The notes: generated by a model not told the origin, from the letters alone. Shown: positions 1 through 64,000, counted from the first letter of the stretch. The stretch is 64,000 nucleotides of DNA from Massalongia carnosa (GCA_965645245.1 OZ287078.1:310001-374000), one strand, 5' to 3'. A program made the numbers and translations.

Positions 1-842
1 GAGCCTGCATGCATAACACGACATGCAGTCTAATTTATTCACGGAAAAGCTCGTCCAACAGTCCAACGGAAGTGCATGAGAAGGAAGAATGAATTTACCG
101 AAGCAGTGCCTTGCGTACTTGCCTAATGCTTAAGGCTTGCAGTAGTGCGGAGCCTGACGATCTTCGTCGAGGAAAACTTATCTCCTCCGGCTTCACTCTC
201 TGCCCCGTGCTTGCGGTGGACACTCCTTCACCTCGTTCTTTCAGCGAGTACAGAATACCAACCAAAAGGGATGGTGCTAAAAATGCACGAATATCGTGCG
301 GTAGACCATACTCCGCTATTCGCATCCAGAGAGGGGGAACGCATGTTGCCATCAGCTCAAATTCCAATTTGCTCATCTCTACGTGAGAACTCCGCCGACA
401 TGCGTCACGACCGCAGACTATAAGCTTCGTCGCTGATGCGATCGTAGAAGGTCATCTACGCTGAGCAACCGGCCGATGACACATCGTTTAACGTAATGGC
501 GTCAACTATCACTCTGCGAAACCGGGCAAAAAGACTCAGCGATGCCTTAGGCACATTGCGGTCCAGCGAGGAGAAAGATCCAAACGAGGAGAAGAACATA
601 TAATAGAAAAAATGTGGCGTACCGGCATGCGTGATAATGAATGATGGAACTCAATGGTGTTGGCAACTGGGACTACTTCTCCGAGAGTACTAAATTTCGA
701 TGGGCTTCCTAGAAGGAGTAACGCCGGAGAGGGTTCTCCTTGCTTTGATAAAGGTCATTATTACGTCTAGACAGCCTGACGGAAGAAGTCTCGTCTCTCT
801 CTCGTTGTTGTTGAAAGCAATAGTCACGGTTCATTCATCACG

Positions 843-2626
843 ATGTCTGAGAGTTTGGCCGGCTACTTTGCCCCAGCTACCGTCATTACTCTCTGTAGCC
901 TCCTTGTATACCGTTACCTCGTCCATCCTTTCTGGCTGTCCCCGTTGGCGAGGGTACCCAATGCTCATTGGACTTCTCCTTTCGTTCCTTGGTGGATCCT
1001 GTGGAAACGGTACCAACAGCAAGAGCTACCAGCTGCAAATGGAGCTCATCAGAGACTTGGACCGATTGTAAGACTGGGACCAAAGGACCTCAGCGTCAGC
1101 AGTTATGAAGATGGTATACGAACGATATATGGAGGCGGCTTTGACAAGCCTACTTATTTTGATTTCTTCAACTATTACGAGTGTGCATGCCATCCGTAAG
1201 CTACACGGCCATGGAGACAGCTGACAACAACGACAGGAGATCCAACTCCTTCTGTAGCCTTACAAGAAAAGATCATTCGGTCCACCGGCAGAGAATATCC
1301 GCCGTCTACACCAAATCTACGCTGTTCGGCTCCCCACAATTAGCTTCTCTGACGGAAAAGGTACTTCTGGACCGTCTGGTCCCCAGACTGCGGGAGCAAG
1401 CTTCGAGGCCCCACCCAACCGAACTCCTTGAGATGACTTATTCTCTATGTCTCGACTACATCAACGCCTTCATATTCGGCTACTCAAGCGGATCGAACTT
1501 TCTACAAGATGAAAGCAGCGCGCGGCTTTGGCTCGAACACTACGAGAAACGGTACTGCAACGAATCGTTCTGGCCTCAGGAGCTGCCAAATGTTACTCAG
1601 ATGCTGAAATTGGTAGGAATCAACATGCTGCCTAAAGAGCATCCTACGTCCATACATTACTTGGAGCTCTGGATGATGGGCTTGTGTGATAAGGCGGAGG
1701 CTGAACGTTTGCGTGCGGGCCAGGGAATGGTGAAGGATCCAGCGGACATTCCGGTTGTCTATCAACAAGCCAAGCAAGCGGTGGAGGTGGACTTGAAAGG
1801 AGCAGACGTCCAGACCAAGAAGCGAGAAATTGCCAGTGAACTCTTCGATCATATGTGTATGCCAAATTCCTTTTCCGTCAACATATTTGTCCGCGAGGAC
1901 TGACGTGGATCTCCTCCAGCGGGAGCACGAGAAGTCCTCGGGCTCGTCTTGAGCTACACGCTCTACTACATTTCGCAGAACCAGCCCGCGCAAGAGCGCC
2001 TCCGCGGTGAAATCCGATCCGCTGGCCTCTCAATCGCCGTCCCGGACCACGGCGACGAGCCAACCCCAACCTTTCCCTCGCCTCGCTCCCTCGACAGCCT
2101 CCCCTACCTCTCCGCCGTCCTGAAAGAATCATTCCGCATGCGTCCGAACAGCACGCCCTTGCCACGCATCACGCCTCCTGATCGCTCCGTCAGCCTCGCG
2201 GGCGTCCACAACATCCCGCCAGGCACCCGCGTCAACTCCTTCCAATGGTTTGTGCATCGAGATCCCAGGCAGTGGGACCAGCCCGATCGGTGGATGCCTG
2301 AGAGGATGCTCCACGGGACGGACGGAGAGGGGAAGGATCACGAAGGCGTGCTGTGGGCGTTCGGAAGCGGGCCGAGGATGTGCGTGGGGAGTCATCTGAC
2401 GCAGTACAGTAAGCCTCTCCTTTCCACGATCCTCGACCTTGCAGCGAGTGGCCGTGCATACTAAGGGCATTCACGATTTTGCGCAGTGATGAGATACGTC
2501 ATCGCGGTCGTCTTGTCCAACTTCCGCCTTGTCGCGGTCGACGACGGGAGCTTCGGGCGCCACCCAGCGGGCTCGCTTGACGATCGGCTTATGGTGAAGC
2601 TCGAGCCGTTGCCGTCATCGTCGTGA
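843..2626 (+). CDS. Cytochrome P450, 4 exons (843-1180, 1237-1856, 1920-2408, 2487-2626)
   Basis: N-terminal TM anchor and Pro-rich hinge (SPLARVPNAHW), GPIVRLGPK, K-helix ExxR (KESFR), PERM, heme motif FGSGPRMCVG. GT-AG introns 1181-1236, 1857-1919 and 2409-2486 join the ORF pieces in frame. Confidence 0.93.
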
Positions 2627-3667
2627 TTGATCCCCAAACACGCATCCTCGTCGAAAATTTCCCGCGCGGGAACGCATCAGCCGAACCTATCAATCATCAT
2701 CATCATCAAATCAATAGCTTTCAATCGATTCACAGAACGGGACCGTTCGGGTAAAAGCGTTGCGTTTATGGCAGCACGTTTCGAATAGATTAGATCCCAT
2801 CGACCGACAAAGATCATCATCAATCACGAATAATTTTACCCATTGCTTGCTTGCCCGCAGACGTGCTTTCTTGGAGAATTTGCATAAAAAGTAACTAGGT
2901 ATTCGGCTGCTGTCGGCTGATGCCGAGTTGATTCAAACCCAATCATCCTGCTTATCATTCACTTCACAAAGCACGCCAAATCCAGAATTTCCTACCTACG
3001 GACCCTCCCCTTTTCTTCAATCACTCCTCCCAACACCTCCCTAATACGTAGCAGAAGTGGCTCAACAGTTAACTCCCTCCTCCCGCATCCCCCGCGAATA
3101 CGTTCCATCCTCTTCCCGCTTTGCCGCACATCGTTTTGACCAGCAGTCGCCCAACAGCTGGATCGGTAAATGAGAGAAATGCGAACAACTACAACAGCAA
3201 CAACGACGACGACTTCTTGTGGTAATCATCGTACATATCACGTCATTCTTATACGATGTTTTGTTTTTCTCGCGATGAACACCAAGAACAAGACGAGGTA
3301 GAAGAAGACGAAGAACACCATCGACTTCTGTTGCCGTTTGAGGGCGACTTCGCCCCCCCCCCCCAAACTGGAAATCCGCGCGTCTGTATTGTACGGATTG
3401 CGTCGTTGCTAGATTTCGTTCCATTGTCGCGGTGGGAGATTTAGGCTTGGTGTGAAGAAGGGAAGGGGAGGGGAGGAATGGGGAAACGGTCAAGGGGATG
3501 GATGGTGGGTGTGCAAAGCGGTGTGGATCTTGCTTTTGGTTGTTTCGCTAGCTAGATACGTCTATGTCGCATCTCCCTCGCTCTCGCTCTCTCTCTCTCT
3601 CATGCACACACACACATACACACATGTAGATCAATCAAACCACCGGCGTAGATTAACGACAGTCGTG

Positions 3668-4768
3668 TCACATCGCGGTGGGCTGGCTCAACATCTCCCC
3701 TGGTCCATGTCAGTCGGTGCCGCCACGTCTGCCAAACCCACCCCAGGGGATGGATCCGAGCCGCACCCACTCACCTCCGTCCGGGTGCAGGATCTGATTG
3801 TAGTAGAAGCAGCCGGCGCGTCCGGCGAGCAGCAGGATCGTCGCCGCCATGTCGGTCTCCTGCCCGGGCCGGCCGGCCACGTTGGGCATCGCCATCTCCC
3901 GCAGCGTGGACTTCTGGTCGGCGCCCGAGCTCCCCGCCGTCATCTCCGTCGGGAAAATGCCCGGCGCGAGCATGTTGACGCGGACCCGGGTCCGGGCGAA
4001 GGCGGTGGACAGCATGCGGCTCAGGTGCAAGAAGGCGGCTTTCGACGCCGCGTAGGAGATGTGCCCGTGCGTGGTGTGCTTCAGCAGCGCCGAATTGCTG
4101 CAGGTGTTGATGATGCTGGACGTGTAACCGGGGATCACGTCGTGGCCTTGGGCGAGGAGAGGCAGGAAGGCCATGGACATGAAGAAGCCGCCGGTGACGT
4201 TCGTCTCGAACGCCTGGGCCCAGTGCTCGGGCTCGGATCGCATGAAGTGCGCGCTGATGGACTGCGGGTCGCTGAAGTCCGGCTCGCCGGCTCGGTCGAA
4301 CCGGGTGGCATCGTCGCGGGTGATGCCGGCGTTGTTGACGAGGAGTTGGATGCCGTGGGGCTCCGCGTCGGCGATGGAGGCGGCGAGTTGCTGGACGGCG
4401 GGTTTGTGGCTGATGTCGGCGGTGATGCTATCGACGACGTTCGTCCCATCAGACGGCCGACCTTCGTTGGAAACGACGGAGGCGTTACTTGCGGGATGAT
4501 TTGGCCGCGCCCGGTGTCATAGAGGTCGGCAACGGTTTGGATGGCCGCCTCTCGGCGGTCGACGATGTAGACTTTGGCGCCGTTGGCCACCAACGCCTGG
4601 AGGCGGGTCAGCCCTCGTCGACGGACCATCGACGAGCGTGTTCGTGCTTGCCTGGGTCATCATCAGACCGATGCCGCTGCCACCGCCGGTGACGACGGCC
4701 GTGACATGGGAGACATCGAAGAGCTTGGCGCTCTCGAGGAACGTGTTGTCCGCCTTGCCTGGTGTCAT
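3668..4768 (-). CDS. Short-chain dehydrogenase/reductase 1 (resembles fungal SAT2/SAT3/RhlG-like SDRs), 4 exons
   Basis: LFDVSHVTAVVTGGGSGIG (Rossmann TGxxxGxG), VNNAG, YAASK (YxxxK), RVNMLAPG, DGG. Introns 4597-4651 and 4428-4492 (both GC-AG) and a GT-AG intron near 3700-3775; last exon EMLSQPTAM*. Confidence 0.88.
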
Positions 4769-5011
4769 GATTCGATGTTGGGCTCGCTGCGGAACAATGA
4801 AGGAGGGTGTCGCCCGCTTTCCTATCGAACCCTTTATCCTTGCGTCTGGAGCCATCCTGACGCATCGCCCAGGGACCGATTCTCGTCGAGCATTTGTACC
4901 GTATCATTGGCTGCATGCTTTGACGGGGACGTTACGTTAGCGTCATGTCGCGAGAATGCAGGTCGATCGAGACCCATATCTCGCATGGATTTTGATCTTC
5001 TTGAAGATACC

Positions 5012-5039
5012 TCTCGAGTCTCGAGTCTCGAGTCTCGAG
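5012..5039. repeat. (TCTCGAG)x4 tandem repeat between the two SDR genes
   Basis: Four perfect 7-mers read directly. Confidence 0.85.
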
Positions 5040-5517
5040 TATCGAATGCGTCGACGATGATCGCGTCATCACGAATGCCTTCATCCATATTCAGGTTATG
5101 TACTTCGTATACAGATACCTTGAACCGTGGACCGTGTCACCACACTGACCCCGAAATCACTCCAAGCCGACCGCCTAATCAGTCATCAGAGTACTCCGTA
5201 CTCCGTACCGCACGACCGATCCACTCGGTCGCTGGTTACATCATCACGACCGAATCGAGTGAGAGTTTCATGGGCACATTACCGAGTGCCGCGTACCGAG
5301 CATCTGCGTCGGATACCACCGAGTATAGAGTAGGTACTTTGTATATCATGCAAGATGCCCGCTCTCCCCTCCGAAGAAAAGAGAGGTGAGGCCCGATACC
5401 GGAGGCTTCCCCCCAACTACGAAGTACTCCGTACAGAGTACAGAACCCCCCAAAACTCTTAGGTCACATGATGAACCCGTGCGGTGCTTCGCGTCGAATC
5501 CACCCCCACCCCCCGGT

Positions 5518-6524
5518 TCATAACGACCCATGCTGGAGCAGATATCCACCGTCGACGACCACAATCTGTCCGTGGAGGTACTGGTTCGTCGCCAGGAACA
5601 AGATCGCACTCGCCATGTCCCCGTCGTTCCCCGGCCGCCCAGCCGCAATGTCGCGGGTCAACGGATAGTCGTCGGGCAGCTGGCTCTTCTGAGTGGTCGG
5701 ATCGCTTGTCTGCGTCGTGATCTCGCTGGGAAAGATCCCCGGCGCGATCGAGTTGATCCGGATCGTCAGCCCGGCCCTGGCCATCTCCGACGCCAGGACT
5801 TTGGTCAATCGGATCGTCCCCGCTTTGCACGTGCCCGCGGGAAAATGGTTTTCCGAACCGTTGATCATGCCCGACGTCGACGAGATGTTGATGACCGTGC
5901 TAGAATACCCGCGATGCTGCTCGCTGCCTCGTTGCAGGAGCGGGAGGAACGCCGTGGTCATGAAGTAGTGCGCCGCGGTGTTGGTGCGATACACCTGGCT
6001 CCACTGTTCGAACGTCGCGTCGTCCGGGTCGAACAGACGTTTCTTGATCGCGTCGGCGGACTCGCCCGCCGGCGAATGGGCAGCGCTCCAGATCCCGGCG
6101 TTGTTGATCAGAATGTGAAGACAGCCCTCGCGGGCCTCGATCGCGCCAACCAAACGCCTGTGGCATCGCGGTCAGTGTCATGCCTACCGCCCGGCTGGGC
6201 CGACGTGCTTGATACCGTCTTTGTCGCTGACATCCCCCACGAGCGCCACGATTTGGCCATCAACGTCCCTCCCATGCACATCCACCACCGTCGTGAGTTT
6301 CCTCTCGGTCCGCCCCACGATGTAGACCTTGGCTCCGTTCACCGCAAGAGCCTGTGCGGCCATCAAGCCAATGCCAGAACCACCGCCAGTGACCAGAGCG
6401 ATCTGCAGAAGCGCGAATCAGTATATCTTGACACAAATCTTGCATGGCTCCGAGCGGGCAAGGCGACCTTGTTCTTCACGCCGAACAGCTCCTCCAGTCG
6501 AAATCGGGCGTTGCTGGTCGACAT
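5518..6524 (-). CDS. Short-chain dehydrogenase/reductase 2, catalytic Tyr replaced by Ala; 3 exons (6524-6468, 6402-6209, 6157-5518)
   Basis: EELFGVKNK/IALVTGGGSGIGLMAAQALAVNGAKVYIVGR, LINNAG, INISS, HFPAGTCKA at the YxxxK position, RINSIAPG, VDGG. Introns 6403-6467 (GT-AG) and 6158-6208 (GC-AG). Confidence 0.88.
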
Positions 6525-7454
6525 GTGAATCAAGACCCCGGACGGTCATGTGCCTTGGCCGAGAGAAATCCCTTGGTCGTGTGGTGCGAAAAGTCTCAAG
6601 TAGAGTTTTATCGTCGGCTAGGCTGGTAGAATTTGGTCCTCTGGACAGGTAATGATGAATGACCGTTGAAGACAATCGAGGTGGTGGCGTGGAAGAAGCG
6701 TCTCCATATCCTTCCTAGAATCGTTGATCATGTTCGGTTCTCGTCAGATAGTGTCTCGTATGTGCATCCGGATTCTTTCGGTAATCATGTTACTTTGGGC
6801 TAGTGGCGTCGTGGCTAACCGTACTAGTACCGAGTACTCTCCTGCAGGATCGAAAAACAAATGATATGCAGTCCGTACAGAGTCAACTGGCCAAACATGT
6901 CCGTCTTGAGACATTGGAATTGATCAGTCATCGTGCTAGTTCAAGATCCCTTCCTCGATGATTGGATGAGCCGTAAGCATGCAGGTCAGTGGTAGGAAGA
7001 GATTCATTCCCAGGCATGCATCGACGCCTCGTCTCGTCAGGGCTTCGTGTTTCTCCGCCGAATAGCGTCGGCTTCAAGGATTGGATAGGAGAAACATGTT
7101 TCCGGTTCAGAACCCTTCGCTGCGAGCTGGATCGTGATAAATGCCCGATCGGACTGGCTGATCCAATGCAAAGATGCAAAAGGGAGTGTTATTACATAAT
7201 CAGGCAGTGCATAGATCCCTCTAGAACGTGCCCTTCATCTGCCTCATCCATCAGGAGGATATGACAGAGGATGAGGATATCACTTTCCGACTGGCAAAGA
7301 TGCCAGATATGATGCCATTGTTAAGGCGGCCGGCAATGCAGTACCGCGGGCGTTCCTCCTGCTCTTGCCGCTCGCTCCTTCTACACCACAGCTATCGACA
7401 ACACGGCCGCGGTTCACAGAAACAGACGCATCCGTTACCCAATTGACGGTGACA

Positions 7455-9175
7455 ATGATTCTCTCTTCTCGACGAACCTGGTATACATCGAAACCTCCCC
7501 TCTGGCTGAAACTCAGATCGTCAACCCGTTTCATCGCGTTCACGGCATTCATCGCCACCTTCACCGATGGCTTCCTCTACGGTGCAATCGTCCCCGTCCT
7601 TCCCTTCTCCCTCGTCGACCGTTCCGGGGTGCCAGAAGACATGGTGCAACTGTGGCTTTCAGTCTTCATGATGACGTTCGGCCTTGCTATGATGATTGGG
7701 GCCCCGATCGCTGGCTGGGCCGCAAACCGCGTTTCTTCGCGAAAGATTCCCTTCCTTGCCGGCCTTGGTGTCGCCTTTGTGGCAACGGTGCTCCTCTGTT
7801 TCGGACGTGCTCCCTGGGTGCTGGTGATCGCGAGAATGTTTCAAGGGCTTTCGGCTCCTATGATCAATACCACTGCCCTAGTGATTGTTGCCGACTCGGT
7901 GGATAGGGATCAGATTGGCTCTTGGTACGAACGAGCCCTTGCTTTTAGAGGACCGCTGATGGGCATTGACACTTCATAAAGGATAGGCTTCGTCTTAAGC
8001 GGCATGAATCTCGGTCTGCTCATTGCCCCGTTCCTGGCAGGTGCCGTCTATGAACGAGCGGGCTACTATGCCGTCTTTGGTGTGATGCTTGGAGTAATCG
8101 CCATTGATTTCGTGCTGCGGGTCGCCATGATCGAGAAGAGGGTTGCCGCCGAGTGGCTTACGAGCATGAAATTTGACGTCACTGCTTCGAGTGGTGAATC
8201 CACTCCCGTAGACCCCAATTCTACCAGTCTTGGTGCCTCTACCGCCAGCATAACAACTCTAGACAAAGGGCCAAACCAACATGCATCGGAGCCAGATGAG
8301 CACTCGTTCTTGCTTCCATGCAAGCCTGGGGGCAGAAAGGCGACCAGATCCTGGCTCGCCTCCAAGTTTCCCATGATGACCGTTCTCTTCAGCTCCCCTC
8401 GCCTCAATGCTGCCATGTATGGCGGCCTCATCCACACCATGCTTATCGCCTCCTTGGACGCCATCCTCCCTCTCTTCGTCATCAGGACTTTCCATTGGAA
8501 AGCCACCGCGGCCGGGCTAATTTTCCTTGCCCTCACCATCCCTTCTCTCCTGAGCACATTCATCGGGATGCTATCTGACCGTTACGGCGCGAGATTTACC
8601 TCCTTGTTCGGTTTTGCGCTTGTCACCCCGGCGTTGGGCCTGTTGGGCCTTTGCAAAGAGGGTAGCATCCTGGCTCAAGTCTTGCTGAGTGTCTTCCTCA
8701 TGTTCATAGGTAAAAGCCTACTACACCCCCCCCCCCTTCCTCCAATCCAACAAATACTCCACCTCTTTGACGCTTGCTGAACATCATTGCATTCAAACCA
8801 CTCCCCTGATCCCCCGCATCACTAATACTCCCCTCTCCTCCAGGGCTCGGCCTCAACTTCATCCTCACCCCTCTCGCCGCCGAGGTCTTCTACGAAGCCG
8901 AGATCCTCGCTCACCAATACCCCTCCCTATTCGGCGTCATGAGCGCCTTCGCTCAGGTCTACTCCCTCTTCAACGCCGCGCTGGGACTGGCCACCATTGT
9001 GGGGCCATTGCTGGCGGGTACGTTGTACGATCGGACGAACTGGCAGATTACGCTGGGCGTTTTAGCGGGGCTGTGCGGGTTGGGGAGTGTACCCGTCTGG
9101 AGGTATACGGGGTCTGTAACGAAAGGGTCGGAGGGGGAGCACGAGGGTGAGAGTGGGAAGAACGGGAGTGTTTGA
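7455..9175 (+). CDS. MFS transporter, SLC18/vesicular amine transporter-like; 3 exons (7455-7924, 7982-8709, 8844-9175)
   Basis: RSSTRFIAFTAFIATFTDGFLYGAIVPVLPF N-terminal signature, motif A GMLSDRYGAR, many hydrophobic segments around a central loop, canonical introns 7925-7981 and 8710-8843. Confidence 0.88.
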
Positions 9176-9554
9176 AGGTTTACGTGCGAATGGGTAGAGG
9201 GATCAGTAGATTTGATTGGTTGCTGTGGGGGGTGAAATTGCGGTCGATCGAGTTTGCGTTCGTCAATTGCAATTGTGTGGTTGCTTCAAAAGTTTTTGGG
9301 AGAGGGGCCCCTCTTCCGCAGCAGATCGGTCTGGTCTTGCCGAGAGGGTTTCACTGGTAGCGAAAATGGTCACGTTCATCCCTATGAAAATTTACCCGTG
9401 TCTACATAATATTTCTCTGGTTCCCATTTGACCATCTCTCTCTACCCTCGTGCCTCAAAAACTCCATGTTTCTTCACGCCAAGTCGTACGCCGCTCCAAG
9501 AAACGCACGATCCTTCGGCAGCCGTCATTGGGACTCGATCAATTGGCAATCTGC

Positions 9555-12500
9555 TCACGCCCCAGGACCTGTGGCCATTGGCAAGAAGCCACTCTCTCGC
9601 AAGTGCCTGATGTTCATCCGAACCGCCCCCTCTACCCGTTCCGTTGTCTTTCGCCATGGGCCCTCCTCCGCGCCAGGCGCTGATGGTGGTGGTGGTGCGC
9701 ATCCGATCCCACCTTTTCCTTCCTCGAGCATGTATGACAGTGGCCACAGACAGTGCTGTGAGCCCTTCTCGTCCACGTTCTGTCGCATGCGGGCCCACCA
9801 CGCCCGGCCCTGCATTGGACGTAACTCGTAGCCAAACTCGGTGGATAGGATGTGCCAGAGCTGGCGGACGGGAAGACCGTCTAGGATGCGGGTGGTGTGG
9901 CAAGGTGATGGTTGTTGTTGTTGTTGTTGTTGTTGCTGTTGCATGTCGTCATCGTTGGAGCTATGAGAGGAGGAAGCAACGCTCACGCTCTGACAGACGA
10001 CCGTGCGTGCAACGTGTCCGGCGTCCGAGACAAAGAGCCATTGGTCGGCTTCGTCGGCATTGTAAGCTCCGATCTCGACGGCACCTGCGACCAGACGCCA
10101 GAGATAGTCGCTGGTGTTTGCGAGACCTTCGGTCACGGTGCCGATGATGTTGCCGGGTTTGATCACGGAGATGTGGTGATGGCTGTTCGAGGGGATGGAT
10201 GCGAATCGCTTGACGAGGAGCTCCGAGACTAGTTTTGATTGCGCGTAGCCACTCGATCGGGTGACTTGTGCGGGCAGTGCTGCTTCGGTTTCGTCGTTGA
10301 AGGAGAGCCGCTGGCCGCCGGATATGTATATGAAGCGGGTATGGTTAGGGGAAGCGGACAGCACGCCGAGGAGGTCGGCTGTGGAGAGAGTATTGGCGGG
10401 TTTAAGGGTGTGGTAGCTGGCATTCCAGCGGACGACACCACCGTTGTGGATGATGGTGTGCATGTTCTCCCCTAATGATGCTGAACCTATTAAGCGTTGC
10501 CATTGCTGCGGTGTGAGGCCCAGACAAGGGTTCGTCAAGTCACCAGGCCAAATTTCGAGTTTGGAGGTGAAGGATTCGGACCACCAGTTTGCATCCATGG
10601 CGACTTTGATGGTACGAGCAAGGCCTTCTTCTGGGGTTTTGGCACGGACGTGAATGATGACGCTTTTGATGGAGGGTTGAAGGAGGAGTTGATGAAGGAT
10701 TTGCGTGCCAAGGAACCCTGTGGCTCCTGTGAGAAAGACATTTTCGATTTTATGTTGGTTAATACTGTGGCTTCTGTGCTGTTGGGGACTGGTGGAGAGC
10801 GGTAGTCCTTCAAAAATAGTCGTAACCTCTTTGAAGATATCTATAGGTGCTGTAGATGCCGAGTTGAAGGACTTGCCCTTCGATGATACAACTTCTGCTG
10901 CTAAGCTTCGAATGGTGATGTCATTATTGGTAAGTCTCTCCACTCCGATCTTTGCGTCGAATTCTTGTTCTATTCGTCTTGATATCGAGATGACTTGAAT
11001 GGAATTTATGCCCACCGCTGACAAGGCGAAATCACGGCCCTCGAGAGCCTCTCTCAGCTGAGTGTTGCTTTCAGCACCAACGTCCGCGACGATAGTATTG
11101 ACTCTCGATGCGACGAACTCGTAGGGACACAACTTAGGTAAGTTTCTCAGTCCTGAGGGACCCATGGGAACAAATTGTTGTGCTTTGGCTACTCCTTCTT
11201 CCAGCCAAATTTCAACTCTCCTTCGATCTGTCTTCTTATTCGATGTTAGGGGAATACTTTCAATAGCGATCCAAGCGGTTGGAACCATGTATGCTGGCAA
11301 ATTTTGTTTCAGATATTCTGTAGCTTCACTTGTATCGAACTCTACATTCTGCACGTCTCCATGAGACAGCAATCGAAGATCTTCATCCATGTTTGACCGC
11401 GACAGGACCCGAAACTGTACAACAGCGACAAGGCGATTTGCGTGGTAGCCAAACTTCGGATATGCAACGATACATTTGGTCACGGCAGGATGCATCGACA
11501 GGAGATGTTCGACTTCGCTCAACTCTACTCGTTGCCCACGTATCTTGACTTGAGTGTCCTTCCGACCAACAAATTTGAGCGAGCCGTTTGACTGATAACG
11601 TACCAAATCCCCTGTCTTGTAGACTCGTCGCCCAGATGCTGATCCACATGCTTGAAGCCACTCAGGGTCCTGAATGAAAGATGCCTTTGTCTTTTCCAAG
11701 TTGTTCAGATAACCGCGAGCCAAGGCTGGGCTCTCCACTACGAGCTCGCCGGTTGAATCAAGAGACGCAAGTTGATCGGGAAAATCCACATCTACAATCC
11801 AGCAATTTGCGTGGGCCATTGGGTAACCGATCGTTCCGGGCTGATCCAATGGGCTGAAGTATTCATAGGCAGTGCAAGCTGAGCTCTCAGCTGGACCATA
11901 ACAGTTGATTAGTCGAACCTTACCTACCCAGCGCGCTACGTGTCCCTGCTGGACCTCCTCGCCCGCGAGAACTAGCGTTTGCAATGTTGGTACATCTTCT
12001 GCAGTGAAAGTCCCTGCAAATGACGGAGTAAGATCGGCCCAGGTGACTTTCATTGTGCTCATAACATCGACGACGTTATTTCTGCGATCATATTCGGAAG
12101 GAATGCAGAGACAAGCGCCGTGTATTAAAGTATCAACGATGTCCACAATACTGACATCAAAATTGTATGACGCAAACTGTAAGACACGGCATCCAGCATC
12201 AAGATGTAAAGCTTTGCCATATGAAGAGCACATTGTACCTATATGATGGTTAGTACTCACTGGTGGCGAACCTAAATGTAGGCAGATGTGCCTGAGGGTA
12301 GACCGTACAAACCGCCCCGTGATCTTGAACAATTCCTTTCGGTTGCCCAGTGCTGCCTGAGGTAAAAAGAACAAACGCAGCGTTCTGTGGGCTGACCTCA
12401 AGACAGGGTTTGCTGTCAATTTCTTCTAAGCTGTCTATGAACGCCGACGAAATGACCACTATACATTTTCCATTTCCCTCGAATAAGCTAGCCTGAGAAG

Positions 12501-12909
12501 GCGATGTTACGATTATTATTGCTCCGGTTTCCTGGATGATGCTGGTACGCCTATTTTCAGGCGTTGAGGGGTCTAAAGCAACGAAAGCACTGCCTGATTT
12601 GAGGATCGCTACCGTAGTAACGACCGCCCACAATGACTTTTCAAAACAGAAAGGTATGATCTTTTCCGGTCCCGCACCCAGCGTGCGCAGGTAATGTGCT
12701 AGCTTCGACGAAAGACGTTGGAGCGAGCAGTAGGTCAAATCCCCATCCCAAGAGCACACTGCTGGTGCTTCAGGCTGTCGGCACGTTTGTTCTTCAATGA
12801 GGTCGTGTATACAACGGTCCACCTTGACTGGTGTCGCAGGGTGCGTTACTCTTCCAACAGGCAAGGAGTTTTGAATTGAGCCTAATTCCGTGATTTGAGC
12901 CTTGTCCAT
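9555..12909 (-). CDS. NRPS-like A-T-R enzyme (adenylation, thiolation, terminal reductase); 2 exons (12909-12309, 12238-9555)
   Basis: A-domain motifs LTY, FTSGSTGQPKG, FDVS, NCYGPAE, GEL..ARGYL, YKTGDL, GRKDTQVKIRGQRVEL, LPAYMVP; T motif GINSIQ; R domain VFLTGATGFLG, GYAQSK, KPGNIIG. Intron 12239-12308 (GTACGG..TAG). No C domain. Confidence 0.93.
9912..9941 (-). repeat. (CAA)n microsatellite encoding Q10 inside the reductase domain
   Basis: GTT repeat on the + strand; translation DDDMQQQQQQQQQQPSP. Confidence 0.9.
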
Positions 12910-13796
12910 TGCTGAATGCTGGAGTTAACCAGGGCTCTGTGCTCAACAGTGCCAGTCTAATGTTGCCAGATTCCCCATAACGATTCGGGAGTTGGGCAAT
13001 TTGATAAGTTTCTATAGTTGTAGACATTATAAAAATACCGCCCTCATATTTCAATTCCGAGACCTACCCTGACTTTCGACTGTTTTTGGGCCTTTGATGT
13101 TGGTGTCCGAGCCATCGATTCGGGTGTTATGCTCTACTAGAGACATCAAATTTGGCCGTAGTTTGAGGTCCATAGTCAGGAAAGAATTGCAATCTACTCC
13201 CCCTTTGCAGCCTATAAGGGCCAAACAAGGGAGCAGGTTCGCTTTCGCTGGGTCGCAGGACACGTCCCCTAGCGACCGGAGCTCAGAACACCGGCCAAAG
13301 GACCGAATCGACAAAGTGAATGCAGACATTAACTAGTTCTTCACGCAGAATAGATGACCGATTAGGACCGATAGCCAACTCTTCAGAGACGTGCAGAGTA
13401 CAGAGTACAGCAGTTCTCAAAAGAAAAAAACGCATGCAAGCTGTAGATCAGTAGCGGGAGGTCAAGACCAATAGCCGCTAAAACTCTCTCCGCCCCATGA
13501 GCCGATGATTCTCGGGACCATCACTTATCCGCAGGAAGAAACCTTATCGGCAGTGGTTCGACCGTTAAGAGCGTGTAAGAGTACAGAGTAGTGTCCGTGG
13601 GCATAAGCATCTAGAGATACTTTCCCGGACTCGACCCACCTCGCTTAAAGAATCGTCAGTAGATATGCCCGTTTTCACCAAGAGATCCGGCTGGACCAAA
13701 GCAAGACAAGTAGAGGCGCGTGACTTCCACGCCTAGACGCCATAATTCGTCGGAGATGTTGACATTTCGCGACAGGGTCTTACGACCCCGCAAACG

Positions 13797-15698
13797 ATGA
13801 CTCACCATATTGGAGATAGAGATGCTCGCAATGAGTCTCAAGCTCTATTACTCAACGCGGATCGCAATGAAGATGGGCGAGATGAGGACATGGCTGACGA
13901 CCGCTCTTTCAAATCCCCCACGATGACGCTGACAAGGCTTCATCCGCTGGAGCGGCCACCTCACAGCCCTGAAAGCCATGAAGACTTCGAAGACCCATTG
14001 GATGAGCGACCAGGCGCGCCGGATCAGTTCGTAGAGGGGTACGAGACCACCAAATGGGAAGTCTGGGCGTACTACACCTACTACATAGGCAACACAGGCT
14101 TAGGTCTCTTCCAATTTGCCCCCACGGCTTTTCAGAACCTCCTGTCTCAGGCGGCAGGCGATGCGGGAGTATTGCCCTTTGCTGGAAGCCAACGTACCGT
14201 TAATAGCATCGTCCTACTCTCAAATGGTATATCATTCTCAATTCAAGTGCTGTTGTTCCTGGTACTTGGAAGCTTTGCGGACTTCGGGACTTGGAGACCA
14301 TACATCCTGATTGTTCAGACTGCGATAGCAATTGCGATTGGATTTGGGTGGCTGGGTGTTCATACGCCAGAGAAGTGGGAATATGGAGCTGGTTTGTACA
14401 TTGTCGGCTGTCAGTGAGATCACTTCGTGAGTTGATTTTCCCTGGCACTAATGCGATAACAGTAATTGTATTCCAATTAGCATATGCTTACTGGTTCGCG
14501 GCTTTCCCTGGGCTTGCAAGAAACACTCCCATATTACGCGAGCACGCAGAAAAGTACAATGCCGGGGAAATCACCCGGGAGGACTACGATTCCATCGATA
14601 GTATGAAGCGGAACGAGATCTGTAACATGGGACTATACATCTCAGGTATAGGAGAAATACCGTTGGTTGCCATCGGAATAGGAATCTTGTATGGAGTCCA
14701 CTCCAATGCAAGTACCGCCAACAACAATTGGGGCCTATCAGTTCTGATAGCATGGAGTTCCGCTTTTTGGCTAGTCCTCGCCATCCCTTGGTTCATTCTG
14801 GAGAAGAGAAGGCCAGGCCAGCCACTGCCTCCCGGAAAGAATATTGTTACCGCCGGGCTATGGCAAATTCACCGAGCAGCCATGCAAATCTGGCGGCTAA
14901 AACAGAGTCTCGCGTATCTAATCGGTATGTTACTTCTTCCGAAAACCCCTACTGAGTAGTCACCAACCCAACATTTACAGGCTTCTTCTTCCTTGGCGAC
15001 TCTCTCAACACCACCGTAACTGTCGTCACGACTCTCCAAAACAAAGTCCAAAACTACAACACGATCCAACTCTGCGAGCTACTGATAGTTGGCCTGGTCG
15101 CGCAAACAATCGGCATCTACGTCTTCATGCATGTCCAATCGCGGTGGAATCTCGGTACCAAAACGATGCTCAACGCGGTCGCGATCAGCATCATCGCTCT
15201 CGATGCATACGGCATGATCGGAGTGTGGACTCAGAAAGTAGGCTTCCATCACCGTTGGGAGTTTTGGCTGTACCAAGTCTGGTATGGGCTCATGGTGTGT
15301 CCGTGGTACAGCTATTCACAGACAATGGTGCGTGTTTGTCTATTATTCAGAAAAGGACATCCACCTCTTAAAAACTTTCACGAATCAATAGTCATTCTGA
15401 CCACTGAGAACACCTTCAGATCTCCGAAGTCACCCCCCGCGGCAAGGAGTTCCTCTTCTTCTCCCTCTTCAATATAGTCGGCAAAGCCTCCTCCTTTGTC
15501 GGTCCCATTATATCCAGCGCCATCATCGACGCTATGCCCTCGCACAACGACTCCGCTCCTTTCTACTTCTTGACGGCGCTGAGTGCGGTAAGCTATGGTG
15601 TGATCTTGTTATTCGTAGACGTAAAAGAGAGCCGGAAGGAGCAGGAGGAGTTCCTCGCCGAGGAGAGTAGGGCAAGAAGGACGTTGAGGGGAGTTTGA
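13797..15698 (+). CDS. Atg22-family (vacuolar amino-acid effluxer-like) MFS transporter; 4 exons (13797-14409, 14463-14924, 14981-15327, 15420-15698)
   Basis: TTKWEVWAYYTYYIGNTG, GSFADFGTWRP, AAFPGLARN, EKRRPGQPLP, GFFFLGDSLNTTVTV, SYSQTMISEVTPRGKEFLFFSLF, GKASSFVGP. Canonical introns restore the frame. Orthology to core ATG22 is not established. Confidence 0.85.
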
Positions 15699-16183
15699 GG
15701 TTAAAGGGTCTGTAATTGTGATTGGATAGATGGAGGGGGCTTGTGGGTTAGGATTGATATGCAGAACTTTGAAGCATCAAACCGCTATCGGCTAGACCAT
15801 GATATCTTCTTCCAGCTGCTCTGGCTCAAGAGGTGCCACCTACCTTTGATCTTAGGTAAAACCATATAGAAGAATAGGATCTACCTTTACGCAGTATTCC
15901 TTTGAGCTATTAATTTGAAAGATGAAATTCTCCGAAGATTGAGGATGCAATCTCTCTACGCTAGTTTACTCCAAGGGTTTGAGACTATGAGATTTGAGGA
16001 AAGAAGACATGAACAGATAGGAAGCATGCAGTTCATGATTCATTGTCTGATGAGAGTTGATTATTAGTGAGGCAATAATTATCTACGAGAATGATTTTAA
16101 GGAAAAAAGTTCCTATAATTTACAGAACGTACACTCCCATGCCAAAAGTCTGCGTCCCGAAGCAGTTTTACACCAAATTACAT

Positions 16184-19100
16184 GATGATGATGATGATGA
16201 TGATAATTCTTATTCCGATGTGGTACCGGCCGAAGGCCGGCCCATGCGGGCAAATCTATGGAATTATATAATACATGGAAAACCTTTTAAGGAAGAAAAA
16301 ACAAGTAATCCGACATCTCTCCGAATACTTTTCGAGTCTCGGTTGAGGGATCTATCTGAAGAACAGTTGACCGGTGACAGGTTAAAGGAAAGGAAAGTCG
16401 CCTTTTAGCGACTTGACGTGTGGTTGTCAATGATATAAATGCTGTGCTGTCATTGAGAACTGAGTCAGTAAGCCGGTCTTCATTAACCAAGCGGTGACTA
16501 GTTTCATCGCTCTGGATGAGTCGGTAATTAGTCGATAGTTGTTTGTGCCTATAGAACGTAACATTGACTGTCTGTTGCTGTTAAGTTTGCAAAACATGAT
16601 TACATGTTTCGTGGTTTGTTTCGGCCAGCCACATGGACAGTTTGGTGTTAGGACGTCGGGGACGTGACGTCTAAATAGAAATTCGGCTAGGCCTATCTTT
16701 TCTGAGCGTATCTGGAAAGTTAGAGCGCTTTCTGCTTTGGCTAGAGGTTTGTGTAATTTGATGCGTTTTTTGGTCAGTGGGGCTGCCTGTGCTGGAGTAG
16801 GCGTAGATGTGCGATTCTGATATGTTTTCCATGAGGTCTGCCATGCGTCTATATATCGTTTTTTTATTTTTGCGGTTATTTTACCTTGAGCCGCCCGCGC
16901 CTCTTCAATTTCTCGAGCTGTATTCGGGGGGGGGTTCGGCCCATGGTGGGTGCGCTACCGGCGACGCGATTTTATGTGTGTCCGATATTATTTTCTTGGC
17001 CCATGCGTGTTTCAGCATTCCCGGGGTACTCGCAGGAGCTCGTTTGCGTCCAGCCCGGCCTCTGAGTTTGTTTGCAATAGAGTTGCATGCATTGATGATG
17101 AATTTCTTTTGACCTCCCTGACACAAGCGATGTCTAGCCTGCGTCTGAAGTTGATCTAGATGTATGTCAATAGGAGCTATGTACGTTTCTGCTTCCAATA
17201 CCGCTATTGGGGTCGCCTTAAATGCTCTAGCTATAGTTCGTAAGCATTTATTCTGTATGACGGCTAGCTTGTTTGAGATGCCGTTCGATTTTTTTATATC
17301 CTTTGGCATGTGCCATATAGTAGAACCATACGTTATGGCCGGGCGAACTACGGCGGTGTATATCTGGCGGGCTTTTGGAAAGGTGGCGCCCCATGTGGAG
17401 GTAGAAATTTTTGTCAGTGCCCTGGGTTGTTTTGTCAGTTTTTCCTGAATCTTTCTGATATGTGGGACCCATTTCAATTTGGTGTCGATTCGGAGTCCCA
17501 AGATTCTAATGTCTGTTTTTGGTTTAATGATGCTGTTTTCTATCTTAACAACAGCAGTCATGTTAAATTTCTTCGGATTTCTTGACAAGTGTATCAGTTC
17601 GTACTTTTTCGGTGCAAAAACCGATCCGTGCCGAATGGCCCATCTTTCGCATTTCTTGTGAATTTCCTCCAGCGTTTTGCAATTTTCTTCCGTGCTTTTC
17701 CCATATGCTAACACTTTTATGTCATCTACGAAACCTATGGCGCTCGTGTTGGTTCCGGGTCTTTCACATATGTCTAGTAGGTCTGCATTATAGAAAAGAT
17801 AGAGGATAGGAGAAATAGGAGAGCCTTGTGGTATTCCGGTTCTTACTTCGAATATGTCTGTGACTCGGCTATGTATTGCTAGCGTGGTACTTCGTTCGTT
17901 TAAAAAACTGTCTACCCAGTCAGTAATCCATTTTGGGATTTTCCGTTTGCGCAGGTTATGGATTAAACGTCTATGTGACACTGTATCATAAGCTCCTGCT
18001 ACGTCCATGCTCAACAGAGTGGCTACTTTGTCGTTGCCTTGTCCCCATACTGTGTGGATTTGTTCCGTTAACAATTCCAGTGCAGTTTCTGTTGATCTTC
18101 CTCTGCTGGCACCCAGCTGGGTATCGGGTAGAAGTCGGTGAGTTTCCGCTATGTGGGTGATTTTCTTGGACATGATGGATTCCATAACCTTGCCAAGCGT
18201 GTTCAGGAGTGCTATAGGACGATAGGCGTTCGGAGCCGTATAATCATCTTTGTCTATCTTTCTCAGTGTGATTGTGTTTGCGGTCTTGAACGCGCGTGGA
18301 TGATACGCCTGATCTATGCATGCTTGAAACAAATGAGTTAGTAAATCGGACAGCTTTTCGGAGCACGCCTTTACAATTCTGTTGGTTATTCCGTCCGGAC
18401 CAGGGGCCGTGTCGGGCTTGAGTCGGCGTATCGATTCTGTTACTTCCGATCTGGTTACGATTGTGGGACAGTGAGGAGGACTAGGATAAAAGGAGCCCTC
18501 TATGTCGCTGAGATCGGCAGGAGGTGCAGGTGGAAAGAATTTCTGTTTCAGCATCTCCGTTTTTTCCTCGAACGTGGAAGCTATTTGATCGTCTCGGGTG
18601 AGGCTAGGCATTTTTGGAATTTCTCTTGGCTTCTCACTTTTATCCTTCGCCCACTTAGCCAGCCGCCATAATCCCATAGGCGATTCAGTAGCTTTTTCTA
18701 TGTCCTTGCGGAACGACAGTCTCTTGGCTTTTTGAATGATTTTTTGTTTTCTATGATTAGACTTCGTGTACGTTATCCAATCTGAAAGATCTCTGGAGTT
18801 CGTCCAGGCGCGTCTAAGCCTGCGAGTTTCTTTCGTGATTACACTGCATTCATCATTCCAAAAGGGCTTGGCGTACTTACTGGGTCTTGCCCATGGTACA
18901 GTAGCGTTTATGACTTCTTGAAGGAATTCTTGAATCGTTATCGTGTAGGCTTCGATTTCGTCCGGAGATCGGGGAGAGAACGGAAGGGGAGCCCGTTTTT
19001 CGGCTTCCCTCAATTTTTCCATGTTTACCCGCTTCCAGGCCCTGCGTTCAACAATTGTTTGAGGCTCACTGTTAAGCGTTATTCGAGTTGAGATTGGTAT

Positions 19101-19325
19101 GTGATCGGACGATTGATTAAGTTCAGGTCTTGACATGCAATGTTCTAGTCTCGCGACTAGGTCGTCCGACATGAATACAAGATCGATAGTGCTGAACGAT
19201 TGTCTTGCCTCCCAGGTGATGGTGCCTTTTGGTAATGTCAGTGAAAGGTTAGCTTCTTCAATCACGTCTAACAGCTGATCTGCACTCGCATGTTGAGTTG
19301 TTCTCGTTGAGTCGTTCCAAAGAGG
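16184..19325 (-). mobile_element. Tad-like non-LTR retrotransposon (LINE A), 5'-truncated
   Basis: 15-bp TSD TACACCAAATTACAT at 16169-16183 and 19326-19340; (CAT)n 3' tail near 16182-16204; partial APE endonuclease, RT and CCHC domains. Confidence 0.93.
16427..19325 (-). pseudogene. LINE A ORF2 (APE C-terminus, reverse transcriptase, CCHC knuckle), one frameshift at the G-run near 16926-16934
   Basis: IDLVF and SDH (APE); APGPDGI, YRPIALL, GIPQGSPISP, GFVDD (RT). After the frameshift the frame continues to CPCGWPKQTTKHVIMFC and a stop at 16427. No RNase H domain seen. Confidence 0.9.
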
Positions 19326-19381
19326 TACACCAAATTACATACTTTTTAAGAATTTATTACATAACATACAGTTAAAGAAGT

Positions 19382-20589
19382 GGGCTTCCCGGCACGGGTC
19401 CGTATTCGCTCCGACGAAGTACGAACTCATACACTTGTCCAGAAATCCCAAAAGATTCAACATGACTGCATCCATCAATATTGCTAGCACCGAAATTGAA
19501 CCTAAAACGGACATCAGAGTATTGGGCCTACAAATCGACACCAAATTGAAATGGGGACCGCACGTTCGCAAAACGCAAGAGAAAATGGTCAAACAATCCA
19601 TGGCATTGACAAAAATTTCCACATCAACCTGGGGTGCCACCTTCGCCAAGGCAAGGCAGGTTTACAGTGCCGTGGTGCGTCCGGCCATGACATATGGGTC
19701 AACCGTATGGCACATGCCCAAAGAAGTCAAAAAGTCAAAAACGTCAACGAGCAAGCTCTCCGTCATGCAAAACAATTGCCTTCGCACCATAGCCGGTGCC
19801 TTTAAAGCCACTCCCATCTCAGTACTAGAAGCAGAGACATTCATAGCGCCCATAGACACGCATCTCGACATGCTACAAGCACAGGCAAGGCACCGGCTCC
19901 GAGCCGGAGGCCAATTGAAGATCATTTCCTCCGCATGCAACAAAATAGCTGACAAACTTCGAGGCAAGGCAGGTCGCAAACGACTTCAAAAGCCCACCCC
20001 GGGAGAGCTGAAACACATCTGGGCCAAAAGCCTACTGATCGACTCAAAAATAGTTCAACCACCAAAGGCACACCCACCATGGTTCGAAGTCTACCCGGCG
20101 TGGCACCGCGAAGCTACCGTTGCGGCAACGGCCCGACACAAGCAGATGCAAACAATCAAAGCACGACAAATGAAGGTCTGGAACGACTCGTGGTGCGCAT
20201 ATCAAAATCGCGTCATCGAACCCTCCATAGCACAATCAGTCCCACTGAGCAAAAAACGGCTGAAAATACACACGCAGCTAAAAAAGGCAGAAAGCGCTCT
20301 AACAACTCAAATCCGCACTGGCAAAATCGGGTTAGCTGACTTCCTCTACAAGCGACGGGTGCCCTCCGTCACCTCACCGGCCTGCTCATGTGGCTGGCAC
20401 AGACAAACTCCAGAATATGTAATCATGTTCTGCAGACTTATTGACAATAGAGAACAGATGTTTCGCGCCGCCGGCACGAGCGACTATCAGCAGCTGACCA
20501 AATCATCAAAAACTCTGAAGATACTAACTGCTTGGCTAATGAAAACAGGCTTATTGAATCAATTCTCACTAGCATCAACATTATTGTAA
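19382..20589 (+). pseudogene. LINE B ORF2 3' fragment (RT C-terminal part to zinc knuckle)
   Basis: WASRHGSVFAPTKYELIHLSRNPK, LGLQIDTKLKWGPH, IRTGKIGL, CSCGWHRQTPEYVIMFC (His of CCHC changed to Tyr). Starts mid-RT. Confidence 0.88.
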
Positions 20590-20833
20590 AATCAACAATA
20601 GTTGAACCTTTCTTTCTTTCTTCTCTTTTCACAAGGCATTACAGTTCCCACACGTCTTTTGCACTGCGTCTCCCGCCCGACGTCGACCCGTAGTCACATC
20701 GGACGGGTATCAAGGGACATGGTTTTTACACCTGTGAAAGGTTTTCCATGTAACATAACTTAGATAGCTTTGCCCGCATGGGCCGGCCTACGGCCGGTGT
20801 CATATCGGAGTATGAATACATCATCATCATCAT
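19382..20833 (+). mobile_element. Second Tad-like LINE (LINE B), heavily 5'-truncated, a distinct related family
   Basis: 13-bp TSD CAGTTAAAGAAGT at 19369-19381 and 20834-20846; (CAT)n tail near 20819-20833; protein homologous but not identical to LINE A. Confidence 0.92.
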
Positions 20834-20871
20834 CAGTTAAAGAAGTTTTTTCAATAAAATTTCTTGAACAG

Positions 20872-21492
20872 CACGCACGTGACAAAATTAATTTTACACC
20901 AAAATTTCCCCCCCACCAAAATCATCGTGATTTAATGCCTAAAAGTGTCACGGTGCGAGGTCAGGTAGAAATTCAGATGGTGCAAACGTATTACTTGATT
21001 GTCTAGCTAGGTGGACAAGACGTTCGACAAGGAGAAAAGAAACAGAAAATCCAACGTGGGCGAGTATAAGACTCTGGCGAACGGAACCAGTCCCAATCCA
21101 GCCGTTGATCCAATTTCCCAAGTCCCTGGCATGAAACTATCGCTATGACACTATTGACAGTCCGAACACTTACCTTCAGCCGGAACACTTACCTTTGCCC
21201 TGACTAAACCGGATTAAGCTTAGTTCCTTTCGGATCGGCTAGCCGGCTAGTGCTTCGTTCAAGCAGCTAAGGTTGGTTCAATGAACTAACTGGCAGGTGC
21301 CCAGTCACTCCATGACAAAAAGTTTGCAAGCAGTGATTGGTGATGAAGACAGAATAGCAGATTATTGATTTAATTATTGAAGTTCAAAAAATCATGAAAT
21401 TAACTCAAAAAACGCTACAGTTTATGATAGAAAATCCGGTGATTTTGGTAAGGAAAAAGGTTCGGTATAAATTTATTTTTGTCACTCGCGTG
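20872..21492. mobile_element. MITE with CAC...GTG termini and 5-bp TSD (about 245 bp without the nested LTR); superfamily uncertain
   Basis: AACAG at 20867-20871 and 21493-21497; ungapped 56-bp imperfect TIR (42/56) beginning CACGCACGTGACAAAA / CACGCGAGTGACAAAA. Confidence 0.7.
20946..21317. mobile_element. Solo LTR (372 bp)
   Basis: Termini TGTCACGG...CCATGACA (7/8 inverted match, TG..CA); 5-bp TSD AAAAG at 20941-20945 and 21318-21322; visibly less AT-rich than its flanks. Confidence 0.75.
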
Positions 21493-21949
21493 AACAGTTT
21501 TTAACAAAGGATTTAAAGTATACGAATTTCGAATTTATTTTATCTAGGTTTATGATACACAATGTATTGATGTATTAAACAGAAGTTGAAAATTAAATAT
21601 TTCTATACAAAAATAAGCGAAAATTGTTGAAATTAATACTATCTTTGTGAAACATCAATACAGAACATAGAATGAAGAGGAATTCAAAAATCGAAGTACT
21701 ACAGATTGATTATTTCAAGAATCTCTTTTTTTAAAAAAAGAATCTAACAAATTGCTTAACTGTGTAATGTATAATAAATTTTCAAAAAGTACAGGTTTTG
21801 GTTAAAACTGCCTCGGGACGCAGACTATTGGCCTAGTACTGTACGAAGTACTCTCCCACAATCGCCGTCCGATTCTCATGAAGAGACACCTTGTGGTGAC
21901 AAAAAAGATAAAGTCGATAAAAAGCTTAAGCGGAGTGCCGTAGATATGA

Positions 21950-22800
21950 CCTTACGAGCAAATTCTTGTTATTCAAGAGTGATATTAGGACCGGCGCCGC
22001 CATCTTTGAACATGTTTGCAATACCTTTCCTCTAAAGAAGATCCAAGGAGCAACATGTTGTGATGTGATGTTACCAAGCCTGGAAGACGGGGAGAAAAAT
22101 ATGGAGATCGACGTTGGCGTTAATGATGCTGTTGCTGACAAGGGTGAGTCCAAAGGCTTCCGTGATTGATTGTATTGCCGGCTAAGCAGGCAAAGAATAG
22201 GCTTGCTTCATCATTCATGAAAGCTTGGGTCATGTCTCCCGAACACCTTGATACGATCAACTACCTTGCCACTTAGGCAAAGGTCATGGATGTTCTCAAA
22301 ATACCGTCGTTAGATAGGTGAAGCTTGTGAGTTGTGGAATGCTTCATACAGGGACTTAGCGGAAAGAATTGTATTACTCATATCTAAGATTCAAGTAGAA
22401 AGACCGTGCTCATCTAAAGGTCCCGTTACTGGATATATGACACCAAAGGTTTCTGTTTCATTCGAGAGTGTCAAATAAAGTTTCTCGGCATTTCCTAGAG
22501 AGCTACCCTGCCCTTGGACATCCGAGGTGTGACTTGGGGCTCAGCCAGCAGTTAATTTAGCTGCTGCTTATAGTCGAGAGTAGAGCTTAGCTTGTTCGAT
22601 AGCAACGTGTTTGCCGCAGATCAAACAAACTTGAGGGGCTGTTGCCAACACAAAGTGTGCGAAGAGACTAAATATGAGCTTTCTCTTCCTTCCCTGGGTG
22701 CCCTCAAATGATTCCATCTTGTCAGGAGTTAATATATGGATTATCATTTGTCCTCTACAATACATTGGCTTTCGGAAGACTTACAGTCGTGGACAAAGAA
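21950..22800 (-). pseudogene. Possible decayed HET-domain protein gene fragment
   Basis: Fragments LCPRL*VFRK, FVLATAPQVCLICGKH, HGLST*ILDMS (cf. LPSWVPDWS) and LCLSGKVVDRIK appear in the expected order, with many stops. Boundaries approximate. Confidence 0.3.
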
Positions 22801-23399
22801 TCTAATGATAGGCTTAACGAGTACATGACGATACACCAATAAATTGCACTAGCAAACACCGTCAACCCTTCATCAGGTAGGTCAAAGTGTTTTATGAACC
22901 GCGATTATCAATGTGGACATTATAGACTGAATGCCTACACTTCCCCAAGCCACGTCGAGACTTCTACCACTCGCTCGTAGATTTCTCTCATCAGGGCGAC
23001 CGCTAATTCCGCTCTAGAATGCATAATGGATCGATGTAATCAGGTCCAGCCCCTACAATTTCAACGAGTCGACACAATATTAGGGCCTTTCAGTATGCGC
23101 CCAGAATATTTAGGACTTGCACTCGACACTGATAGAAATAAAAGATTAAAGTCCGGCACCGTTGTGGAAAATACGAGTGATATCTATCTAAATGTTAATG
23201 TTATCGAAGACATTGGACAAAGAAGAGAGAGCAATCAAGAGAGTCAAAGTCCATATACTTTGTCAAATTTTCGCACTCAAGATACAAATTGTCTCCTTAC
23301 TTGTCACGAAAGGTTACTTGTTCAGCTCCTCGTTACAGACCTGAATTGTAATAAAACTTGGCAAAGAGATTTACATCTTGCCATACAGGTATTCGCGGG

Positions 23400-24344
23400 T
23401 CAACCCAGCCATACTTTAACTCTTTTTGACTGCGCTTTCTTAAACCGAGGCATGCCACTCTCCCGCTTTCCCAAACCGAAGAGATCTTTTCCACCTCCCT
23501 CAGCTTCAGCATTCAGCCCGTTATCTGGAGGCTGTACAATGGCGTTCGAAGCCAAGTTCCCTTCATCGCTGGTTGATACTGAAGAACTATCTTTGAGGTT
23601 CGCAACGGACGGTGAATTGAAGAGCGTATCTTGATTATTGATGTTGTCGGCAGCCGGCTTTGTTGTAACGTCTGAAGGTTGAAATTCGAGGAACTGAGGG
23701 TCTGCACTACTTTTAACATTGCTTTGTGGGTTACCTGAGGCTGGAGTCGGGGTGGTTTTATAGCCAGGAATACTGTCGGGGTCCTGGCCCCAAGTGCCAG
23801 GCGCACCCGGATCACCGTAGTAGTACCAGTACGGGTTTGGTACTTTCCTATTCCCTTTGTATCTTGTGAGTTCGCAAGGCGCTGCGCGAAGATTGAGGGG
23901 ATTGGGTATCGCATCTTATCTCATGGTTAACACGGTGGTCTGATCATAATGGCCCAAAGGATTATCTAACCAATCCGCCAAAGACAGTGGATGAGGCCAT
24001 ATTTGACCATGGGAATTTCTTGCGTCCATGCAAACTCTTGTTCGTATTTCGGAACAAGCTTTGGTTCATGAGGCATCCCGGGAATATTAAAGAAACCCGA
24101 TTGAACGGTGATGCGATAAATCCCGGAAGCGTCTGGCTTGACGTCAATCCAATCACCTCTGTCATCACAAATTGGTATGTCATTAACGTTGATGCAACCG
24201 GAAAAGATTCCCTAACCCCATAAGTTAAAAAGATGCAAAATAAAACCAATGAGATCGGAAACGCACGACAACTGTTCCCAGAGCAAGAGGTGTCCATGAG
24301 ATTAAAATAATCCAGACGGATAACAACTTCACCCTTAAGACCAT
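23400..24344 (-). CDS. Orphan secreted protein, 277 aa; 3 exons (24344-24267, 24211-23971, 23914-23400); not in the ORF track
   Basis: Signal peptide MVLRVKLLSVWIILISWTPLALG. GT-AG introns 24212-24266 and 23915-23970 with TTAAC branch sites give a stop-free 834-nt frame. Four Cys, low-complexity tail, basic C-terminus. Confidence 0.78.
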
Positions 24345-25813
24345 TGTGGAAACAGGAAGTGAATGATAGGATTTTTCTCTTTTCTTTAGCTAATGAAAAC
24401 CAGGATACAACAAGCCAAACAGGAATTGGGTATCAAACAAGTGCGATACTGCTGTAGATATATATCATGGTTGGTTCTAGGGCCTGGGAACATCCAGCCG
24501 GAGTGGTGGTTTCCTTCCGCTAGGAGAGCCAAAGCTTTATACCAATTAACATAACAACCCCGATATCCTCCAAGACCGAAACAAGCTAACTCTAGCCGTG
24601 TGAAAATTTGAGAAAGCAATGATGATCAGAAAGGTTTCGATTGAAGTCGTTGAAATTATTATACGCCTGATTCGAACTCAATGGTACCCTAAACCCATCC
24701 TCCCAGCAAATCCGGTTTTGCAGTTTCCCGCCTATTGTGTCTTTTTATTCTCTACTTTTAAGCAGAAGCACGATACGGTTTATGTTCCTTGTATAACACA
24801 CATGGCATTCAAGTTCGCCTTGGCCTAAGCTCCCTGCTTTGGTCCGCCCGTTTCCATTCCAATTGGGTCAGCTGCGCCTCGGTCGCTCCTAAGTGGTAAG
24901 GGGAACGGTACGGATTAGGCGTTGCGTTCGATGAACAAAACTAATCGTCCGGAGTGCATCATAGCTAACTCTAAGTAACGTATGATCTGCTCGACAGGAA
25001 GGCGTGAGAAGTCTTAAAGGGAACGAGACCCTGCCTCGCTACCACATTGCTCCGAAAGGCGGCTTCCTTTAACAGACTTGGCGTTTACGGCCCCGTTGGC
25101 CTCGACTTTCATTCCATATCAACTACAATATTGCTTAAATCCAAGATATGTTTTGCTTGATCAATTCTAGGAAATCACTGTACCAGACCAACGCAAAGAA
25201 CCGCTTGACTACATTGAATTTGATATGTTAAAACGGGCAATCGATATTACCGAAACCAGCTGACAAAGCAATTTATATCTACGTGGCGGTGGCAAATTTG
25301 TATGGAGTCAGAAATCGCATCGGAAGAGGGAACCGATGAGATGGACATGGAGGCTTCTGGAATCTCTGGTGGACGGGCATAAATAGGAGCAGTTTTACCC
25401 TATGTAGTGGTAGAAAGTCAATCGTTTCTCCCAGTTTGTTTTGCATGTGCAAAAACTCGTTTGTCGAACTAGTTATATCAATTGCCCAGTGCTACCGTTC
25501 CGCCTGTTGCAGTCACAGTGCCAACATGATATTTTATTCCACCATAATAACTTCTGACATAGAACAAATTCTTATCTTGATGTTTCATTTTTACGGCCAA
25601 GCTGGATACAGAGTGCCAAAACACCTCCGTAGATATATTGGTGTTCATGGCCCAGATCCATCACTATTGTTGATTCTCTCGCAACTGCTCTTATGAGAAC
25701 TCGCTCCCTAACTCCGAAGTGCATGACAGCTAATTCCTTCTGTATGTTAAAACAATTTGCGACAGGAACTATTATCAAGGCAAAAAATAACAATATTACA
25801 GACTTCGGTTTGG

Positions 25814-27040
25814 TCATGCTGGGTTCCAGCCATAAATGGGTGGATCAATAGAGAAGAGCAGGTTCCAAATTGCCAAGTCAGTAGCTCCATATCTTACATA
25901 CGAGACTTTTTTAACAATAAAGTGTTTGGCAGCCTGGGGGGTTGTCTCTCTGTTCCGACGAAGTATCGAGCCCACATGCCGGAGTGACAGAATAATCCAG
26001 AGACCGAGGACACAGCATAAGAAGTCCCTATCTTATAACCAAGGCGGTCTCCTGTCGCTGGTAATACACAGTTGACCAAACCCGGTGCACTGATTTTCAG
26101 AGCGACACCACCCATGGAGAAATAATATCGATATCACAACTGGCTGAGACAGGCTCCAACCGTAATGATTGGAAGACCTAAAGAAATTATTGCAGGCCAT
26201 CTAATGATTTCTGCATAAAAAACTTGGTTACCAAAGTCCTGAGAATGTCTTCTAGTCTGATGTGATTATACCTGAGATGACCTTGCCAACTATATGTAAT
26301 TTGAATGACATCATACCGTTGGGCTTTTTGCTCGTCGTTCTGCCTAGCTGCAAGATTCGCAATATTTAAAACAAGTCCATCGAACAGAGATTCGATCTAG
26401 ATTCACCACTACAATCTTCAAAATAACATTGAACACAACTCCAGTCTTGCCCCCAGCGACTTTAGAGTGCATAATCCATGGCTATTAACATAAGTTCGCA
26501 GCATATCAGCATGTAGCGTTATCAACTAGTATCCTTTAATGACGCTGTTAGATGTGAATAAGCTATTTTGTGGATTTGCGCCTGAATCAACAGCATAAAC
26601 TGTGATGCCCTAGCCTGCGCTTGCAAACAGACTATAAGACGGCAAAAGTTTGCCGGGCACAAAAGAAGAGGGAGAGGATACAAACGCTAAACCTGGGTCC
26701 ACGGGACTTTTCGTGATGATGCTATCCAAATTTGGTTTTTTGGAAGCGGTTCCTCTTTCCTACGAGACTATAAGGCTGCGTTGGCCTGAAGATTTTCTTA
26801 ATATAATTGGCTAGTACGAGATCTTCAGAGTCCGCAGCCCCGTTGAGCTCAATAGCAGTAACGCCTTCCATGTGGGTTAATTCATCGATTTACGTTTTCG
26901 TCAGGCTTGTGGTGAAGAGGTATATCTCGCAGTCAAACATGCTTCAAACACTCTCAGCGGTAATCATAAGCCTCAACACGTCGAGAATGACTAGATTTCT
27001 TTGTAAGTTCGCACAGTTCGCGGTCCAGATTATTTGAGTG
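25814..27040 (-). pseudogene. Subtilisin-like (S8) serine protease pseudogene
   Basis: Triad motifs in order: SAG*GITVYAVDSGAN (Asp near 26587), NSHGLC../SKVAGGKTGV (His near 26479), ISAPG..GTSYA (Ser near 26021), then C-terminal AIWN. Multiple stops and frameshifts; 5' boundary approximate. Confidence 0.75.
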
Positions 27041-29592
27041 CTGGTAATAACAGCACAGGGGTTTTCCTAACGGGTCTTCAAGCAGCGATGGTAATAGTGA
27101 TGCTGAAGAGCAATTTTCGCTCAGTAGCATTGGAGATGAGAGTCCTTATTTTTAGTGATTGATTGCAATTGTCAGTAATCACGGACTGGCTTAAAATGGA
27201 GCAGCGTTGCTCTCTCCACCCAGTAGGTCACTTATTCGCGTGGCAAGACCGTTTTAGGATCCTCTAGTGTCGGTGTGATGAACGGGTTTAGCGAAGCCAT
27301 TTGGGTTGAAGGGGATGGGACTAAGAAATCTTCCACCCCATCTACAGCATATCCAGTCGCATCGATCCTAAATTTTGTGCCTTCAATCGCACCTTCAACA
27401 AAGGAGCAAAATCAGCACTCCTCGTCGCGAGAAGAATTGAAAGGGGAATCGGTGCGAAGAAGAAAGAGATGAAAGCTATTGCCAAAGGACATGATCGAGC
27501 ATCTAGCCCGAAGACGTATTCAAGCCTTTTCAAGAGCTGCTTTCGAATCATTAAGAGCAAATTTTTTAACAAATACCGAACGGAACGCTAAAGCTAGCCA
27601 CGTACTACTCGGAAACATGAAAAGCAGTCATCACACGGGTGGAAAGGATGGATAGATGATTATCGCGGATGGATATCGACTTTGCAAAAAGGGGGAAATC
27701 TGATAACGTCGTTTATCAAAATAATCTTGAGTATAAAGAAACCCAAAGCAGTTAAATAGATAATCAAATCCATTTGAAATGGCCGGAAGCACACTTAACC
27801 TAGACGCATCACATGTCTCGTCTTTTTGGAAAGGAAGAGCCAGCCAATCACGATCACGCCTTGGTTCAGGAGGAGCGCGGGGTTTGTGATGAATGTCTGG
27901 TTCGGTGAGGGGCGGGTTTTGGTTGAGGGTCAAAAGATGTCGTACATTTCCTGACCATGATCACCCTCAGCATAACGTCTTCCCACCCAAACCAATATTG
28001 ATATGGTGCAGAACGTTCATTCCCTGTCTGAAGCATCCACTCCTTTAAGAAGTCGATCTCTGTTGGAATACTCGCTTAGCCCTGTAGGCAGCCCATGACT
28101 GCTATAAGCGGTCACCTCCGTAGCAACTTGTTCATGTAACAATCTCCGCTTCCGCAATTGGCTAGTCAGTTTAAACAAAACATACTTCCACCTACCCTCC
28201 TCTCCATTCCCCATCTCCGGCCCTTTCCCCTCCTCTCAGCCAATAGGCATATAAACAATACCTAACTCGTTACCTCACAGACGAAACGCATCAGAAGGTG
28301 AAACGGTGCAAAAAACTTCAGCCCATTCGTTTCATAGCAGATAGAGTATGACGAAGCTTTGCACACTTTCTCCGGGGGATCCGAGTTTGGTCGCTCGGTC
28401 GCTCGGTCGGTCAGAGGGTTTTTAACGCTTGGTGGCATTCGATTCGAGGTTATGCCATATTGTGTCTTGTTTCTTTCAAGGAATGATTGTTACAGAGGAT
28501 GTACCATTTTGCAAAAAGACGCGCTTGTTCTATTTTTAGCGTACGGACACTTGACGGCATCTCACCGCATCTGCTATCACCGCATCTGCGGGAGATACAG
28601 GTAAGTTTTTTCTGCACGTCCGGACGGGGGGGATGGGATAGTTTAGGGGACCCATGTTTTCATTGCGGTATACCTAGATGCCGTTTCATTTTCGCATACT
28701 TACCTATGCAACCCTGGTCTTAGGGGTAAAGTGGTCGCCAGAAGGCTGTTTGAAACAGGGTACTTGTGTATTTTACAGATAACTCTGTAACTAGATGAGG
28801 CTTAGAAGCAGATTGAAAATATCACCGGTAGTTACAATATGTACGGAGTAATTTGCAGGGAATTGGAGAATTTCCAGCCTTTGCTCAGCCGGCTACTACG
28901 CATCAGTTACCTTTTTCTAATCAACATCTGTCAGCCAGATTCTAGTCAACTTGCGCAGAACATCGGAAGCTCTCATCATAAATTTGGTAATTTGACAGCT
29001 AACTAATCCCAAATCTCCTAGTCAACTCTCCGGGGAAACCTACACGTTTTATATTTACATGGTCGAGTATTTACCTCCTTAAATATACTACCGGGCTCAA
29101 GTTAGTAACGACAGCAAGATGTTTTGCCGGAGAACCCTCTACAAAGGGCATGTCCTGTTGTTTTGTAGTAGCATTTGTTCCTCCATGGATAATCGGCTGT
29201 GCTACCCCCGGAGTCATCCAATTTGCAACCTACAACGTAATATTTCAGCTTCAGTGGGATAACTGTGCTGCGCCTTTTGAAATTGCAATCGAATCCTGAG
29301 CATGGGGAGCACAACTATTTCTGGCCCTCCTGGCCCCCATATTAACGGTCATGCCATCTGCTGACCGTTGTTTGCCGATCCTGATCATGATCCAAAACGT
29401 GTTTATCCGAAATTGGGAATCCAACATGAATGCTAGAACTTGTATATTAGTTGCCCCCCTGCTCTTTTTTATTGAAATGTTCTGTACATTTCCCTTCGTT
29501 GCGATTGCTGTATTCACGCTCCTTAAGTTGGGTTCACGATATCGATTTTTCTTAGTAGTGCCTTGTGATAAAACTGATCCCTTAGGTCGGCC

Positions 29593-30576
29593 ATGTTGCT
29601 TATTAATCCCCAATCATGTATTTTTCTTTTGTCAATCGTTTGCGCCATAGCATTAGCAAGGCCTAGCCCTCAAGATATCGTTGTTGTCACTGTTACCATG
29701 GAACGATACCAACCTCCAGTCACTACCGAACCTCCCGCTTCTGTAAATTCTCAGCCGAAACCCAACAATCCTGCAAAGACCATTTCTGCAGCTATCGAAG
29801 GTCCTCAAAAACCTTCTACCAAAGGTAGCTCGGCCTCAGTATCTAGCAAGCGGGGATTAGCTTATAACTCTTCGTCCCCTGCCTTGGACATGTTCACTTC
29901 ACATCCTAAAATCACCTGGGGCCATGATTGGAGTTCGGTCGACTTCCATATGCCTTCACAAATCGAGTTCGTCGCTACACTTACCGACCTTAGCCCTGAC
30001 GTCCTACCATACTGGGAAGCCAACGTCAAGACCGCGCTTGGGCGTGGATCTCCAGATATCAAGTATCTCATGTCTTTCAACGAGCCCGACCAACCCGGAA
30101 GCAAGGCCCTAATGGATGTTGGTTCCGCCGTGGCCGCCTACCAGCAGCACATGAACCACCACGCTAGCTCTACAGTCAAGCTTGGCTCGCCCAGCGTCAC
30201 CAACGGTATTGTCAACGGCATGGGCTTAGCCTTTCTGTCCAGCTTCCTCGAGGCATGCAACCCATGCACGGTGGATTTTGTTCCAGTACACTGGTATGGC
30301 TGCGACAACGGGTGCCCAGTGGATCAAGATGTCAAAATGTTCATCGATCAGATGACACAAGCAATGGAGGCTGCCAAGGGTAAGCCGGTTTGGATCCCGG
30401 AATTTGGGCGCATAGGGAGCATTGAGGAACAACAGGCCTTCCTGGAGAAGGTCTTGCCGTGGTTGGACGATCCAGCGCAGGCGCAGATCGAGAGATATTC
30501 GTACTTCATGGTGTGGGACGGATTTCTCACCACGGGCGGAGCGTTGAATCCGTTAGGGGTGACCTATGTTAGCTAG
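29593..30576 (+). CDS. Secreted GH128 (Asl1-like) beta-1,3-glucanase
   Basis: Signal peptide, Pro/Ser/Thr linker, KRGLAY, SFNEPD, LGSPSVTN, FVPVHWY, KPVWIPEFG, IERYSYF; intronless, 327 aa. Confidence 0.9.
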   Translation: MLLINPQSCIFLLSIVCAIALARPSPQDIVVVTVTMERYQPPVTTEPPASVNSQPKPNNPAKTISAAIEGPQKPSTKGSSASVSSKRGLAYNSSSPALDMFTSHPKITWGHDWSSVDFHMPSQIEFVATLTDLSPDVLPYWEANVKTALGRGSPDIKYLMSFNEPDQPGSKALMDVGSAVAAYQQHMNHHASSTVKLGSPSVTNGIVNGMGLAFLSSFLEACNPCTVDFVPVHWYGCDNGCPVDQDVKMFIDQMTQAMEAAKGKPVWIPEFGRIGSIEEQQAFLEKVLPWLDDPAQAQIERYSYFMVWDGFLTTGGALNPLGVTYVS

Positions 30577-31748
30577 TGCGAGGAGATGTCAGCCCAAGGT
30601 ACTCGGCAAGGTAGACTCGTGAAGGGTGGCTAATATATATCAGCGGGGGTCCTTGATTCACCTTCTATTTCAGAGGCTTGGAGACGCAGCTTTGACTTCC
30701 GATTTCACGAGCGCCAACGTAGAAGCTGGTGTTATTAACATTGCTTTGTCCCCATCCCCAATCAATATGCGCTCGGTGCATGCTGCGAATGCAATATACC
30801 CCTCATCCAACAGAAACAAAGATTTCCCCGCACGACGATGGTTCGAATGGGAATTTTGATCTCACTGAGCCAAGCGTTAAATATCTCGGCGCACTCCGTA
30901 CAGTCGTGAAGCTTCATTGTGTCTCTCCCTTTTTTCATCCGTAGTGTATTGTATTGTACAACGTCACACGGATGACGTACTGAATCTCGGACCAGGTTCC
31001 GAGACATACTGTGTATTAATCTTATCCTTAGTTAAGGTACACGGGCCATGTCAGTGGTCGACCATGACGAGGCAAATCCAGGGGTTCCCCAAAAGAAGCA
31101 CCGCACTAACCTCATCGAACTACATTCGCTTAGCTGCAGTCCCGTGAGCCGAGGAATTCACGCTTGATTGGAAACTGAACCCGGGCAGTTTGAACCGAAC
31201 ACAAAGGACCGCAAGGTCTGTGGTGCCGGCAACTCGATCGACAGGGCAAAGATGCAAAGATAACAACGGGGTCCAGGACCTTAATCTTAACGTAATGACG
31301 CTTTTTCTTTTAATCTGAGGTTTCAATGGCAGCCGATCGTCTCATTCGTCGCGGTCGTATCTCGCTGGACCAAACAGATCACACGAAAGATATTGCACGA
31401 TATTGCACGGCCATCCTGAATGTTGCTTGGACAGTTGAGGCAATCTGCAGGTGTATCACCAGTCCATGTGGCTTTGTCCTTTGGCATCCTCAGCTGGCCA
31501 TGAAGGGATCATGGTTGCCTTCTCAGGGCCTCTCAGAGCCTCTCACGGCTTCTCATGGCCTCTCAGGGATGGCTTCTGGTTTCGTACATATGCGGAGGAA
31601 AAACCCCGACCTTCAAGTCTTTGTTCATTCACTCTCAGTCTCAGCCCTCGCTCTTCTACCGGCAGTTCGTTTCTTCTCAACACTCCTTCATCACGTATTT
31701 AAACTTTTGACAAGTTCTCTTCTTAGATTCTCTCTTGCTCATTCCACC

Positions 31749-31806
31749 CTTCATACCTTCTTCACACCTTCACACCTTCACACCTTCATACCTTCGTACC
31801 TTCTTC
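31749..31806. repeat. Degenerate CTTCA(C/T)AC tandem repeat upstream of the 31885 gene
   Basis: cttcataccttcttcacaccttcacaccttcacaccttcataccttcgtaccttc read directly. Confidence 0.65.
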
Positions 31807-31884
31807 ATCCACACGTCGGTTTAAGACCTGAGTTCATTCACAAACATCACCATAACTTCCACAGCAAAGCTGCATACAGCCAAG

Positions 31885-32628
31885 ATGTTTGCACCAATTA
31901 TCCTCGCCGCTGTTTCGACTTTTTTGGCAATCACCTCAGTGGTTGCGAGCCCCGCGGCTCCAGTGCCTTTAAAATGTCATGAGGACAACTGCCTAAGGGG
32001 ATTACTTGATGGATCGCCTTCCGAGATATCCGAGTATTGTAGTGCACACCTCAGCACTAGCATCGCTCCGCTCATTAAAGCGGCGCTGGTCACCACCGCT
32101 GAGACGGTGACTCCGGCTTCCCAGACCATCACCGCGGCCGAGGCAACTGTCACGACATATCTGTGAGTAGCCGAACATACCCATGTAACTTCCTGTACTG
32201 ACCTGGCACAAAAGATCTACAGCGTATACTACAACCGTCACGACTGCACTAGACAAACGCGCGGTTGAGACCCCGACATACCCTGCCTTCGCCAGACACT
32301 GTTCAGACGTCGGAACCCTGGACAAAGCTGTGCGTCTTACAAGCGCTTGTTCTTGCCTCTTAGTCAACACGCCACCGGTGACCGCAATGACAAGCACTCG
32401 TACCTCGACAGTCGTGGCACCTACACTTGCTCCAGTAAGTTCACGAAACACTGCTGTCTAGGTACAAGGTGGCTCGGATCACATGACTAAATTTATTTCC
32501 CTTTGCAGGTCGTGACAGTCTTTCCTATCTCCACCGAGACCATCACTGTCTATACCACTACAGTTTGGGTCTATGTTAGCCAGCCGAAAGGCTGCAAAAC
32601 TATCCCTTGCACGGTTACGTCTAGCTAG
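31885..32628 (+). CDS. Small secreted Thr-rich protein with CxxDNCLR / SACSC motifs, 205 aa; 3 exons (31885-32162, 32215-32434, 32509-32628)
   Basis: Signal peptide MFAPIILAAVSTFLAITSVVA, CHEDNCLRGL..YCS, LDKR dibasic site, RLTSACSCL, canonical introns in phase. Confidence 0.8.
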
Positions 32629-34706
32629 ACCTCGGTTGGAAATTCGGGCGCATGTCTCAGCGATGTTTCTCCCCAGTTTCACGAGATGAATGAAACTAGA
32701 ACAGGGCTATTTTTAGCTACAAAGCTTTTCACCTTTCCATCTTTCAGAAAAGGCAAGAATCTTCTGCTAGCAGAAGAATTCGTTTGAAATACATTCTTAC
32801 ATTCCATGCAATTTCACTGTGATTCTTGTCGACTTAGTTCTTTTTTTTCCCAATTCATACTACAAACTGTAGGACTGTATCTGACAAGAAGCCAAGCATG
32901 ACGCCTCCCCTTCTATCCAGATAAAGGTGAATGCCAAAGGGCTGAGAGCTTTTTCTGGCTCTAAACTTCTTGCAAACATTTCTTCAAGCGAAAGGCGTAG
33001 GGAAAAGGGGGTTTTCTGAGACTTTTCCCTGAAGGCGATGGCTCAAGATCCCTTGCCCTATTTACACTCAAGTATTCGCTCGGTTTCGATCGTTGGGAGT
33101 CCCAAATCCTTTCAAATATTCGTTCTCGCTAGGGATATGGGTTTCAGACCTGTCTCGCTACTATGTTCCCTCCAATTTGTAAAATCACTAACGCACCATC
33201 GAGGATTTTCTCATCTTTTACCACAGCCCAGCCGCCTCACTGCGTATGTTATTACGTCAATCCCGAAAGAAGCAAATTCGCCCACATCGCGTGACCTCCA
33301 CTCCTACGCAAGCTCATCTTTCGAAGCTCGGCAGATAAAGATTTGCCAAAGGATTCACGAAGCTGCTGGCTCAGTGCGTTACAGAAGCAGCATCTTTAGT
33401 CTGCAGCTTCGGGAGATTCTATGGTTCTTCACGCACATTGGCGCGGTGATTTCCTACTGAATTTATCTGAACGCTCGTCGATTTTGCATATGGCTTGAGC
33501 GTTCCCAATCTGCGCACAAGGTAAAATACGCGATCTGGTGTGTCAGCCGACACGACTCGACTTGCTTTGGAAGAAATTCTCTCTCTCTAGAAGCTAGCTG
33601 CTCACACTGATCGATGCAAGACTTATCCGAATTCCGTCACTCTTTCGAGGTAGAACTTCATAGATGTCCGAGGGATTTCCGTGAGAGCAGCCCCGCGATG
33701 ACCTCCAGCCGAGTCGAGAAAATCTTGCCTGGATAGAGAGGCGTTTGGGTTTGCGTTTAAAGAGGGGCCAGTACTGCGTGGACTTTTTGGCGGCAGGAGG
33801 TTATAGTTTCTCGTTTCCTCACTAGCGGCTTGGTACAAAGATCTTAACCGTTCCAATTGGCGTAGGTAAAGGCACGTCACCACGAAGGTTAAGAAATATT
33901 TTTTCCCCCCTAATGCGTAGCGCTTCTCTGGGGGGGGTATATCTGCCTCGCAAAGGAACAGAGAGGTTCTGAAAACACTAGGCTCTTTCAGCCAGAGGAC
34001 ATGGTTGGATACATCTCCGAGGAGGTCAGCTTCGCTTGGCCTAGGCTGATATTGGGGAATACAAAGGACGATGGTAGATTCGTTGGCTACCTGAGTGTTC
34101 CCTACAGAATAAATCTCACAGACGTTTCCGATGAAACTTCTTCATGTGGAAACTTATTACCTAGCAGCTCTCTCAGGATTTTATCCCCCGCGCGCCCCCC
34201 AATTTTAATGAATAGGCAATAGATAAAATGTTTGCACATACAAAGCGTGCTTACTCGAGCTCGTGCCCCCTCAAAGCTCATCTTGCTTTTGATTTATTTC
34301 AGCAAGCGCACGGATGAAAACGCTAAGCGCATGAAGAGAAGGATTACGGAAAAAGGATACAGAGTACGTGAAGACCCTTTTTTTTTTTAGGTTTCCTGAA
34401 CCAAAACCTGCCGAGCGAAATCGAACGAAAAGAGATTGGTTGGCAAATCGGCAAGCTAACTAAGTCGTAGAGCCACCTAAATTCCATCTCAGCAACCCTC
34501 TTGTGGAGGAGTTCATGAGGTGTTTTCCCGTTGTGTTTGCCCCTTGTATATCCGTCCCGTCCTTGCCGAGTCCGCTTCCATGTTTCATCATGACTCTTTG
34601 ATTCATCTTTGATTCATGCGAAAACCCAGAAACGAGAAGAACTTTGTGGACTTGGGCTAAAACCCGCAGTTTGTTTTCGTGGAGTCTTTTCGACATTCTT
34701 GATTTA

Positions 34707-36647
34707 ATCGTGCTAGACCACTTTCGGAATGCAGAGAGCACCCCTCAGTGCTTACCGGCTCAAAGACGCTACCGGCTCAAAGACGCATTTTTCAACACCT
34801 CAACATTTAAAAAATCAGATCTTTATGAAAAGACGTCCAAATAGCTTCATTCCGGGTTCAAAATCCACGGCTCAGTCTGTTCTACTAACGGGCCCTGCCC
34901 TACAAAAATCGGACGTTGTCTAACTGGGTTGATAAGGCCTTTTTCCCCTTATTAGCCTTCCTTTGTTCCTTTCGTCTAGCCTTTCCTTCTTCTTTTTTTT
35001 GACGAATTGAACATAATTCTCTACATTGGCTGACTTTTATGACTCCACCCTTTGCAGCTACCTGACCCCCGAGAGCGGCTCGACTTTTACGCGATGTGGT
35101 GGCTTTTTGCACTTGCTGAAGGTCCCGCGTAGTCAAATCTAGGGTGTTGGCGGAGGTGATGGAGGCCCTAATAAATTTCTGAAAACCGTCCACTGTTTTT
35201 TTATTCATCCATCCACCGATCGGCCCGGCCGCGGTCAATGCCCTTTGCAATTTGTGACCGAATTTTCTGATTGATTCGGGGCCTCGAGGGGTGCGCTCAT
35301 GAAATTGAAGAGGTGGGGGGCTCGGGGTGTGGGGTTCATTCATAATTTCCAAGGCTGCAGCTTGCTTCTGACGAATGACGTCGAGTACCATGTTCGGATT
35401 GAATGGGACGATGCCGGTGGTCCTGAATGCATGGCGAATAGTAGATGATTTGAATGTCTTGTTGCGAAATTCCTGGAATGCGGCTAAAAATTCCAATTTT
35501 CCAAATTCCGTGTCTCCCATTCGTATCGCATGATCAATGGCCTCAGCATGATAGTGTTTGTACGGCTGAAAAACACCTACATCTAACGGCTGAGTTAAAT
35601 GAGTAGAATGTGCTGGAAGACGAAATAGAACGATCTGATTTTCAGTGGCCAGCTTCAAAAACGGAATGGTTGAATGAGACCCAAACCCGTCGATGACTAG
35701 AAGTAGCCAAGCTCCACGTCTTTTAGTCCGTGTATGCTCGATGAAATGACGAAGCCAATCCATGGCTAAATCGTCATTTGAATAGTCGGTCTCGCTGGTC
35801 CCAATCAACGTCTCTCCGTCGAGATCGTTGTGTTGACACCATTTATGAAGAATATGAATACCCGAAAGAATAAGTAATGGTGGAATAACGTCACCGGCCG
35901 AGCTGATACACTCTACAGAAGTAATTTAGTCACGATTATCCGGATCAGTCATACGAAGAGGCTTTCGTGGGTCCAAGGTGATTACTATATGAGCTCGTCC
36001 GCATCCAATTCGAAAGCCTGTTTCGTCCATATTCCATACATCCAGCTCCGTTATTCCCTTTTCTCTCATCACCCTTTCTAATTTGCTGAAATATTCAACC
36101 ATATCGTTAATGTCGTGACTATTGTTTCGATCTACTGCGAGAGGCTTCTGTTTTCGTACATGAAGCTCGGGATTTCGGTCAAGAAATCGCTTCAGCCACT
36201 GATGACCAAGAGTACGATTCTCAAAACGAATCAGATAATTTGCAGCCCCCACGATCAATTTGGGTCGCGCACACATGTTGGCCTTGTCCAATCGCTCGAT
36301 GTAGTCACGAACAGCTTGTTCTTGCTCATCTGTCAGAGTTTTGTTGGTACTAGGTCGACTGCTTTTGGAGTTGCCTCCATTCCATCGTTTTTGAACCGTA
36401 CGAGGGGCAACGTCAAAAGCTATAGCTGCAGCTCGACAATTAGTATACAAACCATCGTGTAACGCGTCAATTGCACTGGCAATTCGATCCTCGATAGCTG
36501 AATATGAATTGACCATTATGTGGTTGATTGTTGACGTGTCGAAGTTGAGGTGTAAAATGTTGAAAATGCGTCTTTGAGCCGGTAGCGTCTTTGAGCCGGT
36601 AAGCACTGAGGGGTGCTCTCTGCATTCCGAAAGTGGTCTAGCACGAT
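34707..36647 (-). mobile_element. Fot1/pogo-type DNA transposon (1941 bp)
   Basis: Perfect 85-bp TIRs (34707-34791 / 36563-36647), each with two tandem TACCGGCTCAAAGACGC; TA TSD at 34705-34706 and 36648-36649. Confidence 0.95.
34900..36516 (-). pseudogene. Pogo/Fot1 DDE transposase with one in-frame TAA at 35926-35928
   Basis: N-terminal HTH, WLKRFLDRNP, VWNMDETGF, LLVIDGFGSH, THLTQPLDVGVFQPYK. The two ORFs are in the same frame (DNRD*ITSVECIS). Confidence 0.92.
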
Positions 36648-36667
36648 TAGTCCTTTGTCTTTTCATC

Positions 36668-37513
36668 ATGCGTTTTCTTTTTGAAGTTCCTGTTGGAATG
36701 TTACGCATCACAATCGTCAACGCGTTTCCGCAACAGGTGCCCCCTACCTACAATGACCTAACCCATTCTCCCTTCCCCGATGATTCCGGCTCGTCGACCG
36801 ATCCTCTGCTCGCATACGTTCTTGATGACTTGGGCAATCTAGCCATCCAAACTATCAACAACAGAGCCAACACAGGCGTCAGCGATGAGTTCTTTACAAT
36901 GGATTCTAGTAATCAATATATGTATACCGCGAATGGATTGACTTTTCTCCTGAATATAGGTAGTGAGGAGGCTGACGCCTTCAGTGAACCAACCAATGGG
37001 GTAGACCATGGTGATGATACTACGGGCATCTCCGAGGTGTTGGCCTCTGCCATTGGCGGGTACCCCCGCAACCCCAGCAAAAGAGAAGACACCGAAGAAG
37101 GTATTTCCATTCACAGAGAAAACAATCCGGCGGGCTGCGTGATTGATGGGATGCCTTGAGGCTGATCTACTCTAACTTGCCCGGTTCCTCGTTCTAAAAC
37201 GCCACCTCAGTCCCTCGAACCTGCCCGAAAGCCACCTAAAAACGCCGGTGATTATATGCGGGGCCTGTGGTTAAACATTCCGGGTTCGTTGCGGCCAGGA
37301 TCTGGGGAACGGAAATGTCATCCACGAATACCGGTATGCTGCGCTTCTGCGATCGACGAGCATAACAACGCGCATGATTGTGTTGATTGTAAGGAACCGG
37401 CTTCCCATTTCTCGTTCTCTGAGCCATGCTTCTGCAACCATGAAGATAAAATGTTCTGCCTAAACATAGACTTATCGATTTCCCATTCCAGGGGGAGACC
37501 CACGGTGTCCTAA
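36668..37513 (+). pseudogene. Probable secreted protein gene with two in-frame TGA stops (37157, 37163) before a Cys-rich C-terminal part
   Basis: Degenerate signal-like N-terminus (..ITIVNAFPQQ), acidic middle and PSKR. The frame continues in phase into KCHPRIPVCCASAIDEHNNAHDCVD, followed by a GTAAG donor. 3' end uncertain. Confidence 0.5.
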
Positions 37514-39222
37514 GCTTCACCATTTTTGTTATGTGGCGATCGAGGTGATCTACCGTTTAAGGGAGAAATCTCCATTGTCGGTCAACCAGAGGGATTACAC
37601 GTTGGTCTCGTTGGCCTTGGCATGAACTGCGAACCCATCCCAGCTCGAAGGAATGTTCTCCTTCCCCGATGATAGATGTTCGGGGAATGAGCAGAGGTGA
37701 GCCACAAATTGAGATATTGGAGGAAGCGCGAAACCGCATCAAGACTTCCGAAACTTCTATTACTCTAACCCAAAATAAAGTCTTGAGGAGTTCTTGAGTT
37801 CAGTGTTTCCCTTTCGGTTCGATCTGCGATAACCGAGACTCGCATAGCCATTCAAAATCACTTCAATTCCAATGATTCTACCTCATCTTTCACTACTCCA
37901 TAGCAGGCCGAACGAATAAGAGTTACATTCAAGCATTGCCGAAGCCAGTTCTTCTCTCGTAAACTGTGGAACGGAAACCTGTTACCTGAAACCCTCGACC
38001 CTAAAGGGAAAACATTGGTGCGAAGTATTACGTATGAACGCCTCTGTAGGCTATCCTAGGTTTAAAAAAACAAATAAAAGCAATTAAAAAACAATGCCTA
38101 TGACAAAGCCTAGCAGGGCCGCGAAGGATCGAAGCACTTTGCGAACTGCGCCCAACCGACAAAAGGATTCGTTCGTCTTAGATACGTGCCTGGTGCATGT
38201 TTAACCGCTGTGGTTAGCTGAAGTAACTACGGAGTACTCCAAAGGCCCGGAGATTGAGTTGGGTCGCTCGTGAAGCCGGTAGTTATTGGGAGGAGATAGA
38301 CTGTACAAGAAGATATTACCAGCTTGTAGGAAAGTTCGTGGGTAACATTACAGCACGAGTTCGAAGTAACATTGTAGCATCATCTTTTCCCGGTGTAATC
38401 TTGCCCCATTTACATAATTACCGGTCAAAGTGACGTATCCAAAGCGCTTGGACTGTTTAGTTAGATCAAGCACTCTTTACAACATATCTACGATACTCAT
38501 ATGCTCCTCTACGAATGGAAAGTCCAAGTTCAGCGAATGACTGTCAATTCGATGATCCTGATAACTTCTTTTCAAAGCGTAGAAGCTGGTTTGCAAGTCC
38601 TTTACTCGCAACACGGGATGTTGGCTGGTTGCTTCTCAGGCAGTACCAAAAAGGGGGCATGCATGTCATGGTCCTATTACTGAACACCTCTACGCCTTAT
38701 CTGTGCCAGCGATAATTACGCTTACAGTGTATACGGTGCTCTGATCGTCACACTGACTCCAGAAATCTATTGGGCAAGCTTAGCTTTGCTACGGCCATGA
38801 AGGGAGGAAGTCATTCCCTCTTGCAACCGACCATCAAAATCAATACTCGACGGGCCTTCTATTTTTATTTCTGCTGTTTCCGTTCAGTACGTCTCTCAAG
38901 CATCTACATACATCGTTAATTCTTGGTTTTTTTGGTAAATGCATGACCTGGTGCAGACGATGTTCTCGATTTGAGAATCCCGTCACCAAGCGGGAAATCC
39001 TCCCAACGAAAAAAAAAACCGGTGGGACCTTCAAATGTCTCTTGATTGCTTTCTTATCTTTGTCTGATAAAGACATTTGAAACATTTACCAAAACGATGC
39101 GCAAATTTTCAGCCTCATGCCGCTCCAACGGCCCATGCCATGCTAATCAGTTTACGTTTGTGTCTTTCCCACGATAAATCTTCGAACCTTTTAAAACCGT
39201 GTATTTCTTTCATCAGCCCAAG

Positions 39223-40083
39223 ATGCGTTCAGTCTCCTACCTCACATTTCTGGTTCTCCCATCACTGGGGGTATCGGCATTCGGTTTTTCAACGATGAGA
39301 GAATGTCAGTATCAGGGCGTACCAGACGATGCTGTAGGCCCGCCATACCAATTGCTATCTAAATCGGCCTGACACCGTTTAACTTTCAATCTTGTTCGCA
39401 GCTTTGTCGTCCAAAGGAGCATTGTGTGGCCTGCGACTTCGACTCTGACGGGCATATCCAAACTCTCTGCCTCGATGCAGGATTCCCTACGATGGATCTG
39501 TGTCTCTTGCAAGCCAAAGGCTGTAAATGTGGCCCGGGAGCCCTTGAACAGTTACAGCTCCCGAATAGTGGAGGCACGACTTGCGAGAACCATGCTGTAA
39601 GTCCTCCCATTTACGCTTCCCACCCATTTTTCTTCCCTTCTAGATACTATATCCCAGCTTACATACACTTTAATGTGTCGACATCAGTTTTGCAAATCAC
39701 GCAAGCTCGGCCAGTGGTGCGCCAGGTGCACCTTTAATTCCGGATCCATGGGGCTGTGCTCCGAGGACTCGCCGAACAGCGATCGTAACTGGTGTGACGA
39801 TAAACGGTGCGATTGCAAATCTGTGGCAGACGGTGGTAGTGCTGCCGAGGGGGACTTCTTGGCTAGTGCGGATATCCTCGCGAACTCCGGTGTGCCGCCT
39901 CTCAGCGGGTCGATTGTGCCGACCACCGAAGAGACAGGGGCCGAGCCGCAGGGTTGGGGAGAAGAAACCATTGTCGGTGCACTCGGTCCCCAAAGCGGCG
40001 AAGATTCATTGCCGGTCGATAATAGCGAATGGGGTTTTAGCAACGGGCGAAGATTGAAAAGAAGGACTCCTTTGAAGCGTTGA
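39223..40083 (+). CDS. Secreted protein with two tandem 8-Cys domains, 233 aa; 3 exons (39223-39333, 39402-39596, 39688-40083)
   Basis: Signal peptide MRSVSYLTFLVLPSLGVSA, phase-0 GT-AG introns 39334-39401 and 39597-39687, 16 Cys, acidic tail ending RRLKRRTPLKR. Confidence 0.82.
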
Positions 40084-41316
40084 TTTTTATATGCTGATGC
40101 TGCTATAAATCTATGCAATTTTGTACCCCACCATTGTTATCTAGCCAATATGAAACAAGTTTCTCGATACGAGAAGCAGCCTGAAAGAGAGTGGCCAAGA
40201 TTTCCGTGCGCAGGGATATCAGAGACCTCTCAACATCAGTTCTACTCATGGGTGATTTCCCCTCCCGCAACGAAAAGATCAGAATGTGAAGAACCGATAT
40301 GCATCGATCGATGCAGCTGCGAGCGGCAGCATCTGAATGCCTCTGTTGAATAGCGGTTGCCGTTCCCAGGCAAAGTTGGCTCTTAAGCGTAATGCAGAGA
40401 TCGTTCTGTCGCGCACCTATTTCTCCAAAAAGATAAGACGGAGGTGAATGAACCAAAGAACAGGAATGCCGAATATGTGTCTATACTTCGTTCGTTTGTC
40501 CGGGGAGAGGGCTTTTTCCCCCGGAATACTTGTAGCCAGCTAGCTAGCCAGCTAGGAATGGGAAGGACAGACAGACAGACACACTGGCTCTTTTCAAAGC
40601 ATCACTCTCTTGCTTGTTTTGTTTTATGTTTTATTTATTTATTTATTGTTCCCCGCAAAGGGATCATCTGTGTATCTCGTTCGCCAGCCCCGGGTTCTAA
40701 TAGCAAGGATATTTATTATTGTATGTGAGATGGATAAGTAGGTAAAGTAGAAAAATGTAGATGAGTCTGTGTATATAATATATATCACGTCTTTTCATTC
40801 CTCTTCACTCACCCCTTAATAAACCGATAACTAGAAGAAGAAGAAGAAGTCAGGAGGTGTTTGGGCGGGGGAAAAAAAGAGAAAGATAGGGTAGATAGAT
40901 GGGTAGATGCATGGATGGATGATGAATAAGTTGGCTTGCTGAGTGAATTGAATGAAGGGCATTTGAGAAGCGTGTTTGCGCGGAAGATGTGAATTGTTGT
41001 ATTGTATGTTATTTATCTATTTATGTTTGACAGGACAAAGAAAGACCGTGGAGAGGGTAAAAAATGTGACGATAATGAATAAATGAACGAATGAATGAAA
41101 CGGAACGAAACAACGAAAGACACACATGCAAACCATTCTCGTGTGGAGGTGCGAAGTTGCTAATTACACATTCTCTTTGCGATTTTCAGCCTGTCTACCT
41201 ACTCTAACACTCTAATCCAAAGGAAACATCAGGATATACATACACTCCCCGCTCTCCATCCTCAACTACCTGCTTGATCAACGAGAAACCTCAACTTCGG
41301 TTCCGATTTCGCATCC

Positions 41317-41944
41317 ATGAATCCGTAAGTGGGAATCTATGAAGATGTGGTTCGAGGATAGGTAGGTAGACGCTGACCATGAACACCTACCTAGTCAGCC
41401 GTTCGCAATGCAACACCAAGGTCCTCCCCCACCGTACAGTCCGCTGGTCGCACCGACGTCTTTCGCAGTTGGTGGGTCGCCAATGTCCTCCCTCAGCAAA
41501 AATCCTGTCAGGAGGGGCTTCGTCAAGCTTGCCAACTTCCGGGCCGTCGGCCCACCACGCGTTTCCCGTTCCCACGGCCAAAACATTCAAGACTGCATCC
41601 AGACGACCTGGACGCGTCACGGGGAAACGGCGCACAGGATGACGCGCCTAGACGCGGACCTGGCGGCGGAGATCCGCGCGTTGCAGGAGAAGAACGTGGC
41701 GAGGAAGGTGGCTCTGCTGGAAAAACTTCGGAAAGAAGACTGGGTCCAGTTCGGCAGGTTGATGAGGGAGTGGCAGCGGGGGATGAGCGGCGAGGGGGAG
41801 TTTGAGGGGTGGGAGAGGGACTTGGGGATGTTTGCCATGACGGGGATGCTCAAGGTGAGAGTCGTGGGGATTGATGTCCTTCGGGATTTGAGGAAAGAAC
41901 TGGCGAGGTTGCAGGGGAAGGGAGACGCGGAAAGTGTGGACTGA
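41317..41944 (+). CDS. Hypothetical protein; 2 exons (41317-41324, 41395-41944)
   Basis: ATGAATCC|GTAAGT..CTGAC..TAG intron in phase with the 178-aa ORF; PPPPY motif and helical C-terminal half; no family recognised. Confidence 0.55.
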
Positions 41945-42824
41945 TAGGGGGCCTTGGAGAATATGGGGGAGAAGTAAAAGGGAAATGGCGCGGAAAGAGC
42001 ATAGGCTTGTCTTTTGGAAAATGAAATGGACAGACTTGCAATCAGGGTCAGTTTTGGCTGCACACCTCAATGTAGCATGTCGCCACCGTCTAAGACGGCT
42101 CATTTATCCCTATCGCCCTTTCCCTCTAGCTAAAACTTATATCTTAACGGGAACATGATAGATAGCGTTAGCGTCCCACCCTCAGCTGGAGCGTGTTAAA
42201 TAGAGTATGTAAATGTAAAATGAAATCTGCGGCTCGTTAGAGAAAAAAACTTTGCACCATGTATAAAAAGCTCCCATGACTTTGACAGCAGCCGAGGAGT
42301 AATTTATAGAGACAAGGTGAAGTGGGTAATCTGGATGCAGGGTAAGCACAACAAGAGGTAGGGTTTCCTACAAGTCGAGGAGCAATGGGGGTTGGAAGTA
42401 AGCAAAGCGGTTCACTTCAAACAGGCGAAGTCAATAAGGGATTTGTTAGTTAGAAGCTAGAGCCGAAAGATCAACTTCGTTTCTTTCATACCCTGTTCGA
42501 GCATGTCTTTTTAGCGCCCAGAAATTTTCTACCTCAGATTTAGGTATTGTGTGCAAATAGACGCTGACAGTTGTAACAACCTTGCTTTATCAGTGCCATC
42601 GTTACCTTTTCTTTTCAACCTCGTTGGGTTTCTTGGTCCTAGGGAGATAAATTCTTACTTCCTGAATCTCTTCATCTTGATTCTATCCTTTGAAACTTAT
42701 CGTAGACTGCTTCCTCTCCGAAATTGTGTAGCATCCTCATGACGTGGCCTAATCTCATTATAGGCTCTGACCTTGCTTGCCAATCTCAATAGTCTACACC
42801 AAGGTCTTCGTACAAGGAAGCATT

Positions 42825-44160
42825 TTAGGCCAGGAAGTTTGACGGCATGATACCCACTCCCTCACTCTTCTCACTCAAGCCGTTGTAGAAATCGTCGGTG
42901 AAGCTTGACACAACTCCCCTCTTTGCGGATTGCCGCGCTTGCTCCACGATGCTGAATTTCCTTCCCATCTCTCGGATATCTCTTACACTCTTACTGATGT
43001 TTCCCAACAAATCGACTATTGACACATTGCTCTTCTCTGCCAGTCTTTCTTGCTCAAATTTTGCTTGATCGGCAGGTAGCAGGAGAGGCAAGCGATTGAT
43101 GAGAGCTTGGATAGAGCGAAGGATGGGATGGCTGATTTCGGTAGGGTCCGTTGATAGGGAGGTTCCAGATGCCTCCGGTGATGACGACGAAGTTAGATAT
43201 GAGGGTGGTAAATTTGTAAGATAAGACTTAAGTAGCTGAATACGGGTATGCAACATCTTTATTGCATTGGCGCGAGCCGTGAGGGAAGCAATTACTAATG
43301 TGATGTCAGTAAGGCCATCTAGCAAGGCGAGGGACAAACATGCGTTCTTCATCTTCAGCTGAAAGTACAGATAATTCTTCCGCTACCTTGGTCTCTTTTT
43401 GCCTCCCGACCTTCTTAGAGTCCACTTCGCCAGGCGAAGGGGTTGCCGGTTGGCCTTTAGTATAACTTGTAGCACCCTCGGTAGCCGTGGCAATTCCCCC
43501 TCCCCTTGCAACAAAATCCACACTGATCATCTCCGCCTCGCCTGTCTCAACCGAATATGGCAATTCCCGGAATCTTAGATCCAATGGTGGAGCTTGCTGT
43601 GCATCCTGACCTTCAATCTCCATGGTCCCATCTCCATCAGTCTGCCCCTCTGTTTTCGTACTTTCGTAGGCGCTTTCGTAAATAGTTAAGGGAAGTTTCC
43701 CGCCGACGGAGACCCCTTCCAGAACATCTGCAGGATGGAAGGCAAGAAGGACGGCGGTTTCATTGTAATCATTCAGGATCTGCTTATGTATGGCTAGGTG
43801 CTCATATTCCGGCCCAGTGGCGGGAGCTGTAGTGAACCACCCTACCAGCTCCAACGTAGGGGATTTATGAACATCTTTATGTTGCTGTAAACGATCCCGA
43901 AACCAAGAGTCATTCAAGATTACCGGATCGCTACTATCCCCAAGTATAACATTACACTCGTAGGCGTGTTCAAGGGTGATTTCGCGCCCATTTTGTTGAC
44001 CAAGCAGTGCTCCAACGATCGGACTTTTCTGTTGTCGAAGGGTATGCCGAGTGATGTAGTCTGAGATAGTGAGAAGCACTAAAGGATGTAAATGGATGTG
44101 AAGCCCAGAATCAGAGGACTTATGCGTAGAGAGCAGCGATTTGGATGCTTCATCGGCCAT
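42825..44160 (-). CDS. CSN6: COP9 signalosome subunit 6 (MPN domain); 2 exons (44160-43344, 43294-42825)
   Basis: LHPLVLLTISDYITRH, GALLGQQNGREITLEHAYE, LVGWF, FRELPYSVETGEAEMISVDFVARGGG, ANAIKMLHTRI; GC-AG intron 43295-43343. Confidence 0.92.
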
Positions 44161-44781
44161 TCCAAACACTTAGGGGATGAAAGAACTTAGGTCTATAGTA
44201 ATAACGTTCTCTTGAACCCTTTGCCGCTGCCTTAGCCGCTTCGGCGCTTTTAGATTAACTACCCTTGTACTAGACTGCTCACACGTTAGTAAGGCTACCC
44301 TTACCTTAAGCATCAAATTATAGTGGCATACTGCTCTGTATGCCAACTATTCCTAGAGTATTCTAATTAGCGCAAGGTGCTACGTGGGCATACAAGCCCG
44401 CATAGGTACTAAAGTGTCAAAGGGAAAGAATATGTCCGATCATCCGAAATTTACTTCATAACTTCAATAAATTCCTCGAGTTAAGTCAAAATCTATGGCT
44501 CAAACCCCCTCGCTATCGTAACACATCATTTCTTCCCTTCATGAACCCCCAACTGCTGCCAAGAGGGGGTGGTGTGGAGAAGGTATACAGGGACCAATCA
44601 CCTCCTCAGAAAAAGGCGCAGCACTTAATAACCGTCGAGTTCATCCTCAAAATAGTGTTAGATCAGAAGCTGCTTTTTAGAATGTAAAATAACACCGGGG
44701 TATATATGCAGCGGACTGAAAAACGCCCCGAGAATGCCGAGAGTGATGTTCCTCCTTACGATATAGTGTCATTCAATCGTC

Positions 44782-46678
44782 TTAACGGCCCATAGTGGCA
44801 ATCATGCTACCTGCCTGACTGGCGACACCCATGGGGCCCTGAGCAACCCTTCTTCCAATTTCCATGATCATCTCCTGAAGCCTTTCTCCATCTCCTTCGG
44901 ACTCCGGCGAAATGGTTTTCATTTTTTGGTGAAAAACTACCACAAGATCATGCTTGGCCACCGCCACCTGATACGCAACATTTTCGGTATCGCCAATACC
45001 TCCTAATCGATGGCTGCTAAAGGTCTTAGCTGGTCGCAGCAAGTACGGGATGACGGTTTCCACCGTAGGGTTAGCTAGAATAGCTAGTACTCCAGACGGG
45101 GGTAGAAGCATGGTGGAGTCGGTGCATTTTCTAGCTAGCTCTTCCTCTGTGGGTAAGGTCAACGAGTCCTGCGAGGATGGCACGGCGGTTGTAGGCAACG
45201 GTTCCCATCTCGCCGTGAGGATTGTTTTTATTAAGCCAATGGCTGCCAAAGCGAGATCTTTTAGCACAACGTTGTCTGCAGCTTCAACCACTTCCTTCCA
45301 AAAGAGGGGGAACTGTTTTATATAGAGAAAATAGAGTGCCCGGGCGGCTGCGTTTTCCCTGGAGCTGATGGCAACGCTTGGCTCATTGTTTCCCCTAAAT
45401 ATCACTGCCATTGTCTTGTAAACATCAGCGCGTATGGGCTTTCGATTAATAAGGAATAAGGGCGAATTTTGGAAGCTCTGCGGGATGATTGTTACCCGAG
45501 GTAGAACAGCGAGTAGGCGAAGGTCATGCTGAAAAGTCATGTTCTGGGACATGCGATTTTCGAATACCCTCCCAAAAACTAGCGTGAGCTGTGTCAGTAT
45601 GCAGTTGAGAACCAAACGATCCTCTGAAAGATGGGCCCCGAATTTGCAGCAATACACTGTCAAGTAATAAGCAGCCGCGCCGTAGAGATATGAGGAGCTG
45701 GACGATTTGTATGCGCCAGCCTCTCTATAATAAGAGAGTACACGAGAATGAAGGCCCTTCCTGATGAGGAAATCTAATGATTCAGAGGATCCGTTGGACA
45801 AATATTTGGCCAGGAAATCGACGAGAGTTATTTCCATCAGAACATCTTCTTTACAATCGACCATATGTAGAGTAGCAAACTCCAAGAGTCCGCCGTCTCC
45901 AATACCATATCTACCCTCCATATGTGGGAAGTGTGTGCTTCGTATCATCTCACAGTCAATATGCACCAACAGATCAAACAGCCTTCCCTGTGAAATGGAT
46001 TTTTCCTTTTTAGTCGGCTGGTGTACCTGTCCATTGGGCGTAAGACTGCAGAGAGAAAGTATCAAACTATAAACGTCACGGTCTCGGAACATCCTTCTCC
46101 ACATCAAGCTATGAGAGTACGTCTCTGACGGCGCTTGGATTTCGCCTGGCTTGAGCAGCCCCAGGAGAACCTGGTGAGCCATATTTGCAACAGCCGTTTC
46201 CTGAGAACATAGCCATAGTTCGATTAGCGCAGTTACCAGCTCCGGCATCGCAGCTATGATATCGGCATAACTCTCTTTCCGCCCAGCCTTATCCAATAGA
46301 TGGAGGGTTGTCAGTTTGAGATCGCGCGAAGGAACCTGGAGCCCTGCGACAAAATCGATCGCTGGTCTAATTGCTAGTACTCGGGTGAAAGTAAAGCATT
46401 CGGGCTGGATTAAGCGGTCAACAAGCTTCGTAAGCGGCGCAGGATCTTCTCTCAGTGTCAAAATGAGTTCCGAGAGTTTATTGATGAAGGATTCTCTGTC
46501 GGTTTCAGTTATTGACCCTAAATAGTTCAGTTCTGATGTTGAAATGTCATTGTAGTTGCTAGATACCAACGGCTAATGCTTCAAAATGCTCCAGAAGCTG
46601 TTTGTCCAGACGAATATCTGGATCACAATGTATCTTCTCAAGATGGGCCCAGAGCTCCAGTTTGATTTTACTCCCCAT
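44782..46678 (-). CDS. Conserved alpha-helical (ARM-like) fungal protein, probably Hsm3/PSMD5-like proteasome assembly chaperone; 2 exons
   Basis: Long helical 595-aa ORF plus a 5' exon MGSKIKLELWAHLEK..LDKQLL joined by an intron near 46519-46567; LMWRRMFRDRDVYSLI, SQGRL, EDVLM. The gene is likely real; the product call is from recall only. Confidence 0.6.
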
Positions 46679-47051
46679 AATGTCAAGTTCTTTAGAGAAT
46701 TAAAGTTTGTGTGGAGATGTAAAAGCACCGAGGGTGAGATTTGATTTTTTGCCTCAAATCATTGTATGTTAACTTTTGGAGAGGGAGCTGCGCCCCCCCG
46801 GCTTTGATACAGCGCTAGAATATATATTTCAGATTCCTCCCACTTCGTCTACAATCGGCATCTTTTGTTTCAAAACACGAAGGCGTGCACGGCATGTACG
46901 ACTATCAGGAATTTGGATCAGCTTCTTCGGATCTCAAATTATCATGAATACCTCAAAGTGAAAATTAAGTGACCCCTATTCTAATCCGTTACCAAAACAA
47001 TTCCCTGCAACGGATGATCAGCATTCACATTATACCACACGACCTTTCCGA

Positions 47052-48017
47052 ATGGCCGCCCGCAATGCCAACGGACGAAAATGCCGTGGCGGTTCGAAAA
47101 AGATCAGCGGAGTGGAGTTCACGTGGGACCCCGACCTTGACGATAATAAGCCAGCGCCCGCGCCTCTCTTCCCAGTAAGTCGACCAACCCCGCCATTGCG
47201 GCTGCGCCCTTCGCACCTATCAACGTTCTCAAAGTACCATTGAAGATGCGCAATGAACTCAGCAAATGACCTGTGAATCCATCTAATGCAGACTATCACT
47301 ACCCAAACTGACACTTATCCAGGAATACAAACCCGCCCTGCCCAAACCTCTTAGCCAGGTGGAGAAAATCCAAGTTTCCCGCTTCCGCTCCCTTCTCACC
47401 AACATCCACGAAGGACCTCTCTACACCGTTCTCGGTGAAAACGTGCGTGTTGGAAAATTCCACGCTTCGTCCGCAGCAGCTACCTTCGATCCCTTTGAGG
47501 GCATGCCGACCTACAGCCAACGATACACCAAAAGACGACTGCGAATCCCAAAACTCGACACACGGCCTTACGGTTCGTTTGCATGCTTTGAATGCCGCTC
47601 TTACCCCATTAGTTTCGCTAACCCAAACGGGCAGTTCTAAAATTCTTTCCTAAAGAGCTCTGGTCGACCCTCGATCCCTCCTGTACAATCCAGAACGGCG
47701 TCGAGACGGACTCCGCCGGCAAGAAGCTGCACCTTTCCATCCTCAAGCGGCCGGACCGACTCAGCGGTTTAGACCGGGTGGAAGGCGAAGGTGGCTCGGG
47801 CGGCGAGGAGGACGAGAACGCGGACGGCAGGGAGCGGCTGCTAGATGAGGACGGGTTGGCTGAGGAGGAGGGAGTGGAAGAGGACGTGGACGACGAGTAC
47901 GACGAGGATGAGGACGAGGGGGGGGATTATAACGCGGAGCAATATTTCGATGATGGCGGCGATGACGCGGGGGACGATTACGATGGGGGTGAGGCGGAAG
48001 GGGGCGATTTCTATTGA
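47052..48017 (+). CDS. RPC31: RNA polymerase III subunit C31; 3 exons (47052-47174, 47323-47572, 47635-48017)
   Basis: PAPLFP, IHEGPLYT, FDPFEGMPTYSQRY, FFPKELW, acidic tail with DYNAEQYFDDG. Confidence 0.92.
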
Positions 48018-49081
48018 TACAAAAAAGAGTGGTACAAAAGGGGGGAATGGCTACATATCCTGTATCGACGGTATATTTGGGAGGCACTGGAGCCAACGGA
48101 GATGTTTTTGGAGTTAGATGAGGCATGTCGACAATACTTTCAGTCGCGCATATGTATGTTTCACTCGGCTAATAAATCCATCCATCGTCATGATCTTCCC
48201 CCCTCTCTCCGCTTCCTCATCCCCCATCTCCCTCTCCTCTCCCCCTCCTCCCTACATGGTCTACCTACCTACCCTCCTCCGCTAATCTCTTCCCCCCCCC
48301 CCCTCCACTAACGCATTTCAAGCAAGAGAAGAAAAATGATAGGGAGCGACAAATACGTCTGAACCCCATCTGAGCCCCCTCCATCCACTCATCTCCGCCA
48401 GCTATCCCCATCCCACACCCACAACGCACGAAAAAGCCCACGCGAAGCAAGCAAGCAAGCCAGCCAGCCAGCGGTAAATACCGGACGACCCAGATAACTA
48501 AGTAGAGAGCAGGTATGGTATGCACATCTCTATGTACGGGGAATGCCAAAAGACGAGGAAACCGAGTGGATTTCAAAAGTAAAATTAAAAAGATGGGATT
48601 TTATGAATGTGCTTTCTGATCTTTGCCTGGAGATAGGGGGATAGGTAGTTGAGTATGTAAAGCCTGGCCTATCTTCTATTGAATTAAAGAAAAAGACAAA
48701 GTACCGAGTATTAGACTCTTCTACCCCCGAACTGAGCATATTTTTAGCCCCTCGGCTTCTGTAGTAAACGATTGTTCCTTAGGCCCCTCCCTCATTCCTC
48801 CCCCGCTCCCGACTTCACCCATTCTAGCCTTCTTGCCCCTCTCCTCCAACTCATCCTACCCCCCCCCCCTCCCCCCACCTTTCTTGTGTTGTCGGCTCCA
48901 TGTCCCTTGCCCCCCTATTTTTTTCTCAGCTCGCCCAGAAACTCGGCGCTCCAGAGGTATCTCTAGGCGAGACGGCGCAGAGGGAGGTTGTAGAGCGATG
49001 GGTGTTGGACGGCCAGAAGGGAATTTCGATGGCAGGGTCTCGTCTTCTGATTCTTCGTCTTCTAGTCTAGCAGCGTTTATG

Positions 49082-49741
49082 TTAGCGAGAGATCCTTCGT
49101 TTTTTTCTTAGGGGTATCCTCGACCATGATCGAGGATAGAGAGATAGAGAAGACCTAACTACCTGGTCGGAAAGATGGCTTTTTTGGTCATTTTCGTCGA
49201 CGATGCTGGTAGTGGCCGAGGTTAAGAGAGACGCGATCCACGATTTGGAGGTGAATTCGTTCAAGCGAGCGATATCTTCCGTCGTGGGCCGGCTGCACGC
49301 ATTTTGAGAGCAGCATGCGCGGGTTCTTTCGTTAGCGGGGTGGACTTGGCGCAGGCAGTTTGAGGATAGTAGTGGACCCTCGATTTGAGGGGGAGGTTGG
49401 TTTATGTGATCTTTGATAGAGCGGTGGAAGGGGTTTCGAAGACGAGAGGGTGGGGCTGGGTGAGACTCTGAGTCTGGCGCAGCTGGGTGGCCTAGATTTT
49501 TCTCGGTCACCGAAACGGGGCGGTTGAATGGTTGGGGGTTTTTGGGATTGTCGTTTTTGATTGTACGGTCGTTTATGGGACCAAAGCTTGTAGCATGTTG
49601 GCTCATTCCCTCTTGTTGGTCGTTCACATATGGGGACGTTAGAGAGTTGAAAGAGTGGTGTTGATGGAGGATGAGTTGAGCTGCTTCCGGTGTGAGAGAA
49701 GTAGAGCCCGGAACAAGGGCAGATCTGCGCTTGAATGGCAT
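49082..49741 (-). CDS. Hypothetical low-complexity protein (3' end may be frameshifted)
   Basis: 219-aa ATG-initiated ORF, Pro/Ser-rich, no recognisable domain. Confidence 0.35.
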   Translation of the reverse strand: MPFKRRSALVPGSTSLTPEAAQLILHQHHSFNSLTSPYVNDQQEGMSQHATSFGPINDRTIKNDNPKNPQPFNRPVSVTEKNLGHPAAPDSESHPAPPSRLRNPFHRSIKDHINQPPPQIEGPLLSSNCLRQVHPANERTRACCSQNACSRPTTEDIARLNEFTSKSWIASLLTSATTSIVDENDQKSHLSDQVVRSSLSLYPRSWSRIPLRKKRRISR

Positions 49742-52575
49742 TTTAGAACAATGACAAATTGTAGTCTGACATAACAGAAAGACAAGGAGAGCGTGTATTG
49801 GGTATCGGAACTCCAGTCATGCGGTGAAACGGAACAATGATCGAAAGCTAAGCACCTATCGAAAATATTGCTAGAGATTTAGGAGTTCCAGCTGAGACAC
49901 TTGGTGATATACATCGAACGAGGATAGAGCAAACAAAACAACTAGCCAGAGGTAGCAAAGCGTTCCGAGGGTAATAATGGGTGTACGCATCTTGCGGAAT
50001 ACATCAGTGTTCTTTCGTGTTCACAACCATTATAGCTGTTCGCACCGGAAAGAAACTGGGATGATTATTAGATACCTCATAGTGTAAGATAGTGAACTGC
50101 CCACGCATACAAGACTATCTGATACGACTGCTAATTGCAAACAGCTTGTGCAGTGGTCAAGGAAACCTTCGTGGAAACAAGGTCCCGTAAGATCACTGCA
50201 ATAGACAAACAAAACTAAGAAACAACTCTCAGACTATCGTATTATTCGGCTGGATGCAGCGCAAATGATATCGCAAAGGAAAGCAAACACAACGTACTCA
50301 ATGGTTCTCGTTAATACTAATTAACGAGGTCCAACGCATATCCAGCTATCAATGTATAGACATGAAATATCATAGCAAATGCAGCGAAGGAAAGGAATTC
50401 TGGTGATCAGTAATGACCCACCCCCTAAAGGTTACATCAACTCACATCATAGTATGAAATAACAATTTGATGTCACAGCAAATTATGGTCAACGACTGTT
50501 AAACATTTCGCTCAAATGACTATTTTTGCAATAAACCTTGACCAATCCCCATACCCGCATCACTTACCATGCGAAGTTTTAGTTTCTGAAGGGGTCTAGT
50601 TTCGAGAACTGCCCTTGTCCGCCTCTCTCAGCATTCCTGTTGTTCGATCTCCTCTGTGGCTTCTTCGGTCTCACACGATCAAGCTCGTCGATTCGAGTAT
50701 AGAGAGTTCGGTTGGTATTGACAGGTTCACATCAGCAAATCCATAACAGAAACATATAGAAAATAGCGTAACATGTGGGTTAGTTTGATAACTCGATCCG
50801 GGAACAAGTACAGAAGACGCTATTCTGCGCTCCAACCACAGCGTTCTGCAGTTTTTGCACTCTCTCATGTCATTTCCCAAAATCGGCCTCCGTGCATTTC
50901 CCACTCTCATCGCAGGTCTTTATATCGGACTATAATCGAGGCCAATAGCCTTTTAGTTGCACGTTCGGCCGAGGCGTCACCAAAGAGCTTACCACTTGAT
51001 CCAACTCAATGGCTTACGTCAGTATCTAACAAGGATTGCATGGGCGATTCATGTTGAGTTCACGCACTATTCCCCCAATCCGTCCCATATTGTTGGTCTC
51101 AGATCCAATTTGAAGCATGTCAGAATAGGCTTCGAGAAGAGAAAGGCATTCTAACCTCGATTTGTCACCGCCACGAGATTCGATGCTAAGTCGTAATATC
51201 TACGGTAGCTCAATATTAGTTTACTGATGTCAGATCAGAATTCATCTGTCCAATAGTACTGTAAATCTTGTCCTGAGAGCTTGATCTGAGCCGCATCTCG
51301 CGTGGCTGCCAGGGCTGTGCAAAATCCCATTTGGTGTACCAGGAGAGGGGCTTTGGTAAGGTATGAAGTCCACTCTGAGGAGATAAGGGTCCCGGCATCT
51401 GGAGAAGCCATTGGGAGGTTTACGTGTGAAGTCTTTGATACTGAGTAGAGACTGAAGCCTTGCGAAAGAGCCGCTATGTTATATAGAAGCGGTACGAGAA
51501 ACAAGCCATATGGGAGGCACAGTACAGCCCACACTAAGGAATAACCAACCCACCAAATGGAAGTCAAGTTTCCGAGAATCGAATTGTTGGGAGCTTGCTA
51601 AACAGTACATATTTGTAAAGCAATGCAGCAAGACATCAGGAGCCTGCCAGTTGTACGAATACACTAACTAAAACGTTGTGTAAATGTCCCTGAGAGCAAC
51701 CTCCAACGTCAGTTTTCCGATCTCACATACAAGCTCAACGCCATCCAGAGGAGTTACAGCAGCCTGAAAAGCGAACAGGGACGAAGATTTTCCGATCCCT
51801 TAAACAAAGCGGTGGCAGGTCTGCTGCAGGTTGTTACGTATGTGAACAACAGCGACAAGGCGCTTGTCTATTGGTTTGAAAGGGGCAGTACCGTGAAACT
51901 AGCCTTGAGATGCGTCGGTATTGACAAGCGGACTGCTGCCATTTTCAAGAAAAAGACGATAAAGTTACTGGACAAGCAGCCAAGGTCGAACTCGAATCGT
52001 GCTCATGATCATGGGCACGACGTAGATTTATCAGGCAGGTGTATTTAACGAGTTTCAACAAGCTCCCACCGAATAGGAGAGAATTTGGCAATATGGTTCT
52101 ATTTGAACTTAGTTCTGGAATGGAAGCATGCCAGCTTCGAAGAGTAAAAACTGGCTCTAGATTCCACATCAAATTGCCACGCCTGTAGTGTCAATCGTTG
52201 GTCAGACCATCTGATAAACGTACTCGGCCCTCCTTTTCCTTGAAATAGGATATATTGGCCAAATATCTTCCACACACACATGAACTTTTGGATCAAGGCG
52301 ATTAAGTCGTTTGGTTTGTTGTCTGCGGATGATTGCTTGTGAATAGGTAGGCATGTGGGTGGCGGAATGATGAATGTTGGCACATAATTGCATCATAATT
52401 GATACGGATACGTCGGCTCACTTGTAGAAATGTAGAAATATCACATCCTTTCTGACCCTCAACGTGCTTTGATCTTTCATTCATAAAAACAAAATAATAC
52501 GATTATCAGAGTTCTGAGTAAGATTCGTGCAAGGGAGTCTCTGCTGGAAGGGTGCGTTGTCCTGATCGTTTGCAG

Positions 52576-54233
52576 ATGCAACCGTACAATGACCGCAGGA
52601 AGTCGTGCCTCAAACAGCGCATCATCGCACAAGCTTCGTCTGTATAGCCAAAAAAGAGCGAGTATGTCTTCATAACTAAATCCCGCAGAGAGAACTTCCG
52701 CCCAGCCTGAAAATCCTTTCGCATCCCTGATTTCGGATCAGCAAATCGCTATCGTTCCATTTTTTACCCTCGAGTCGGGCGTCACGCTTCGAAATGTTCC
52801 AGTGGCATATACCACCCGTGGGAAGCTATCGCCCAACGGTGACAATGCAATGGTGATATGCCATGCCTTGACAGGTAGTGCGGATGTGGGCGACTGGTGG
52901 GGCCCATTGATGGGGGGCCGTGGTCGGGCGTTTGATGTGACAAGATTTTTCATTGTTTGCCTGAACAGCTTGGGAAGTCCGTATGGCAGCGCAAGTTCAG
53001 TCACGAGCTTTCACGGGGACCCGACTCTTGATCGATATGGGCCGGAGTTCCCTTTGACGACGATTAGAGATGACGTGAAGTAAGCAGCAATCGTGCCATC
53101 GATCGGAGGGTGCACTTCTGATCGTTGCCAGCATACACAAAATTGTGTTGGATGACCTAGGAGTCCAGCAGATAGCGGCGGTGGTTGGAGGGTCCATGGG
53201 AGGGATGCTTGTATTGGAGTATGCCTACTTTGGCATTGAATACGTCCGCACCATCGTACCGATAGCAACATCCAGTCGTCACAGCGCCTGGGGGATCAGT
53301 TGGGGCGAGACACAACGACAAAGCATTTACTGCGATCCCAAGTATCAGGATGGATATTATTCCTTTGACGATCCTCCCGCATCTGGCCTGGGTGCTGCAC
53401 GCATGGCTGCTCTGCTAACCTACCGGACCCGAGACTCTTTTGAGGCCCGGTTCGGACGCAATGTCCCCAAGGCATCGAGAACACACCCACCCGGGCAAAA
53501 AAATCGTCCCCTAACGCCCTCTAATGAACATTGGACTGTTCACAACGAGGGTCATAAGACAGCCATTTCCCCCAGACTTCCTAACGGATATGGACACACT
53601 TCACCCCCGACAACCCCCTTAAGCTACGAGCCAGCCTCCACCACAAATAGCACTAGAGCTGAATTTACCGACCCTCAATTTAATGGCTCAACGCTTTTCT
53701 CGCCTCCAGCTCCATCGCCTTCTCTGTCAGAACATAAACGCGCGACCACGCAGTTTTCCGCTCAATCATATCTACGGTACCAAGGTGAAAAATTTGTGCG
53801 GCGTTTTGACAGTAATTGCTATATCAGCATGACCCGGAAGCTTGATACCCATGATGTTTCAAGGTATCGAGTGCCTCCAGATACGCCCAATGCTGTGACT
53901 ATGGCTCTCTCGCTAATTGAACAACCTGCACTCGTCATTGGCATTGAGAGCGACGGGTTATTTACTTTTGCCGAGCAGCAAGAGATGGCGGCCGCCATCC
54001 CCAACTCCAGGCTTCGCACCATCGAAAGTGCTGAAGGCCACGATGCATTCCTGTTACAATTCGAGCAGGTCAATTTGCATATTCTGGACTTTTTCAATAA
54101 CGTTCTTCCTGATATTATAGATTCTCCGGGATCGGACGTCGATGGAGTTGAAGATGACAGTCCTGGGGTTGGCAAGATAACCAAGTCCAGTACTTTTGGG
54201 GAAGCTGAAGTCGAAGATATTACCGCCTGGTAA
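52576..54233 (+). CDS. MET2: Homoserine O-acetyltransferase; first exon uncertain
   Basis: PENPF, FTLESG, ICHALTGSADVGDWW, CLNSLGSPYGS, GGSMGG nucleophile, SYLRYQG, SDGLF, EGHDAFLL, STFGEAE..DITAW; intron 53080-53131. Confidence 0.95.
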
Positions 54234-57095
54234 TCATCATAGACTTTGTCACATGGTAAGATTTTGATCACGGCCTGTGGAGTAAGGTGGGAAAATGTTG
54301 CTTTCTTGTGCATATTGCCCTCTTACTGAGTTCCTGCTCTTGTATTTCAAACGCCGAGGAGCTCTCGGTGTATGTTTGCTCCTCATCCTTTGGCTTTGCA
54401 GCTGAGCCAAGTTGAGAGACGGCGAAACGAGAAGATAAAGTTCTGAGACATAGATTAGGTAGATGGTTTCTCTTAATAAAATGTTGAGTTTTCTTCCCCC
54501 GATGCTATGAGAGTTAGGCCATCTAGGGTAACAGGGCATATCTTGAATTTTTCCCATGCCTCATCAAATTTCTAGGTCTCCCTTCTCTCGTAATAGAAAA
54601 TCCACCCTGTTATTTTTTTTTTTTGAGAGCGATACCTACGCCGTTATTGTCTTACGTACTAGGGAAGCAATAAGTTGATAAGCCTTCAAAAGGAAACTGG
54701 AGTAATCTTCGAAAGAATCACAATATCTGTTGCCCAAAGTTGCCGGCTCGTATCTCGCTGCGCTTGCTTGACCTTTTGCATGTTGGTACACGCAGAATGG
54801 CACACTATATGTCACCTTGGGAGATCATCTTGGAAAGAGATACGTTGATTACAGGTCATACCCAACGAAACACTTGACTACAAATATCCATCCCCACCAT
54901 TGCCCCAGTTTCATCCGATCATGTTCATGACCTATCTAACCCTAGCAATACCTACAAGATTTTTGAATTTGCCCCTGTTCAGTTCTTGTCCAGGTAACTT
55001 TGGCTTGTCGGGACAGGTCCATCTTCACACCTACCTATGCTTCATTCTCTCTACCATTCTCTCCTCTCGTTCCGTTTTATCTTTCTCCACCTTTGCAGGC
55101 GACCGCCAAATGCACTCAGGGTACCAATTTGCTCACTTATACGGACTTATGTTTGCTTCTATCTCTGCTGGCCGCGTCTTTCTCAACTACTAACCGACAG
55201 CCGATGCTGAAGAAGAGGGCTCAGAGTGTGCCGCGTTCGACTCCCGCAAAACCACCTACTTCGTTTATGAATGATACCGGGCATTTCTTGGTATCTGAGC
55301 TTATAAGGTCAGTGCTCAGGGGTAGGTATCACATGACTCGGTCAAGCTCGAGCAAGGCACTAGAAACAGCCAACCATCTAGGGGTGGTCCACCTCATCCC
55401 ACCACAACAGTGATCAGAAATGATAGTGATCAGAAATTCTGACATATGATACATGCTTGACATCGGATGAAAATGTGATCTAGCCTGATTCGATACGACA
55501 ATTGACTATCTACGAAGTACAGAAGGCTGAAACTATAAATATATACCCAATTTGAAGTCTTGCTGGAATAAACTCGATGATGCGTTGTCAAGGTCTAAAT
55601 ATGTTTGTCCTCGTGTCGGAATTCTAACAATTGCCTTCTTTCTTCGTATGACCAGTGATTTACCGTCCGTGTGTGTTGTCTGCTTCTGCAAACAGCTGAA
55701 GTGCAGAACGTTTTTTACAGTTTACAGCTCCCGTGTTGCACCACTCAAAGCGGCTATCTCGCTACCTATGACTGTTGATGTATTGAGGCAATCATTGATG
55801 TTATGATCGTCTCGATTGAGACGATGCAGTCAACCAATAGTGCAATGACTACACAGATCGCGCAGGGCGTGAGGCAAATTGATTGTCAAAGGAGCGCAAG
55901 ACAAGGACGATTCGCTCACATCAGTAAAGTTAGGTATCAAAGAAGATAAAGTTTGGTTTAAACCGCTGTATGCAGGAAAAGAAGACAGCTCAGACAGTGA
56001 AGTGTAAATGCTAACTTTGATTCTTGCGTTGGTGGTGGTTCCTCATGTCGCCGCCAGTACATATCGGTCTGCACTTGATTCATAGGTGAGTTTTCAAGAT
56101 CAGTCACATCTTGACTAGATTGCAGACAGGGAGCGGGTGATCGTACATCATAAGTGACTGACGAGTTTGGATTAAAGATGATGTTCGGAAGTTGCAGACT
56201 AGAGACCGGCTTAGAGCGTATAGGGTCCGTCAAAGGGTATCTTATCGAGAGGAACTTCATGATCGTGGCGGTAAGAGGAGTCCTTTCAGAAGACATGTGT
56301 TGATTCGGGGTTCAATGAGAGGGCTCGGGGGTTTGCAAGAAGGTGGGATCGAAAGTGAAAACGCTGAGTGGTATGGAGCTTTCATTAAAGTCTTATTTCA
56401 GTGAAGGTTGAGGAGTGTCCGAAACATGAGTTCTTTCTCTGTCGATTCTAGCGGGTATCGACTGATTTGAGACTATGCCATAGGGAGATTGACAGTAGGA
56501 AGTCTGCTGATACGCCAATGATCGAGTCACTCTCTCGCAATTGTCGCACGCATGACGCGACATTGCATGCTTGTGATAAAGCATAGCAGAGTTTGACGAT
56601 CGATTCGCATGTCCGTCTGCAATTTGCTCACGAAGTATTTCGTGACTCAGAGCACAAAACAGCCACCCTGCTTCTGACGGCTCACTTGACCGCTTTGCTG
56701 TAGCAGGTTCAGGAACTATAGCAGTCATTCGGAAAGATGATCAAGATGAGCTTTTCATAGCCCATTTCCTGCGATCATGATCGCTCCTTCTTCGGTCGCG
56801 AATCTTCTCTCACTTTCCATCTTAGCATCAACGGACATTCGCTCATGATAGAAGGCAGAACCCAGATCTATCAAATCTTGCGTTGTTTGATCCACATCAT
56901 CCACGACGTGAGAGAACGAACTAGGTGGTGGGCGATCGATAGATGGGCTGAGCAACAAACAGATAAAAAAATTAAAGAGCCTAGATAAATATTTGTATGA
57001 TCAGACCATGTGAATGTCTGAATAGACTCGTGTGACTGCCTCGTATACTGCAGAAGTGAGATGTAGAGATGAAGAAGAAAAACGCATTAAAAACT

Positions 57096-59701
57096 GGGAA
57101 CGGATAACAGGACACCACTTTGGTTAGATAAACACCACCTCCGGTTAGGTAAACACCACCTCCGGTTAGGTAAACACCGCTAGCCCAGGTAGGGTAGATT
57201 CCTCGGCCCCGCCCGCCTCTTCCCCTTTTAGGTCTAGCGGTTGAAACTCCCACATTCTACCTGCACCTCATCCTTGCACTCATATTTCACATTTGATCTG
57301 CAGGCACCCTGCCGCCGCCACGTCGTCATGCCGCTTCGACCTCCCGAAGATAGTCAATCCTTTGCCTCACTAGAAGACCTGTTGCTTAGAGTCAATGAGC
57401 ATGCCGCCCCCGAAGGCTACACCGTGGTGCTTCTTTGAACCAAGAAAACCAAGCTGGGAGTGAGAAATAAAGCTTGGTTAAAATGCGACCGAGGCGGAAA
57501 AGTCAGAGAACCGCAGGGTCAGGATCGTCGGCACACCAGCAGTCGACTAATTGCTTGTCCATTTGCCCTGACAGCCAAAATGGACGACGAGGTGTGGTTT
57601 TTGGAGGTGGTAAATGGGACACACAATCATCCGTCCAGTCTTGCTGGCTCTCATCCTGCCTTGAGAAAAATCGCTCTGACCGGTGTAAAGGATGACGTTA
57701 CCAGACAGTTAACAGTACAAACGTCGGCGTCAAAGGTTTTGTCTAGTCTGCGTGTTCCCGATGTGAATGCAGATCTCAGTCCTCATGATCCCAATGCCGA
57801 GATCATTGTGAATCCGATGTTTAAACCTCGGGACATCTACAACTTAAAGGCGCAGATGAGACGTGATGTCTTGGGACCATTGACTCCTATTCAGGCATTG
57901 ATTCGTGAGTTTGACGAAAAGGATTGGGTGTACAACTTTCAACAAGACATTATCAGCAGATTACGCATCTCTTCTTCATCAAGGGCAGTTCCCAAACTCT
58001 TCTGATAGATAATCATGAAGTTCTCATTATGGATTGCACGTACAAGACCAATCGATACAAAATGCCTCTTCTCGTCATCAGCGGACAAACCGCGCTACAT
58101 ACTACCTTTTATGTCGCCTTTTGCTTTCTGATCACGGAGACAGCAGAGGACTACATCTGGGCTTTACAGCAATTGAAGGAGGTGTATTCTCGATTGGAAC
58201 TTCCTGATTCGATTATTCCCGTGTCCGACATGGAGAAAGGATTAATGTTGGCATCTTCCATAGTCTTTCCAAATATCAATCATTTGCTATGCATCTGGCA
58301 CATCAATCAGAATGTGTTGACAAAGTGCAAAAAATCTTTCGACAATGAGGAATGGAAGATCTTTTTGTCAGATTGGAAATCAGTGATCTATGCAGCAACC
58401 GAGCCTCAATTTTGGAAGCTATGGGAGCAGTTTTCTGCTACCTATATGACTTCTCATGAAGATTGTATTCGATATTTGAAGTCCACCTACATTGATAATC
58501 ATCGCGATCGCTTCGTGGCATGCTACACCAACAAGGTGCTGCATTTTGAGACAACGGTAACGTCGCGAGGGGAAGGCGCACATGCAGTATTAAAACGTCA
58601 ATTAGGATCATCGACCGGAGATTTGAAGCTGGTAGTTGACGGCATTAATCTGCTACTAACAAATCAGTATCATGATCATCTGATTGCTTTTGAAGAAGCC
58701 AGAACACGTTTTCCACTTCATCTTCGCAAAGTTATCTTTCAGCAACTGAGAGCATTTATCAGTCCCTATGCCCTGAAAAAGATTCTACACCAATACGAGT
58801 TATTAACAGGAAGACCGACTGTTATCCAGCTTGTACCAACGTCTTCACTACCATCACCGGCTTGCCTTGTAGTCATCTGATTCAGCAACGATTATTCGAG
58901 AATGAAGGAAGTCTGAAATTGGAAGATGTGCACCCGCATTGGAAGTAGGTTATTGTCATCTGATCTATGGTCAGCGATCAGCTACTAACAACAGTTCAAG
59001 GTTGGAAAAGCGCGCCCCTCCGATTGCTTTGATTAATCCTCTTCTAGTAGTGAGGGAACCGGAGATAGCCCGACCTCGTGGTCGCCCTCAGGGAGCGGAA
59101 AACAGACGAGCGGAGGCATTTGACAATTCCACTCATCGATTACCATCTCAATTCGAACGGGTTGAAATGGAAACAGCTGATGCAATAGCTCCGGAGGTGG
59201 AACGAGCTATTCATCGAGCCAATGCTACACCAGGCAGGGTAGGACGTCGGGGGCGAGGGCGAGGGCGAGGACGAGGGGGAGGGAGAGGAGGGGGAGGGGG
59301 GATTGGTGAAAGAGCTGAGACAAACACAAGGACTGGCCGAGATAGGGCTAGGGCTAGTCGAGGCAGAGCTGGTCGAGGAAGGGGAGACGGGATTGGCGGG
59401 GATGCAGCAGATGGAATAGGCGGGGATGCGGCTCCAATTAACTGATTTGCATTACTAAGCTTCAAATAAAGGGTGCGATTCATGAAGACAGTGCCAATCG
59501 ACAAATCCAATGTCTAGTAATCGATGGTTGAAAGCTGAATTGAATTTTTTCTTGAGGTGTCAATGTTGGGATGTGGACTGCTAGACCTAAAAGAGGAAGA
59601 AGGCGGGCGGGGCCGAGGAATCTACCCTACCTGGGCTAGCGGTGTTTACCTAACCGGAGGTGGTGTTTATCTAACCAAAGTGGTGTCCTGTTATCCGTTC
59701 C
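57096..59701 (+). mobile_element. Mutator-like (MULE) DNA transposon
   Basis: 9-bp TSD TTAAAAACT at 57087-57095 and 59702-59710; long TIRs (about 57097-57238 / 59580-59701) starting GGAACGGATAACAGGACACC. Confidence 0.95.
57328..59445 (+). pseudogene. MULE transposase, disrupted (TGA at 57436-57438, frameshifts near 57950 and 58825)
   Basis: FAR1-like zinc finger (CDRGG..CPF..HNH), MDCTYKTNRYKMPLL, SDMEKGL, LLCIWHI, TSRGEGAH, RG-rich tail. Confidence 0.9.
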
Positions 59702-61613
59702 TTAAAAACTCTTATATGTCCCCGAACGCCAAGATGCTAGCACCTGCTACCTGACCTGACTACCTGACCTGGTGGAGTTCCACTCCACCTCTCCACACCG
59801 TCAGACTTCTTTGCTGTTCGAAAATTTCGAGAGAGAATCTAGAATTCAATTCCAACAGTTTGGCTTGGCGTAAAATCTTTCATGTCGTGGTCAGGGTATG
59901 GATCCTCGCCGTCAACATCATTGTAGATGAAAGGAAAGCGATTGGAACCGAAAAGCCCCTGCATTCTCTCACGAACATTCTTATCTTTTAAGCTCTCTAT
60001 CCGCGGATTCATCCAGTCTTTTTGGACGAGACGTTTAGAAACTCAGTCATCGACTCTCCCGACCAAGACTCCCTCAGTACACCATGAGCCCGTAGATTTT
60101 TAGTCAGGAGTTTTTGGTCGCTGTCATCCAACAAGACCTTGACGTTCCAAGATGGGTATCTGGTTTGTTCAAGACGTATTTATGTGATCCACAGGTTTGT
60201 CAAGAAATCAGTTAGAAGCTTTAAGATCCTCTTAAAGTTGTTGGTGACGAGAACTTGAATGTCATGTATCATGTTCGCCCTCATGTAGGCTTTCGATGTG
60301 TTGACACCGAAGTGAAAACGAACGACTGACATTTTGAATACCCAATGTTCATTTTGCCTGCTATTCAGCATCCCAATGTATATAATCACGTTGCAGTCCA
60401 ATTCTAACCAGATCAAAAAAGCATTGCGCCGTGTCTCCTGCAACAAAATGATCAGAGTGGTAGGCAGTTTGTGCCTCGGGTTGATCGTGGGGCAAGAACG
60501 TAGGGCAAAAATCCTACATAATATAGAGTGATATTCGCAGAAGCCTCCATTTACCCGGAATTGAGCTAGAAAATTTTTTCAGAATAGCTGCTCGGGGGTT
60601 TCATAAATACTTTGCCCATAAAGATTTCATTAAATTGTTTTTTTCCATCTTTCTTTTCAGTTCTTAAACTCATTCTAGACTCAAATAGCTTCTATTTAGA
60701 ATCCAGTAAATGGAGTAACTAACGTTGAGCAGGTAGATCTTTCAAAAAATCATTCTAGTAGTTAACATATCTAGGCAGGCAGTGAAGAAGGCATAGCAAG
60801 GATGAAGAACGGCAGTTCCAGGGTCCGTAAAGGATGGCGAAAAAGCAGAGGTGATCATGCTCTCAGTAAATGGGTTAAACAGTTCCAGAACAAATCAGCA
60901 AACTGCTATCCACAGTGTCTTCTCCACGTGCTAAACCATCGAGCAAATCTTCCGGGGCCTCATCCCAAATCTATGATGCAGATTTCGGCAAAGGGGCTCC
61001 CCTTTGCGCTAATGTAGAAATAAAAGTGTAAAAAGTGGAAGATTTAGAAATGACATTGTAAATAAGGCGTTGTGCCGGTACGCAAATTGCCGAAGAAATA
61101 CCAAGCGGTGCATATTAGCTGGGTAAGAAAGGTCAGAGAAAGGAAAGAAGGCATGCAGTGAAAAGAACGTCGTTGAGTCATCAAGGGATAGATTATGAGA
61201 AGTGCAGGTAAGCAATCCTCTGCAAAGGATAGAAATGGGTGGCTTGGTGGGAAGTAGTAACCTTGCAAGCGAGTCACGTGATATAATCCAGAGTTGCACC
61301 CCAAGGAGAATACGTTTTGAGAGTGAGAAATTCACCACAAATGGAGAAGTAAGATTAATCGGTTCTTTAACGAAGAAAAATCAGCATAATTAGTCATGGA
61401 AGCACGAATGATAGGTGCAAGTAGCCATGCATTTCAGGGGCATGTATAAATACAAAGCGGGTATAGAAGGCGTACGGAAGCAATGTAATAGAATCTTTCA
61501 GCCCGCTTTTATGAACATTCCAAAACTCTTCGCTTCATCGAGTTTGGAAAAACAACGACGAGTACACTCCGTCATGACCACCCTAAAAAAGAAACCTAAC
61601 CCCAAGCAACCTC

Positions 61614-63546
61614 CTAAAAAGTACTTGTCGCCAGCCGGCTAGCAGCATTTTTGGCATCCACCCGGTCATCATCGTCCTCCTTGACTCCCTTCAAACTAGC
61701 ACCACTGATTGCCCTCATCCTCCCGCTCGATTCAGCCCCATCCACATTACCCTCTTCCGGCACCGTGGCTGGGAAATTCCCGCTGAAGCTGCGATCCAGC
61801 GCGTCCGCGCGCCGCGGAACCCCACTCCATGCGTCCCCCTTCGGGCCCTGACTGGCCGCCATGCTAGTCCGGCGGACCGGAGGATGGGACTCGCGGCCTA
61901 GCCTTGACAACCCTCCGGAAGCATCGATGGCGCGGACATCAGGCCTGACGCTCTCCAGCGTGGCGAGGGTGCGGCGCTCGGCTTCAATCTCGCGGAGGAC
62001 GTATTCGCGGATGCTAGAGCGGAGATCAGCAGCGGTGCGGGCGAACCAGCGACGTTTTTCGTGCAAGAGGTTTGCAGTGACACGTTGGGTCTTCTGGGCC
62101 AGGTATAGTTCGTGGCTCCGGGCTTCATCGAGGGCGCTGATGGCCTCATCGACCTTTTCGCGGCGCACCGAGCTCTTAGCTTTGAGGCGATCGGCGTCAG
62201 CGAGCTTGCTGCGGGTAGCTTGTTGGGCGGAGATAAGGTCGCGGAGGAGGATGTGGCGGTTTGTTAACGTTTCTTTGACGATGAAGGCGTCGGAAGAGTG
62301 ATAATTCAGCGGATCGCCGAGGGTGGTGGCCTCAGCAGTCCCCTGAGCGGCGTGATAGTCACCAGTTGTTTGAATGATTTTCCCAAGTTTACGGTAAGCA
62401 GTTGCGAGGCCAGGATGATCTTCCTGGACATGCATGATACCAAGCTTGACACCCAGATCAGATTCAGCCAGACCAAGTCCTAGAGTTCATTAATTTAACT
62501 GCTTTGTATAGCCCTAATGTAAGCTTACCTCGTCGGCTTTTAACGACGCGATCAACCTTTTGCGCAGTTTCCATAGCGCCCAGGTAAAATAGCTTCACTA
62601 TTGGTCTAGCTTCATGAAGCTCAGGGGTATCGTCAGGTGGAGGCGCAAATTGTTTTATCACCCTTCTTCGTACCCCCGTAGCTGGTTGCTTCATCCTCAT
62701 TACGGGACTATAGCCAGAGTCACTCTCAACGAAAAGAACCATTTCGTCATCTCGCATCAGCACGTCGTTTCCGCATACATAGTCAAACCATCTTTGCAAA
62801 GAACTTTTCACCCGGCTCTCATCTTCATCTGTTCCCACACCAGCTGCGGTTAACGGTGGCGGAACTGCTGGTACAAAAGCCTCGGGATTCGAAGATATCA
62901 GGTGGTCGGCGAGTTTGACGAACTCCGAATGCGTTCGGCGGACATCTCTGAATTGAGTAGTACGGAATTTTGGCAGATTTGTCTTCAATGTAAGTTAGCC
63001 TTAAAGACTCCAGAGAAAGCAATCATAACATACATGTACATCGAATCTCAAGACTGGATCTTTCCTCCCTGTCCGCTCTAGGCCGGCAATCTTTGCCTGA
63101 AGCTTATATTGTGGCAGAGGTTGCCTTTGAGCCGGCCGAGTACTCCCATGATATCTATTTGGTCCCACTGCTCTTTGGTGTGTCTGGGGCTGTTGAGACT
63201 GCTGGTGGCGATGCTGCTGTTGCTGGTGCTGATAGCCTTCTTCGTCCGACGTCACCAACCCTTGGGACCTATCTGAAGAGGTCCCATTCTCCGGCTGTGA
63301 ACCCATCCTGTTGCCTTCCCGCTGCTGATTAGCTCCATCTCCTAGGGTTTCCTGATCGCTTCCACCGTCATCTAACGGTCGCTGGGAGGCATACGTATAG
63401 GACGAGTGCTGTGCCAATGCGGACGAAGGCCTGCTACCTGCTTCTGATGCTGTGAAGCTTTGTCTGCTATCGAGCTGTGGAGAAGATTGCCATGGTGAAG
63501 TGCCTGCAGGTAAATCCGGATCGCTGGGTAACGTAGAGTAATCCAT
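61614..63546 (-). CDS. VPS17: Retromer PX-BAR subunit Vps17; 3 exons (63546-63034, 62982-62529, 62479-61614)
   Basis: LERTGRKDPVLRFDVH/TNLPKFRTTQFRDVRRTHSEF, QFAPPPDDTPEL, VKETLTNRHIL, DASGGLSRLGRE, DAKNAASRLA. Confidence 0.95.
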
Positions 63547-64000
63547 TACGAGGGCTTGAAACTTCTCTTCGCAGTCCCAAGTTGGATAGGAGACTGAAGC
63601 GGGAAGTGGACAACCTCGGACAAGTCAGCTCAGGGCGAGAATCCTGTGATTGAGCAATCGAGAATGAAGCTGTAGTTATGTTACCGAGGTTGAAACCACA
63701 ATTTATTGCTGCGTCTCTATCATCATCATGTATACCGAAAATACGAGTACGAATCGCCTAGCGGGGCCATTCTGTAGATGTTCCGGACATAGTTAGATAT
63801 CTCCATCTTGGTGCAGCTTAACCTGGCGTCAGTCTCCCGTTTTCTTTTTTCTTACCACTCTCCTTGAATCTCTCATCGTACACTATTTCTTCATGAAGTG
63901 CTCTTGTACGCTCGTGCCCTTCATAGATGCTTTTGAAAGCAAGAATTTCTCGCTTTTGGCAAGAGAGTTACGTACCAAGTTTAGTGCATAAAAGACACTT

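Follow-up and report, generated by a model that had tools for sequence, protein, structure and literature searches.

In fungi, the lna, hql, brs and asa clusters combine an A-T-R reductase with a cytochrome P450, reductases and an MFS transporter, and the piperazine clusters (lna, hql, brs) feature an aromatic amino acid substrate, a dimeric product and an NmrA-like imine reductase. The reduction of amino acids by A-T-R enzymes is established, and the type substrates of LnaA/LnbA (A. flavus), HqlA (herquline), BrsA (brasiliamide) and AsaC (aspergillic acid) are Tyr, Phe and Leu/Ile; LnaA, HqlA and AsaC belong to clade I of the same source (PMC9605436). The locus described here, in 64,000 nucleotides of Massalongia carnosa DNA (OZ287078.1:310001-374000; the window), likewise encodes a stand-alone A-T-R protein with amino-acid anchors and an intact R domain. 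By comparison with these four systems, however, only the window cluster displays an Asp278 pocket, two classical short-chain dehydrogenases/reductases (SDRs), one of them without its Tyr, and a P450 without the I-helix Thr; it alone also has a Sur2 paralog and SLC18-like and Atg22-like transporters, features set apart by description and not by sequence. None of LnaA/LnbA, HqlA, BrsA or AsaC is named among the A-T-R matches listed (120 of 293), and the best reading is that the cluster would start in the LnaA/HqlA manner and differ in its tailoring and transport genes.

The azepane ring of balanol is lysine-derived. The balanol (bln) cluster of Tolypocladium ophioglossoides uses lysine as an NRPS substrate and spans 79 kb with 18 genes, among them a Zn2Cys6 regulator alongside its PKS and NRPS parts (PMC9143294). 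Here, the long ORFs of C12 250-374 kb yielded no recognisable PKS or regulator. Relatives of the window A-T-R do occur in Ophiocordyceps, a point of likeness to bln, but no Tolypocladium protein is named among the 120 of 293 A-T-R matches listed. In paraherquamide biosynthesis, PhqB, a two-module NRPS, pairs with the Tyr-less SDR PhqE/MalC, combining reductive release with a non-canonical SDR that acts on a cyclic imine. The window would likewise pair reductive release with a Tyr-less SDR, but its A-T-R enzyme is single-module; MalC/PhqE is absent among the PDB matches listed for SDR2 (best 60) and among its best 50 fold matches, and the literature searched held nothing on a Tyr-less SDR of this type.

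Six neighbouring genes within positions 843-15698 all splice to open frames and encode the P450, SDR1, SDR2, the SLC18-like MFS transporter, the A-T-R reductase and the Atg22-like protein, with the Pfam domains p450, adh_short, MFS_1, AMP-binding with PP-binding and NAD_binding_4, and ATG22. The preliminary description had proposed six adjacent intact genes, a transposon stack as their right-hand end and a possible extension beyond the left edge, and all three proposals hold: the spliced frames carry Pfam/NCBIfam domains; a high-copy repeat followed by a LINE endonuclease/RT opens the right-hand repeat block and bounds the cluster (16130..20589, with repeat onset at ~16.1-16.3 kb by a jump in sequencing depth and the LINE RT at 16905-19334 by Pfam); and to the left the island continues with a Sur2-like hydroxylase paralog, a methyltransferase gene and the pseudogene of a five-module NRPS, followed by transposons, which makes the cluster larger than first stated. 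The intact cluster genes are arranged as three divergent pairs with transposon blocks on both sides, and positions 1..842 form the right part of the 1.5 kb that separates the P450 from the divergently transcribed Sur2-like gene just outside the window. A single contig of run X1 spans the window start and 22.7 kb further left; X1 contigs are identical to all six genes and X3 differs by one substitution, and both runs may be the source sample itself. Run X4 ('organism B') holds a near-identical copy at low depth and is of no use for selection tests.

Outside the window, the gene for a Sur2-like di-iron hydroxylase/desaturase (376 aa, 3 exons, minus strand, G000:C12 308098-309331), a putative label given for likeness of motifs, has intact His boxes and is likely a cluster member; it is regarded as a paralog because another SUR2-type gene, 43-52% identical to it, lies separately on C14. 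The SAM methyltransferase gene (minus strand, C12 305826-306716) is an intact ORF without lesions and a putative member, whose product has no close structure in the PDB. The NRPS (plus strand, C12 ~288086-305280) is a pseudogene whose reading frame changes six times and is interrupted by at least four in-frame stops, and its membership is doubtful; RIP is not supported as the cause of its decay, its indices resembling those of the cluster. C domains occur only in this pseudogene, so that the earlier statement that the locus has no C domain is true of the intact genes and fails for the locus overall. No acyltransferase, ligase, FAS or PKS was recognised in the island, nor any NmrA-like gene among the ORFs.

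The A-T-R enzyme (1094 aa, minus strand, 9555..12909, exons 12909-12309 and 12238-9555) has neither a C nor a TE domain. Its A-domain code, DVVDVACACK (position fixed by alignment with GrsA, T278 corresponding to D269), marks the predicted substrate as an α-amino acid, and the α-amino-acid anchors Asp235 and Lys517 are kept as D228 and K536. Ser613 of the T domain is intact, and the R domain carries GxxGxxG and Tyr865-x3-Lys; its nearest PDB match is 6NKI (E 1e-66), named 'NRPS', which we take to be the R domain of paraherquamide PhqB. The anchors and this match favour the amino-acid origin in the earlier proposal of a basic amino-acid-derived alkaloid, while the basic side chain is suggested by Asp278, through the presumed rule that an acidic residue at 278 accompanies a basic side chain, which comes from bacterial codes, is weak for fungi and was not found in the literature searched. 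In a quick tree of 52 rows, the window protein plus 51 chosen by hand from 134 A-T-R sequences longer than 500 aa, enzymes with Asp or Asn at 278 group together in a single clade of 34 rows (SH-aLRT 99), six of which carry Asn (four), Gly or Gln at that position. Identity as a Lys2-type aminoadipate reductase was rejected, the A-T-R ortholog of Alectoria fallacina scoring 278 bits against a TIGR03443 cut-off of 1030. No characterised enzyme appears among the named matches listed in the protein searches. A metagenome scan returned 68 loci for the A-T-R enzyme, all with distant A domains (best segments 32-45%) and uninformative on synteny, and no match at E 1e-8 for seven other genes; the ESM Atlas yielded generic A-T-R and methyltransferase clusters only.

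SDR1 (3668..4768, minus strand, two GC-AG introns) is an SDR by NCBIfam of ~301 aa, its ambiguous last exon giving 301, 302 or 312 aa, with a canonical YxxxK (Y199) and identities of 59-64% to Ophiocordyceps/Hirsutella proteins and 83% to further orthologs. SDR2 (296 aa, 5518..6524, minus strand) keeps TGxxxGxG, NNAG, the Ser and the Lys and has Ala191 in place of the Tyr; all 31 ortholog sequences compared, drawn from seven 90% clusters, likewise have Ala-x3-Lys where the catalytic Y-x3-K would stand, the gap-free identity being 88% to the protein of Mycoblastus sanguinarius and 81% to that of A. fallacina. An ortholog model has the SDR (Rossmann) fold. Spm14 (PDB 9K8Q/9K8R, 'promiscuous short chain dehydrogenase'), compared alongside RhlG-like SDRs as a relative of SDR2, differs in keeping Y-x3-K and is only 34% identical; no relevant account of Spm14 or RhlG-like SDRs appeared among the literature matches listed. 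The P450 (528 aa, 843..2626, plus strand, exons 843-1180, 1237-1856, 1920-2408 and 2487-2626), for which the PDB holds no close structure, has an intact ExxR and heme Cys, and its I-helix reads GAREV, with E-V and no Thr. The closest relatives have E-V too, most distant ones E-T or D-T; REV(L/F)G is present in 7 of 82 helix-spanning representatives, including five of the six best, and in the 82% identical M. sanguinarius protein MMC28_003498. The two tailoring enzymes called atypical at the outset are indeed so, and since their orthologs share the same substitutions, both odd active sites are, as judged from the alignments, conserved and not the result of decay.

The MFS transporter (509 aa, 7455..9175, plus strand) is assigned by Pfam MFS_1 and PDB matches. 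Its first exon has VAChT/VMAT as top PDB matches (E 7e-7), with the TM1 Asp aligned and the C-terminal binding residues outside the alignment, which agrees with the SLC18-like character first ascribed to it; exon 2 has no PDB match. The Atg22-like MFS effluxer (566 aa, 4 exons, 13797..15698, plus strand; Pfam ATG22, E 1.6e-28 and 8e-32) is a putative member.

Synteny was judged from locus tags and contig-length fingerprints, and the co-occurrence analysis covered the A-T-R, P450, SDR1 and SDR2 genes. In M. sanguinarius the P450 and SDR2 have tags 003498 and 003500, spaced as in the window; in A. fallacina SDR2 (000508) and the A-T-R (000511) are three tags apart; and in Ophiocordyceps the A-T-R and SDR1 share one contig (O. 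australis CDD81_2576/2587, O. unilateralis XA68_13385/13375). By contig fingerprint, A-T-R, P450 and SDR2 occur together on seven contigs, six of which fall into the same few 90% clusters and are probably one lineage, and 14 of 15 SDR2 contigs of at least 15 kb also bear an A-T-R or a P450. A partner lies on the same contig for 13 of 32 A-T-Rs with Asp or Asn at 278, against none of 38 other A-T-Rs serving as control; the remaining 19 of the 32 are on long contigs that showed no partner, and the partner searches reached mainly close relatives. Conserved co-occurrence across fungi, the lack of which the preliminary description had named as counting against its proposal, is thus found for these four genes, and on tags and fingerprints this is a real cluster whose core recurs in other lichen fungi and, in part, in fungi that infect ants. 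No description of it was found in the literature searched, which left out most subscription chemistry papers. An Ophiocordyceps NRPS-like gene, g768, not linked to this cluster, is induced during ant biting and, judging by tag numbers, has a DMATS as its neighbour (PMC4545319).

With its A, T and R motifs intact, the A-T-R enzyme would very probably release an amino aldehyde, by analogy with LnaA, HqlA and AsaC; that its substrate is basic, with the side chain bound by Asp278 at the pocket floor, we rate slightly short of an even call. The side-chain amine would close on the aldehyde to give a 3-amino-piperideine or azepine ring or, alternatively, two units would pair to a dihydropyrazine, and Asp278 suggests intramolecular closure as much as dimerisation. 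As SDR2 keeps its cofactor motifs and lacks the proton-donating Tyr, it would most likely deliver hydride to an already cationic iminium. EasG offers a fungal precedent for iminium reduction by an SDR (PMC8902786), though not evidently for a Tyr-less classical one. SDR1, with its Y-x3-K, would act on a carbonyl, the Thr-less P450 would oxidise by a substrate-assisted or radical mechanism, the Sur2 paralog would hydroxylate or desaturate, and the methyltransferase may N-methylate; the SLC18-like MFS would export the amine or load it into vesicles, the Atg22-like protein would carry either the precursor or the product through the vacuolar membrane, and the left-hand NRPS would be a broken neighbour. 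In outline, reduction of an L-amino acid, probably basic (Lys/Orn/Arg type), to an aldehyde that leads through a cyclic imine, by reduction and oxidation, to a small amine alkaloid appears evenly poised between right and wrong. The full version, a Lys/Orn-derived cyclic amine (3-aminoazepane/3-aminopiperidine type) made with a Tyr-less SDR as iminium reductase, a Thr-less P450 subfamily with new chemistry and a repurposed sphingolipid hydroxylase, stored by way of the SLC18-like carrier, and found in lichen fungi and partly in ant-infecting Ophiocordyceps, is tentative and less likely than not.

The alternative that survives best is a herquline/Lna-type route, in which the A-T-R would reduce an aromatic or polar amino acid (Tyr, Trp or His), the aldehydes would dimerise to a dihydropyrazine, the SDRs would take this to a piperazine and the Thr-less P450 would couple or N-oxidise. 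Its starting logic is that of LnaA/HqlA/BrsA, Asp278 might accommodate a phenol or imidazole group, and the I-helix Thr is often absent from coupling P450s; but no characterised piperazine synthase is among the named A-T-R matches listed (120 of 293), the reductases here are classical SDRs and not NmrA-like as in lna/hql, and no Sur2-like enzyme is known from the lna/hql clusters. We consider this route unlikely. Leaving the other steps as in the preferred reading, SDR2 could instead be non-catalytic, serving SDR1 as a structural or regulatory partner in a heteromer or acting as a substrate-binding protein, as the loss of the catalytic Tyr, the adjacent position of the two paralogs (38% identical) and a pLDDT below 50 at 179-183 of the ortholog model, directly before the active-site helix, would allow. 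The kept cofactor motifs, Ser and Lys and an Ala that persists throughout orthologs of 77-86% identity speak against it, as do the next relatives (57-64%), which keep the Tyr and form an SDR branch distinct from SDR1, and we hold a non-catalytic SDR2 to be rather unlikely. It is improbable that the A-T-R and the canonical SDR1 convert an amino acid, perhaps an N-acylated or long-chain one, into a 2-amino-1-ol, which the Sur2 paralog would hydroxylate as with sphinganine: a dedicated paralog, distinct from the C14 copy, does lie beside the P450, but it is only a putative member, no acyltransferase, ligase, FAS or PKS is among the genes recognised in the island, and the Tyr-less SDR2 would be left unexplained. 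Still less probable is a remnant of a peptide cluster, with an A-T-R left orphaned after once providing the five-module NRPS with a reduced terminal unit; the two are adjacent in one transposon-bounded island, but the NRPS has ~10 lesions against none in the other eight genes and terminates in its own C-type domain. That the genes are neighbours by chance and their active sites decaying, for which a transposon-rich region, a broken NRPS alongside and the lack of a visible regulator could be adduced, is a very remote prospect and largely refuted for the A-T-R, P450, SDR1 and SDR2 by the cross-genome co-occurrence with its clean control and by the identical substitutions in orthologs.

Gene-linked lichen chemistry is, as far as is known, almost all polyketide, and the lichen-chemistry papers among the literature matches listed deal with depsides and PKSs. 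Under the preferred reading of an amine alkaloid pathway, a conserved amino-acid-reducing cluster predicts a nitrogen-containing metabolite overlooked across lichen fungi, and the two active sites, conserved but non-canonical, are direct candidates for new enzymology, for example an imine reductase that would give chiral cyclic amines; the combination of A-T-R, reductase and P450 is in itself already known, which limits the surprise, and the cluster is small enough for stepwise heterologous expression. The sequence TACAGAGT, present in all four cluster intergenic regions, was rejected as a cluster-specific promoter motif, since the region has further copies outside them and its 9-letter family turns up at other fungal loci.

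The A-T-R cluster is real, intact and conserved, carries two conserved non-canonical active sites and is apparently uncharacterised. Enumeration of splice sites for each of its six window genes (window positions 843-15698) gave open spliced models throughout: a P450 (528 aa), the short-chain reductases SDR1 (about 301 aa, last exon ambiguous) and SDR2 (296 aa), an SLC18-like MFS transporter (509 aa), the NRPS-like reductase A-T-R (1094 aa) and an Atg22-like protein (566 aa); the six adjacent intact genes of the preliminary description thus stand. This anatomy is directly observed, and Pfam and NCBIfam confirm all six domain assignments. The SDR1 and SDR2 models require three GC-AG introns, a class that is normally rare (4428-4492, 4597-4651 and 6158-6208), and the SDR2 model aligns without gaps to two annotated orthologs over 296 residues. 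Contigs from sequencing run X1 match the six genes with zero differing letters and those from run X3 with one substitution, and both runs may represent the source sample. Read contigs break at a stretch of simple repeats separating P450 from SDR1 (3567-3631) and at a poly-Gln insertion within the R domain (9899-9948). Read depth rises sharply at about 16.1-16.3 kb, followed by a LINE reverse transcriptase. The window covers positions 310001-374000 of contig C12, and its genes mark it as fungal; the whole assembly comprises 52 Mb in 25 contigs.

SDR2 retains the TGxxxGxG and NNAG motifs and the Ser and Lys, and Ala191 stands in place of the catalytic Tyr. Across the 149 SDR sequences listed, this position is Ala in 31, Tyr in 105 and unparsed in 13 (12 of them Tyr by eye); the Ala-bearing sequences are, among the matches listed, exactly the SDR2 orthologs, in seven 90% clusters. 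The predicted structure of an SDR2 ortholog has an ordinary SDR fold, with RhlG and Spm14 tied as top matches. As the proton donor is missing and the cofactor site intact, hydride transfer to a cationic iminium would fit, presumably with MalC/PhqE as a parallel. EasG is an iminium-reducing SDR (PMC8902786, in the passages available). The missing Tyr might also suit a non-catalytic partner, a reading that concerns the SDR2 step only and that we hold to be unlikely beside the intact cofactor site. The P450 has its ExxR and heme Cys, and its I-helix reads G-A-R-E-V. Among 150 representatives listed, 82 span the I-helix; REV(L/F)G occurs in 7 of these, including five of the six best, and the others mostly carry E-T or D-T, an intron at the site making some predicted rows unreliable. 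The Mycoblastus sanguinarius P450 likewise has REV(L/F)G. The Thr-less subfamily extends beyond lichens, since P0302, a 53% identical non-lichen P450 (Poronia punctata KAI1818321.1), carries it too. Because the same changes recur in orthologs and closest relatives, both active-site alterations are, judged by sequence, conserved and not decay. For the transporter, exon 1 finds VAChT/VMAT as closest PDB matches and exon 2 finds none in the PDB.

Aligned to GrsA, the A-T-R pocket places D228 at D235 and D269 at T278, giving the code DVVDVACACK; T-domain Ser613 and R-domain Tyr865-x3-Lys are present, and the closest PDB match of the R domain is 6NKI, which we take to be PhqB. The main homolog codes among the matches listed are D-V-[VM]-D-[VI]-A-C-[AG]-C-K and D-V-M-L-[VA]-G-C-A-C-K. 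In bacterial codes an acidic residue at 278 goes with Lys/Orn/Arg-type side chains; as no support for this rule was found in the literature searched and fungal A-domain codes predict substrates poorly, the basic amino-acid substrate suggested by the code is kept a little short of an even chance. Identity with Lys2 was rejected (the Alectoria fallacina ortholog scores 278 bits against a cut-off of 1030). In a quick tree built from 52 selected rows, all Asp/Asn278 A-T-Rs fall within one 34-row clade (SH-aLRT 99), which also contains one Gly278 and one Gln278 row and ranges over lichens, Ophiocordyceps, Ustilaginoidea, Scytalidium and Elaphomyces. The sister clade (P0024-P0119), with a hydrophobic Leu278 code, occurs widely among lichens and Sclerotiniaceae and has, among the matches listed, no size-matched contig with cluster partners (P450, SDR1 or SDR2); a Lobaria branch has His278.

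Conserved co-occurrence was also shown for A-T-R, P450, SDR1 and SDR2, the four genes that the comparison covered. Protein searches used A-T-R exon 2, both SDR exons and P450 exon 2, plus protein-cluster look-ups; same-contig calls rest on locus tags and equal size of the longest contig rather than on orthologous DNA. In M. sanguinarius, P450 (MMC28_003498, 82%) and SDR2 (MMC28_003500, 88%) are spaced as in the window; in Alectoria fallacina, SDR2 (_000508, 81%) and A-T-R (_000511, 66%) are both on a contig of 119,544 bases; the A-T-R (42-43%) and SDR1 (59-64%) of Ophiocordyceps australis and O. unilateralis lie on common contigs, 11 and 10 tags apart, respectively. Judged by these orthologs, the source fungus is probably a lichen-forming Lecanoromycete. 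Among the matches listed, A-T-R, P450 and SDR2 occur together on at least seven contigs by size match (six of seven probably from one lineage), and 14 of 15 SDR2 contigs of at least 15 kb carry A-T-R or P450. For control, 70 of the 119 non-self A-T-R matches listed lie on contigs of at least 15 kb; among these, a partner occurs on the size-matched contig for 13 of 32 A-T-Rs with Asp/Asn278 versus 0 of 38 others (Fisher p = 7e-6, which overstates the case because the rows are related).

The suspected extension to the left of the window is borne out by further genes in 60 kb of adjoining DNA. A Sur2-like gene (contig positions 308098-309331; 376 aa, His boxes intact) is divergent from the P450 and is a paralog, given a second SUR2-type gene, 43-52% identical, on another contig (C14). 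Between it and an NRPS pseudogene lies an intact one-exon class I SAM methyltransferase on the minus strand (305826-306716; L002:5826-6716 in the left-hand piece), which could belong to the cluster or to the pseudogene locus. Three pairs of neighbours among the eight intact genes are divergent (Sur2/P450, SDR2/MFS and A-T-R/Atg22). Neither a PKS, as already described, nor a regulator gene was recognised among the long ORFs of contig positions 250-374 kb.

The A-T-R would convert an amino acid to an amino aldehyde, which may form a cyclic imine, intramolecularly with a basic side chain and otherwise as a dimer; SDR2 would reduce the imine, SDR1 perform carbonyl chemistry, and the P450 and Sur2 paralog oxidise, with possible N-methylation and transport of the amine product. 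We give this pathway as a whole an even chance; its narrower form, a Lys/Orn-derived cyclic amine made with a Tyr-less iminium reductase, is tentative and rather doubtful. An aromatic piperazine route is less likely still. The A-T-R would work like LnaA, HqlA, BrsA and AsaC. The cluster differs from the named piperazine clusters in their NmrA-like reductase, a type not recognised among its ORFs. The substrates of these four enzymes are covered in passages of PMC9605436, and A-T-R-type enzymes make up separate clusters, some of them still uncharacterised (PMC8403587, in part). Lysine is an NRPS substrate in balanol, whose cluster, unlike the present one, has a recognised PKS part and regulator (PMC9143294, in part); the balanol link is a lead. 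The passages available of PMC4517408 added no genes to the comparison, those of PMC4545319 describe a gene for which no link to the present cluster was established, and no account of this cluster was found in the literature searched, a body with most chemistry journals outside its scope. The Sur2 paralog might serve an amino-alcohol route to a sphingoid mimic, which we consider improbable.

That the genes are the remnant of an NRPS cluster is more improbable again. The five-module pseudogene (about 17 kb, contig positions about 288086-305280, pieces L004, L003 and L002) is joined to the window on one X1 contig, and its A domains share 35-43% identity with the A-T-R; about 10 lesions interrupt it (six changes of frame and four or more in-frame stops), versus none in the eight other island genes, and no RIP signature was seen in it. 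Chance neighbourhood is very improbable beside the co-occurrence in other fungi. Outward of the pseudogene, positions 250001-286600 (L007-L004) are densely packed with LTR retrotransposons and DNA transposons, several of which have long open frames. All four intergenic regions of the cluster contain both GGGA-N5-TCTC (window 681, 4884, 6999 and 13614) and ATGCCCG (window 5355, 7141 and 13665, and L002 9442); with many patterns tried, both lie near the null maximum. Ordinary genes stand among transposons at window positions 29578-30576, 43306-44169, 53079-54233 and 61614-62486, listed as a glycoside hydrolase, a JAB/MPN protein, an alpha/beta hydrolase (homoserine acetyltransferase-like by eye) and a Vps5-like gene.
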